A stretch of DNA of 64,000 nucleotides, from assembly GCA_051530055.1 (NCBI GenBank), contig CM121341.1, positions 2,842,151 to 2,906,150 on the forward strand, in the 5' to 3' direction. Below the pieces are notes generated by a model. That model made no database searches. It was not told where the DNA came from and saw nothing but the letters and a program-made list of their open reading frames with translations. This document shows, one piece after another, positions 1 to 64,000 of this stretch (positions are counted from its first letter, which is position 1; each line of letters begins with the position of its first letter). The position numbers and the translations under genes were made by a program. The DNA is from Neoechinorhynchus agilis (Eukaryota; Animalia; Acanthocephala).

Positions 1-367
1 CCTTTTATTTTATTGTACGAAATGTAGTCTAAACACCTCCAATGTTTTCTTTCATTTTGCTGGTTTATTTTCCCGAATTAAGAAAAAAGGCGGGTGTATA
101 GGTTATTTTTTTATGGCGAATAAATGTCGGTTACCACAGAAAATGAAGAATACGAGACCGGTGATTCTCTGATTGATGCAGTCGTTTCCTTATTGGTAAT
201 CCGGTATTAATCGTAGCGCTGATTCCAAAAGTGTTTTTAGATTCGGTACAACTGTCACAAAAAACAGTCCAATAATTAACAAATTGATTTTTTTGGCGTT
301 TATCCGTTCGCTGGAAGAAAACCAAAGTTCGTAAAGTTGGGAAAGTCTTTAGGCATTTAACTCGACA

Positions 368-1881
368 ATGGTTTACGGCGAAGCTTTGAAAGTACTAAGG
401 CAGCATATCGATGAAAAGATTCCATTAAAAACTGCTATTTATTCGAGTCCTTATACAAATTACGGACGGCTATTGGCTTTGGTGTCGATGACACTGGAAA
501 ACCAGCGGAAGATTAAGAAGATTATTCGGTCGTCCGGATTGCTAGAGCGTGAGAAGTTTTTGGATCAGCGACTTGCGATGCTTCTTGTTCATGACGCTTG
601 TTTCGGAAAAGGAGTTGGAAAGTGTAAATTTAAAGGCCTCATAAAACGAAATCAAACATTTCTCGATGAAGCCTTTAAAAAGTTGGGATTAAAAAAGACG
701 GAAAAGAAGCAAAAATCAGGATTGAGGTATGGAGTGCTGAACATTTTTAAAAGTAACAGAAAAATCGCTAAGCGGTTTTTAAAAAAAGAATTAAAGATGC
801 ATCGGTGTAGAAACATCGATCGAATCACTTCGTCCGAGAATAAGAAGCAATTTTTTGTGGATCAAAATGACTGTTTTCTATTTAAAAATGAAGATTCGAA
901 GCCTTTACTTCAGAATCCAAACTCGAATTTACATTTCTATTTTATGGACAAATCCAGTTGCATGGCTGCCGAATGTTTACTCGATTGCGAATATTTTTAT
1001 AATGCCGCAAAGGCAGGAAATTGGTCAATTTGGATTTTTTTGGGATTAAAACGAAAAAAATAATTGACGGTCACTATAAAAAAATTTATTTAAAAATACA
1101 CTTTGACGTAAAAAGATATTTTTCTCTAAGAATTCCCATTGATTTAAAGAACGAATCGTTAATTTTGGGTTGTTTAATCATGTTCTAATTTTCGTGTTTT
1201 AACCAAAAACTTTTATATGTTGGCGTCTTGCAGTCCTCAAAATATTTGAGCTGTAGATAAAAATCCAAATTTATTGACCTCAATAAATCGCTTTCAATGG
1301 TGGACACGTGCGCCGCCCCAGGGAACAAGACGTGGTATTGCTCAAGAATGGCTTATGAACATAACGTTCAATTGGAAATAACGGCAATTGAACGATCTAA
1401 ACTAAGATTTAAATCGATGCGTTCCAGATTACGATCGGCACTTGGTGAACGTTCAAAGACAGTGAGCTTTATCAACAAGGATATATGTGATTTCTGGACT
1501 GTTAATGATAACTTACATCCGGACTTTATCCTCGTAGATCCAACGTGTTCCGGCACCGGAATGTCCGAACAATATAAAGCTAGTGAACAACATCTGAAGC
1601 GCCTTGGTAAAGTGCAGTATAGAATACTCTCAAAGTCATTAGGAAGACTTTCAGAGACCGGACGACTTGTTTATTGCACTTGTTCTCAGAATAAGGAGGA
1701 AAATGAATGTGTCGTTGAACGTGCACTTCACAAATATGAAGCCAAATTTGAATTGGAACCATTATTTTTGATGTGGCCACACCGAGGCACAACTCAAAAT
1801 ACTTCGGAATGCATTTACACTAAAAGTAACTTGTTCAGAAATGTTCTATTTGTTGCATGTTTCGTTCATAAGAAAAGGTGA
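368..1881 (+). CDS. NSUN5: NOL1/NOP2/Sun-family rRNA m5C methyltransferase, NSUN5-like (two coding blocks, 368-~1010 and ~1261-1881; splice sites not resolved)
   Basis: N-terminal 'LYALVxxTL'-like segment (LLALVSMTLENQ), MDKSSC, SAM motif VDTCAAPGNKT, ILVDPTCSGTGM and catalytic LVYCTCSQNKEENECVVE. Confidence 0.8.
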
Positions 1882-2552
1882 GTGGTGTAAAAGAAAAACG
1901 GTTCATTGTTGGCATTTTCTAAGAGCTCTTACAAAATATGCTTAAATTTGAATATTCTATAAGTAAAGCCTTTATAAGATTCAAAACTGTACACCTTTTT
2001 TTTAAAACTCTTACATCTTCATTTGAATATTTTATAACAAAAAGATACCTTATTGTTCGCTCGACCTAAAATTTGTTATTTTGATCGCTGATTGGTTATG
2101 CTCACATTGAGATCTGGTTGTGGCTTGTAATTTCATTTCCTCCAATGAAAAAAATGCCGACTACTCTCGAATATTAATATTTTGTTGCGACTACAAATTA
2201 CGTCTTTTTTAAAAATCATAAATTACTTTTCGAAGCTTCACACAAAGAGAATTTGAAAGTCAATTATTTATTCCGGGTAAAAAAGATAAAATTCTTTAGA
2301 AAAACATCGACAGAGCCGATTAACTTTTTGGGTTTCTCAGATTAATTTCTTTCCTTTAAACTTCTATGTGAACTTAAAGTCAATGAAATATAAATTCCTA
2401 CACGTTCTCATTTCGAACTCAAGAAACCTCGTAAAATTAAGCTTCATTAAATCAACGGTCATAAATAAAGGAAAAGATTGCTCACGCAAATAATTTTCCA
2501 AAAAACATTCGCGCTACTCCGTTTATTTTTGATAATCGAACCCACGTTCACA

Positions 2553-5500
2553 TCACTCCTCTATTTTATAAATTGGCTCGTTAGATTTTAGATACTTTTT
2601 ATAATACGTCTTGCAAATGATTGCAATGCAAGTGGTGATCAAAACACACGAAGACAAAGCAGCCAAAATATAGCCTGCGATTTTACTGGCGATCGAATAT
2701 TTGTTTGCAAAATCATTATCCTCAACGTCAACGACAAACATCTTCTTTTTCACGTTAAATGATTGGTGTACATCCATCGAGTTATTGAACCGTTCGTTTC
2801 CGAGAAAACAACTTCGTTCTTCGAGCGATGGACTATATATTAAAGATGCTGTCGGATCGGCGCACACGGCGACCTTTCTCGTAAGTTCACTATCATCACC
2901 AACAAATCGCTTTAACGGCACGATTTGATTGATAACAACGGCACTAATACATCCACTAAAAGCGTTCAACTTTCGTTTTAGATTAAAATCGTTTTGAAGT
3001 ACACCGCCTATACAGATACGCCGCGGGTAATGAAGTGCGAGATCAGCTTCATTTGGCCATATAAGAAAATCGCCATCAATATCGGTTTTAGCTTCATTAC
3101 CGTCTATCGAAGAATGTCTCCTATTGAACATTCTCCGTGGAGACAATCTGCACCACCCATATTCTTGCCTTTCGACCTTTTTCTAGAAGCCTGAACCGCA
3201 AATCATGCGATAAACCATCCGAATAATCCCCCCAGTGACTGTTCAAACGCGCCAGATCAGTACCGAAATCCAAAGTAACTCTTAGACCACCATTATTGTT
3301 AATCTCAATCAACAAATAATCCTTTCTTCGGTTTTTTGTATTTAATGGGCCTTCATCTCCAACAATAGCAAACAGAACAACACTTTTTTCATAAGTAGCG
3401 AACGACAGACTGATATCGATATCTTGCATTGCGTAAACACCCGTGCTCGGAATCGTATGGATCAGTATAGTGCATCCATTGAACCAGAATCCGACTGGAA
3501 TCGTACAACGAGTACCAATGTAACCCGTCATTGAACAATCACATTGAACTGTGTCGTAATAGGACACACATTTTCCTCCATTCTGGCAAAGGTCAGAGTA
3601 TCTTGGAAACCATTGGCATAAATTAGGACAGCCATTGATAAAGGTATCCCGTTTTAAAACAAACTTTGTCAAATTGATCGCTTGGTCGTTTAAATTAATA
3701 TTACGAATACAACCATTAAACCCGTTTATAAAGGGATATCGATCGGGTGCGCCGATTATATGGATCAGCTCCTGTTGGCAATCTAGGACAAACGTCGATA
3801 TGCATTCGTATTTCACAAATGATTTAAACCAAGATTTCTAATCCTAACAATTATAAACTAGAAGTCTTCACTTGGTAAATAATTTTTTGTGTGGAAAAAC
3901 ATTCTGCGAGCCTCGTCAGGTTCATCATCAATTCTGAAAAACAATTCCAAATAAGCATGATCGACATAAGTTCTCATACCGTACATCTTGCCGGATAATC
4001 TACATCGTCAATTATAACAACTGCACCAAGGTCAGAAAATCGTACACCGATGGAATGCCAATGATCGTCATCAATCTCTTTACTATGCATAATCCGATAA
4101 CGACTGAAATCATTGGATGATAATAGCTTATCAAAGCACACCAACTCGACTTCTCGTTGTGATTTTAAGCTAAGTTCGACTATTGGCCCTTTTATTAACA
4201 AATTATCGTTTGATCGAAACGAACTCCATAAAACAGCTCCCTCCCAACCGGCACGTCTGATTCGATTGTGATTAAAGGGGGATGTTTTGAACTGAATTGA
4301 AAAAGAAGAGAGTCCATATTGCTTCCCAACCATTATCCCATGCTTATTGGACAATAGAGTGATTTCGCTGTATAAATTTTTGACTTCAATCTCCTCTGGA
4401 GCGTATTTAGCGTAACATTTATCAACATCCGCAAGACATACGCTCAATGCATCAATAAAGGAGTTTTTCTCATTCGCAATTGATTTAATTAATGATCTAT
4501 GGTAGTCAGCCGATGTCTCACAATATCTACCGGAAAACCCTACTGGACAAGAACAATTAAAGATTCCCATTTCTTCGTTGATCGAAACGCAAAGTCCGCC
4601 GTTGTGGCAAGGATTATCCAAACATAACCTTTGTGGAAACTGACATTTATAGGAAATATAGTTCAAGTATTTAGCACTTTCTCTCCATTTTGCCATTATA
4701 TCAGTCGAACACACCTTGACTGCTCTTGCGCAAAATATGGTCGCCGGTAATGATCCGTGATTTCCAATAAAAACATTAACTATTCCGAATAAATCAACAT
4801 TGATTTGATCCAATACGTTTGCGATCTTTTTAGAGTCGCAAATGGCACTCAGTTGCTTAGATGAACCAATTCTAACGCTTAAAAAATGCCAGTTATTATC
4901 TGCTTTTAAATCTAAATGATAAAAAGCGATTTGACGTACGCTAGAAACTAAAAACGATCACGAAACCAACCACAATTTTCGATTTCAGATTTCGTAGAGG
5001 AATTCGTTGAATCGTCAACTATAATTACCATTCGTCCGTTTTCCACTGCTATCTAAAGCCACAAAATTGTTTTAAGAGTAACAAATAAACTTTAATTTCA
5101 TTTGCGATTTCTAGGCATCACTTCTTGTTGAACAAAAACCCATTTTGGATAAGCCTGAAACTATTTTTATGTGCTACAAAAATCGTTGTGGGATTATCTT
5201 ATTTTTAATCGTTGAAATCTTGATTTTCATGTATATTATCCATTTTGGATAAAACTCACCAACCTGTAAAGAAACTTTGTTGAATTCAAAAACAACAAGA
5301 CTGCCATCGTTTCGTATACCGCTAAATTCCAAATTGACTTCAAATTCGCCTTCGAGTTCAACATTTGTGTATTTAAATTCTGATTCTGAATCCTTGACCG
5401 ATAAAGTTAAGACTCCGGTTGTCTTATGTAAATAGTTTTTGCGTTGATAAGAGATAATTTTAACTCACGATACAATTTTTGTGATATAAACGCCCGATAT

Positions 5501-6935
5501 TGTAAACGAGCTTTTCGCCAATCGCGAATTCGTCCATGTTATCATTAATATATTTAATCCCTTCAAAGCAGACGCGAAATCTATTAGAGTTGAAAGTCGT
5601 GACATTTTTCGTTCCCAGCACGGTCTTAAATAAAATAACGCCACTTTAAAAAAAATCATTTTTAAACACTCACGTGCTCACTGATTATTAACGACGGGGG
5701 AAGATTACGGATTGATAATCGACAAGATAAGTGATCTACACTTAAGCTTAAAATTGAAGTGTTTTTCGACAACTCAAATAAATGCCAAAATCCGTCTGAT
5801 ACATCGACTTTGATTTCGCAATCCATATAATTGATTATTTCATCGAAAATGGATACCAAGTACATTAAGACGGTTCGTTCGCTGTGCACGATTTTTAGAT
5901 CGAATCCATTGAGCAAATTGTGCGATCTAAATATTTCTATTCCAATTTGGCGACTTTTGAATCGAAATTGCAAATATTCATAATTCGTTGGATAAATCGA
6001 TTGCTTGTTTTTGAGTTTAAGGCATTGCTCGTTGTTCATGAGAGAAATTATACTCGTTTCTTTTTTTAAACCTTTTCATTTAACTTAATTATTTTTATAC
6101 AAACCGTATTCATGCCCAAACACTGCCATCTTTATAGCGATTGCATTTTTCCAAAAGTACGGCTTTATCCTTATCTGTTTTACAGTTAAACATTTACTGA
6201 ATATGAATACCAATGCCGAGTTGATTTTTAAAGCTGAAGCCTGTGAGAATTTTAAGTAAATATATAGAAAACTTCGGTTTTTAAAGATGTGTTAGTTTAA
6301 GGCGCTTTTATGGTTGATTTTCTTTTAAAGATTGCAAATACACGATTAAAGGAAACGATAACGTATTAAGAATTAGACTATTCTAATCATCAAAGTGTCA
6401 GCAATGAGGGGTTTTCTTCATTTCAGATAAATCAGATCTCAAACAAGAACTTCTAAAGATGTCACCGGTAATATCTTAATATTTTACTGCAACTTCAATT
6501 TAGTACTTGAAGATTAAACGTTTTTAGCTCACCTCATCAAGTCTTTGGTACTTTTTCCAATCGGCATCATCCTCATCTTTGTATTCTAAAATCACTGATT
6601 TCACCGATCCATAACCATAAAGACCCAAAAGTTGCAGTTTTGAAATTAAATGAAGTTTTGTAAAGTTTATAGCAATGAATTGATCAATGTTCATTATTCC
6701 GGGTATCCATGCTATAAATTCATGCCGAGTTGTTAATATAAAGTATAACTTTACCTGCTGGAAATTCCAAGTTTACTTTATCGGGTCCAAAATACGAAAA
6801 GGCGTCCATGGACGACGCGTTTATTAAATACTGATATTTTCCATTTAATTTTTCGAGAAGATTTCGAGTTGTCTGATTATTCCTCGATAACGAGCGAACT
6901 ATTAAGAGCAATTGAAAAATCAAAAGAAAGTGCAT
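2553..6935 (-). CDS. Multi-exon neurexin IV/CASPR-like single-pass receptor (signal peptide, discoidin-like, LamG and EGF domains, TM, short tail)
   Basis: Signal peptide MHFLLIFQLLLIVRSLS from ATG 6935; discoidin-like QLLGLYGYGSVKSVILEYKD at ~6550-6640; EGF CLDNPCHNGGLCV...CSCPVGFSGRYCE and CQNGGKCV...CDCSMTGYIGTRC; LamG motifs DDDHWHSI, FNGCIRNINLN, FSGCISAVVIN; TM IAGYILAALSSCVLITTCIAII. Confidence 0.7.
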
Positions 6936-7326
6936 TAGGTAGCTGTATAGCAGGAATTGCACAAGTGTTGGGTTCGGTAAGCGCGGACGTTTTAAATATG
7001 TCGTAGGAAAAGCAAAAAGGTAAAGAATTTCTATTTCTTTTAAACGCCCCAATTTATTCTAACATTCAAAGTTAGGTACTTTTTGACGGTAGGGAATTAT
7101 CCGGGTGGTCATCATAAAAATGTCAAAAAATCCTGAAGAGGCTTTTAGCCTTAATACTCAGTGCATATGAATCCGACGCTCCCTTATTTTTCAATACTTC
7201 TCGAAATAGCATCAAAACCCAAAATACTTAAAAGGTCGAAAATATATCAGTCTTTAAACTGCGAAGAATAAAGCAAAACCTCAGACATGTCAATTTAAAG
7301 TACTTTTTTTCCTTTTTTTCCAAGCA

Positions 7327-7620
7327 TTAATAATTTATAGTTTCTTCGACGCTCCTATTCATCGGCGCTGGCCAAAATGCTAGCCGCATTGCCCCGCTCA
7401 CCGCAATCTTATTTTTTGCGCCAAGAACGACGTCGATCTTGGCTCTCCAGTCGCTGCGTAAATTCGTTTCCCCAAGTCCTTCAGGAGGGCAGTGCCGACC
7501 CCCCAAACGTTTCCACACCGAAGGGGACAAATGTAGTTTCGGAAGCTCCCGGTAAGCATCCCTCTGCACCGCTTAACAATGACCCAAAGAAAACGTATTT
7601 GTTAAGAAGACTAAGTCTAG
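7327..7620 (-). mobile_element. 5'-truncated 3' end of CRE-like non-LTR retrotransposon (RLE C-terminus)
   Basis: Reverse complement reads ...cagcgactggagagccaagatcgacgtcgttcttggcgcaaaaaataagattgcggtg..gcaatgcggctagcattttggccagcgccgatgaa, nearly identical to 34300-34410 and 63091-63214 (GEPRSTSFLAQKIxIAVxRGNAASILASA). Confidence 0.75.
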
Positions 7621-7670
7621 GATTTTCCATTCAATGTAATTTTTGAACGATGACCAAACCCCACATGTTT

Positions 7671-7918
7671 TTCAATAAAATATGCGTTTAATCCGAGAGG
7701 ATTGTGATTACCACATTTAAGACTCCGTAACGATTTTCAAATTCAATTTTAAGAAAGTTAACAATTATAAGGAGTTTGAATTCTGGTGACCTTAAACATC
7801 TCGGATTAAACACATTTTATTGAAATATTTCGCGAGGAAGCCGCGCCCAACCTGTCGCTGTTTTTCAATAAAATATGCGTTTAATCCGAGAGGGATTATG
7901 ATTATTACATTTAAGTCT
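7671..7918. repeat. Direct/inverted/direct triplet of a ~30-bp motif (ttcaataaaatatgcgtttaatccgaga), Penelope pLTR-like remnant
   Basis: Motif at 7671-7700 (+), ~7799-7828 (-) and 7862-7891 (+). The gaaatatttc palindrome at 7822-7831 is also present in the hammerhead at 51577. Confidence 0.55.
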
Positions 7919-7939
7919 CGAAATAATGGATTAATATAA

Positions 7940-9040
7940 TTAATAATAGCACGGCTCATTTGTTGATTCACAAAGAAGAGGACCCATGTACCTTTGGGTC
8001 CTCATAAGCATTCTGGTTCATAATTGTTCAAAGAAAGCGTATCCGTTAGGATGGGAATATCCAGTCGACGGATGTCCGTTCGGGTGGTAATATCTGGTCG
8101 GAGGGCTGTCTATTCGAATGGGACTATAAAGTCGGGCGACGTTCGTTCGAGAATATCCGGTTGGTTTGGAAGGTTCGTTCTGGTGGGAATTGGTGTTTAT
8201 TGCTTCCGGGAGTGCTTGTAAGGTTGGTCTTTCCTCAGAATCATTTCACGTTATGATATCCGAGAGCGCAGGTTTTATTTGATCGCCTAAATTACTGCTT
8301 AAGATATAATAATAACACGTTTATTGTTGAAAATACAAAGAAAGAATAGGAGGACCCATGTACCTTTGGGTCCCCATAAGCATTCTGGTTCATAATTGTT
8401 CAAAGAAAGCGTATCTGTTAAGATGGGAATATCCAGTCGAGGGTTGTCCGTTCGGGTGGTAATATCTGGTCGGGGGGCTGTCTATTCGAATGGGACTATA
8501 AAGTCGGGCGACGTTCGTTCGAGTGAGAGTGTCCGTTCGTTTGAGAATATCCGGTCAGGTTGGAAGGTCGGTTTTGGTGGGAATTGGTGTTTATTGCTTC
8601 CGGGAGTGCTTGTAAGGTTGGTCTTTCCTCAGAATCATTTCACGTTATGATATCCGAGAGCGCAGGTTTTATTTGATCCCCAAATTACTGCTTAAGATAT
8701 AATAATAACACGTTTATTGTTGAAAATACAAAGAAAGAATAGGAGGACCCATGTACTTTTGGGTCCTCATAATCATTCAGGTTCATAATTGTTCAAAGAA
8801 AGCGTATCCGTTAAGATGGGAATATCCAGTCGACGGGTGTCCGTTCGGGTGGTAATATCTGGTCGGAGGGCTGTCTATTCGAATGGGACTATAAAGTCGG
8901 GCGACGTTCGTTCGGGTGAGAATTTGTCCGTTCGTTCGAGAATATCCGGTTGGGTTGGAAGGTTCGTTCGGGTGTGAATTGGTGTTTATTGCTCCCGGGA
9001 GTGCTTGTGAGGTTGGCCTACGTTATGATATCCGAGAAGA
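7940..9040 (-). repeat. ~2.7 copies of the 396-bp repeat (3' end of a CR1/L2-like LINE)
   Basis: Units in register with the repeated ORF starts 8024, 8396 and 8789; same left flank (aataatagcacggctcatttgttgatt) as the 22670 array. Confidence 0.9.
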
Positions 9041-9410
9041 TTGAGCAGCATAAAAATAGGAGCATAGATATTGGGACGTTCGAGGTCAAGGGAGGATGAA
9101 ACGAATTAGGATTAAGAGTGTTGTGTTCGTGTGAAAAGGAAGCGATATGTGGAAGAAATTGTGGTGGTGGCGATGATAGGCGTTTTTTTTATGAAAATAG
9201 CATGAAGGCATTCGGTGAGAGGAGGGAAGCCAGCTTTGCAAATTTTAGATGTTTTTTATGAAACATTTCAGGACGACGGACTTGAGATTTAAAAAGGTTG
9301 CAGCACCGGTTGCAGAAAATTATGGCCGGAAACCGTCATTTTTTAGAACAAGGATAACTTTAGCGGTTTTCAGGCATGATTGGTAGATGCCATATAAGAA
9401 GCTGCGACTT
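9040..9410 (-). mobile_element. CR1/L2-like LINE ORF2 C-terminal fragment
   Basis: 9140-9300 matches 26785-26940 (minus: QVRRPEMFHKKHLKFAKL); 9370-9410 matches 36735-36775. Confidence 0.65.
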
Positions 9411-11080
9411 TCAGTCCCTAACTTTCTTTCACGATGATCGGACTTGATGTTACTGATTCTTGTCGGTCACGTAAAAGAAGCAGCTCCGGCGGCCAGACAG
9501 CTACTGATAGTAGCCTGTCAACGCGGGGTCGGTGGGCCGCTCCACTTGGTGATGCGGTAGCGAACAGGAACATCAAAATCCACCAGCGCAACGGGAAAAC
9601 GCGAGGGCGTCGTAGCTCTCGCCGACGACTTGAGCGTCGAAATGAGCGAAGAGTCGAAGCTCATTACCGTGGTGGGTACGGACTGTTCAGGTGGCGCTGA
9701 CAGCCGTGAGCCCTTTGGCCCAGCTATTTCAGATAGAAATAATGATCCCCAAGAAATGCTGCTCGACAAAGGTGGAGGACTACAGAGGTATATCCTTGAT
9801 GTCCAACACGGTAATACGTTTCAGCAGCATTTTGAGACGCCGAATTAAGCCAATCCTCGAACCGTTTCTAAGAATTGAACAGAACGGCTTCAGGAAAGGT
9901 CGAAGCACCACAGAACACATCTAGGCTTTGAGGAGGATCCTCGAGGAGGCACGAATTCATCAAACGGATGTGACGCTGGTATTTGTTTATTTCCGTCGTG
10001 CTTTCGATTCGGTAAATCGAACGATGATTGGCGGTATCTTAAAGGAGTGTCGAGTGCCGTCGATCATTGTCACATCCGTTATAGCATTATATAAAAACAC
10101 AAGGTCCGCCGTAAAGATAGCTGACGGTTTGACGGAATGCTTTTCCACCACTTCAGGTGTTCTGCAGGGCGACACATTGGCTCCTTTCCTCTTCATCTTG
10201 GTGCTTGATTGGGTAATGAGATGGGCACTATCGAATGATGAAGATGGATTTCTTCTGTTGAGGAAATGAGGTCGCAAGTATCCTGAGATACGCGCCTCCT
10301 ACATGGCATATGCCGACGACATCGTATTGATGTTCTCAACAGTCGAAGGAGCTCAACGCATGCTAAATAGACTGTGCGAGAGGGCGAGTATGATTGGTAT
10401 GACCATCAACTTGAAAAGGACGGAATTCTTGACGATTCCGCATGTCGCGCATACAATCTCTGGCGAAGGGCCGAATGGCGTTGAGCAATTAAAACAGATA
10501 GAGCGGTATGTCTATCTGGGAGCTGTCGTTCCTGAGGTGAGTGCGGATGTCAGCCGACGGAGAGCTATAGCTTGGAGAGCAATGGGACAACTTAAGCCAC
10601 TGTTTGACAGCGAGTCTTTGCCAGATGAACTCCGTTCGCAGCTGTATAGGACTCTAATTGAGAGCATTCTCTACTACAATGCAGAGACCTGGACACTGTC
10701 TCCAACGGCAACGAGGCAGTTGGACCAAAATCATTCATCCCTCTTACGTGCGGCGTTCAAGGTCAGATGGTCAGATAAAGTGACCAATAAAGCACGGTAT
10801 AAGAGAGCCTTAGTCCAACCGCCCAGTGAATATTCGCGCCGCAGACGACTGCAGTTCACGGGCAATATAATTCGGTCTGTGGGCAACAGTTCCTTTTCTG
10901 TAAGCCAACGACATTGTATCGTAAAGGCAAAGGGAACTGTCGTACATACGATGACCTGATTTTAAGAGACTCGAATTGCCCGCATAACAGGACTGCTGTC
11001 GTGTATTTTAGATCCCTTGCGGAGTCTAATTCAACGTAGGAAAGTACCGTTGCATACAATACAATACAATACAATACAAT
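9410..11080 (+). mobile_element. RTE-clade non-LTR retrotransposon, 5'-truncated and disrupted, nested in the CR1/L2-like LINE
   Basis: IPKK...DYRGISLMS, QNGFRKGRSTTEHI, YFRRAFDSV, GVLQGDTLAPFLFILVLD, YADDI, YVYLG, LYRTLIESILYYNAETW; in-frame stops; ends in (ATACA)5 tail at 11054-11080. Confidence 0.85.
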
Positions 11081-11084
11081 AGGG

Positions 11085-11470
11085 TCGATAAGTTCGGTGA
11101 TGATGTAGCGAAGAGCTAAGTTTGGGATTTCGGTTTGAGAGGACGAATTTCCAGATAATTTCTCTGCGAGTTGACAAAAGTTTTGTGACTGACGTGGAGC
11201 CGTGATATTAATTTGAGTCACGGCAGAGTTTCTGATTAATGGAATCTAAAACCTGTTTTAAATCAGTAGAGGACAAATTAAGGAAAGGATTCGGGTTCCG
11301 TATACCAAGAGTCCTTGACTGCCACATGAACGAATTTTATAGGAAAGGAAATTTTTGAGGGCGATAAGTATTTTGTTAGTTAGTGCTATTTGTAAACGGG
11401 GAAAGTCTGGAACGGGGATGATGTAGCGAAGTGTCCAGTATGGGATTTCAGATTGAGTGGACGAAAATTG
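11085..11470 (-). mobile_element. CR1/L2-like LINE fragment (continuation of 9040-9410 across the RTE insertion)
   Basis: 11090-11160 and 11220-11320 match 36800-36870 and 37000-37100. Confidence 0.65.
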
Positions 11471-11984
11471 TCTCTATTATAGCACTATACGCGGTTGGCT
11501 ATTTCTTTGTTAGTATTTCAAATTAGGTATTGCGTCTCGCGTTGTTGTTCTGAGTACGATGTTTAAAAATATCGGCAAAATTGGTGAGCCTCAAGTATTC
11601 CCTTGGTTTGCAAGAAATTCCCAGTAAAAAGGGCACTTTACGACGATGTTGAAAACGGTTTTATTGATCACCACAACATTTTAAAACCATCAAACGATTT
11701 GAATAATACGTAAAGTTTAATTCTGCGGCTCATTATGAAATTTTTTCAGTTTCTTCAATGAACCTTAGAACAAGTCTAATCGTTGAAACCGTTCCAAAAA
11801 AATACTGTTAGGCATTCGCTATAGGAACTTTTCTCGTCGTGTAAATTTGCAGTTTTATTATTTGTTAGGATTTAAACGAGAAGCCAAACATTCGGCATCG
11901 CTAAAAACCTGACTTTTAATCTTCGACCAGTGAGCATTTCAAGAGACTACCAAAGAAACGGTTTCCATTTTCGCATCGCGTAGC

Positions 11985-12099
11985 TTTCTAGAGACCTTCT
12001 AAACGCTTTCTAGGAAACAATTTACGCGCCGGAGAAACATCTAGAATTTGTCTAGACTCTTTCTAGAGAGAAACTAGAATTTAACGCTTTAGTATAAAA
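11985..12099 (+). promoter_or_regulatory. Heat-shock element cluster and TATA box
   Basis: aGAAa-cATCt-aGAAt at 12033-12047, several TTCTAG(A/G)A half-arrays at 11985-12080, TATAAAA at 12093-12099, 40 nt before the sHSP ATG. Confidence 0.7.
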
Positions 12100-12138
12100 C
12101 GAGACAAACACTAAAGATTTCTCCATCGAACTTTCAGA

Positions 12139-12981
12139 ATGTCTCTATTTCCAATCTCGCGCTACCGCCGCAACTTCTTCGACTTTGACAATCTGTTCGG
12201 TCCCGCGTTGGACCTGTTCGATCCATTTGACGACTACGATCTTTCCCTTCGTCCATCAGTGCGTCCGAGCCTCTTTTGGATTAATGAGCCTCCAACTCTC
12301 CTCGATGTCCACGGACGAAGACGTCCAAGACCAGAGAAGTTTCGAGTTACTCTGAATGTCCAGGGATTCGATAAAAAGGATTTGAAGACGGAAATCATAA
12401 ACGGGCGATTGGTTATCAGTGCTCGAAGGCATGATAAATGCAATAAAACTGGAGATTTCGATTCCCGTGAGTTCCAAAAGTCCTTTGAGGTTCCAAAGAA
12501 TGCAATCGCCGATCAGATGACGAGTTTCGTGACCGGTGGAGGCGTTCTTGTTGTGGAGATTCCTCTGAAAATGGAAGAGCGCGACGTAAAACCGTCCGGC
12601 GGCCATGGACAAGTTGGCCTCTTTGATTTTGACGAATTCTTTAACAGCAATTTCTTCCCAAAAGTCGTGGATACTCCAGACGGGAAAAAGAAGATTGAAA
12701 TGAACGTTGACGTGAGTTCGTTTAAACCAAATGACGTGCAGGTGTCTCTTAAAGATAATGAGTTGGTCGTGAAAGCTGAACATTCTACACAACAGTCAGA
12801 GGATGGAAAACAAGGATTCTCGAGATCTTACTATTACAAACAAGTCACTCTTCCACCAGGAACGGATGTTGAACATCTCACATCGCATTTCAGTGGAGGA
12901 AAACTCGTCCTTGAGGCTCCTTATGTCGCTCAGCTTAAAGAAGGCGAAGGGCATAAGAAGATCGAAGGTTCAAAAAAGTGA
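12139..12981 (+). CDS. Intronless small heat-shock protein with two alpha-crystallin domains
   Basis: N-terminal FDPFDD aromatic region; ACD1 KFRVTLNVQGFDKKDLK...REFQKSFEVP...GVLVVEIP; ACD2 MNVDVSSFKPNDVQV...SYYYKQVTLP...GKLVLEAP. Confidence 0.9.
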   Translation: MSLFPISRYRRNFFDFDNLFGPALDLFDPFDDYDLSLRPSVRPSLFWINEPPTLLDVHGRRRPRPEKFRVTLNVQGFDKKDLKTEIINGRLVISARRHDKCNKTGDFDSREFQKSFEVPKNAIADQMTSFVTGGGVLVVEIPLKMEERDVKPSGGHGQVGLFDFDEFFNSNFFPKVVDTPDGKKKIEMNVDVSSFKPNDVQVSLKDNELVVKAEHSTQQSEDGKQGFSRSYYYKQVTLPPGTDVEHLTSHFSGGKLVLEAPYVAQLKEGEGHKKIEGSKK

Positions 12982-13758
12982 TCACTGATCATTCGTCTAT
13001 TTTGGTAATGAATAGTTGTCTTTAATTAGCCATCGAGAGAAGGGTAACGAGTGTAAAGATTCGTTTTTAAAATCTTTAGTTCACTCTTTCATCTTCATTC
13101 ACTGATTTCATCGCTGTGTCTTTTCAATTCACAGTTTTTTGACTCTGCCCAAAAATAGAAGATACGAGAAGAAACATTTTAGATAATAATGTTATTTTAA
13201 GGAATATTCACTGAAATAGTAATACATTTCAACATTTTGGCGATCGATGTTGTACTATAGGAGTGCTTTGAACGAGTTGCTAATAATCTAAAGGGTCCAT
13301 TAGTAAAAGCAATGAGCGTAGTTAAGGATTTATTAACGGACGTTATCCAGTTTGGATAGGAATCTCTTAGGGGCGAACAGTTGGTCGAAGTCAAAAAGTG
13401 CAAAGAAAAAAATCAAACTGCTCGAAGAGGCAGACAATGGTTCCAAACTGGAATTCTAAGAGACAAGCTAAAGATTTACAGAAATCGTCCAGTTCAGCGG
13501 TTCGAAATGAGTGGTGTTCAAAAGATCGCAAATGCTTGCACAATTATTAAGGACTTGGTACCACTGTTAAAGAATATTCAGCCTGCAGCACTTAATGATC
13601 CTAAAATTACTGTGGAGGATAGGAAAAGTGAAAGCAATTCACCTCCAGTAAATAAGATTGAGCAAAAGGTCGAAGAAACATCTGAACGAATAGGAACAAG
13701 AACAAAAGGAGGAACAAATAACTATAAAGATATGAGGTAAAAAAATAGACAATCCGAT

Positions 13759-14230
13759 TTATCTCGACCATAATGCTCCTTCTTCCCCTTTCGCACAACA
13801 TTCCTTGCCGGTCTGAATTCGACCCATCGTGTCATGCACTCCTCCCTCAAGATCATAAATTGCAACATTTTTATTACTGGAATACCTGAACCTCCATTTG
13901 CCGACTATTTCGCCTCTGGTGCTCACCATAGCAACCATATTCCTCGTATCACTCAACTCCTTTTTCCCGACTTGAATTTTGCATTTAATCTCCAACATCT
14001 CCTCTAACCCGCGTTTGCGTCTTCTCAAAGTAACTTTCAACTCACCACTCATTGTCTCTCGCTTCCCTAACCGGAGAAACAAGATCCTTACTTCACAACT
14101 TCCTTTCCCAATCTCTCCACATTCGCAACCGAGTGGCATAAGCGCGTTTAAAATGCCATCCATATCGCTGGTTCAAGTCTACGGCCGCTGGAAGGGTAGG
14201 ATCAGGTTCGGCTGAGCGCCTTCGAACTGT
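13759..14230 (-). other. Possible decayed retroelement ORF1-like fragment
   Basis: GC-richer 134-aa ORF ending in a degenerate CCxKGEEG knuckle-like string; no firm motif match. Confidence 0.2.
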
Positions 14231-14699
14231 GTGAATTAGCCAAGAGGCTGCCAAGGAACGAAAAACTCTAGCCGTAAGGCCCTGTGTGTATGCGATTTAA
14301 GATAAATAAAATAAAACATCGCAAATTTCCACTGCCCCTCAACCTCAATAAAAACCTAATATTCACAGCATAAACCATCGCTTTTAACTAACACCCTAAA
14401 ACATCCTTAACCCTTTGCACTCGATTAAAATTTTAAGGTCGTTGACCCCAGATCGGAATATATTTTGAAATTTATACCGGGGCATTCGTTTTTGACGTCG
14501 GACTGGATATACCCCACCGGGTTGGACGTACGATGGTAAGACTTGTATGCTACCAATAAGTCCCACCGGGTGGGACATACGATCGGAATGAGAAAATAAA
14601 AATGTCCCACCGTGTGGGACAGTCGAACAAATAAACGTGTTATTATCTATCGAATTCCGTGTTCTAAAAACGTACCTTACTCTACATCCGTTCTTTTTC

Positions 14700-15157
14700 A
14701 GAATTTTCCTCCACCACAACGAAATATGAACAAATCAATCTTCAAAAATATCGCTGCGTAAAATTCCACAAAATGTGAGAAAAATATTCTTGTGCTCGAT
14801 TCTCATGTATAAATGTTGCCATTTAATCTCTCTCTTTAAAAAGCTTGTGAAATAATACTTGATTTTCCATCTGCATTTTGTTCAACGAAGTTTTGTTTTT
14901 AACTATATTTCATAAAGAAACCATAAGATCACGAAAGCTCCCGAAGTAAAGATATTTCTAAGGTACATTGTTTCTCTGCTTTGTTAATTAACAAACAAAT
15001 AAACGTGTTATTTTTATACCTTTAAACAAGCGTTGTGAATCTCAAATACTTTTCTACAATACGGTTTTTTTAAGACTAATTAATATCTCTGTATTCTTAT
15101 TGGTCAATCTCTAAAAAAAACGCAGATTCACCTACTTTCCAGTATTTTTACTCCTAT
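14700..15157 (+). repeat. 458-bp direct repeat, copy 1 (copy 2 at 17819-18276)
   Basis: agaattttcctccaccacaacg...cacctactttccagtatttt..ctcctat present twice, 3119 bp apart, with few differences. Confidence 0.95.
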
Positions 15158-15594
15158 TTGAATTTGAAATTTTAAATTAAACAAAAAAAGCCATTTCCCG
15201 AAGCAACGCATGCAATCTTATCATGAAGAATTTTCGGCCGATTATTTATTTCAATATTAATTTCAGTTTGAAGTTATGAACATACTTTTCGAATGCGTTG
15301 TTCTCCTTTAGGTCAATGCATTCATTGGCTTCTTTATTGTTGCAAAATGGTATTTGTAAATGTCCAGTAAATTGTAGCTATTTAAACCGAGGAAAATTGT
15401 CGTAAAAAAGACAATACGATTGCACATTTGTTAACTTTCACGCTTCTGAACGTTAAAGCAATCTTGATAATTAAAAATGCAATTTATGATGTATCAATAT
15501 AGAAAGTACAGTTTGATCTATGCTTTCGAATAAAAAAAGATGGGTTTAGAGAGTCGAATCTTTGTTCAATAAGTATCTATTCACTGATCTCGAA

Positions 15595-16590
15595 ATGACC
15601 ATGAGTAAAAAGGAAGACGAGAAAATCAAGCGGAATAATCCATGGGGTCCTTATACTTACAAAGATTTAATCACTATGGCTATCGGAAGCAGCCTTCAAG
15701 GTTGTCTCACTCTCCAGGGCATCTATATTTGGATCCTCCAAAACTTTGAATACTTCAGACAGCGACAACGGTTTCCTCTTTGCAAGCAATGGAAAAACGC
15801 CATCAGCTATAATCTCTCAATTCATGCAAAGTTTTATCGGTTTCCACCTATGAGTCGTAAAAGACCCTCGTTTTGGGCTATTAATCCAAATTACAGAGTA
15901 GTAACGAGTAGAAAACGAAGTGTTGATTCATTCAAAGGGGATCAAGAGGTCGTGGAGGCACGTCTTCCGAAAAATACACCCGATCATTCGCAGCAATGCG
16001 ATGCCACTTTCGACCTTCAAAATAATCCATTTAAAAACAATCCGACGAACACTAATGGATTTATTTTTAATGATCCACTAAATGTACCGCCTGCGGATAT
16101 AAATGCCTGCATCGGTCAAAATACTTTTGCCTATTTCGACAAACAAAACCCGGAATTCGGATTCCAACCGCTTTTAAATGCGTACAATTCGACCGCAGTA
16201 GCTACAAATCCCCAAGTTTACACGAATGTGGCAACAAATCCGACTTATGGATATCAAGGTCAACAGTTGGTCCAACAACAGTTTTTTAACAATGGACAAG
16301 TTCAAAATGCTCAACATTACTCTAATGGCTATCATGGAGGCCAAAGCACTTACCAAAATACTCCACAAACCATGCAATTCTATCAACCAAATAACGATTT
16401 TAATTTCAATCAGCAACAACCTACACAAAACGTACAGATTTCCTCTCAAGACCAATGTGCTCCTCAGAATTATTTAAATGCAAGCGAAGTGATTAAACGT
16501 CAATTTCCAGTCCAAAACGAAGCAAGAGATCAAGCCTTTGAACCTAATAGTAGACCCTCGAACGATCCTCCTTTTACTGAACCAAATTGA
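15595..16590 (+). CDS. Intronless divergent FoxO-like forkhead protein with Q/N-rich C-terminus
   Basis: NNPWGPYTYKDLITMAI...LTLQGIYIWI...F.YF...WKNAISYNLSIHAKF...FWAINP; the NxWG start and LSxHxKF are FoxO-type signatures. First ATG at 15595. Confidence 0.75.
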   Translation: MTMSKKEDEKIKRNNPWGPYTYKDLITMAIGSSLQGCLTLQGIYIWILQNFEYFRQRQRFPLCKQWKNAISYNLSIHAKFYRFPPMSRKRPSFWAINPNYRVVTSRKRSVDSFKGDQEVVEARLPKNTPDHSQQCDATFDLQNNPFKNNPTNTNGFIFNDPLNVPPADINACIGQNTFAYFDKQNPEFGFQPLLNAYNSTAVATNPQVYTNVATNPTYGYQGQQLVQQQFFNNGQVQNAQHYSNGYHGGQSTYQNTPQTMQFYQPNNDFNFNQQQPTQNVQISSQDQCAPQNYLNASEVIKRQFPVQNEARDQAFEPNSRPSNDPPFTEPN

Positions 16591-17818
16591 AATCAACGTT
16601 TAGAGCAACATTTAGTAGAAGATTGCATATTCCAAGTGCAATCTTGAGTTATGCCGCAAATATTGTTGCGCATCTCTTAGATAAATTAGATTTTGCGTAA
16701 ATTTAGTGCTTATTGGCGGTTGGGGGATATTATTGCTGAGTTAAATATATGACTGGATTTCACACGGTGATCAATGAGCTCATTTAAATGCTACTAACTT
16801 TTTCGTACTAGTTTTTGTGATCGTCTATTCCAGTCCTACCAAAAGGATGGTTGCAAAATTTAGACCAAAATGGCGTCCTAAATCTTGGTATAATTTTTCT
16901 TTATTAAAGGATCTAAATTGCACGTCGTGATGCTCCTCTTCGGAGCAGGTTTATAGCAAAGTTCAACGCATTCAGCAAGGATATCATTTAAAAAGAACTA
17001 AAAAAGTTTAGGTTATCCGTTTTAACGTTAAGAGCAATAATTTTGTCGCCTATAATTTTCACCGTTTCATTAATTCCAATCATTCTTCTTACATATGAAA
17101 ATAAAATGAGCGTTATTTATTTTGAGGGTTAATAAATTCTATAGAATTGAATAAGGAATTAGCTCTTAATCCTTTTCCTGTTAAGCATTTGCTTGCTGGG
17201 ATCAGCAGCAAAAAATGTTCTCAATGATTCTCGCAGCCGATTTTGTAAATGATTTATCATCGAATGTGTCGTGCTAAATGTTCAATAGTGATTGTTTATG
17301 TGGAGAATAGTATTAATAATTCACCGGAAAATTGTGTGGTTTATTCTTAAGCAGCAATAAGCTACAAAAACTCATGTTTTTTGACTCCTTGACGCTCGAA
17401 TTCTCCCTTTATCCGTTCACTACGAATACTTTGTTAACCTACTCGCAAAAATAGACTTTGCAATTTACATTTACAGCGAAACGACCTGTCTAATGCTTTG
17501 TATCCAATAATTGCGCATTATATTCCATTCCATTTTTATTTTAAATATGATTAATTTGTTACGCAATAAAGTTCAGCATTCCCTTTTGAATCGCGATGCT
17601 GATTCTCGGATAAAATAGTTGATTGCCCTGTAATCATATGTTGTTGCGACTAACGATTTTCCAAGGTTAAAAACTTTATGGTGCTTTGTCCAGCGGCACT
17701 TTTCTGATATGTAAGCTATTTTCTTTAAATAAATACTTTTTTGCGGCATTCACGGAATCGAATTTTGTTATGGGGGACAATTTAAATAAGGCATTGAATC
17801 CGATACTTCGGTGCCTTT

Positions 17819-18276
17819 AGAATTTTCCTCCACCACAACGAAATATGAACAGTTCAATATTCAAAAATATCGCTGCGTAAAATTCCACAAAATGTGAGAA
17901 AAATATTCTTGTGCTCGATTCTCATGTATAAATGTTGCCATTTAATCTCTCTCTTTAAAAAGCTTGTGAAATAATACTTGATTTTCCATCTGCATTTTGT
18001 TCAACGAAGTTTTGTTTTTAACTATATTTCATAAAGAAACCATAAGATCACGAAAGCTCCCGAAGTAAAGATATTTCTAAGGTACATTGTTTCTCTGCTT
18101 TGTTAATTAACAAACAAATAAACGTGTTATTTTTATACCTTTAAACAAGCGTTGTGAATCTCAAATACTTTTCTACAATACGGTTTTTTTAAGACTAATT
18201 AATATCTCTGTATTCTTATTGGTCAATCTTTAAAAAAACGCAGATTCACCTACTTTCCAGTATTTTTTCCTCCTAT
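17819..18276 (+). repeat. 458-bp direct repeat, copy 2
   Basis: See 14700-15157. Confidence 0.95.
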
Positions 18277-18476
18277 GATCACTAAAAATTTTGTTGCACG
18301 TTGGTTTTCATGATACAAACAAAACTCAATGGCTCTACGCAAACCGTTAAAATCGCTTCAAAAAATGGACGGAATGAGCGCTGTTTCGTCGATGCAAAAT
18401 TGCGCTCCTTTCAGCCAACAGATCTACTTCAATTCGGACATTACCTACTATTCCCTCCCCGGGTGATTGTGAGGTT

Positions 18477-19500
18477 TTGAGTGATTGTGCACAAGTTTCC
18501 CAAGGGGATCAGATGGAACATTCTATTGACGCATCAAAGTTTAAGCGTCCGGTTAGAAAAGAAGACATTGTTATCAAAATTCCCAAGGAAGCCATGGGTA
18601 CTAAATCCCCCTCGTATTTTTCGCGTAATTACTACGAGAAGTACCTACAGCCTAGTGGTCGAGAGAAGTCGATGAATTTTCTGATAAAGAGGTTCTCGGT
18701 GACTAAATTCCACATTCTGTTTGTATTCTTCGATGTGGCAGGTAAAGATCTCTTTTGTAAGATGTTAGGGGGAGTTAAGCATGCAGTCTATTGACCTTTC
18801 CCGTAGAGTCACCTTTCTTATGAGGAATCCTCCTCAAGACTTGGATTCTGTTGACTTTCGCAAAATTGAGGATGAGTTAGGAATTAAACTGGTCAAATAT
18901 TTAGACCCAATGCCACTTCCGCCTACGCCATCCTATGTTCAGCCACAATCAATGTCGCCGAGAGTTTGGCTAACTCCGACAGAGGCTACTTTTCATACTT
19001 GGTCACATTCAACCGATATAAGGACTCTATGACTATAATTTTATAATCTGTCAGACCACGAATCGGACTGTGTATTTCCCTCCAGATGCATCTTTTGTGC
19101 AGGTCCTCACCACAAATCATCCCGCTCTCACTCTGATTCTACCAACTGTGGCAAGAGTCATCCGGCCTTTGCGCGTTCTTGCAAGTTCGCGCAAAAATAC
19201 TTTGACGATTCCTTATCATAGAAGCAGCCGGTCTACTATAATAAAAATAATAGAGAAATCTATCCTCATCAAACTTTCTCTCCGGACGGCTTTTCCTCTA
19301 AGGAGTTGAAGACTCAACCTCCCTCTAATGGTACCTCCGGAAAAATCTTCTTTTGAAAGTTTAGTATCTTCCCTCTCTACTTCTCCACTTGGTACCAGTA
19401 AAGAAATCTCCTTGCTTAAGGACATCCTTACTTGGATTCTTTACAAATTTGATAATTGTTCTGTATCGGACTGTCATAATTGAGACTTCACGTGTTAAAG
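18477..19500 (+). mobile_element. Probable 5' part (ORF1/APE remnant) of the degenerate LINE whose RT lies at 21240-22400
   Basis: Broken ORFs; a decayed GDFN-like position near 19480; same strand as the RT beyond the CRE/PLE insertion. Confidence 0.3.
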
Positions 19501-19507
19501 ATACACC

Positions 19508-19936
19508 TTCGGCGCCTCTTTGTGTGCTTTGTCCAAGAAAGATGGTGGGACTCGTCCCATCGCCATTGGCTGCACTTTGCGTAGGTTAGCCGCGAAAGTT
19601 TTATGCAGGAGAATCTCCGATAAAATGGGAGAATTTTTGAGACCCTGTCAGTTAGGTTGCTGCACTCCTTGTGGAGTTGAAGCGGTCGTGCATGCTCTGC
19701 GAAAATTTATCCCCCAAAGAACAAAGCCAACAAAAATTCTGAAAGTAGATTTTAAAAATGCTTTCAATACTTTGAAAAGGGAAACAATGTTAAAAGCGAT
19801 TGAGGATGTCGTCCCAGAGGCTTACCCCTATTTCTGAAGAGCATATGCTAACCATACACCACTGCTGTACAACGACAAAATAATTTGGTCGCAGAGTGGT
19901 GTACAACAGGGAGACCTACTCGGCCCCATAGGCTTC
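19508..19936 (+). mobile_element. CRE-like RT fragment (N-terminal RT motifs up to GVQQGDLLGPIGF)
   Basis: GASLCALSKKDGGTRPIAIGCTLRRLAAK, QLG..TPCGVEAVVHA, KVDFKNAFN, stop at 19835-19837, then SQSGVQQGDLLGPIGF. Confidence 0.85.
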
Positions 19937-21230
19937 CTCCGGTATTGGCCATCCTCTACCTCGATGACCTGGAAAGACTGCACATCTATCCACATTTAGC
20001 GTCGAGTCAAGTTTACCTCCGCTATGTGGACGATGTGTTGCTGACCTTCAACGAGGATGATGAGGTCGATACCATTGAGTCACAATTAAATTCAATGGAC
20101 TCGAATATGAGGATTCAAGTTACAAGAGACCAACCTTCGGACTACCTGCCATTCCTCAATCTCCGCTTCAAATCCGACGATGTATCCAACTTCAATTGGT
20201 ATCGAAAGCCATGCAGGAAGTCGATTGTGATGCACCGAGATTCTCACCATCCTTGGGCGATGAAAGCGGCGATATACGCTGGTATGCATAAATCGGCAAC
20301 CACCTGCTCATCGTCGTGGGACGCGAAGCGTGGAGCGGTGGAAGCAGTAAACAAGATCTTCGCGGACAACGGATATTCGACAGAGGAGATCGAAGGATTC
20401 CAGCGAGAAGTGGAAAATAGAATTAGACGAGACGCTGGACCCATGAGGGAACGAAAGGACGATAGGCCGATCCTACGAATTCCGTACGTGAGTGAAATGT
20501 TCACGAAGAGAGTTAAAGTACTGCTCAGGCAAGCAGGGTTGAATGTGCGTATTGTGCACAGAGGGTGTAGAACGCTGCGGAGGATGCTGACGAGAACGAG
20601 GCATCATGAGGATCATCAGGAATGCCCTCGGTCGTGCCTAATGTGCAGATACGCAGCAGGTGCGAGGATGGACGAGGAGCGTCAGCAAGCCATTGATCGT
20701 GACTGGAAGATGTGCGATCAGAGCAGTGTGGTCTACGAGATCCGGTGTGAACGGTGTCGGATTGACCGTGGCCACTTGGTCACGTACGTGGGAAAAACAG
20801 AAAGGCCACTTCGCCAAAGAGTGGCCGAGCATGTACGAAACTCGTTGAACCCAAGTGCGCAATCGTATGTGACGACACCGTGGGCGAAACATTATTCGCG
20901 AGTCCACCCGGATGGAACAGTTCAGCTGTCCACGCGCATAATGTACAAAGCGCAGGATCCCGTCGAACTGTCGATAGCGGAAGCGCTGATCATATCCCGA
21001 GAGACCCGGGATCGTGAGGACTCTAGCGGGCATCGGTCGGTCGGTAGGACACTCATTAACCAGAAGGATGAGTTGTCTGCCGTCATGAATCTCATGTGAA
21101 CTTCCACTTCACTCGCATTGTAGATTACACCCTGAAGAAGCCGTTGGACGGCGAAAGCTAGGTGTTTCAATAAAATCTCTTTCAGTCGGATTGTCAATCA
21201 AACAATCATCAATAGATAAAACATTAATAT
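19936..21230 (+). mobile_element. 5'-truncated Penelope-like element (RT C-half, Cys-rich linker, GIY-YIG endonuclease, 3' pLTR)
   Basis: PVLAILYLDD, YLRYVDD, LPFLNL, WYRKP..SHHP, NGY, IPYVSE, CxxxCxxC linker, VVYEIRCERC...YVGKTERPLRQRVAEH, AEALII, LINQK; hammerhead and AATAAA just after the stop. Confidence 0.92.
21127..21165 (+). ncRNA. Minimal type-I hammerhead ribozyme in PLE pLTR
   Basis: ACACC-CTGAAGA-A-GCCGT(tgg)ACGGC-GAAA-GC-TA-GGTGT: 5-bp stem I, 5-bp stem II, palindromic AGCT stem III, CUA cleavage triplet. Confidence 0.88.
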
Positions 21231-21239
21231 TGTTAAGAA

Positions 21240-22400
21240 ATTTTTTATTCCCGAGACGAAAGGACGTATTTTTAACGCTTCCCACATTAAAGTCATATCC
21301 ATACAGAACCCAATTGTCTCTTGCTTAGAAAGCGCGGTGAACGGGAAGCTGTATGACTTTTTAGTTTCTAGAAATCTTATACCTGACTTTTTTCATGGTT
21401 TTATTTGGGGTAAAGGTGTTACTTCGCTTTTATTCTCTCTTAATTCCATGAATGAAGCTATTAATTTACAAAAACTTCTCATTCAGTTGGATATTAATAA
21501 GGCTTTTGACGCCTCGGATCCCTCTTTCCCTTATGAGGCATTAGTTAGTCTAAAAGTTCTTCTAAATATTATCTACAAAACCAACTATCTTATGGAATCT
21601 AAGTCATTTTACTATGAGGTGGACCCTTCTCACAGGATCTCCACTCTCGCCCACCTTATTTTTAATTGCCCTTATATATATTTTCAAAAATTTAAAGAAA
21701 TCATCTCCCATATTTACGCTAGTTTATACGGATGATATATTTCTATTTTGTAAAGCTAGAACATCTTCAATCCTAACTAATAATATAGCTAATTTTATGA
21801 ATTCTTTGTCTTCGGAACTTAGGAAAGCCAATCTGGTTGTAAATAGTAACAAAACTTTCTTTATTCCACTTACTAAAACCTTGGTCTCGAGGAAGCTCCT
21901 AATTAATGAATTAGCATCTAATTTAAATTTCCTTAACATCAACTTTAGATCACATTCCAGGATTTTAAGTGTAGACTTCCCTTGTAAGAATCATAGTATT
22001 TTTATCAACTCTTCCGTTAAAAGTCTATTGGCAAAAACAGTTATCTTCATCAAAAGAGCAAAAAGGCTCTCCATCCCTTCTCTATCTTTAAAGTTTTAAA
22101 AATCTTTTTAGGGGGTCCATTTGCTTGTTCGCACCAGGCCGGCACCCTGAAAATACGCTTTCCTTTTTTCGTATCTTGCTAAATAAGCTTAGTAGTATTC
22201 TCTTTAGAAATAATAGACACGGCACTCATTTTTTCCTTTTTAACAAGACTTTTCTTGCCTGAAATCTGGTTTTTTCTAATCTTAATTCTATCTGTAAATA
22301 TTTTAAATATAACTCTTCAATTCACATAATCTTTTACAATAACTCCACTAATCTATTAAACAGGAAAGAGGAAAGTGATTTCTTTACGCTCATCTCTCAT
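21240..22400 (+). mobile_element. Degenerate AT-rich LINE reverse transcriptase
   Basis: HGF..GKG, QLDINKAFD, GSPLSPTLFLIAL, YTDDIFL, L.VNSNKT spread over frameshifted ORFs 21337-22099. Confidence 0.7.
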
Positions 22401-22445
22401 TTAATGGCTCAGGATAGGAAAAGGATAATTATTAATAGATAATAA

Positions 22446-22580
22446 AAAGCGGTACTCGAAGCTGCTGTGAGGGATTTAAGAGATCGTCCCTCAACTCACA
22501 GTTATCTTGGGCCCGGGACATGCTGGAACGCATAAACTAAAGAATTAAGGAGAGGCGTGAGTTTTAATAATAATAATAAT
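22446..22580 (+). mobile_element. Possible R4/Dong-like 3' end with (TAA)n tail
   Basis: KAVLEAAVRDLR resembles the QKAVL..T.RILR C-terminus of R4/Dong ORFs; (TAA)5 at 22565-22580. Confidence 0.3.
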
Positions 22581-22669
22581 GACACTCATTGACCTCCTTA
22601 CCAGCGAAGAGACTCGCTATCAATTGATATGTTGTCGAACCAACCCAAGAGAGAAACATATCACTCATC

Positions 22670-25600
22670 ATTAATTAATAATAGCACGGCTCATTTGTTG
22701 ATTTACAAAGAAGAGGACCCATGTACCTTTGGGTCCCCATAAGCATTCTGGTTCATAATTGTTCAAAGAAAGCGTATCCGTTAGGATGGGAATATCCAGT
22801 CGACGGATGTCCGTTCGGAAGGTAATATCTGGTCGGAGGGCTGTCTATTCGAATGGGACTATAAAGTCGGGCGACGTTCGTTCGAGTGAGAATTTGTCCG
22901 TTCGTTCGAGTGAGAATTTGTCCGTTCGTTTGAGAATATCCGGTTGGGTTGGAAGGTTCGCTCGGGTGGGAATTGGTGTTTATTGCTTCCGGGAGTGCTT
23001 ATAAGGTTGGTCTTTCCTCAGAATCATTCCACGTTATGATATCCGAGAGCGAAGGATTTATTTGATCGCCTAAATTACTGCTTGAGATATAATAATAACA
23101 CGTTTATTGTTGAAAATATCCTCATAAGCATTCAAGTCCATAATTGTTCAAAGAAAGCGTATCCGTTAGGATAGGAATATCCAGTCGAGGGATGTCCGTT
23201 CGGGTTGTAATATCTGGTCGGAGGGCTGTCTATTCGGGCCGGGCTATAAAGTCGGGCGACGTTCGTTCGGGTGAGAATTTGTCCGTTCGTTCGAGAATAT
23301 CCGGTTGGGTTGGAAGGCTCGTTCGGGTGGGAATTGGTGTTTATTGCTTCCGGGAGTGCTTGTAAGGTTGGTCTTTCCTCAGAATCATTCCACGTTATGA
23401 TATCCGAGAGCGCGGGTTTTATTTGATCCCTAAATTACTGCTTAAGATATAATAATAACACGTTTATTGTTGAAAATACAAAGATAGAGTAGGAGGACCC
23501 ATGTACCTTTGGGTCCTCATAAGCATTCTGGTTCATAATTGTTCAAAGAAAGCGTATCCGTTAGGATAGGAATATCCAGTCGATGGATGACCTTTCGGGT
23601 GGTAACATCTGTTCGGAGGGCTGTCTATTCGAGCGGGGCTATAAAGTCGGGCAACGTTCGTTCTGGTGAGAATTTGTCCGTTCGTTCGAGAATATCCGGT
23701 TGGGTTGGAAGGTTCGTTCTGGTGGGAATTGGTGTTTATTGCTTCCGGGAGTGCTTGTAAGGTTGGTCTTTCCTCAGAATCATTCCACGTTATGATATCC
23801 GAGAGCGCAGGTTTTATTTGATCGCCTAAATTACTGCTTAAGATATAATAATAACACGTTTATTGTTGAAAATACAAAGAAAGAATAGGAGGACCCATGT
23901 ACCTTTGGGTCCTCATAAGCATTCAAGTTCATAATTGTTCAAAGAAAGCGTATCCGTTAGGATGGGAATATCCAGTCGACGGATGTCCGTTCGGGTGGTA
24001 ATATCTGGTCGGAGGGCTGTCTATTCGAATGGGACTATAAAGTCGGGCGACGTTCGTTCGTGTGAGAATTTGTCCGTTCGTTTGAGAATATCCGGTTGGG
24101 TTGGAAGGTTCGTTCTGGTGGGAATTGGTGTTTATTGTTCGTAGGAGCGCTTGTAAGGTTGGTCTTTCCTCAGAATCATTTCACGTTATGATATCCGAGA
24201 GCGCAGGTTTTATTTGATCGCCTAAATTACTGCTTAAGATATAATAATAACACGTTTATTGTTGAAAATACAAAGAAAGAATAGGAGGACCCATGTACCT
24301 TTGGGTCCTCATAAGCATTCAAGTTCATAATTGTTCAAAGAAAGCGTATCCGTTAGGATGGGAATATCCAGTCGACGGATGTCCGTTCGGGTGGTAATAT
24401 CTGGTCGGAGGGCTGTCTATTCGAATGGGACTATAAAGTCGGGCGACGTTCGTTCGGGTGAGAATTTGTCCGTTCGTTTGAGAATATCCGGTTGGGTTGG
24501 AAGGTTCGTTCGGGTGGGAATTGGTGTTTATTGCTTCCGGGAGTGCTTGTAAGGTTGGTCTTTCCTCAGAATCATTCCACGTTATGATATCCGAGAGCGC
24601 AGGTTTTATTTGATCGCCTAAATTACTGCTTAAGATATAATAATAACACGTTTATTGTTGAAAATACAAAGAAAGAATAGGAGGACCCATGTACCTTTGG
24701 GTCCTCATAAGCATTCAAGTTCATAATTGTTCAAAGAAAGCGTATCCGTTAGGATGGGAATATCCAGTCGACGGGTGTCCGTTCGGGTGGTAATATCTGG
24801 TCGGAGGGCTGTCTATTCGAATGGGACTATAAAGTCGGGCGACGTTCGTTCGGGTGAGAATTTGTCCGTTCGTTTGAGAATATCCGGTTGGGTTGGAAGG
24901 TTCGTTCGGGTGGGAATTGGTGTTTATTGTTCGAGGAGCGCTTGTAAGGTTGGTCTTTCCTCAGAATGATTTCACGTCATGATATCCGAGAGCGCAGGTT
25001 TTATTTGATCGCCTAAATTACTGCTTAAGATATAATAATAACACGTTTATTGTTGAAAATACAAAGAAAGAATAGGAGGACCCATGTACCTTTGGGTCCT
25101 CATAAGCATTCAAGTTCATAATTGTTCAAAGAAAGCGTATCCGTTAGGATGGGAATATCCAGTCGACGGGTGTCCGTTCGGGTGGTAATATCTGGTCGGA
25201 GGGCTGTCTATTCGAATGGGACTATAAAGTCGGGCGACGTTCGTTCGGGTGAGAATTTGTCCGTTCGTTTGAGAATATCCGGTTGGGTTGGAAGGTTCGT
25301 TCGGGTGGGAATTGGTGTTTATTGCTTCCGGGAGCGCTTGTAAGGTTGGTCTTTCCTCAGAATCATTTCACGTTATGATATCCGAGAGCGCAGGTTTTAT
25401 TTGATCGCCTAAATTACTGCTTAAGATATAATAATAACACGTTTATTGTTGAAAATACAAAGAAAGAATAGGAGGACCCATGTACCTTTGGGTCCTCATA
25501 AGCATTCAGGTTCATAATTGTTCAAAGAAAGCGTATCCGTTAGGATGGGAATATCCAGTCGACGGGTGTCCGTTCGGGTGGTAATATCTGGTCGGAGGGC

Positions 25601-26780
25601 TGTCTATTCGAATGGGACTATAAAGTCGGGCGACGTTCGTTCGGGTGAGAATTTGTCCGTTCGTTTGAGAATATCCGGTTGGGTTGGAAGGTTCGTTCGG
25701 GTGGGAATTGGTGTTTATTGCTTCCGGGAGCGCTTGTAAGGTTGGTCTTTCCTCAGAATCATTTCACGTCATGATATCCGAGAGCGCAGGTTTTATTTGA
25801 TCGCCTAAATTACTGCTTAAGATATAATAATAACACGTTTATTGTTGAAAATACAAAGAAAGAATAGGAGGACCCATGTACCTTTGGGTCCTCATAAGCA
25901 TTCAAGTTCATAATTGTTCAAAGAAAGCGTATCCGTTAGGATGGGAATATCCAGTCGACGGATGTCCGTTCGGGTGGTAATATCTGGTCGGAGGGCTGTC
26001 TATTCGAATGGGACTATAAAGTCGGGCGACGTTCGTTCGGGTGAGAATTTGTCCGTTCGTTTGAGAATATCCGGTTGGGTTGGAAGGTTCGTTCGGGTGG
26101 GAATTGGTGTTTATTGTTCGTAGGAGCGCTCGTAAGGTTGGTCTTTCCTCAGAATCATTTCACGTCATGATATCCGAGAGCGCAGGTTTTATTTGATCGC
26201 CTAAATTACTGCTTAAGATATAATAATAACACGTTTATTGTTGAAAATACAAAGAAAGAATAGGAGGACCCATGTACCTTTGGGTCCTCATAAGCATTCA
26301 GGTTCATAATTGTTCAAAGAAAGCGTATCCGTTAGGATGGGAATATCCAGTCGACGGATGTCCGTTCGGGTGGTAATATCTGGTCGGAGGGCTGTCTATT
26401 CGAATGGGACTATAAAGTCGGGCGACGTTCGTTCGGGTGAGAATTTGTCCGTTCGTTTGAGAATATCCGGTTGGGTTGGAAGGTTCGTTCGGGTGGGAAT
26501 TGGTGTTTATTGTTCGAGGAGCGCTTGTAAGGTTGGTCTTTCCTCAGAATCATTTCACGTTATGATATCCGAGAGCGCAGGTTTTATTTGATCGCCTAAA
26601 TTACTGCTTAAGATATAATAATAACACGTTTATTGTTGAAAATATCCTCATAAGCATTCAAGTTCATAATTGTTCAAAGAAAGCGTATCCGTTAGGATGG
26701 GAATATCCAGTCGAGGGATGTCCGTTCGGGTGGTAATATCTGGTCGGAGGGCTGTCTATTCGGGCGACGTTTGTTCGGGT
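22670..26780 (-). repeat. Tandem array of ~10.3 x 396-bp units (amplified 3' end of a CR1/L2-like LINE)
   Basis: Repeated ORF starts at 22759, 23144, 23539, 23935, 24331, 24727, 25122, 25518, 25914 and 26310 (mostly 395-396 bp spacing); most units carry the hairpin GAGGACCCA-tgtacctt-TGGGTCCTC. Confidence 0.97.
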
Positions 26781-27100
26781 AGGCGATATGTGGAAGAAAT
26801 TGTGGTTGTAGGATTGAGAGGCGTTTCGATTGTTTTATGAAAATTTGATTAAGGTATTCGGTGAGAGGAGGAAAGTCAGCTTTGGAAATTTTAGATGTTT
26901 TTTATGAAACATTTCAGGACGACGGATTTGAGATTTGGAAATGTTGCAAAATACGGGATGACCGTAGACGAGGGAAGGTAAAATAAAGCAGAAGTAACAT
27001 TTGTAGAGTTCGTGTGACCGTAAAATCAAAGTCCAACTGCTGCTTGTAGTTTCGCCAACTCTTTTTTTCCTTCTAAAAGGGGCGGAAAATCGCTGCTTTA
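26780..27100 (-). mobile_element. CR1/L2-like LINE ORF2 C-terminal fragment leading into the 396-bp array
   Basis: LY....ILPSLVYGHPVFCNISKSQIRRPEMFHKKHLK matches the LYxxxIxPxLxYxxPVW...L.RLE motif of CR1/L2 ORF2. Confidence 0.7.
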
Positions 27101-27441
27101 GCATTATCCTTCTTGGCCACTTCCTTAGGATCGTCCCCCGTCAACAACTGCTCCAATAGTTGTTGCTGTTGATTTAGAATGGTTCGCAATAACTCCTTCT
27201 CGTCCCCAGTTTGGTTTTTTTACTGGCGCACATGATATCGAGCATCGTCAAAATTAATACGATAGATTTCCCCACAGGTCGCAATACCGCGAATTCCGCA
27301 GAAATGTTGATTTCATCTTCGAAAGTTGCCGAGTCTTAAGAAAAAACCCAAATCCTTCTGGATAGCCTTAAAAAATCAGGAAGAAGCGGAACTTGAGTAC
27401 GATTTCGGCTAAATTTCTAATAAATCGTCTGCTTGTAAGAC

Positions 27442-29528
27442 ATGGAAGTAAATCATTGTCATTTAGTTGTGGGCCCGCCTGGATCCGGTAAGACGACTTA
27501 CTGCTTTGCCATGCTGGTAAGCTTATCTCAAGTTTAAAAATTGATGAAATCTTTTTTAAAATCAGGAAATTTTGAATACACTTGGCCGTAGAGCCATAAT
27601 AGTAAATTTGGATCCAGGAACAGAATCTACGACCTTAGAGTACCATATTGACATCCGTGAGTTTCGTCGAGTTGAACAAGTGATGAAGGAAAAAGATATT
27701 GGTCCTAATTGTGCGATGTTGCATTGTATGAAAGATGTTGCTGACCAATCTGATTGGTTAAGGAAATCCTTGGAGAAGTTCAACGGATATTATGCGATCT
27801 TTGATTGCCCAGGGCAGGTTCACATTTCGGATCTTCATACTCAAAATTTAACGAATATTTAGGCAGAACTGTACGTTTCATGCGAATCAATGTGCAAAAT
27901 TATTACACATTTAAGCAATTGGAATTATCGAATTTGTTGCTTAAATCTGATCGATTCCGTCTACATCAACGAACCGATGCAATTCATTTCTGCTACATTA
28001 ATGAGTCTCTCAACAATGTTGCATTTAAGGGTTTTATTTTGAATTTATCTTCTAGGTGTTCAAAATAAAACAAATGGAGTTGCCACATTTAAATGTTCTG
28101 ACTAAATTAGATATGTTAAGTATCATTAAAACGGAAACGTCACAAATGTACAGCGCTGAATTTTATTTGGAAACACTTGATCAAAAAAGAATGATTGATG
28201 AAAACAAGCCCATTGGCAGGATCCTAAAGCCGATTTGTGACGTTCTGGACGCCTATTCGCTCGTTACTTATACGGTAGTTGATGTTAAGGTATTTCAATT
28301 TTCATACTTTTGGCTATTTTGGAAGAAGAAAAAATTATTTTGTTCAATTGCGTACTATTATGTTTTTAATTATTTTTATTTCTAAATCAAATCATAGCTT
28401 TTATGTCAAGTATCGTAATTTTTTTAAGATTTTCTGTTAATTGATCATTGATGCCAGTTGCCCTTTTGTCTGTAATGAAATTTTTTTAATGTCTATTCTG
28501 AGAAAAAAATGTACTAAAAATATCCATTAGGTAGTTCAAAGCAGCCCAAATTGTATTAAGTATTGCAAAAATATAGAATATAAAAATGCTTTTCAAATTT
28601 GAATTTTTTAAAAAATATGATATGTGTTTTTTAACAATCTAAATTATGAACTTTGAGAGTACTTCATTATAATCAAGCTGTCCTAGTAAAAATGTTACAA
28701 ATAACAAATAAAATTTTTTAAACCTATTTGTACAAAACACTAAACTTTCACTCGATTTAGTTTTTAGTTCTAGTAAAATGTCTTTTATCAAATCCGCATT
28801 AGCCATACGTTATGATTGTTCGGCAGCTTCCTTGATGGCCACGGCATTTCCGCGTTGGATCGCCGCGTTGATTCGCTGCAACAGGAAGCTGCTGGAGCGC
28901 ATGTCGCATGCGTACTTCATTATTTTATAAACATTTTTAATGACGCTCCTAATATTATATAATATTTGATCAAATGTTAATATTCAACAAATTATAAAGC
29001 TAGCTTTACATATACTTCTTATATAGAAATTTGTTGCAAATAAAAATTTCGAATTTATTTTTCTACGACTTAGTAATTGCTCATCTACCTAAAATTTAGA
29101 GTTAGAACCACTTTTAAAGACGAAAACTCATCGGTGACAGTTTTATAAAAATTAGTATGGCAGGTAAATTATTCTAGTCGCAAACAAAGAATAATGTAGG
29201 GCAAATGAAAAATATCGTATACCTTTTGAGTTAATAAACTGTTCTTCTTACGATTCAAAAGTTCGCTAACTTTTATAAATTAAGTTCGATTTCGGGTTAA
29301 TAATTATTTTGTTTTAAAGTCCTTCAGATACCAATCTTTTGTGATATTTCTGTTTAGAACACGGAATCACTTCTCAATTTGTTGGGCCAAATCGATAACT
29401 GTACCGGATATGTCGAAGATGAAGCACGTAGCGTAAACTTCATTGTCAACTCGACTTCGGTGAAAAGAAGGCAAAAAGATTTCGAGATTATGCAATTATA
29501 CATGAACGGTAGTCCAAATGAAGAATAA
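27442..29528 (+). CDS. GPN2: GPN-loop GTPase 2, multi-exon
   Basis: VVGPPGSGKTTYC, VNLDP, IGPN, FDCPGQV, LPHLNVLTKLD; last exon tttag|AAC at 29358 (NTESLLNLLGQIDNCTGY...EE*). Confidence 0.85.
28805..28920 (-). mobile_element. CRE-like 3' end fragment in the last GPN2 intron; diverged inverted relative of the 314-bp array unit
   Basis: Minus strand reads MKYACDMRSSSFLLQRINAAIQRGNAVAIKEAAEQS*. Confidence 0.75.
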
Positions 29529-29974
29529 AATGCGATTTTCTAAAAAATAATTCTTTTCCATTGTTTCTAAGTGCCTAATAAGAAACTCTCCGATCAGAAT
29601 TTTCTTTTAGGACTTCCATGTGAAAAAATCAATTTCAATTCACACAAAAGCTTTATACAAAACGGTATTCTAAGACTGTGACAGTTACAAGAATTTATTA
29701 ATAAATAAAGCTTCCACAATTGGTAAATTCCAAATAAACATAAATTCTAATAAAATTGTTATTGAAAGAGAATTTCGTCGAAATTACAAATGTAAGATCG
29801 AAACTTTATTGTGCAACTGAAAGATTTTTAAATACACTAAAGTTTACCACGAAAAATTTTAATTTCTGGAAAGCGAACTAAATGGAACTTTTAAGCCTCC
29901 ATGACGAATCTTTAATATGAACGCAATACAAAATGAACACTTAAAAAATTGATGCAATTATTTACCTTTTATGG

Positions 29975-31287
29975 AACGTAACTAGCATTATGTTGAGTTT
30001 GTGAAGTTATTAAAAAACTTGCGAATCACAGCTTATTTCCTTTTCACGACTGGGAAAGATGCTGAAATATGGCATCGGCGATATGCACTCCAGCAGCTTC
30101 CGGATGCAGCGAATCAGCGCGGCGATCCAACGCGGCAATGCAACGGCCATCGAGGAAGCTGCCAAACAATCATGACCACAAAGCGATGCTTCAGGAGGCT
30201 GAGGCCTTAAAAATTCGCAATGAAGATTTTACAAAAATCGAGTGTTTTACCATTCGCTTCTGGGAATTATTTTTTTTTGTTGAAATTCAGCGTAATTAGC
30301 ATTATGTTGAGTTTGTGAAGTTATTAAAAAACTTGCGAATCACAACTTATTTCCTTTTCACGACTGGGAAAGATGCTGAAATATGGCATCGGCGATATGC
30401 ACTCCAGCAGCTTCCGGATGCAGCGAATCAGCGCGGCGATCCAACGCGGCAATGCAACGGCCATCGAGGAAGCTGCCAAACAATCATGACCACAAAGCGA
30501 TGCTTCAGGAGGCTGAGGCCTTAAAAATTCGCAATGAAGATTTCTATAAAACTCGAGTGTGTTACAATTCGCCGTTAGAATTATTTTTTTTGTTGAAATT
30601 CAACGTAATTAGCATTATGTTGAGTTTGTGAAGTTATTAAAAAACTTGCGAATCACAGCTTATTTTCTATTCACGACTGGGAAAGATGCTGAAATATGGC
30701 ATCGGCGATATGCACTCCAGCAGCGTCCGGATGCAGCGAATCAGCGCGGCGATCCAACGCGGCAATGTTACGGCCATCGAGGAAGCTGCCAAACAATCAT
30801 GACGACAATGCAATGCTCGAGAAGATGAAGCCTTAAAAATTCGCAATGAAGATTTCTACAAAAATCGAGTGTTTTACCATTCGCTTCTGGGAATTATTTA
30901 TTTTGTTAAAATTCAACGTAATTAGCATTATGTTGAGTTTGTGAAGTTATTAAAAAACTTGCGAATCACAGCTTATTTCCTTTTCACGACTGGGAAAGAT
31001 GCTGAAATATGGCATCGGCGATATGCTCTCCAGCAGCTTCCGGATGCAGCGAATCAGCGCGGCGATCCAACGCGGCAATGCTACGGCCATCGAGGAAGGT
31101 GCCAAACAATCATGACGACAATGCAATGCTCGAGAAGATGAAGCCTTAAAAATTCGCAATGAAGATTTCTACAAAAATCGAGTGTTTTACCATTCGCTTC
31201 TGGGAATTATTTATTTTGTTGAAATTCAACGTAATTAGCATTATGTTGAGTTTGTGGAGCTATTAAAAAACTTGCGAATCACAGCTA
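29975..31287 (+). repeat. Tandem array of ~4.2 x 313-314-bp units built on a CRE-like 3' end
   Basis: Unit starts 30001, 30315, 30628, 30941 and 31254; an unlisted frame in each unit reads KYGIGDMHSSSFRMQRISAAIQRGNATAIEEAAKQS*. Confidence 0.93.
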
Positions 31288-31540
31288 AAATGAGAAATAT
31301 TAATAAAAAATTCACAAATGGTCCGAAAAACGAAAGAGAAATGATTTTTAATTTGAATAATCGTATAAAAATACTACGAAATTATATACTACTCAAACAA
31401 TAGGAAATCTTAACCCTGATTTTGGTGGCCATGATTTTTTAATAAACATTGATTTTCGTTCAGAAATATCGCGATCATTTTATTCTTTCGTCTTTCCTTA
31501 GAATGGGAAACTTGTATTTAAAACCTTTTACGATATCGCA

Positions 31541-32356
31541 ATGTCCACGTTATGGCTTGGCTGCCACAATTCCCGGTTAAAATGTCTTCGTGAGCCGGAA
31601 AAAGAACTTGAGATTATCTCGGACAACCTTGAGAGGACCGAAGCGGTCAGCGTTATTGTTCCCGGTCCGTATTATGGCCGTAGGTCCGGGAAAGTCGGTA
31701 AGATTTCCGGCTCAAAATCAAAGGACCTATTCGAAATCGGCGAATCCGTTCGTGGGTTGGCTCATAGAAGTGAAGGTCTCTTCGCCTGTGGAATTAACGA
31801 TCTCTTCTTTAAAGGAGAACCTCTAAACGGATTCAATGACGGCTCGAACATTAGGAAAATGAAGCAAATATCCAATAATCAGTTAGCGATCGCCAGTGAT
31901 CGATTACGCGTTTGGGACATGGAATCTTCAACAATGAGCTATTCGTCCCGTTCAACTCAATCCGAAATTGTCGATCTTACAAATTCTGAGAAACTGTTAA
32001 CCGTTGCTCTCAGTTCAGGAGGACTGTTAGTTTATTCGATTGAAAGCGAGAAACCCGTCATTCGATTGCCCGAAGTGTCTTTTGCTCGATCCCTGTTTTC
32101 CGTTGGCCAATTCGATCGAATATTGATTGGCACGGGGACTGGACGTGTCTTTGAGCTCGACCTTCGATTCACGAAACAACCAAAACGATCTTTTAAAGGA
32201 GCCGCTGGGAGTATCCGGGCTTTGAATATTTGGAAGGATCGATATGTCGTCAGTGGCGGCTTGGAAGGAATCCTAAGGATCCATTCTCTTGATGATGGCA
32301 CTTTAAACAGAGAATTTAATTGCTTTTCCCGGATTGAATGCATTTGTTGTTCTTAG
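31541..32356 (+). CDS. WDR74: WD40 ribosome-biogenesis protein, WDR74/NSA1-like, intronless
   Basis: LWLGCHNSRLK start, IGTGTGRVFELDLR, FKGAAGSIRAL, VVSGGLEGILRIH, C-terminal SRIECI. Confidence 0.65.
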   Translation: MSTLWLGCHNSRLKCLREPEKELEIISDNLERTEAVSVIVPGPYYGRRSGKVGKISGSKSKDLFEIGESVRGLAHRSEGLFACGINDLFFKGEPLNGFNDGSNIRKMKQISNNQLAIASDRLRVWDMESSTMSYSSRSTQSEIVDLTNSEKLLTVALSSGGLLVYSIESEKPVIRLPEVSFARSLFSVGQFDRILIGTGTGRVFELDLRFTKQPKRSFKGAAGSIRALNIWKDRYVVSGGLEGILRIHSLDDGTLNREFNCFSRIECICCS

Positions 32357-32950
32357 ATGCTTGAGGCCTTCGAATCTGTATCTACATGACAAGTAAATCT
32401 TCGTCTTAGATTTTGTATATTTTTTCAAGAAAATTACCATCGAGAATTCTCTCCTTTTTTCATCTTCGTTCAATGACAAGCCAATGAAAGTTTTCGATGC
32501 ATCCCAAATCTTCTTCTCTCGATATTTCACGGTAAATAGTCTACTGAATGACTTCAAAAAACGGTTATTTATTTAAAAAGTATGCCTTACAAATTTCAAA
32601 ATATTATATTTTATTTAATGCAAAGTTCTTACAATCGAGAATTCTCTCCTTTTTCATCTTTATTCAATGACAAGCCAAAGAAGAGGAAAAATGTACCTCT
32701 GAGTTGTGAGATCTTTAACAGAGAGAAATTCTTATTGATAGATTTGCAATCAAAGAATCAGACAATAAATTTTTTTAAAGAATTGAAATAATTTTTCGAT
32801 GGATTTCCTTATTTTATCACTTTTAATTGAATTTTGTACCGAAATCGGAAAGACGGAATTCAGCGTAATAATAACACATTTTACGGTTCAGAGTAGAGGA
32901 GGTTTAACTGAACGTGAGAAAGTTGATGGTTATTGGGTTTTGTTATTTCC

Positions 32951-33194
32951 TCAATTTTAATCCTCCGGACATGCAATTAGTGCATTGATTAATTTTTAAT
33001 AAAGATAATTCGCCAACATTTTTGTCAATTAGACTAATCGTTCATCTCCCATATACACAACTGTAGCACCCGACCTTTTCTTCATGTCAATTCTTCGTTG
33101 GCGATTAGAAACTGAGAATCTATCTGCTCGGCAAAGACTCCTACGTCGATTGGAATTAATCCGGATGTATTTAATGGGTGTAACCTTATTGCTT
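32951..33194 (+). repeat. 244-bp direct repeat, copy 1 (copy 2 at 34728-34971)
   Basis: tcaattttaatcctcc...gtaaccttattgctt twice, 1777 bp apart. Confidence 0.93.
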
Positions 33195-33629
33195 ATAAAA
33201 AAAGTTTTTAGCTGCTTTCAATTGTATGGTTCGGGTTCGCTGGATTCTCGTGGTTCGGGGATCTCTATATCAGATGCCAAGAATATCAAAATATTCCTAA
33301 AATTTCATTTATTAAAGCGTTTATTTGAACATTTGAGCCAACCTGGCTTTCGCAAATATATTGCTCAAATATCCAAAAAGGTCTTATTATTGTTTTTAAA
33401 GAAGTTACCCTTTTTTTATTAGAATTGTAATTCTCGTTCACATATCAAATATGTTGTATGCAGTTTAAATTTATGTAAATGACATGTATTTTTAATTTTT
33501 ATCTTTGGTCAATTTGTCAAAAAGGAGACGTTGTCACGTTTATTCATTATTTTTTACTTTATCCTTAGTCATTTTCGCTTTTTCGGTTTTTTATACAAAA
33601 AAAATATATAAAATAGTCAAATTTTCTGA

Positions 33630-34485
33630 CACAGGTTGGCGACAGGCTACTTTTCCCACGGCTTATGGTGGTTTGGGAGTTCGCACCACTTCAGACGTCG
33701 CTTTACCTGCCTTCCTCTCCTCTTGCCGGGCAAGTAAAGTCTATGTCGATGCCATTTTAGGCACATCACTGAAGGATGCGATCTTTGAAACAGGATTATC
33801 TCAATGGCATCAATTGACAGGCATCAACCAGCTCCCCGCAAATGAATGCAAACAGTCGTCTTGGGACATTCCTCTTGTTCAGAAGATTCACAACTCTTTC
33901 AAAGATCTTCTGGATGAGGTGTCTCAGGTCCGGTTGGTAGCCTGCTCCACGAAGGAGTCGGGAGCGTGGCTGAATGCTCTCCCTGTTGGGAAACTTGGAA
34001 ATCTCCTTGCTGATTCAATCGTCAGGATCGCAGTATCCTTGAGATTAGGTCTAGCGATTTGCATCCCGCATCGCTGCCGCTGCGGCACTATAGTGGACTC
34101 TTCGGGGAGACCGTTGGCAAACTCCAACATCAGCCACTCGAAAAAAGGTCCAGGAGGAGCGGCGACGGCTGCAGAGGAGCGGAAATGCTCGAAATACCGG
34201 GAGCTAATCCGAAACTACCATTTGTTCCCTTCGGTGTGGAAACGTACCTTGGGAGGGTCGGCACTAGCCCCCGTGAAGGACTTGGGGAAACGAATCAACG
34301 CAGCGACTGGAGAGCCAAGGTCGACTTCGTTCTTATCGCAAAAAATTAGGATTGCGGTGCAGCGGTGCAATGCGGCTAGCATTTTGGCAAGCGCCGGTGA
34401 ATGGGAGCGTTGATCATCTGAATTGGAAGTATAAAAGTTCATGAGCCACTTGTTAAATTTGATCGTAAAAAAATTAAATAAAAAA
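33630..34485 (+). mobile_element. 5'-truncated CRE-like retrotransposon (post-RT, Zn-knuckle and RLE region, A-rich tail)
   Basis: WRQATFPTAYGGLGVR, ESGAWLNALP, RIAVSLRLG..C.PHRCRCG, AATAAEERKCSKY, GEPRSTSFLSQKIRIAVQRCNAASIL; internal deletion removes part of the RLE. Confidence 0.88.
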
Positions 34486-34504
34486 GCATAGGAAGCGAAA
34501 AAAA

Positions 34505-34537
34505 CTGAAGAGGTAAGCAAAAAGCTTACGAAATATT
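34505..34537 (+). ncRNA. Hammerhead catalytic core lacking stem I
   Basis: CTGAAGA-G-GTAAGC(aaaaa)GCTTAC-GAAA-TA-TT; perfect 6-bp stem II; flanks pair by only ~1 bp. Confidence 0.45.
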
Positions 34538-34727
34538 TAAAATAAATGATCAATACAAAAAAAATGATAATATCGTAAAATAAGTTTTGGCAATTTATAA
34601 ACGACTTCGACCGGTCTAATTGTTATCACAGAAACCGTCGACAATTTAAGATTTCTTTTTGCAATTTGTTCATTTAAAAGTATGACTGTCTATTTTCTTA
34701 GAATTAAAATATCTTCAAAAATGACTT

Positions 34728-34971
34728 TCAATTTTAATCCTCCTGACATGCAATTAGTGCATTGATTAATTTTTAATAAAGATAATTCGCCAACATTTTT
34801 GTCAATTAGACTAATCGCTCATCTCCCATATACACAACTGTAGCACCCGACCTTTTCTTCATGTCAATTCTTCGTTGGCGATTAGAAACTGAGAATCTAT
34901 CTGCTCGGCAAAGACTCCTACGTCGATTGGAATTAATCCGGATGTATTTAATGGGTGTAACCTTATTGCTT
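34728..34971 (+). repeat. 244-bp direct repeat, copy 2
   Basis: See 32951-33194. Confidence 0.93.
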
Positions 34972-36444
34972 CGTTTTGATTTTGCGTGATTGATACCATC
35001 ATGTTGATGATCAGACAATCTCGATTTGCCTAAATTTAATTTAAACAACAAAAAAAATGTTTATAACAATACTCTTGAATGTATTTTTGTTTGCATCTGA
35101 CACTTTATCGGCAATTAATTTTACATGATATTTGGCAGTTCGCGATTGGTGTGATCCCATCTACGGATTAAATCGAGAATTTTTTGTATGGGTGTTTGTG
35201 GCCGAAATCGTTTTTTAAATGCACGACTGAACGACGTGTATTTTTGCGACGTTAATTTGACTTATCCTTTTTAACCTTTTCTTAAACTGTTCATCTTTAT
35301 ACAAAAAGGTCATTTAAGAGGAAACCTCATAAACAAGACATAACGAGGAAGCTTTTATAGAACTCCTTTAAACGGTTACAACCACACTCGAAGAGTGTCA
35401 CTCGTCCAAAAAATGTGTACCCACTTAATGTCAAAAATCACACTTTTTCCCCAAGAAATGTGCTGGACGCTGTAAACACTCGAGAATCATGCAACCAAAC
35501 AATATTTCTGTAGCCAGTTATTGAGACAGATTTTTGCTTTTATAAAATATTTTTGCAGTACTTCCAAAAATTTTTATATATTGAAAAATTACTTGTAAGA
35601 AATGACTTGGAATTCTCATCTATATGCTATAAGTTCTTCAGTAAATGGAAGATTTTGTGCCTTAATAATTTTTAACTATTGAGAAAAACCAACGATTTCT
35701 TTGTTGATGTGTTTGTGCAACTCGCCTTTTCATTAATTTAAAAATAGTAAATTCTCTTTGTTTTCTTGCCAGACAACATTTATTTTTTTACAGACTTAAA
35801 ATTTCAACCGATTAATACCGGTAAGTATTTTGGATTCTGTTCTTTTCGAAAGGAGATTTTACCCTTGAGAAATACCAACGATTTCTTCATCGATGCGTTT
35901 GTATAATTCGTCTTTTAATTAATTTAAAACTAGTAAATTCTCTATGTTTTCTTATGACCAAATATTTATTTTGAAGAATGTTAATCTCTTTGGTTTCTCG
36001 CAAGAAAATATTTATTTTGAAGAATGTTAAAGCTTCAACAGGTTTATACCGATGATCAATCAATCGCTTGACGGCGTCCTGATCGAGGGCCGCAAGGTCT
36101 TGGCGAACCATAGGCGAGATTGATGAGTCCAGAATGAAGGCAACTTTAGGCTCACTGCCTGTATCGATGTTCGTCTTGGGGAATAACTTGGAAAATACGT
36201 TCACAAGTGTTGGGATCACCAATGTAGTCGAAAAACCGATTTTATGTTATCTTTTTAGACTCTCTCATATCGAGTCCATTTCACATTTGATTGAAACTAA
36301 AGACCCAGAATTCTGAGGTGGTTATTCGTCTGATCAAAAATAAGAGAAATTATTATTGATGAAAATTTGCAATTAAACAATCAGACAGTAACGATTTTTC
36401 GACAAAATTGAAATCATTGTTGATATATTTATCGATTAGATTCT

Positions 36445-37960
36445 TCACATTTTATTGTTCAAAGTAGAGGAGGTTTAAATGAATGTAGCTGTTTATTTTG
36501 GAATGGATGGCGGGTCCGGTCAAGTGGGAAAGTTAGTGATTATTGGTGTAAGAGTTTGTAATTTTGGGTCTTTCCTCCAGTTCATATTGACACTAATAAA
36601 GACTCGAATCGTCATTTAAAATTTCAAACATACTTTTGTTGACTTTGCTAAGATTGTTATAAACATGGTGAAGCGGTACTTTGTCTAATATCTTTTAAAG
36701 TAATTCATCAGGCAATGTATCCAGAGTTCGACTTTCAGGCATGATTGGTAGATGCCATATAAAAAGCTGCGATTTATAATGTGGGTAAGAGTGTTTATGA
36801 GTTCGGTGATGATGTAGCGAAGAGCCCAGTTTGGGATTTCGGTTTGAGAGGACGAATTTCTAGGTAATTTCTTGAGATGTTGGAAGACGTCTTATGACGA
36901 AACTAAGTGGAGCATCGGCGAGTTGACAGCAGTTTTAGTTGTAGGAGTGACAGTTTTTATGGAGTCTAAGATTTGGGTAATGGTTGTAATATGATTCAAA
37001 CCAGAGTTTCTGATTAATGGAATCTAGAACCTGTTTTAATTCAGTGGAGGACAAATTAGGGAAGGGATCCGGGTGGTGTAGACCGAGAGAGTCCTTGGCG
37101 GCCCGCCACGATGTTGAGTTGCTACCTGAATGCGGGCGATAAATATTTTTGTTAGTTAGTGTTATTTGTAAACGGGGAAAGTCTGGAGAGTTATTGCGAT
37201 GGGTTTTGGAAGCTTGCCTTAGGGTCGCGGTTGGAGATTTTAATGAAATTCTTGGGAATTGCCGAAGCTGGGGAATTTTCTATGATTGAGTTAGGGAGGA
37301 AATGGCCAAGGAAGGGTCATTTGTGTTGTTAGAGTGGGATGTGAGGATGTTAGAGTTGAATAATTTTATAAAATTGTGGATGTAATGACCACGTTTATCC
37401 CAGAAGGGTAAACGGGGAGATTTCATACGCAGAGGTGGAATGGAACGAGTGATAAGGGCAGAGAAATGGTGGAGTTCGCGGGGAGAGGGAGTTTAGAGGC
37501 GGATGAGTGGTCGTAGATATTTGTGAACACTTTGTCGAGGTGAGCGTCAAAACGAGTTGGGAAGTCAATAAGTTGACGCAACTCGGAGAAGGGTAGAAGA
37601 GGAAATAGATTATTGAAGTCCCCTGCAATTAAGAAATTGTGCGAATTTGTAGAGTTTATGAGATCCGTCGTGTAATCAAGTTGGCGCAAAGAGGACTCAG
37701 GATGAGAGGTCGGAGGGCGATAGACGCCAGCATGGTGAATTCTCTAAGGCCGTTTCTCAGAGGAGCTATGAAATGGACTGCGATGAATTCTAGGATTTGA
37801 GATCTATTATTCGACCCTTCGGAGCAAATCATCGCGATCCAACCAAATAAACCGCTCACGTCCAAATCTTTGTTAGAAGTTCTCTCCAAAGAAACGATTC
37901 CAAACTCACTTTTATTGTGAACTTTTTCTTGTACATCATCTCGATTACTTACTTTATAAA
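36445..37960 (-). mobile_element. Internally deleted CR1/L2-like LINE (APE endonuclease, RT remnants, single-copy 3' end)
   Basis: GVYRPP, FLIAGDFN, FPTRFDAHLDKVFTN; 36500-36600 is a diverged single homologue of the 396-bp unit. Confidence 0.8.
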
Positions 37961-38301
37961 CCATTTTACAAAATCGAAATGTAATGTTGGGGGGCTAAAA
38001 AGCCAAGCTTACTGGAATTGAACAATAATAGATGACAAAACTCAAAAGAAAAGTTTTAAACGTGTACTTCCGATGTAGCAAAAAAATGACACAGTGAAAT
38101 TTTTTAAACCGTTGAAGACTTTAGTCAAATTATGTCGGTAACTTAGGCGAAAAATTAACCTGATACGATTTTCTTATCTGATGAATCGACTTTATACAGA
38201 TTAAAAAATCCCACGTATCCACTTTTGGAACCAAACACGTTCTTATCAGTCTTTTTAAACGTATGCAAATGTCTTCGGCTTAAGACTTCAATTCCACAAG
38301 A

Positions 38302-38781
38302 ATGGATTTTGCCCCGAGCGGCATTAAAAATCCAGAATTTAGAAGTTACGCTGAAGAAATTTGCGCTTTATTGAAAGGTTACTTAATGTTCACGTATTTT
38401 TCTTCATTAGGAAGAAATCCATCGGATCTGCGACGAACGGAAATTAAAATGGCATTTGATTGTCTCGGTTACGATATCGCTGAATTGCATTTCGTCGATG
38501 TGGAGCATCGAATAATCGCCCTTTGTCAAGGCTACCCGGAATTTGATTTGGACGCAAATATTTTCCGATTATTAAAAGTGGCGATGGATTTACTCTTTGT
38601 TTCTTATAGTCCAACGCCAATAAGTCAATCTTTCAGTCTGCTCAATAAACATGGATGTGATAATTTAAATCTATTTCTCAGCATATCGGATGATATCGAG
38701 TGCTTACATAAAACAGAATTATCGGAAGTTTATTGGAAAAATTCATTTGTAAGGAAAAGAAGCAAACATAGGGATTTATGA
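38302..38781 (+). CDS. Hypothetical 159-aa protein
   Basis: ATG-initiated open frame in an AT-rich region; no recognisable motif. Confidence 0.35.
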   Translation: MDFAPSGIKNPEFRSYAEEICALLKGYLMFTYFSSLGRNPSDLRRTEIKMAFDCLGYDIAELHFVDVEHRIIALCQGYPEFDLDANIFRLLKVAMDLLFVSYSPTPISQSFSLLNKHGCDNLNLFLSISDDIECLHKTELSEVYWKNSFVRKRSKHRDL

Positions 38782-40170
38782 GTGTAAATTCTGAAAATTT
38801 ACTGTATAAATTGTCCATCATAATAACGTATTAATTGCTAAATCAATAATAAGTATTTTTTTACGAATGTGTATCTATTTTTTTAATACTTGAGAGGGTT
38901 TTTTGTGGAATCATAAAGCGATTACTGACTGTGTGTTTTTTTTTCGAAAATTAATTTGACAGAATGAAAAGTATATAAAATTTCACGCATAACTTGAGCG
39001 AATCAGCGTGCAACAATTTTAAAAAATTGAAAATACAAAACAGAGAACTGTTTCAATTAAAGTTGTTGCAAGTTTATTTTTTGTTCATTTTGGTCCTTTT
39101 ATAGCATTCAACCGGAAATTGAGAATTAACCTATTAGTCAGTTTCTGGATATTTAGTGGTTAAAAATAAAATCCATGAGTATGTGGAAATGGGGGAAAAT
39201 TATATATCCAAGAATCACTCGCATTGCGAATAAAACACTTCAACGTGATTGGACGAAATATTTCCACATATTTAGTGGTTTAATTTCTAAAATGAATATT
39301 TTTGAAAAATTAATCCTTTTAATTAAATCATTAATTGATTAATCATCTAGAGCAGATTCTTAGAAGATTTTCAATTGCAGAATCCCTTAAAACCAGCAAT
39401 CTCTTGATGGTGACTAAGTCTAAGCATTCACCTCTAAAATTCGATTTATAAATGCCAATAAGACTCCGCCGGATAACTTACGTTTCTTCGTCTTTCGTAT
39501 TTAGAATGAAATTTGACACATTGAAACGAGCTGAGTTTTGAAATTTTGTTAGCTTGCTGATATTGTTCATTCGGCCAAGTCACAATTAGTAAATTCGGAT
39601 TTAAGGTAAAAAATTCTTTGAAACCTTCAATTTAAAGAGATGTCTCCGATTTGTTTCAAATTATAATTGGACGATAATGATTAAATTTAATATTCATGGA
39701 ATTCAATTAAAAAGTCACCACTACGCATCTAAAAATTTAAATACGCGAAATGAACTATTTTTCTTGATTTATTGAATGATATGTTTAAATCGATGCATTG
39801 TTCGATTTTACGTTAAATAAAAAAATGCGTAGATTTGTTAGTTTGGCGAATTAAAGAAAAATGATTTTAATTGAATAAAACATTTTTCAAGTCCCACGAC
39901 ATAGAAGACGAAATATTAAATCCCTTTATTTCGCCTAAAACATCTTAAGAATCAAAATGTTTCATTTTCAAAACCTTTCAGAATTGCTTTAAGTATTTAA
40001 GGTCGTCATTTCGTTTCATGGCACTGAAGGCTTTAAAAGAACGCAAATTGCGCCCACGAAGAACTCGTATATTGTCGAAACGTAAAGCTTAACTTTGAAA
40101 CCGACTGTCAGCGCCAACACATTTTTATTGAGAGGTTAAAAATTTGAAATTAAAAATCTTGTTATAAGAT

Positions 40171-42251
40171 ATGGACGGAACACACGAGCCGTCAATAGAC
40201 CAAACCATTGTTCCAGTTACCAATCGGCCAAGTCTTCTAAGACGCACAATCGTTTTTGTTTCTACTTACATTTGGTAAGTTATCTTAAAAATCTTTGTCT
40301 TAAAACATTCATTTTTAGCTATCTGAGCCTTCATTCAGCTCGAAAAAGCTATTCTAATCTAAAATCAGCGTTCATTTCGGTTTGGACGCCCGATAATAAA
40401 AATGCGAGCATTGTTCAAACTTTAAAGGTATCATTTTTGAACGCTTTTCTCAAAAAAAATATCAAAAAAACTTAGTGGCACATTAAGGCAAGTGGAAACG
40501 AAACTCTCTTTGATAATGAAGCACAAGCTGAAATGTTTCTTGGAATCCTAGATGCTCTTTTCCTTCTAATGTACTCGATTGTATGTAAACTTTTTTTTAC
40601 GTTAGACATCATCGTGCTACTGATCACACTACTATAAGTTTCTATTTATCAGTGGATATTTGGGCGATAAATTCAATCGAAAACTTGTGCTGAGCATCGG
40701 AATTGTTGGATCGAGTATTTGCACTCTTCTATTCGGTTATTTTACCGAGATTTTTCAAATCTACAACACGGTCTTGTATGCGTTCGCATGGAGTGCGAAT
40801 GCGATTTTTCAGTCTGCTGGATGGCCGGTCCTGATCGCCATTCTGGGTGAATATTTCCCTTCAAACGAGGCGCGTGGAATCTTGCTAGGAATGTGGAGTT
40901 CGTGTGCTTCGGTTGGAAACATCGTAGGCGCCGAAGTTGCCGTGAATATCCTTTCAAGTGGATACCAGGTATTTAGAAAAAGGTTTCTTGAAAAAAAACC
41001 AATTCGAATTTAAGAACGTCTTTCTGTTCAATTCGGTGTTCATGCTGATTGCTGCCGTTTTCGTAGTCATTGCTCTTAGTGGCAGCCCGGTTCCAATGGA
41101 AACGAACATTGGAACATCACATCAATCTTCCTTTGGATTCCGGGATGCTTGCTGCAGATACGGTGTAATTCCAGTAAGTCTCTTCAATGAAATCACACAA
41201 ACTCATCTTCTTAAAAGTGCGGTCTTTCATTCGCTTGTATAAAACTTGTACTTTCTTGCAATCATCTATAAAAACGGATGGCTTTCCAAATTTATAAGAA
41301 TATCTTTATTGATGATTGCCTTACAGTTTCTTCTTCTGGTTACCTCTTTATCTCCACAACAAGTATCGATGGCCGGACGAAATCGCTAATCAGTTATCGG
41401 TGTGGTTTGACATTGGTTGTATATTTGGCGGTGTTTGTATTGGAATGTTGTCGGTAAGTTCGATTTTCGAGAGTAATAACATCAATTTTCTATTCACAAA
41501 AAAAGGACATTATAAGACATCGATACATTGTTGTAGAGGTCTCGTTGAGTGTTTCGGTGCCGCTGTTATTCATTTATCTCGGTTAGCTTTCTTTTCAAAA
41601 ACCATTAAACTTAGGATTTAAGGACTTCCAAATGACAAAACTGGAAACGCAATCGTAATGACGCTGATAGGATTTTTCATCGGAGGCGGCGGATCCATAA
41701 TTTCAACTGCTATTACTGCAGATCTCGGTAAGTTTAGGATGATTTGTTCCTTTATCTAACCATCAATCGTCTATGACTGCACTGAGCATGTAAAAATGTA
41801 GCTTTTAAATTGCAATTCCGTTATTTTAGACTTATCCACTAATCTTACAAGCATTTCTAATTCTTTTCTTATCAAAAGGAAACGATAACGCGGACGCTAA
41901 TGAGTCCGGCGAAGGTACTCAAAAATCTGTTTTAAGTACTGTCGCCGGCATAATCGATGGAATTGGTAGTTTCGGTGCTGCCATCGGTCAGCTTTTAATT
42001 CCGACGATACACAATGCCGTCCACGGTGATTGGAAGCCGGTGTTTTATATGCTAATTACTTCGGTTGGTGTGGTTTTGTTATAGATGAACTTGTTTAATC
42101 GTTATTGTTATAGGACATTCTTGCAATTGTTTTCCTTTTTCCTTCGTTAATACGAGAATTAAAGTGGTCTCTGAGAAATGGAATTTGTAATTGTCAACAA
42201 CGACCAGAGGAAGTTCCGTTCGCGGATTCCGACAGTCTTCAAAATGAGTAG
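40171..42251 (+). CDS. SLC37A: MFS sugar-phosphate exchanger (SLC37A family), multi-exon
   Basis: HSARKSYSNLK, GILDALFLLMYS, GYLGDKFN, QSAGWP, GMWSSCASVGNIVG, FFFWLPLYL, IISTAITADLG, TVAGIIDGIGSFGAAIGQ; ~40-110-nt GT-AG introns. Confidence 0.88.
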
Positions 42252-42380
42252 TTGTGATCGAGAAAACCGAGTGAATGTGCTCATTTGAGTGTCAGAAAAT
42301 CTAGTCTTGTAAATTCGTTTGTGTGAACCAATCCTTGCTTGAAAGGTCGACTTTATTAACTTTCTTCATTTTTTAGACCA

Positions 42381-45300
42381 ATGACCTCGACTACACTTCC
42401 CTACGAAAAGGATTTATTGCTTCGTTTGTATCAAGAAAATTCACTTGTGATTATGGCAAGGTATTCTCGAATGCTGAAGAAATTCTGATAAACCATTTGA
42501 GTCCCTTTTCATTTTAGAGGTCTCGGGGTTGATCGTATTTTCCTAAATCTTCTAAGAATGTATTCTGACCCTAAGTATATGGTAATTTGCTTAAATTTAA
42601 ACAAGGCTGAACAGGTTTTTTAATGAAGCCGATATTTATGTTACTTTTAATATATTTCCAATTGATTCAGGATCACTTTATAACCGAGCTTTCCTATACA
42701 AACTCCAATCGTCTTCCACGCATAATAAACACGGATACTCCAGTTAATAAACGGGTCGAAGTATACTCGAAAGGAGGCATATTCTTCATTACATCGAGGT
42801 ATTTTATTTTGCTTACATGGTCATTTATCCCTCTTTCTCTTCGAAAAGGATTTTAACAGTGGATTTATTAACGTCGAAGATTCCAGTCAATAACATATCA
42901 GGAATTCTCATATACCAAGCGCATAGGATTGCTGAGAATTGTCAAGAAGCATTTATAATGAATCTATACAGGGAAAAGAATAAAACGGGGTTTATTAAGG
43001 CCTTATCGGATAATCCACTTGTGTTCACAAAGAGTCTTTGTCGAGTGTCAATATCGATGAAGATGTTGTTTGTTCGGTCGTTAATTCTCTTACCGCGATT
43101 TGACGCTTCTGTTCAACAATATTTAAGCAAAAAAGAGGTTAGAGATGATTAATTCCGGATTTTTTAATTTTTTTCAATATTATCCGCCAATATCGTTTTT
43201 AGATGCGGGGAATTTATTTGAATTTGAAGTTGATCGCCTATAGAATTATCCTTTTTCATAATCAAAAATCTTTTATCTTGCACAACAACGTTAAATTATA
43301 ATTATTTCGACGAAATTAGACAACTTATAACGAACTTTATAATCGTTTTGAATCTTAGCCGCGAATATTATTTTCAGATACGAGGAATCTTCTTGAAATT
43401 GAAGTCGATTGAATATAGAATTATCCTTTGTTCTTAATAAGAGGTCAAAACTTTTTTATCGCGCAGTAACGTTTAAATTATTTCGTCGAAATTAGACAAC
43501 TTATTACGAACTTTATAATCGTTTTGAATCTTAGCCGCGAATATTTTTTCAGATACGAGGAATCTTCTTGAAATTGAAGTCGATTGAATATAGAATTATC
43601 CTTTGTTCTTAATAAGAGGTCAAAACTTTTTTATCGCGCAGTAACGTTTAAATTATTTCGTCGAAATTAGACAACTTATTACGAACTTTATAATCGTTTT
43701 GAATCTTAGCCGCGAATATTTTTTCAGATACGAGGAATCTTCTTGAAATTGAAGTCGATTGAATATAGAATTATCCTTTGTTCTTAATAAGAGGTCAAAA
43801 CTTTTTATCGCGCAGTAACGTTTAAATTATTTCGTCGAAATTAGACAACTTATTACGAACTTTATAATCGTTTTGAATCTTAGCCGCGAATATTTTTTCA
43901 GATACGAGGAATCTTCTTGAAATTGAAGTCGATTGAATATAGAATTATCCTTTGTTCTTAATAAGAGGTCAAAACTTTTTTATCGCGCAGTAACGTTTAA
44001 ATTATTTCGTCGAAATTAGACAACTTATTACGAACTTTATAATCGTTTTGAATCTTACGCGAATATTTTTTCAGATACGAGGAATCTTCGAAATTGAAGT
44101 CGATTGAATATAGAATTATCCTTTGTTCTTAATAAGAGGTCAAAACTTTTTTATCGCGCAGTAACGTTTAAATTATTTCGTCGAAATTAGACAACTTATT
44201 ACGAACTTTATAATCGTTTTGAATCTTAGCCGCGAATATTTTTTCAGATGCGAGGAATCTTCTTGAAATTGAAGTCGATTGAATATAGAATTATCCTTTG
44301 TTCTTAATAAGAGGTCAAAACTTTTTTATCGCGCAGTAACGTTTAAATTATTTCGTCGAAATTAGACAACTTATTACGAACTTTATAATCGTTTTGAATC
44401 TTAGCCGCGAATATTTTTTCAGATACGAGGAATCTTCTTGAAATTGAAGTCGATTGAATATAGAATTATCCTTTGTTCTTAATAAGAGGTCAAAACTTTT
44501 TTATCGCGCAGTAACGTTTAAATTATTTCGTCGAAATTAGACAACTTATTACGAACTTTATAATCGTTTTGAATCTTAGCCGCGAATATTTTTTCAGATG
44601 CGAGGAATCTTCTTGAAATTGAAGTCGATTGAATATAGAATTATCCTTTTTTTTCTTAATAAGAAGTCAAAACTTTTTTATCGCGCAGTAACGTTTAAAT
44701 TATTTCGTCGAAATTAGACAACTTATTACGAACTTTATAATCGTTTTGAATCTTAGCCGCGAATATTTTTTCAGATACGAGGAATCTTCTTGAAATTGAA
44801 GTCGATTGAATATAGAATTATCCTTTGTTCTTAATAAGAGGTCAAAACTTTTTTATCGCGCAGTAACGTTTAAATTATTTCGTCGAAATTAGACAACTTA
44901 TTACGAACTTTATAATCGTTTTGAATCTTAGCCGCGAATATTTTTTCAGATACGAGGAATCTTCTTGAAATTGAAGTCGATTGAATATAGAATTATCCTT
45001 TTTTTCTTAATAAGAAGTCAAAACTTTTTTTATCGCGCAGTAACGTTTAAATTTAAATTCAAGGCTGACGTTATTGAGATTCATGTCGATATGAGTGATC
45101 GAATGAAAAAAATCCAAATTTCTTTGTTTGAGATAATCAACAGTTGTCTCCAGGAGCTGCGAAGGAATAATAAATTCGTAAGTACTTTTACTATTATGCG
45201 TTCAATTTAATTTAAAACGACTGAAAAAGTTCGACAATGACATGCTAACGCTTGATAACGCTATTTTGCCCTATTTTCAAAATTACATCCGAAACCGTTT

Positions 45301-47968
45301 AAGCGAAGTTTGGGCTCAGGTCGACGCAAAAAATCGGCAACTTGTGAACGAACTAAGAATTCTCCAAAACTTAATATTGTTGGTAATCTTCATTTCTTCG
45401 TTATTATTTACAATTTTTTACAAAGGGGCCTTACACAAACGGATCCGATTTCTTTTTACGCAATGGTTCAGTCTGTGAGGTGAGTTCATAAAAGCTTCTA
45501 GAGTGACACTCACGATCTCGTCAAGGATGAATGAGACGAAAATCGGTCGGAATTCAAACTGGATTGTACTTGAAGCAGCTGATGTTCTTTTTAATGTACA
45601 TCCGCACTTAGGTTACCTAATGGAGATTGCTCGTTACTTTAGGAAGCAAGAGCGAGAGTGTTTGGAACAAATCTAAAAGAGTCCAACAAACCCGGTAATT
45701 CATAAGAATATTTCTTATTAGATAATCCGTTTAAAAGACATTCAATCATGTATTGATGAGAATCCAAAGCTAAACGCGATCTTGGATGTGATTGAGGAAA
45801 TAAAGAGGACGAAATTGGATAACGGTATTGAGCCGGTCACACTCATTGTGGCATGGGAAGAGAAGTCCTGCGTCAATATCAAAGAAGTCCGTTTAAACTT
45901 CGATTTTCGAAATCAAATCTTCGCAAATTGTTTAGTTTTTAAGAAGTTGTTCAGTGGAAGAGTACATTAGAGAGCAATTAGAAGCCTTGAGTTCAATACT
46001 AACTGTCCAGGATGACTTAGATGTTTTGAAGAATAAACGCAGAACTGCTGGAACTAGCACAACTACTAATTTAATTGTCGCAAAAACACTTCTTGATCAA
46101 TTCTTGGTATGCTTGTTATAAATTCGTCTTTTCGCATGCAAAAATATTCCGTTTAGTTGAACGAAAACCCGGCGGAGTCGAGAGAAACTCCGATCAATTA
46201 CGACATCGATGATCCGCCTTGTGTGATTTGTCCACTGACTGGCATTCCGGACACCTTCGCTATCACAAGACTTCTTTACAAATATAAACCTCGATTTATT
46301 GTGCTCTTTGATACAATGCTTCCTTTCATCCGGCAAATCGAGGTTATTTCTAACAAACGTCTATTTCGTTAAAACATATTGAAGGTGTTCAATGCAACTC
46401 ATCCAGACCACGATTTGACTGTGTTTTCAATGGGATATGTGGACTCCGCTGAAGAGCGTATATTCCTATCAACCGTCGATATTGAACAACGTGCCATGAG
46501 TGATCTCATTGAAGATAGTAAGGTAAACATTAACGGCGGAGCGTTCTAATTCGTCATGGCTAAAGTGCCAAGGTTAATAAATTATATTTGTCGCTGCAAA
46601 TTTTTTTCCATATATGGATTTTGGAGCAAATAACAAAGCCAATTTTAACCCGTTTAGAAAATAGCATTTTACGAACTTTTCATAACACGAGGATGCGTTT
46701 GGAAAACCGATCAGTGTCGGTCATTATATGCTAGTCTTAAAGAATTTGTCGTCTAACTTTTACCTCGGACTTGTTCAAATTCAAAATAACCGTAAAATAT
46801 CGTTTAAAGTTTAACAAATAATAATTCGAAATTACCATTTTATCTAAGTGGTTCATGGAGTTAATAGGCAATGGAATTCATTGTTAATTTCTACAAAAAC
46901 AATTTGCAAAGTTAAAAGTCATTCCTTAAGCAATATCGCGGTATAGCTCTTGTTTTTTTCCGAACCAACGATTTAGACATTGGTAGTACCAGAAGACGTT
47001 GAAGGTTTAATGGAAAACGACATTCGATTTCGTCGAGACGACACTCGCATTCTACTGGGCGACCGAAGTGAACTCGGTCGCTTAGAATCCAAAAAGAAGC
47101 GAGCTCGTCTTTATGAGAATGAAGAGAATAACGAATCTGAAGAGCCAAAGCACCGTGTGATTGTTGACATGCGTGAGTTTCGATCCGAACTACCAGCACT
47201 TTTGTACCGACGAGGAATAGAAATTGTTCCGACTACATTAGAGGTACTTGATAACAATTTACAAGCTGTTTTCTCCACATTTTGGCTTAGGTTGGCGACT
47301 ACATAATAACTCCAGATATGTGTATTGAGCGTAAGAGTATTAGTGATTTGTGCCAATCGCTCAATAATGGCCGTTTGTTCACTCAAACGTCAGTGATGTG
47401 CCGACATTATAAGAAGCCGATTCTGTTAGTTCATTGGTTCTTAAATCGATCTCTAAGAATCATTGAAGATGATTGAGTTCAATCAAAACACTGATTTTGG
47501 TATAAAGGTAAACCTGTTTTTAGATTACATCGAAGAATTCAATCTATTTCTTTGTAGCAAAGATTCAATAAAGACAATAATTTTACCTCACGTGAGACAT
47601 ATTCAAAGCTCGCGTTGCTCACCCTTCATTTCCCTAAACTACGGATTCTATGGTGTCCAACTCCCAAGTCATCAGCTGAAATGATCCACGAACTAAAACT
47701 CAATCGTGATCAACCGAATCTCGAACAAGCTATGGCTATTCGTAACGATATGAGCGTCGATGAAACCAAGTATAGTGAACTTTGCCAGGATCTTCTTTTG
47801 AGAGTACCGGGAATTAGCTTTAAGAACTGCCGAAAAGTGATGGACCACGTTGATTCGTTTATGGACATGGCTGATTTGAATCTAGAGCGTTTGACGGAAA
47901 TCTTAGAGAATGCTAAGTCAGCCAATCAGATTTACGCTTTTTTTAATACACGCATACCCAAAAAATAA
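42381..47968 (+). CDS. ERCC4: DNA repair endonuclease XPF, multi-exon
   Basis: [106 protein letters not shown], HhH VPGISFKN. Confidence 0.95.
43201..45055 (+). repeat. Tandem array of ~10.6 x 175-bp units filling one XPF intron
   Basis: agatacgagg anchors at 43376, 43551, 43726, 43900, 44073, 44246, 44421, 44596, 44773 and 44948; diverged first unit at 43201. Intron runs gag|gttaga 43139 to ttcaag|gct 45063. Confidence 0.95.
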
Positions 47969-48874
47969 AATAATGCGGTTTGTTTGTGAAATAATAAGAA
48001 GAGCAGAAGCTATATCGAATGGCATATCAGCGAGTAACATTTAAAAATAGAAACTAGATTCACCAAAAAGAACACACCATTGCTTTTTTGACTGACTCCA
48101 AACCTAATTTTTCGCAAAATGAGTACACTTAATCGGTTTTTTTTCTAGATCACGACAACTGATCATTCTGAAGAATGTCAAAATCCGCGAGCGGAAATTC
48201 GTCTCTGAAGCTTTGTCATCGGATAATTAAATATTTAGGGAGTTGTAGACTTCTTAGACGTGAAAAGTGATGATTGGGATACTCTGAATTCCATTTTTGG
48301 ACAAATTTAGAAAGATGAGTTTTTCATCGAATTTTTGCAAGTGGTTGTTCGCGAGATCGTCAGTCTGAAGATAAGTTATGGTCATAAATGCATACAAGAC
48401 GATTCTCTAAATCGTATTAAATTGAGCACGAATTTTTCACTTCAGAGAATTCGTCGATTATTCAAGGAAGAGCTAAATTTCATAAGCAGTTCCTCAACGG
48501 TCGAGGCGATCACGATCTGAATGACTATGTAGTTCGGAGAAAATAAATCTTGTTCCTGAATCGTAACCCTAATAACTAATTTTTTTATTCCCATAATCTT
48601 GCTGAAGATAAACTTCAGAATAGTTTAATAAGAAAAGATTGAAGTTGATATAATTAAACAAATAATTTTTATTAGTTTTATCCAATGATTCCATTAATAA
48701 CGCAGAAAATTCAACATTTTCATCGGGCTTTTGTGTACGGCGATAGAAGTTCGCTATCGGACGGAATCGACCTCTTTCGAAAGCAGAGTAATCCGTAGGT
48801 TTTGAAACGATCATCGGCGGAATGATTAATTCAACTCTTATATTTTCGCAATCTAAATAAATACTGAAATTTAA

Positions 48875-49825
48875 TTAGAAAAAGTAATTTGTGTTCATTG
48901 AGTAAAATAGGAGCGGTCCATGATGCGAGGTTTCGGCCTGGTCGTAATTCAAAGAATCCATCTCGGAGGAAATTTCTGCATAAACAGAATCAGTTGTTGA
49001 ATACTTGAATGTGCTGAATTTGTGGTCGTTTAATATTCCGTTAAAATGATCGAATTCCTTCAATTCATGCGATGGACAGCGAAAGTTTTTCATAAGCGGC
49101 GCAGAGAATCGTCGGTCTCGAGGCTTTGAATGTTTCATTGTTTGTCGCATTTTTTTGAACAGTCTCATGCCAAATATAGCAATGCAGACAATTAGACCTA
49201 CTGACGACACTTTCAATGATGACAGCAAAACAATTCCTAAAATTGTCTGAATCGTTAAATTAGATCGCTGCCTATTTTGCAATGCTTCCCCGGCTAAACG
49301 GATATATTCGTATTTTTGATCCTCCAATTTTTTATTCAGTGCTAAAACTATTGATGGCTCAACTTGAATATAAAGGACTGCAGTGTCTAAAATTCGATCG
49401 TTATTGTATACTTTAAAGACGACGTCTATTCTATGGAGTCCAGGTTTCCTGATTTGTCTTAAGTAGACGCGATTTTCTACGACTTCGAATTCTACATTGC
49501 GACTTTCAACGTTGAAAACAAATTGATTTAACATTCTCTGATCGTTCGTTATGTCATCTACTGTTGATCGTAGCTCAATTAATGGTTGCTCGTAATTTTC
49601 ATTCAGTTTAATTGTAGTTTCATTTATGATTGAAGATATTTTAGCTGGAACCATAAGGCACACATTGCCCATTGGAATCTTAGACGGGAAATTCCGAGGC
49701 TCGACAAGTCGTATTTGTGGAATTAAAAGCTCATTTGACTGTTCGATTAACACATAAAATAAAATGAATGTCAGTCTTAAATTGGAAATTGAAGCTCTGA
49801 AGTTAAGAAGATCCATTTTTATCAA
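48875..49825 (-). CDS. Hypothetical single-pass membrane protein with beta-rich (cadherin/Ig-like?) ectodomain
   Basis: Hydrophobic N-terminus (LTFILFYVLIEQS), beta-strand pattern, TM ILGIVLLSSLKVSSVGLIVCIAIFGM followed by basic stop-transfer RLFKKMR. Confidence 0.5.
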   Translation of the reverse strand: MIKMDLLNFRASISNLRLTFILFYVLIEQSNELLIPQIRLVEPRNFPSKIPMGNVCLMVPAKISSIINETTIKLNENYEQPLIELRSTVDDITNDQRMLNQFVFNVESRNVEFEVVENRVYLRQIRKPGLHRIDVVFKVYNNDRILDTAVLYIQVEPSIVLALNKKLEDQKYEYIRLAGEALQNRQRSNLTIQTILGIVLLSSLKVSSVGLIVCIAIFGMRLFKKMRQTMKHSKPRDRRFSAPLMKNFRCPSHELKEFDHFNGILNDHKFSTFKYSTTDSVYAEISSEMDSLNYDQAETSHHGPLLFYSMNTNYFF

Positions 49826-50007
49826 TGCTTCGAAGAGTTTTAGCAGCCAAGGTAGTAAAGCTGCTGATTTGTTACACTTTTAAGTGTGAAAAGTGGAAAA
49901 TACGTATTCGCGAGACATGAGAACGCCTTCTTTATAATTACAATCTTAAAGGTTAATGCTTGAACAAACATTCTCGATCGGACCCATGTGTCAGTCCAGG
50001 GAATGGT

Positions 50008-50499
50008 GATTTTAGCATTTAATTTTTGGCGCAGCGCTCATCGTTTTTATAAATCTTCGCAAACATTTTAAAAACTTAATTTTCAAGCTTTAAACGCGAT
50101 CAAATATCTAAAAAGTTTCTACAAAGCGAACATTTTCTTTGATTAACCTTTAAGATTCTCGCGAATACGTATTTTCCCATGATTGGAGGAAACCTTATCT
50201 ATAATCGATCCGACTTTTCGAATGTTGTGTTTCTTTGTAGACCAGAAACTTTGATTGCTCTCTTGCTGGTTGAGAGTTTAGACAGTAAGCGACCTCCGAT
50301 GCGATCAAGTTGATTCTCGGTCATTCTCAATGGTTATACAATTTTAATAGACGGAAATCCGTTTTCAAAGAAAATGTTCGCTTTGTAGAAACTTTTTAGA
50401 TATTTGATCGCGTTTAAAGCTTGAAAATTAAGTTTTTAAAATGTTTGCAAAGATTTATAAAAACGATGAGCGCTGCACCAAAAATTAAATGCTGAAATC
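50008..50499. mobile_element. Foldback/MITE-like element with ~135-bp inverted repeats
   Basis: 50008-50142 is the near-perfect reverse complement of 50365-50499; ~220-bp spacer. Confidence 0.8.
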
Positions 50500-50614
50500 G
50501 ATTTTTTTAATGAATTTGGATTTTTTTTAACTGAATTAACGAATAAAAAATCCACCAAAATTCCACATTATATTTCTATTTGTTCCATTAAAAAAATAAT
50601 TACTTGAAATCGCA

Positions 50615-51157
50615 TTGAACGGAAATAATGAGAGTGTTCAAATAACTGGAGCAAAACAGTTTTGTGATTATGTTATGTGTAAGAACAAAATAAAATTCGA
50701 CGGGCAATGCACTAAAAGTCCAGAACCAGTTGATCCATCGAATCATCAATGTTCAAACATTGCATTTCTTCAGACTGGATCTTGTCCGGTTTCATTGGAC
50801 AATACTTCGGTCGATACATTTACACTCAAAGCGTTTTCAGCAATGAAGACCATAACCGGAATGCAGAATCAAGCCATGAACTCGGTCGCTTCAAAGTCAT
50901 TTAATGATCAATGCCTTGAAATTAGCTTTGTAACGCAATTAATTGCTTGTTCGGCTAATAGACGTGATATGATATTGTGTCTCGGTTCAAATAAGATCTT
51001 CAATCAGCGGGTTGTTCGGTTCTATTTCAAGATATCCGGGCTTACCGCTTCTGCTCTACACCAAGTGCTCGTCAATGTAATCGGAAAGCGCCGCGAAAAC
51101 GAACGAAAAGGAGTATTTGATGATATTTGCAGGTCGTTGGGTTATGGACCATTGTGA
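50615..51157 (+). CDS. Hypothetical Cys-containing protein or exon
   Basis: 180-codon open frame with clustered cysteines; no ATG at the ORF start and no recognised motif. Confidence 0.35.
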   Translation: MNGNNESVQITGAKQFCDYVMCKNKIKFDGQCTKSPEPVDPSNHQCSNIAFLQTGSCPVSLDNTSVDTFTLKAFSAMKTITGMQNQAMNSVASKSFNDQCLEISFVTQLIACSANRRDMILCLGSNKIFNQRVVRFYFKISGLTASALHQVLVNVIGKRRENERKGVFDDICRSLGYGPL

Positions 51158-51548
51158 TATCGAAAATTGCAGAGAAGGCAAATGCTCGTGAACTTTGCTT
51201 TTAAAAGACCAATTTACAAGCAATAAAATTTCGGGCTTTGAAAAAGAGTCAAAAATGATGCTGAAACGATGAAGATTGGACAATATTAAAATGAGAAATC
51301 ACGTTACATGATTCTCATTAATAGAGGAAAAGTACCTAACGTTGTTCTTCTATTCGCTGACAAATGGGAATATGCAGATGCTCACATCTAAATTGTAGTT
51401 CAACGTGGCGATTTGCTCGGTCGTCAAAAGGCCGAAAATCCAACATTTCCACACTGTTATTGCTAGGAGACACAAGAACAATTCTCAGTTTGCCTCTTTG
51501 TCCAGGATCCATAAAAGAAGGTCTGATTGTAACATTTAGTTAGATACC

Positions 51549-51587
51549 TGACTGAAGAAGTCCAGTGTGATTGGACGAAATATTTCA
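51549..51587 (+). ncRNA. Minimal type-I hammerhead ribozyme, solo
   Basis: TGA-CTGAAGA-A-GTCCA(gtgtgat)TGGAC-GAAA-TA-TT-TCA; palindromic AATATT stem III; 3-bp stem I. Confidence 0.7.
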
Positions 51588-51886
51588 ATTAAAGTGATTC
51601 TTGGATATATAGTCTTGCCCCACCACCACATATTTCATTTTTATGGCGAGGTTTTTTTGAAAGGTTTAAATAAACTAGTCTACGATCGTGGGGTTACAAA
51701 AGATATCCGAAGTAAGGCTTTTCATCTTTCGGTGAAAAGAAAACCTAGAGTTGACATTGTGTCTTAGGGAAATTCTTTAAGAAAAGTCTTTGGTGTTGGA
51801 TGCCTCGAGCAACGGAAAACGTCATTCCGCCCAACGAGGTGAGTACATAAAGGACAAGAGCTTTAAAAGTTTGACAAAAATTTTAA

Positions 51887-54800
51887 ATGTGTACCTTGAC
51901 TCGAGGCGTCTTTATACTCTTCTTCTCACAAAGCCTGTCCGCGAGCATTGGCAAGTATGATGATGGAAGTCTTGACCACAATGGTGAAATTAGTTCAAAT
52001 GATTTACAATACGATCAAAATGTAATCACAGGTGGCATCGAACTCGAAAGTAGTATACTAAATGGTAATAAATCCGCGAAAATATTGAAGCGTACTAAAA
52101 ACAGTAGTTCAAGTGTCGGACCAATTAACGAGCGAGAATTCGTCTCTAATGAAGAGGCAGGTGAGAGCAGCCAATCACGAAGTAATGAAGAATACCAAAA
52201 TGATTACGAAAGCAACATTTATTCAGCAGAAATAAATGATGAAGAGCAAACATCTTCAACTCAATTTGACGACATTAACACTACGACCGATTTATACGAG
52301 CAGACATCATCTGAGAAATTAAATAAATTTGCCTATCAATACGACGGCTTTTCTAACAATGAAGCGGGAAACTTTAATTCAATGAGTGAATCGTACGCCG
52401 GAGATCAAGATTTAAATACAGGAAATATCGAAAATGATATTTATTCAGCAGAAATAAATGATGAAGAGCAAAAATCTTCAACTCAATTTGACGACATTAA
52501 CACTACGACCGATTTATACGAGCAGACATCATCTGAGAAATTAAATAAATTTGCCTATCAATACGACGGCGTTTCTAACAGTGAAGCGGGAAACTTTAAT
52601 TCAATGAGTGAATCGTACGCCGGAGATCAAGATTTAAATACAGGAAATATGGAAAATGATATTTATTCAGCAGAAATAAATGATGAAGAGCAAAAATCTT
52701 CAACTCAATTTGACGACATTAACACTACGACCGATTTATACGAGCAGACATCATCTGAGAAATTAAATAAATTTGCCTATCAATACGACGGCGTTTCTAA
52801 CAGTGAAGCGGGAAACTTTAATTCAATGAGTGAATCGTACGCCGGAGATCAAGATTTAAATACAGGAAATATGGAAAATGATATTTATTCAGCAGAAATA
52901 AATGATGAAGAGCAAAAATCTTCAACTCAATTTGACGACATTAACACTACGACCGATTTATACGAGCAGACATCATCTGAGAAATTAAATAAATTTGCCT
53001 ATCAATACGACGGCTTTTCTAACAATGAAGCGGGAAACTTTAATTCAATGAGTGAATCGTACGCCGGAGATCAAGATTTAAATACAGGAAATATCGAAAA
53101 TGATATTTATTCAGCAGAAATAAATGATGAAGAGCAAAAATCTTCAACTCAATTTGACGACATTAACACTACGACCGATTTATACGAGAGACATCATCTG
53201 AGAAATTAATAAATTTGCCTATCAATACGACGGCTTTCTAACATGAAGCGGGAAACTTTAATTCAATGAGTGAATCGTACGCCGGAGATCAAGATTTAAG
53301 TACAGGAAATATCGAAAATGATATTTATTCAGCAGAAATAAATGATGAAGAGCAAAAATCTTCAACTCAATTTGACGACATTAACACTACGACCGATTTA
53401 TACGAGCAGACATCATCTGAGAAATTAGATAAATTTGCCTATCAATACGACGGCTTTTCTAACAGTGAAGCGGGAAACTTTAATTCAATGAGTGAATCGT
53501 ACGCCGGAGATCAAGATTTAAATACAGGAAATATGGAAAATGATATTTATTCAGCAGAAATAAATGATGAAGAGCAAAAATCTTCAACTCAATTTGACGA
53601 CATTAACATTACGACCGAAATATGAAAATGATATTTATTCACAGAAATAAATGATGAAGAGCAAAAATCTTCAACTCAATTTACGACATTAACATACGAC
53701 CGATTTATACGAGCAGACATCATCTGAGAAATTAAATAAATTTGCCTATCAATACGACGGCTTTTCTAACAATGAAGCGGGAAACTTTAATTCAATGAGT
53801 GAATCGTACGCCGGAGATCAAGATTTAAATACAGGAAATATCGAAAATGATATTTATTCAGCAGAAATAAATGATGAAGACAAAATCTTCAACTCAATTT
53901 GACGACATTAACACTACGACCGATTTATACGAGCAGACATCATCTGAGAAATTAGATAAATTTGCCTATCAATACGACGGCGTTTCTAACAGTGAAGCGG
54001 GAAACTTTAATTCAATGAGTGAATCGTACGCCGGAGATCAAGATTTAAATACTAGAAATATGGAAAATGATATTTATTCAGTGATGAAAGAAAATCTTCA
54101 ACTCAATTTGAAATATCGAAAATGATATTTATTCACAGAAATAAATGATGAAAAGCAAAAATCTTCAACTCAATTTGACGACATTAACACTACGACCGAT
54201 TTATACGAGCAGACATCATCTGAGAAATTAAATAAATTTGCCTATCAATACGACGGCGTTTCTAACAATGAAGCGGGAAACTTTAATTCAATGAGTGAAT
54301 CGTACGCCGGAGATCAAGATTTAAATACAGGAAATATCGAAAATGATATTTATTCAGCAGAAATAAATGATGAAGAGCAAAAATCTTCAACTCAATTTGA
54401 CGACATTAACACTACGACCGATTTATACGAGCAGACATCATCTGAGAAATTAAATAAATTTGCCTATCAATACGACGGCGTTTCTAACAGTGAAGCGGGA
54501 AACTTTAATTCAATGAGTGAATCGTACGCCGGAGATCAAGATTTAAATACAGGAAATATGGAAAATGATATTTATTCAGCAGAAATAAATGATGAAAGAA
54601 AATCTTAACTCAAACAAAAAAAACAGAAATAAATGATGAAGAGCAAAAATCTTCAACTCAATTTGACGACATTAACACTACGACCGATTTATACGAGCAG
54701 ACATCATCTGAGAAATTAAATAAATTTGCCTATCAATACGACGGCGTTTCTAACAGTGAAGCGGGAAACTTTAATTCAATGGGTGAATCGTACGGCGGAG

Positions 54801-55217
54801 ATCAAGATTTAAATACAAGAAATATGGAAAATGATATTTATTCAGCAGAAATAAATGATGAAAAGACAAAAATCTTCAACTCAATTTGACGACATTAACA
54901 CTACGACCGATTTATACGAGCAGACATCATCTGAGAAATTAAATAAATTTGCCTATCAATACGACGGCGTTTCTAATAGTGAAGCGGGAAACTTTAATTC
55001 AATGAGTGAATCGTACGCCGGAGATCAAGATTTAAATACTAGAAATATCGAAAATGATATTTATTCAGCGGAAATAAATGATGAAGAGCAAAAATCTTCA
55101 ACTCAATTTTACGACATTAACATTACGACCGATTTATACGGCGAATCGTCCGCCGGAGATCAAGATTTAACTACTAGAAATATCGAAAATGATATTTATT
55201 CAAATAAATTAAATTAA
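51887..55217 (+). CDS. Putative secreted acidic protein with ~13 x 74-aa (222-bp) tandem repeats; frameshifted after ~53190
   Basis: Weak signal-like GVFILFFSQSLSAS; unit NDIYSAEINDEEQKSSTQFDDINTTTDLYEQTSSEKLNKFAYQYDGVSNSEAGNFNSMSESYAGDQDLNTGNME; anchors 52441, 52663 and 52885 are 222 bp apart. Confidence 0.7.
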
Positions 55218-55299
55218 ATCAACTTTTATTATTTTTGAGAAACAATTTTTTATAATAGTTTCAAATGATAACTCTATAAGTATTGTTGTTTTCGCGACG

Positions 55300-57420
55300 C
55301 TTCTCACCCAGGCATTTATTTGATCGAATTTTCGAGACTCGTCGGTCTCCTCTTCGGGTGTTGTAAACATCTAAAACACAAACAAGCGCTCGCTCATCAT
55401 CAATTTCCGTTTTGACTCAGGACCCCGGGTCCGTCATGCCCGTTAGCAGAGGCGCAATTTTCCGTACTGCTACCCTGGGGGGAACGTAGGTCGTGAGCGG
55501 ATATCTGTGGTTGATAACTTCAGGTTCACATTCCCGCTCTTTGGACTCCATTATGAGCCTTCGTTGTAGGTGATCCTAACTCACCAACATTGCTGCATTT
55601 TCACATCCGATAGAGTGCGAGTTTTCGGGTTAACATGTTTCCTCTGTCGGAGGTAATATGACTTGGTACACCGAACCGAGCGACCCAGGTGCCGAGGAAA
55701 GCCTTTACGCAGGTCTCCGCAGTGATGTCGCTCGCCGTTACGGCCTCGGGCCACCGCGTGTGTCGGTGGACCATGGTTAGCAGGTATTTGAATCCGTTGG
55801 GGGGTGGAAGGGGTCCAACCAAGTCTACGTGAACTTGGGCGAAGCGGGTGGCCGGCAGCCAGAATGCAAAGAGGTCGCTCTTGACATGTCTGTGGACTTT
55901 GGACCGCTGGCAGGGGACGCAGGCCCTCGACCATGGGCGGACGTTCTTTGCCAGGCTGTGCCACACAAACTGTTGGCCCCGGGGTGCGCAGTGTCGTGGA
56001 TGAGGTGGAAGATCCGGCTGCGTCAGGCAAGCGGAAGCCACGGCCTGGGTGGTCCGTGGAGACGTCGCAGAGCAAGGCCGGTCCTGCCTGGGAGATATCC
56101 TTATTTTCAGCTGCTGTACTATCCTTTCCCTGATCCATGCAAATCGAGTAGATGAGATACGAGAAGCTCTTCGGGAGTACGAAGTGACAGCCGAGATTAC
56201 ATGCCTCATCGGTCGCCGTACAGACTGTCTGGCAGGTAATGTACTCGTCGTCGGCCTCCTGGTCCGCGGCAAACCGTTCGTAGTCGATTCCCAGGGAGAC
56301 GCCGGACACCACTGGAGGACCCGGCTACGTGGCGGATGTTAGAGGTGTACTCCGCAATGAATGCAAAGTGCCGCTGTTGACGGGCTGAGGTCGGAGTGGA
56401 CTTCTTGGTCAGGCTGAACGTGAGTGACTTGTAGTCGGTGAAGATCGTGAACTCGCGTCCCTCGACCTGGGGGAGAGTGTTTGGCCGCGAGGAACATAGC
56501 CAAGAGCTCCTTGTCAAAAGTGCTGTATCGCGTCTCGGCATCGTGAAGCTTCCTGCTGAAGAAAGAGAGGGGCTGCCAGGTGCCGCCTTGGGTCCGTTGC
56601 TGGAGGGCTGCGCCGACTGCCAGGTCCGAGGTATCGGTGACGATGGCGAGCGCTGCTTCTGTGTTGGGGTGAGCACGGAGGGGCGCTTGTGCCAGTAGCT
56701 CCTTGGTGTCCTGGAAGGCCTGCGACGACTCTGGGTACCACGGGACTGTGTTGTTCTTGGCCTTGGAGCCGACGTGCAGAACTCGGTGCAGTTGACCATC
56801 ACCAGGAATCTTTGTTGCTCTATCATCGTTGAAGGCTTGGGCAACTCGCGAATGCTCTTCACCTTGTCGGGTAGGGGAGCGATGGCGGCGCCCGAGACCG
56901 TGTGGCAAAGGAAATCGACGGCGCTGAGTCCGAACCTGCATTTCTCCGCGTTGATGACGAGGCCGAACTCCTGTAGTCGTTTGAGGAGTACCTCCAGGTG
57001 TCTGAGGTGTTCCGCCCAGTTGCGGGAAGCAACGAGGACGTCGTCGATGTAGACGAAAATGTACGGTAGGTCGCCTAGGACGGAGTCCATGAACCTCTGG
57101 AAAATCTGGGCGCTGTTGCGTAGACCGAATGGCATCCGAGTGTACTCCCAAAGGCCGAATGGGGTGATGATCGCCGTCCTTGGAATGTTCTCCGGGGCCA
57201 CTGGCATCTGGTGATAGCCCTTAACCAAGTCGATCTTTGAAAACGCCGAGCATCCGTGCAGATTGGCGACAAAATCGTTGACGTGCGACAGAGGATACCT
57301 GTCTGGCTCCGTTGCATCGTTCACTTGTCTGTAGTCGCCGCAAGGACGCTTGGTTCCGTCAGCCTTGTCGACTGTGTGAAGGGGACTCGACCACTCACAG
57401 CCTACGGCGCCCCTTCACCC
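55300..57420 (-). mobile_element. Ty3/Gypsy LTR retrotransposon pol fragment (RT, RNase H, integrase), frameshifted
   Basis: DRYPL, FSKIDLVKGYHQ, PFGLWEYTRMPFGLRNS, VYIDDVLVAS; TDTSDLAVGAAL, YSTFDKELLA; CVPCQRSK, VHVDLVGPLP, RFGVPSHITSDRG; markedly GC-rich. Confidence 0.93.
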
Positions 57421-57810
57421 CTGATTTATAATCGGAATATTATCTAGCCCCAACGCAGAGTGCAACAGAATGACCCCCCTCGGCCCGATAGGCTTCTCCA
57501 TTGCTATCAATCCATTGGTGAGATCACTAAAATTGAACTTCAACGCGTGGTACCTGGACGACGGCACCCTGGGAGGCAACCCTTTATCTGTTCTGGATGA
57601 TCTTAACCGCATCGCCGAGATCAGCTCCAAGATAGGCCTCGAGTTTAAGAGCTCAAAGTGTGAATTGCTACTCCAGAATATGGACGAAACAGAAAGCTCG
57701 CAGGTACACGAGCAATTCAAAAGTGTCGCTCCAGGCATCAAACGAATCAATATTTGCGACTTCAGTCTCCTGGGTTTCGGCCCGGTAATGAACAGAGTGC
57801 TAACGATTTC
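57415..57810 (+). mobile_element. CRE-like RT fragment (motif B' onward)
   Basis: PLIYN..VQQNDPLGPIGFSIAINP, NAWYLDDGTLGG, IGLEFKSSKCEL, SLLG. Confidence 0.85.
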
Positions 57811-57834
57811 ATGGAGCATCTCAACCTTTAACAT

Positions 57835-58815
57835 TATCGAATCAAATTCACCATGAATAGATGCGATAAAATTGGAAGGTTGCCGTTTCTAGATGTGTTG
57901 ATTCAGAAAAAATGGAACACGAATTACTACCTCCGTCTACAGAAAGCCAACTGGAACAAATAATTGTATAATTTGGAACAGTGCCCATAATAAGAGCACA
58001 AAAGTTGGTACATTCCGAGGCTTTCTGCGCCTCGGAGATGAGATCCACAATTTTCAGCAAGTTTGGGTACCCCAAAGATGTTCTTACTTCAGCGCGAGAG
58101 CAAGTGGACCGAACGACGAACAATCAGTCAAACGAAACATTCATAGGACCGAATCGAATGGACCTGTGCATTGGAGTCCCGGAGATGGACCCACAAACCA
58201 ACTCTTGGCGTAACAGAATCTCTATGATGATTAAGAACAGCGGTCTGCCGATAAAACGCCAATTTTATTTTCAACCTTCAGTGCTGATAGGAAACCTAAT
58301 TTTCCGGAAACTCACCAGAAGGTGGAAAAGAGGGCTGCTGTCTACAAAGTTTCTTATGGCCGATGCACTAGCAATTACATTGGACAAACAAGCAGGAATC
58401 CTAAAAAGAGATTGGCAGAACATAAACGGTCCAAGACTCAGAAGGTGGTATCGTCGAATACAAACTGACCAGTGGCCAATTATGACCAGACAATGTTTTT
58501 AGCAAGTGACCATAATAACTTTCGACGCTTAATTGAGGAAGCCTTCTTAATCAAAGAACAAAAACCGGACATGAATGACTAACGAGATTACAAACTCTTT
58601 CTTCATAGCTAACAAAAAAGGGAGCGAACAAAATCTGCCTTAACCGAGTGTGTGAGAGAAATAATTACTTAACCACTTGTATTTTAGAACTGATGATGAA
58701 CCCGACGAGGTTCGCAGAACGTCTTTAATCGAAATAATCACTTACCGCGGGTGTGGACTACTAAACAATAATTCCAATCACATTCCCCGGTACCTCACAT
58801 ATCGACATTAACATA
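57835..58815 (+). mobile_element. Second 5'-truncated Penelope-like element (RT thumb, GIY-YIG, pLTR), frameshifted
   Basis: GRLPFLDVLI, FGYP, AVYKVSYGRCTSNYIGQTSRNPKKRLAEHKR (shifted frame near 58334), IEEAFLIKEQKPDMND* (stop 58580-58582). Confidence 0.85.
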
Positions 58816-59727
58816 TCCATTGTGTAATTGTCTCAGTTTTGTATTGCAGAGATTTACTTAGAAATCAAGGATCCGCCAATATGTAGTAATTTTAAGAACT
58901 GAAGCTACCGATTTCTGCTCAAAAATGAATAAAAAGCAGAGTTCTTAAAGTAAAAAACTTTGTTTCTCAAAATACATAAAAAGCAGAGTTCTTAGACTAA
59001 AAAAACTTTGTTTCTCAAAATACATGCTTTTGCAAAATTTTTATGAAAATCGTAGGACTAGAGACCAAAGACCTTAACTTGATACAATTAAATCATACGA
59101 AAACGAAGCGACGCAAAGACTTTGGAGAAAGGCATTAAAGATTTTGTCGAATTAGTCTTAAGCCAATCAGTTAGAAATTTCTCCTAATTCGTTGGAATCC
59201 AATTAGAAAAATGCGCCACGCGGTAGCGCAACAAACGCAATTCGTATCATGCAGAGGCACTAATGTTTGTTGTGAAAGTGTTTGAAGATTGAAAAGGAAT
59301 TTATTCAATCCGATTGACTTCGGAGGCACAATCTTGTACGCTTCTACATCAAGATTCCTTGTAAGTATGAAGAAAAAATAAAATGTAGCTTTTCCCTAAT
59401 GAAAGTTCGTCCTTGATAAAGGCACAGATCCGTTCCTATTTTATAAACGAACTTGAATTTATACATAAAAATGATCGAGCTGTATTTCCCAAACGAATTT
59501 TTTTATCGGTGTCATGATTATTAAAATGTGAAAGGAAAAGATGGTCTCATTTCTTGAAAATCAAGAAATATAGCACAGGCGAAATACGTTTTGAAAATCT
59601 TAAATTCGAAATTTCGACGTAAAAGATTGTGCTCCCCTACCGAAACATTATAGTTTTAATAAAATTCCTAAAATTTTCCGTCCTGTATTTAGAATTCATC
59701 AGTTATAAAATACAAGTGGATGAATGT

Positions 59728-59842
59728 CCCCGGCGAGGTTCGCAGAACGTCTTTAATCGAAATCATCATTTACCGCGGGTGTGGACTTCTAAACAATAAT
59801 TCCAATCACATTATTTGCCACATAACATATCGACATTAACAT
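59728..59842 (+). repeat. Second copy of the PLE2 pLTR segment (58700-58815)
   Basis: cgaggttcgcagaacgtctttaatcgaaat...ccaatcacatt...catatcgacattaacat repeated 1028 bp downstream. Confidence 0.85.
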
Positions 59843-59935
59843 TTTCTTTTGTTTAATATTATACAAAGTCCTTGGATTTTCAAAATTGTAGTACCTTCTG
59901 GGGTTTGCAGATTAAAACTTTTATTTGTCGAACAG

Positions 59936-60099
59936 CAAACCCTTCCCCACCACGAATGATAACCACCCACACGAACACTCACATCAATGTTACCACGCAA
60001 CTGCGAGCAACTGTTCACAGTTTCGTCACTGCAAAAATGAAGTGACATTGATGTGAGTGTTCGTGTGGGTGGTCATTATTTGTGTTGGGGAAGGGTTTG
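59936..60099. repeat. Long hairpin: ~58-bp inverted arms, ~48-nt loop
   Basis: caaacccttcccca..cacccacacgaacactcacatcaatgt (59936-59993) pairs with acattgatgtgagtgttcgtgtgggtg..tggggaagggtttg (60042-60099). Confidence 0.85.
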
Positions 60100-60905
60100 T
60101 TCCGCATAAAATGTTTGCGTCTTGTGAAATTATTTAAAAGATCAATGATTTCCTGAAACTTGCAGACAAATTCTTGAGGAGTTGGTTGGTAGCTAAGTTG
60201 CTCGTTCTACGTAAACCAGGATTCTTTGCTTTCATGAAATGGCCCAAAGCGCTCATTCTTCGTCTTACTGTCCGACGTGAGCAACCGTTCCGGTAGTTTC
60301 GTCAATATCTCTTCGTCGTCACTTGTGGTAATCGGCATTTATTCGATCAAAACCCAAAATCACTTATGCTCACAATATTGTTTTATAAGCAAACTTTGTA
60401 GCGATCGATTTGTAGCTTCATCGCAGATATAAGAATAAATATCGAGAGATCGATTAGTTCAATAAACCAAAATTTGTCCTTCGTGTTTTGTTAGAGAATG
60501 CGGATTGCATGTATTTTGTGGAAGATGTTATGGTGAGCATAGAAATGGATTTCAAAGGGCGTGTCAAAACTGTCAAGAAATGCGAAGTGATTATTTCGGG
60601 GAAAATGGCTTTTCATCGATAGCAAACCAAAAGTAGCGTCAGCTTTTGGGATTGGTAAGACAAGAGTAGGAGTGATGATGGCTGATAAGTTTAAGAGTGC
60701 ATGGAATCGATGTTTTTTAAAAACCTTGAACTAAAACGAAAATAATTACACTATTTTTCGATTAAATGGTCACATTATGATTTCATTAAATTGGCCAATG
60801 ATCGAAATGGCAATAAAAGTTTCAAAAAAGAGAAAGTGGATAAAACTGTGCAACCCTTTTATGAACAAAAACTTCTTTGTACGATAATTCGATCGAAATG
60901 TTTGT

Positions 60906-61697
60906 TCACTTATCGCCGATAATCCGCCGAACACAATCAATGGCGTAATTTCCGTTATTTTGGATAATTCCAGATCTCAGCAATGCCTCGTTTTCTTCAT
61001 GAGAAACCACAATAGCGTACTCGCCGGCCAAAGTTCTGTATAAGACAATTGCCGGTTCTGATACCTTGAGAACTCGACCATCTTTTAAAATGACATTACC
61101 AGTAGCCACTTGATTCTTAACTTCAAGTATAAAAGTCTGTCTTTGTTTTGAAGTGATCATCGATGGAGAGCAATAGTTCGATGGGGTCTTCGGTTGACCC
61201 AGCCTGGACTGTCTATGACCGATTTTTCTATTAGTCATCGATGACGCCACGATTGCATTTATTCGATAGGATTAATATAACAAGAATCATCATTAATCCA
61301 ATCTTGATTTTATATGCTTACTTATTTCGGTATTGATTCTACTACTTATTGGTGTTTTCTTCACTGGAGTAACAAGTGCACTGAAGAGTGGAACAAACGG
61401 CTTAAGATCAATGGCATTTGTACCGCGATTGATTCGATTATTGTCACAAAACACTCTATGGCCGTATAAATGTTCAACTGACTTCTTATACAATTGGAAT
61501 TGAAGTCTAAAATGCCTTTCCTTCTTGTTGAATTGAATGTCGATTGTGTTCAAAAATGTACGAAGTTTCCGTTTGGATTGCGCCTTTATTGTCGTCAATG
61601 AAACGGTTTGTTGCATTTCTCCTCTCGCCTGCGAACGAGTAGTTGGCATCTTGCGGATTCTACAAAAAAACGTTAAACTTTTGAGAATTTTTACCAC
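60906..61697 (-). CDS. Hypothetical protein (two adjacent open frames, possibly exons of one gene)
   Basis: ORFs 61293-61697 (internal MPTTRSQ) and 60906-61250; no recognised domain. Confidence 0.3.
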
Positions 61698-61967
61698 ATA
61701 TACAAATTAATCGATTCAAAGCTTCAATTCTGTTAAGCTAACACACAGAGTGAATTTGTAAAATATAATAAAATTTTTCTTTCCAATAAACAATCCGAAA
61801 AACGTTATTGAATCGTACATCAGAAACATACCCACCGGCGACCAATGTCCAATTGTTTTCTACAGTCCTTCCAGATCGATAGCGCGGGTTTAATTAACCG
61901 GTAAACTTAACGGAAAATGACGTCAATCTGTGACGAATGATTATCCGGGAAAAACAATTAAATTCTC

Positions 61968-62960
61968 GGTACCTCATTTGGTCCGAAAGAGGAGTACAGC
62001 AGGGAGGCCCTCTCGGTCCAATCGCATTCTCCCTAACAGTAAATCCAATAGCGCATTCTCTCCATTGCAGCTTCAACGCTTGGTACTTGGTTGACGCTAC
62101 GCTCGGAGGTGACCCTCCGTTGTACTGCGCGATTTGGAGACGCTGATTAGGGAGACCTCGAAGATGGGCATTGAGCTCAATGCTGGAAAATGTGAGCTCC
62201 TTGTATTGAATATTGGAGACGCCGCTAAAGTCAAAGAATTAATGGCTGGGTTCGAGGCCGTAGCTCCAGGTCTGAAACTCATGACTCCAGAGCAACTAAG
62301 CCTCCTGGGTAGTTGCGTCTTTGTTAAAATGTGGAAGATGAGATCGGCCGTATCATACCGAAACTTTCGTTGCTGGGCGATAGTGTGAACGGAGACAAAA
62401 CTTTTCCCTCGGAATTTTCTTCGCTATCGGTTGACTTCCCTCAAACGATCCAAGAAAGTCTGACAAGGCAAGGTCTACTAGCGCCTGAATGCCCAATCCC
62501 CTAGATTACACAGGCAATGAAGCTTGTCGCCACGCCTCATCTGAGAGCTGGACCGTTAAAATACGCTGGAGAGAAGCCCTCACCTTGCCGTCGAGCTTAG
62601 CCAATCCTTCCTTATGTTTGAAGAATATTGCTGTGCGGACCTTATATAACGATTTCGGGATAAAGAGTGCGTTCTTTATCAGAAATAACGCTTCGTGAGC
62701 TGAGAGAGCGCTCACCCTATCGCACAGCAACGAAAGTTTCGGTATGATATGGCCGATCTCATCTTCCACATTTGAATCGAAGACGCAACTACCCAGGAGG
62801 CTGAGTTTTTCCCGAGTCACGAGTTTCAGGCCTGGAGCTACGGCCTCGAACCCAGCCATTAGTTCTTTGACTTTGGCGGCGTATCCAATATTCAATACAA
62901 GGAGCTCATATTTTCCAGCATCGAGCTCAATGCCCATTCTCGAGATCTCCCTAATCTGGC
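61968..62960. mobile_element. Two CRE-like RT fragments in opposite orientation
   Basis: Plus strand: ERGVQQGGPLGPIAF, NAWYLVDATLGG, MGIELNAGKCEL. Minus strand: MGIELDAGKYEL...AWRQASLPV..GGLGI. Arms 62145-62388 and 62712-62956 are inverted copies. Confidence 0.85.
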
Positions 62961-63090
62961 TTGTGATTGAATGAAGATGAAAAAGAAAGAGGATTCTCGA
63001 TGGTAAGATCTTTGTATTGAATAAAATATAATATTGTGAATTTTCTAAACAAAACATATTTTTTTCGAACATACATAATTTATAGTTTCA

Positions 63091-63214
63091 TCAGCGCTCC
63101 CATTCATCGGCGCTGGCCAAAATGCTAGCCGCATTGCCCCGCTGCACCGCAATGCTTATTTTTTGCGCCAAGAACGACGTCGATCTTGGCTCTCCAGTCG
63201 CTGCGTAGATTCGT
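63091..63214 (-). mobile_element. CRE-like 3' end fragment
   Basis: RIYAATGEPRSTSFLAQKISIAVQRGNAASILASADEWER*. Confidence 0.85.
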
Positions 63215-63434
63215 AAATAAAATAACCGTTTTTTGAAGTCATTCAGTAGACTATTTACCGTGAAATATCGAGAGAAGAAGATTTGGGATGCATCGAAAAC
63301 TTTCTTTGGCTTGTCATTGAACGAAGATGAAAAAAGGAGAGAATTCTCGATGGTAAATTTTTTTGAAAAAATATACAAAATCTAAGACGAAGATTTACTT
63401 GTCATGTAGATACAGATTCGAAGGCCTCAAGCAT

Positions 63435-64000
63435 CTAAGAACAACAAATGCATTCAATCCGGGAAAAGCAATTAAATTCTCTGTTTAAAGTGCCATCATC
63501 AAGAGAATGGATCCTTAGGATTCCTTCCAAGCCGCCACTGACGACATATCGATCCTTCCAAATACTCAAAGCCCGGATACTCCCAGCGGCTCCTTTAAAA
63601 GATCGTTTTGGTTGTTTCGTGAATCGAAGGTCGAGCTCAAAGACACGTCCAGTCCCCGTGCCAATCAATATTCGATCGAATTGGCCAACGGAAAACAGGG
63701 ATCGAGCAAAAGACACTTCGGGCAATCGAATGACGGGTTTCTCGCTTTCAATCGAATAAACTAACAGTCCTCCTGAACTGAGAGCAACGGTTAACAGTTT
63801 CTCAGAATTGGTAAGATCGACAATTTCGGATTGAGTTGAACGGGACGAATAGCTCATTGTTGAAGATTCCATGTCCCAAACGCGTAATCGATCACTGGCG
63901 ATCGCTAACTGATTATTGGATATTTGCTTCATTTTCCTAATGTTCGAGCCGTCATTGAATCCGTTTAGAGGTTCTCCTTTAAAGAAGAGATCGTTAATTC
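63435..64000 (-). CDS. WDR74: Inverted near-identical copy of the WDR74-like gene (5' part outside the window)
   Basis: 63215-64000 is the reverse complement of 31791-32574 with few differences (e.g. RALNIW vs RALSIW). Confidence 0.8.
   Translation of the reverse strand, partial: INDLFFKGEPLNGFNDGSNIRKMKQISNNQLAIASDRLRVWDMESSTMSYSSRSTQSEIVDLTNSEKLLTVALSSGGLLVYSIESEKPVIRLPEVSFARSLFSVGQFDRILIGTGTGRVFELDLRFTKQPKRSFKGAAGSIRALSIWKDRYVVSGGLEGILRIHSLDDGTLNREFNCFSRIECICCS

What the first reader, a model, noticed from the sequence alone, without database searches (positions are those of the whole stretch)
22670..27100. 396-bp satellite is the serially amplified 3' end of a CR1/L2-like LINE, with variable copy number at three loci
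Seen: on the minus strand a CR1/L2-type ORF2 C-terminus (26780-27100; 9040-9300) runs straight into the array at both loci, about 10.3 units here and about 2.7 at 7940-9040. Both arrays end in the same terminus (...gagccgtgctattattaat). A third, diverged LINE copy has one un-amplified homologue of the unit at 36500-36600 (ttgtaa..ttgggtctttcctc.ag; gtgggaa..tt.gtg.ttattg). Known: CR1/L2 LINEs use a 3' stem-loop for cis recognition by their RT. Inference: this family generates or carries multi-copy 3' tails, linking LINE transposition to satellite birth.
Basis: partly seen in the sequence, partly recalled or inferred. Interest (0 to 1): 0.72.

Follow-up and report, generated by a model that had tools for sequence, protein, structure and literature searches.

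The report
Retroposon tail amplified into tandem arrays
In this thorny-headed worm genome, the 3' end of a dispersed, non-coding retroposon-like repeat has been duplicated head-to-tail into 396-bp arrays of different length at two sites; this is a clear but ordinary case of a mobile element seeding satellite-like DNA, and the claimed adjoining LINE gene is not there.

Summary
The window comes from Neoechinorhynchus agilis (Acanthocephala). Both arrays are real: 22672-26766 holds 10.3 units of 396 bp and 7937-9019 holds 2.75 units. They share the same terminus and a non-array "head". The third-locus homologue at about 36443-36590 is also real, and I found more single-unit relatives, at 32866-32960 and in three other loci of the same genome.

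The CR1/L2 ORF2 C-terminus said to run into the arrays is not supported. The head has stops in all three frames. Indels among four copies are not multiples of three. It has no Pfam domain and no LINE homologue among 1.84 billion proteins.

The element is a dispersed retroposon-like family whose sense strand is the window's minus strand. Its 3' end is constant: a conserved inverted repeat, AATAAA, then a variable TTA-like tail. Its 5' ends vary. No coding partner was found.

Each repeated unit is the whole 3' module plus a 45-nt linker. All 12 unit junctions at both loci are identical. This points to one ancestral tail-to-internal dimer that was carried to new sites and then expanded or contracted at the DNA level, not to arrays made afresh by reverse transcriptase at each insertion. 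It is a new example of a known kind of event.

The parts
22672..26766 (-). Array 1: 10.3 units of 396 bp. Boundaries on the + strand: u1 22672 (terminal variant, carrying a 24-bp internal duplication at 22875-22934), u2 23089, u3 23449, u4 23845, u5 24241, u6 24637, u7 25032, u8 25428, u9 25824, u10 26220, u11 26615-26766 (partial).
   Evidence: TRF, blastn of the unit, unit alignment and identity matrix. Units u4-u10 are 97.5-99.5% identical. Units u2 and u11 share a deletion of about 35 bp that removes the inverted repeat.
26767..27007 (-). Non-coding 'head' on the 5' side (retroposon sense) of array 1. It is fused to a partial unit by a deletion at 26766/26783.
   Evidence: 26783-27007 is 86% identical to L002 1010-786. 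26783-26948 matches 9142-9302. Stops in all frames, non-3n indels, no Pfam domain, no LINE homologue.
7937..9019 (-). Array 2: 2.75 units (u1 7937 terminal variant, u2 8306, u3 8699-9019). The innermost unit runs on collinearly into the unamplified upstream sequence.
   Evidence: The terminal unit is 96.7% identical to the terminal unit of array 1.
9020..9141 (-). 'Inner' segment between head and array. It is present at locus 2, in L002 and in L003, and is deleted at locus 1.
   Evidence: 9022-9302 is 77% identical to L002 1118-844. 9093-9246 is 74% identical to L003 5448-5290.
9142..9316 (-). Head of the locus-2 copy, 5'-truncated. Homology ends at 9302. A weak candidate target-site duplication, AAATAATGG at 7921 and AAATTATGG at 9317, would place the end at 9316.
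22715..22736 (-). Conserved 7-bp-stem inverted repeat GGACCCA-N8-TGGGTCC. It lies about 45 nt (terminal copies) to about 50 nt (internal units) from the 3' end and is present in 12 units, 11 with an exact match and one with one mismatch.
   Evidence: Pattern search: 12 hits against 0 expected. RNAalifold predicts the stem in 7 family members but finds no compensatory changes.
36443..36590 (-).
   Evidence: Smith-Waterman score 26 against shuffles of 11 +/- 1.6. nhmmer tail profile E = 5.6e-10. 25 of 26 bases match the compact L003 copy.
32866..32960 (-). A fourth, short and diverged single-unit copy, with a tail followed by the 'gtgagaaagttgatggttattgg...tttcctc' patch.
   Evidence: nhmmer E = 2.4e-7. 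Smith-Waterman score 25 against shuffles of 10.8 +/- 1.5. Sequence read.
14960..15015 (+). Tail fragment of the family in the opposite orientation. It is duplicated at 18079-18134 inside a 490-bp direct repeat. A 23-bp tail remnant lies at 14624-14646.
   Evidence: nhmmer E = 4.9e-5 for each copy. The 15-mer AATAAACGTGTTATT occurs exactly 3 times outside the arrays, against 0.02 expected.

Best explanation
The arrays belong to a dispersed, non-coding, retroposon-like repeat family of Neoechinorhynchus agilis, here called X. Its sense strand is the window's minus strand. A basic X copy reads 5'-head / inner / 3' module-3'. The 3' module ends in a conserved inverted repeat, an AATAAA signal, 13 nt, and a variable TTA/TAAT-like simple tail. 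Copies keep this 3' end and differ at the 5' end, as products of target-primed reverse transcription do.

In one lineage a tail-to-internal tandem dimer formed once. A 5'-truncated copy of the last roughly 350 nt came to lie 45 nt downstream of a complete tail, either by a second insertion next to the first or by a local duplication. The resulting 396-bp period is the 45-nt linker plus the 3' module.

An element already carrying at least two units then spread to new sites. After that, unit number changed by ordinary DNA-level unequal exchange or replication slippage, giving 10.3 units at one site and 2.75 at the other.

Shown: the anatomy, the family, the identical junctions, the orthologous terminal unit, and the recent local expansion. 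Inferred: mobilisation through RNA by an unidentified LINE-type reverse transcriptase, how the first dimer arose, and recognition of the inverted repeat by that enzyme.
For: Family and orientation. A profile of the last roughly 90 nt finds, in 148 kb of this genome, the 14 array units plus 9 further sites. These include single-unit copies at window 36443-36522 and 32866-32946, L003 5528-5605, L001 12610-12695, L003 7109-7188 and L003 18909-18980.

The 3' ends coincide and carry short variable AT-rich tails...GCTATTATTAATTAAT...GTTATTATTA...GTTATTATAA. The 5' limits of homology differ: 27007 or beyond (locus 1), 786 (L002), 9302 (locus 2), 5290 (L003) and about 32960. AATAAA lies 13 nt before every unit end.

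There are no terminal inverted repeats. Outer flanks are unrelated on both sides.

The compact L003 copy (5290-5607) has tail, patch, inner and head in the same order without amplification. At locus 2 the innermost unit continues collinearly into inner plus head.

Single origin of the dimer. All 12 junctions at both loci read ACTGCTTAAGAT|ATAATAATAACACG, with one substitution in one of them.

At least two units were carried. The terminal units of the two loci are 96.7% identical to each other but only 91-96% identical to other units, and they share a tail variant that lacks AATAAA.

Local expansion. Locus-1 units u4-u10 are 97.5-99.5% identical. Units u2 and u11 share a private deletion.

Precedent. 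Tail-to-internal tandems of non-LTR elements arise regularly by consecutive insertion and can expand into arrays (PMC5932611). Satellites derived from LINE 3' UTRs are known (PMC9659126).
Against: No autonomous partner or reverse-transcriptase ORF contiguous with X was found, so mobilisation through RNA is inferred from anatomy only.

No convincing target-site duplication was found. Locus 1 has none; locus 2 has one 9-mer with a mismatch.

Internal units carry AATAAA, so a multi-unit transcript would have to read through several polyadenylation signals.

The heads of loci 1 and 2 are only 85-88% identical while their terminal units are 96.7% identical. That calls for recombination or template switching between subfamilies, conversion between arrays, or selection on the 3' module, and none of these was tested.

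The inverted repeat shows no covariation, and the fold of the 3' end is not unusually stable (z = -1.6).

Only about 148 kb of the genome could be sampled.
Confidence: 0.55

Rival explanations
1. One reading: a CR1/L2-like LINE whose ORF2 C-terminus abuts the array, and whose reverse transcriptase makes multi-copy 3' tails during each insertion by template jumping or slippage on the 3' module. Unit number would then be set at integration.
For: The repeated unit includes the complete 3' terminus, so each unit ends like a finished cDNA template. A conserved inverted repeat sits near the end. 5' ends vary. Copy number differs between loci.
Against: There is no ORF2. Stops occur in all frames, indels are not multiples of three, and there is no Pfam or HMMER homology. 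All 12 junctions, including the 45-nt linker, are identical at both loci; independent template jumps would be expected to give heterogeneous junctions. Blocks of 97.5-99.5% identical neighbouring units and a shared private deletion in u2 and u11 point to DNA-level duplication. No feature specific to CR1 or L2 was found.
Confidence: 0.1
2. Each array was built in place by repeated insertion of a discrete 396-bp short retroposon into the TTA-like tail of the copy already there, that is, by insertion-site preference as in the double-insertion model.
For: Every unit starts right after a complete tail, and the tails are simple TTA-like repeats that could serve as a target. Tail-to-internal tandems of non-LTR elements form this way in Drosophila (PMC5932611).
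Against: No solitary 396-bp unit was seen in 148 kb. All units have the same length and the same junction, whereas serial insertions should give variable truncation points and tail lengths. The same diverged terminal unit sits at the outer end of both arrays.
Confidence: 0.1
3. The repeat is an ordinary satellite or minisatellite copied between sites by segmental duplication, ectopic recombination or reintegration of extrachromosomal circles, with no transposition involved. The 'element ends' would then be chance breakpoints.
For: Unit dynamics are typical of satellites. The arrays are more alike between loci than the adjoining head is, as expected if arrays exchange sequence.
Against: At both loci the similarity stops at the same base on the tail side, with unrelated DNA beyond. 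At least nine further dispersed copies share this 3' end without any array and have different 5' limits.
Confidence: 0.08
4. The arrays are the internal tandem repeats of a non-autonomous DNA element (Helitron/Helentron, MITE or foldback type), as in oyster Helentron-borne arrays or Drosophila DINE-1.
For: Dispersed short arrays flanked by conserved non-repeat arms are the signature of such elements (PMC7492417). A hairpin lies near one end.
Against: There are no terminal inverted repeats at either locus; scores of 7 and 8 match shuffles of 7.1 +/- 1.2. Read from the sequence, the ends are not 5'-TC...CTRR-3'. Only one end is constant and the other is truncated at different points. AATAAA plus a simple-repeat tail marks the constant end.
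Confidence: 0.07
5. The repeat is a non-autonomous element mobilised by Penelope-like elements (an animal 'retrozyme' or pLTR-type partial tandem). A very young Penelope-like element is present in this window.
For: Penelope-like elements typically occur as partial tandems that repeat the 3' part (established knowledge). A copy at 19885-21224 is 97.5-99.7% identical to one on another chromosome (L003 9795-8830), so this class of element was active recently.
Against: No hammerhead ribozyme or any other Rfam family was found in the unit even at E <= 10. The Penelope-like element's 3' end (...CAATAGATAAAACAT) is unrelated to the X tail.
Confidence: 0.05

Closest known systems
Tail-to-internal tandem dimers of non-LTR retrotransposons that expand into arrays (double-insertion model; McGurk & Barbash 2018, PMC5932611)
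   Same: The complete 3' tail of one copy is followed by a 5'-truncated copy of the same element, and this junction is later amplified to many units. Copy number varies.
   Different: Here a 45-nt linker separates tail and next copy. The dimer seems to have stayed mobile, because the same junction occurs at two unlinked insertions. The element is a short non-coding family with no known partner.
Satellites derived from LINE 3' ends: chicken HinfI/SCR1 from the CR1 3' UTR plus part of ORF2, the common cetacean satellite from the L1 3' end, and Drosophila 18HT from the HeT-A/TART 3' UTR (review PMC9659126)
   Same: The 3' non-coding end of a retroelement becomes the monomer of a tandem array.
   Different: Those are large, mostly heterochromatic satellites traced back to a known autonomous LINE. 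Here the arrays are short (1-4 kb) and euchromatic, still sit inside recognisable element copies, and have no identified LINE parent.
SVA and LAVA composite retroposons of hominoids (own knowledge)
   Same: A non-autonomous retroposon carries an internal tandem array whose unit number differs between insertions. It is moved in trans by a LINE enzyme and is 5'-truncated on insertion.
   Different: The SVA VNTR has 35-50-bp units in the middle of the element and ends in a SINE-R part plus poly(A). Here the 396-bp unit is the 3'-terminal module itself and the tail is TTA-like.
Arrays carried by non-autonomous Helentrons and MITEs in bivalves and by DINE-1 in Drosophila (PMC7492417)
   Same: Short satellite-like arrays are dispersed through euchromatin on the back of a mobile element, with a variable number of repeats per copy.
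   Different: Those carriers are DNA elements with two fixed ends. X has one fixed end, a variable 5' end, a polyadenylation signal and a simple-repeat tail.
CR1/L2 'stringent' LINEs and their SINE partners (own knowledge)
   Same: A conserved inverted repeat a few tens of nt from the 3' end is followed by a short simple-repeat tail. Copies are 5'-truncated and target-site duplications are weak or absent.
   Different: No EN/RT ORF2 is contiguous with any copy seen. There is no covariation in the stem. The tail motif, TTA-like, would equally fit an RTE-type partner. The only clearly LINE-derived reverse transcriptase next to an array, the RTE-like 9411-11081, is on the other strand and ends in (ATACA)n.

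Membership tests
CR1/L2-type LINE (3' end of an autonomous element) | ORF2 with AP-endonuclease and reverse-transcriptase domains lying upstream of, and contiguous with, the 3' UTR | tested here: not met
   Three-frame Pfam scan of 26700-27450(-) and 9020-9420(-) found no RT or EN domain. Stops in all frames. Indels not multiples of three among 4 copies. The 89-aa ORF has no LINE homologue in 1.84e9 proteins. Upstream sequences of locus 1 and L002 are unrelated.
CR1/L2-type LINE (3' end of an autonomous element) | Conserved 3' stem-loop recognised by the element's own RT | tested here: inconclusive
   A 7-bp-stem inverted repeat is exact in 11 of 12 units and near-exact in 3 diverged copies. 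RNAalifold finds the stem but with 0 compensatory pairs. Fold z-score is -1.6. Two subfamilies lack the stem.
CR1/L2-type LINE (3' end of an autonomous element) | Clade-typical 3' microsatellite (for example octamer repeats in CR1, TGAA-type in L2) | tested here: not met
   Tails are short, variable TTA/TAAT-like runs. No octamer or TGAA repeat is present. This tail type is not specific to any clade.
Non-LTR retroposon in general (TPRT product) | Constant 3' end with variable 5' truncation | tested here: met
   The 3' ends coincide in all copies. 5' limits are 27007 or beyond, L002 786, 9302, L003 5290 and about 32960.
Non-LTR retroposon in general (TPRT product) | Target-site duplication flanking the whole insertion | tested here: inconclusive
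   None at locus 1. At locus 2 there is one 9-mer with a mismatch, at 7921 and 9317. Some LINE clades make none.
SINE | Pol III promoter head derived from tRNA, 5S or 7SL RNA | tested here: not met
   ARAGORN found no tRNA in the window. Rfam found nothing relevant in 26740-27140 at E <= 10. The true 5' end of the family is not yet defined, so a head further upstream cannot be excluded.
Satellite DNA | Head-to-tail tandem arrays of a monomer with concerted, array-wise evolution | tested here: met
Satellite DNA | High genomic copy number or long arrays | not testable with these tools
   Only about 148 kb of this genome could be read. Within that, two arrays of 4.1 and 1.1 kb were found.
Penelope-like-element-associated retrozyme | Hammerhead ribozyme in each repeat unit | tested here: not met
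   Rfam at the gathering threshold on the whole window, and at E <= 10 on 23400-24400, found no hammerhead.
Helitron/Helentron or MITE carrier of tandem repeats | Two fixed termini (TIRs, or 5'-TC...CTRR-3' with a subterminal hairpin) | tested here: not met
   The TIR test gave chance-level scores. Read from the sequence, the ends are not TC/CTRR. One end is variable.

The most novel reading that the evidence does not exclude
The array-bearing 3' module is itself the currently successful mobile unit. A retroposon carries a ready-made satellite 'seed' of at least two units to new euchromatic sites, where it expands, and the seed recombines onto different heads by template switching. That would explain why arrays at different loci are 93-97% identical while their heads are only 85-88% identical. 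It would amount to satellite dispersal driven by retroposition in a syndermatan genome, caught at an early stage.
Probability: 0.2. Interest if true: 0.55.

Novelty: new member of a known kind. Interest (0 to 1): 0.3.

Why it matters
Most examples of tandem arrays arising from mobile elements are reconstructed long after the event. Here the intermediate stages sit together in one genome: un-amplified single-unit copies, a 2.75-unit copy, a 10.3-unit copy, one shared dimer junction and a still-recognisable element frame. With the whole assembly and long reads, the order of events (dimer formation, mobilisation, local expansion) could be counted directly. Repeats of Acanthocephala are essentially undescribed: the genome paper only masks them and offers no transposable-element or satellite description (PMC12690905). 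A curated consensus of this family would therefore also improve annotation. Beyond that, the finding is ordinary and changes no concept.

Tried and rejected
1. Using the + strand unit ORF (73 aa) as a protein handle to find other arrays gave no hit at all. Transposable-element ORFs of this genome are not in the protein collection.

2. The 89-aa minus-strand ORF across the head, searched exhaustively, gave only a junk tandem-repeat ORF.

3. Repeat 'Y' (36733-37800, and 9368-9410 plus 11078-11465) lies 5' of an X copy, in the same orientation, at two loci and has an endonuclease-like patch. I tested it as the missing LINE body. A profile of it found no protein homologue. It has no significant similarity to the head or to the sequence upstream of X at locus 1 or in L002. 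It also ends at the same base at both loci, which is not how a 3'-intact LINE behaves. I rejected it as a demonstrable parent. The adjacency remains unexplained.

4. Hammerhead or retrozyme idea: no Rfam hit.

5. tRNA, 5S or 7SL head: none.

6. TIR or Helitron ends: none.

7. I first took the hairpins at 14470-14626 for a related tail. They belong to a TTAA-flanked, piggyBac-like MITE that also occurs at L003 1690-2040. Only the 23 bases that follow are X-like.

8. I first argued that both window copies end at the same 5' point. L002 showed that locus 1 continues to 27007, so that argument was dropped.

9. An exact scan of JGI metagenome contigs for the inverted repeat gave 0 hits.

10. An 11-kb sample of Pomphorhynchus laevis and a fourth N. 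agilis locus contain no X tail.

11. The TSD search gave nothing convincing.


Full report
SOURCE AND SETTING

The window is eukaryotic: about 37% G+C, introns of about 50 bp and many interspersed repeats. A small heat-shock-protein ORF at 12139-12978 matches proteins named 'hypothetical protein ACOME3_... [Neoechinorhynchus agilis]'. The forkhead ORF at 15595-16587 places window 5595-26590 on chromosome CM121341.1 of assembly GCA_051530055.1, at 2847745-2868740. No gene model overlaps either array. The genome paper masks repeats but offers no transposable-element or satellite description (PMC12690905).

Only about 148 kb of this genome could be read: the window plus four 21-kb loci reached through sHSP paralogues, L001-L004.

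THE OBSERVATION

Both arrays are real. Array 1 occupies 22672-26766, which is 10.3 units of 396 bp. Array 2 occupies 7937-9019, which is 2.75 units. Both start on the + strand with TAATTAATAATAGCACGGCTC, and the DNA to the left of that point is unrelated at the two sites.

To the right of the arrays the two window loci share only 26783-26948 and 9142-9302, at 85.5% by blastn or 88% by global alignment. I call this shared stretch the 'head'. The evidence is against that:
- All three minus-strand frames contain stop codons.
- No frame has a Pfam hit to RT, endonuclease or any LINE domain at E <= 1.
- Four copies of the head differ by indels of 1, 5, 1 and 26 bp.
- The one sizeable ORF, 27104-26838 (89 aa), was searched with phmmer against 1.84 billion representative proteins. 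It found one protein, and that protein is itself a translated tandem repeat.
- The frame that is open into the array is about 70 codons long and then stops.

The head is therefore non-coding.

A DISPERSED FAMILY WITH A FIXED 3' END

Other loci of the same genome contain relatives:
- L002 1118-786 has inner plus head. It shows that the locus-1 copy extends to 27007.
- L003 5290-5607 is a compact copy of about 320 bp with tail, a short 'patch' (ttgctaggttgggtttttcctc), inner and head in that order, with no amplification.
- L001 12130-12700 is a diverged single-unit copy.

A profile built from the last roughly 90 nt of nine copies finds every array unit. It also finds window 36443-36522 (E = 5.6e-10), 32866-32946 (E = 2.4e-7), 14960-15015 and its duplicate 18079-18134, plus four sites in L001 and L003.

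The unit-like patch at 36504-36577 scores 26 by Smith-Waterman, against 11.2 +/- 1.6 for shuffles. Only two other non-array places in the window reach that score. The rest of that locus cannot be aligned to the head or to other parts of the unit.

Three features set the sense strand as the window's minus strand:
- The 3' ends coincide and carry short, variable AT-rich tails, while the 5' limits differ: 27007 or beyond, L002 786, 9302, L003 5290 and about 32960.
- AATAAA lies 13 nt before the end of every unit.
- There are no terminal inverted repeats.

This is the anatomy of target-primed retroposition. The target-site duplications that would clinch it were not found.

An inverted repeat, GGACCCA-N8-TGGGTCC, sits about 45 nt from the end in the terminal copies and about 50 nt from the unit end in internal units. 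It is identical in a copy that is otherwise diverged (L003 18926-18959). That makes it a candidate recognition stem. However, it shows no compensatory changes, and two subfamilies lack it.

HOW THE ARRAYS ARE BUILT

Read in sense, each repeated unit is a 45-nt linker (ATCTTAAGCAGTAATTTAGGCGATCAAATAAAACCTGCGC) followed by the last roughly 350 nt of the element through to its tail. At locus 2 the innermost unit lacks the linker and continues collinearly into inner plus head, as in the un-amplified copies. The structure is therefore head-inner-B-(L-B)n, a tail-to-internal tandem.

Four observations bear on how it arose:
- All 12 unit junctions at both loci are the same 38-mer, with one substitution in one of them. 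The dimer junction therefore arose once and was then copied. Independent template jumps or serial insertions should give varied junctions.
- The outermost unit of one array is 96.7% identical to the outermost unit of the other, but only 91-96% identical to other units. The two also share a tail variant without AATAAA. A structure of at least two units thus predates the two insertions.
- Within locus 1, units u4-u10 are 97.5-99.5% identical. Units u2 and u11 share a private deletion of about 35 bp. These are signs of recent local unequal exchange.
- The unit itself contains about six degenerate 33-bp sub-repeats, so this 3' region has duplicated at more than one scale.

WHAT IS NOT EXPLAINED

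(a) No autonomous partner was found. The reverse-transcriptase fragments near the arrays belong to other elements. An RTE-like LINE on the + strand at 9411-11081 ends in (ATACA)n and is nested in another repeat. A degenerate LINE lies at 21337-22099(+). A Penelope-like element lies at 19885-21224(+).

(b) Repeat 'Y' lies 5' of an X copy, in the same orientation, at loci 2 and 3. It has only a sub-threshold endonuclease match, no protein homologue and no similarity to the head.

(c) The heads are much more diverged (85-88%) than the arrays (93-97%) between loci 1 and 2. Possible reasons are recombination or template switching between subfamilies, conversion between arrays, or selection on the 3' module in master copies.

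(d) The linker has a 31-nt look-alike at L001 9364-9394 and L002 4832-4862, which are paralogous sites. It ends exactly at the unit boundary. This may hint at where the first dimer formed.

(e) Moving a multi-unit copy through RNA requires read-through of internal AATAAA signals.

COMPARISON WITH WHAT IS KNOWN

Tail-to-internal tandems of non-LTR elements form regularly by consecutive insertion and can expand into arrays (PMC5932611). LINE 3' UTRs have given rise to satellites in chicken (CR1 to HinfI/SCR1), cetaceans (L1) and Drosophila (HeT-A/TART to 18HT) (PMC9659126). Non-autonomous elements carry variable arrays in bivalves (PMC7492417) and, from my own knowledge, in hominoid SVA elements. 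This finding is a further member of that kind, in a phylum whose repeats are undescribed. Membership in CR1/L2 fails the defining test, a contiguous ORF2. Membership in SINEs, retrozymes and Helitron-type carriers also fails the features I could test.

VERDICT

The arrays, the shared terminus and the un-amplified homologue are real; the ORF2 is not. The repeat is an amplified mobile-element 3' end with variable copy number, but it is not shown to be a LINE, it is not CR1/L2 by any tested feature, and the arrays look like DNA-level expansions of one ancestral dimer rather than tails made at each transposition. Interest is modest.

Noticed in passing
window 19885-21224 (+); L003 8830-9795 (-): A Penelope-like element (RT with YVDD plus a C-terminal GIY-YIG nuclease, in a 404-aa ORF) is 97.5-99.7% identical to a copy on another chromosome. 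This suggests very recent activity. Both copies end at ...CAATAGATAAAACAT.
   Followed up: partly
window 9411-11081 (+): A 5'-truncated RTE-like LINE (RT ORFs, MAYADDIVL at 10303) ends in (ATACA)5.6. It is inserted into repeat 'Y', because 9368-9410 and 11078 onward are contiguous at 36733-36900.
   Followed up: partly
window 36733-37800 (-); 9368-9410 plus 11078-11465 (-); L002 8998-9094: Repeat 'Y' has a weak endonuclease-like patch (Pfam E = 0.074) and ends at the same base at two loci, each time just 5' of an X-family copy in the same orientation. It has no protein homologues. Downstream of it, 36600-36720(-) gives an F-box Pfam hit (E = 7.6e-5) in a frame with stops.
   Followed up: partly
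window 14405-14626 (+); L003 1690-2040 (-): A TTAA-flanked MITE with CCCTTTGCAC... ends (piggyBac-like) contains three GTCCCACC(G)GGTGGGAC hairpins. In the window its right end is replaced by a 23-bp X-family tail remnant.
   Followed up: partly
window 29975-31286: A 313-bp tandem repeat of 4.2 copies. Each unit holds an inverted, 86-88% identical copy of the exon-like stretch 28808-28907.
   Followed up: partly
window 43300-45053: A 175-bp tandem repeat of 10 copies, 96-98% identical, of unknown origin. A diverged partial copy lies at 43161-43298.
   Followed up: no
window 51887-55217 (+): A coding tandem repeat of 222 bp (74 aa, ...DIYSAEINDEEQKSSTQFDDINTTTDLYEQTSSEKLNKFAYQYDG...) lies in a 440-aa ORF with a signal-peptide-like start, followed by frame-broken further copies. 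It may be a lineage-specific secreted repeat protein.
   Followed up: no
window 31791-32500 versus 63290-64000: An inverted duplication, 99.3% identical, includes most of a WD40-like gene (ORFs 31541-32356 and 63435-63932) and runs off the end of the window.
   Followed up: no
window 14683-15173 and 17804-18292: A 490-bp direct repeat, 96% identical, flanks the forkhead gene (15595-16587). Each copy contains an X-family tail fragment.
   Followed up: no
window 55581-57324 (-): A G+C-rich stretch (54%) contains LTR-retrotransposon pol ORFs (RT with YIDDVLVAS, and an integrase-like part), which stand out from the 37% G+C background.
   Followed up: no
window 11561-13475; L001 9420-11340; L002 9437-11366; L003 10035-11682: There are at least four paralogous blocks, 94-99% identical, carrying a two-domain small heat-shock-protein gene. 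Three lie within about 270 kb on one chromosome.
   Followed up: partly
L003 18780-18910 (+): Just upstream of an X-type tail lies a run of 18-24-bp repeats (GTCATCCAC.CCGGATCC) that reads as (SSTPDP)n in one frame. It resembles the 33-bp sub-repeats inside the 396-bp unit, and similar repeats occur at L003 2520-2580.
   Followed up: no
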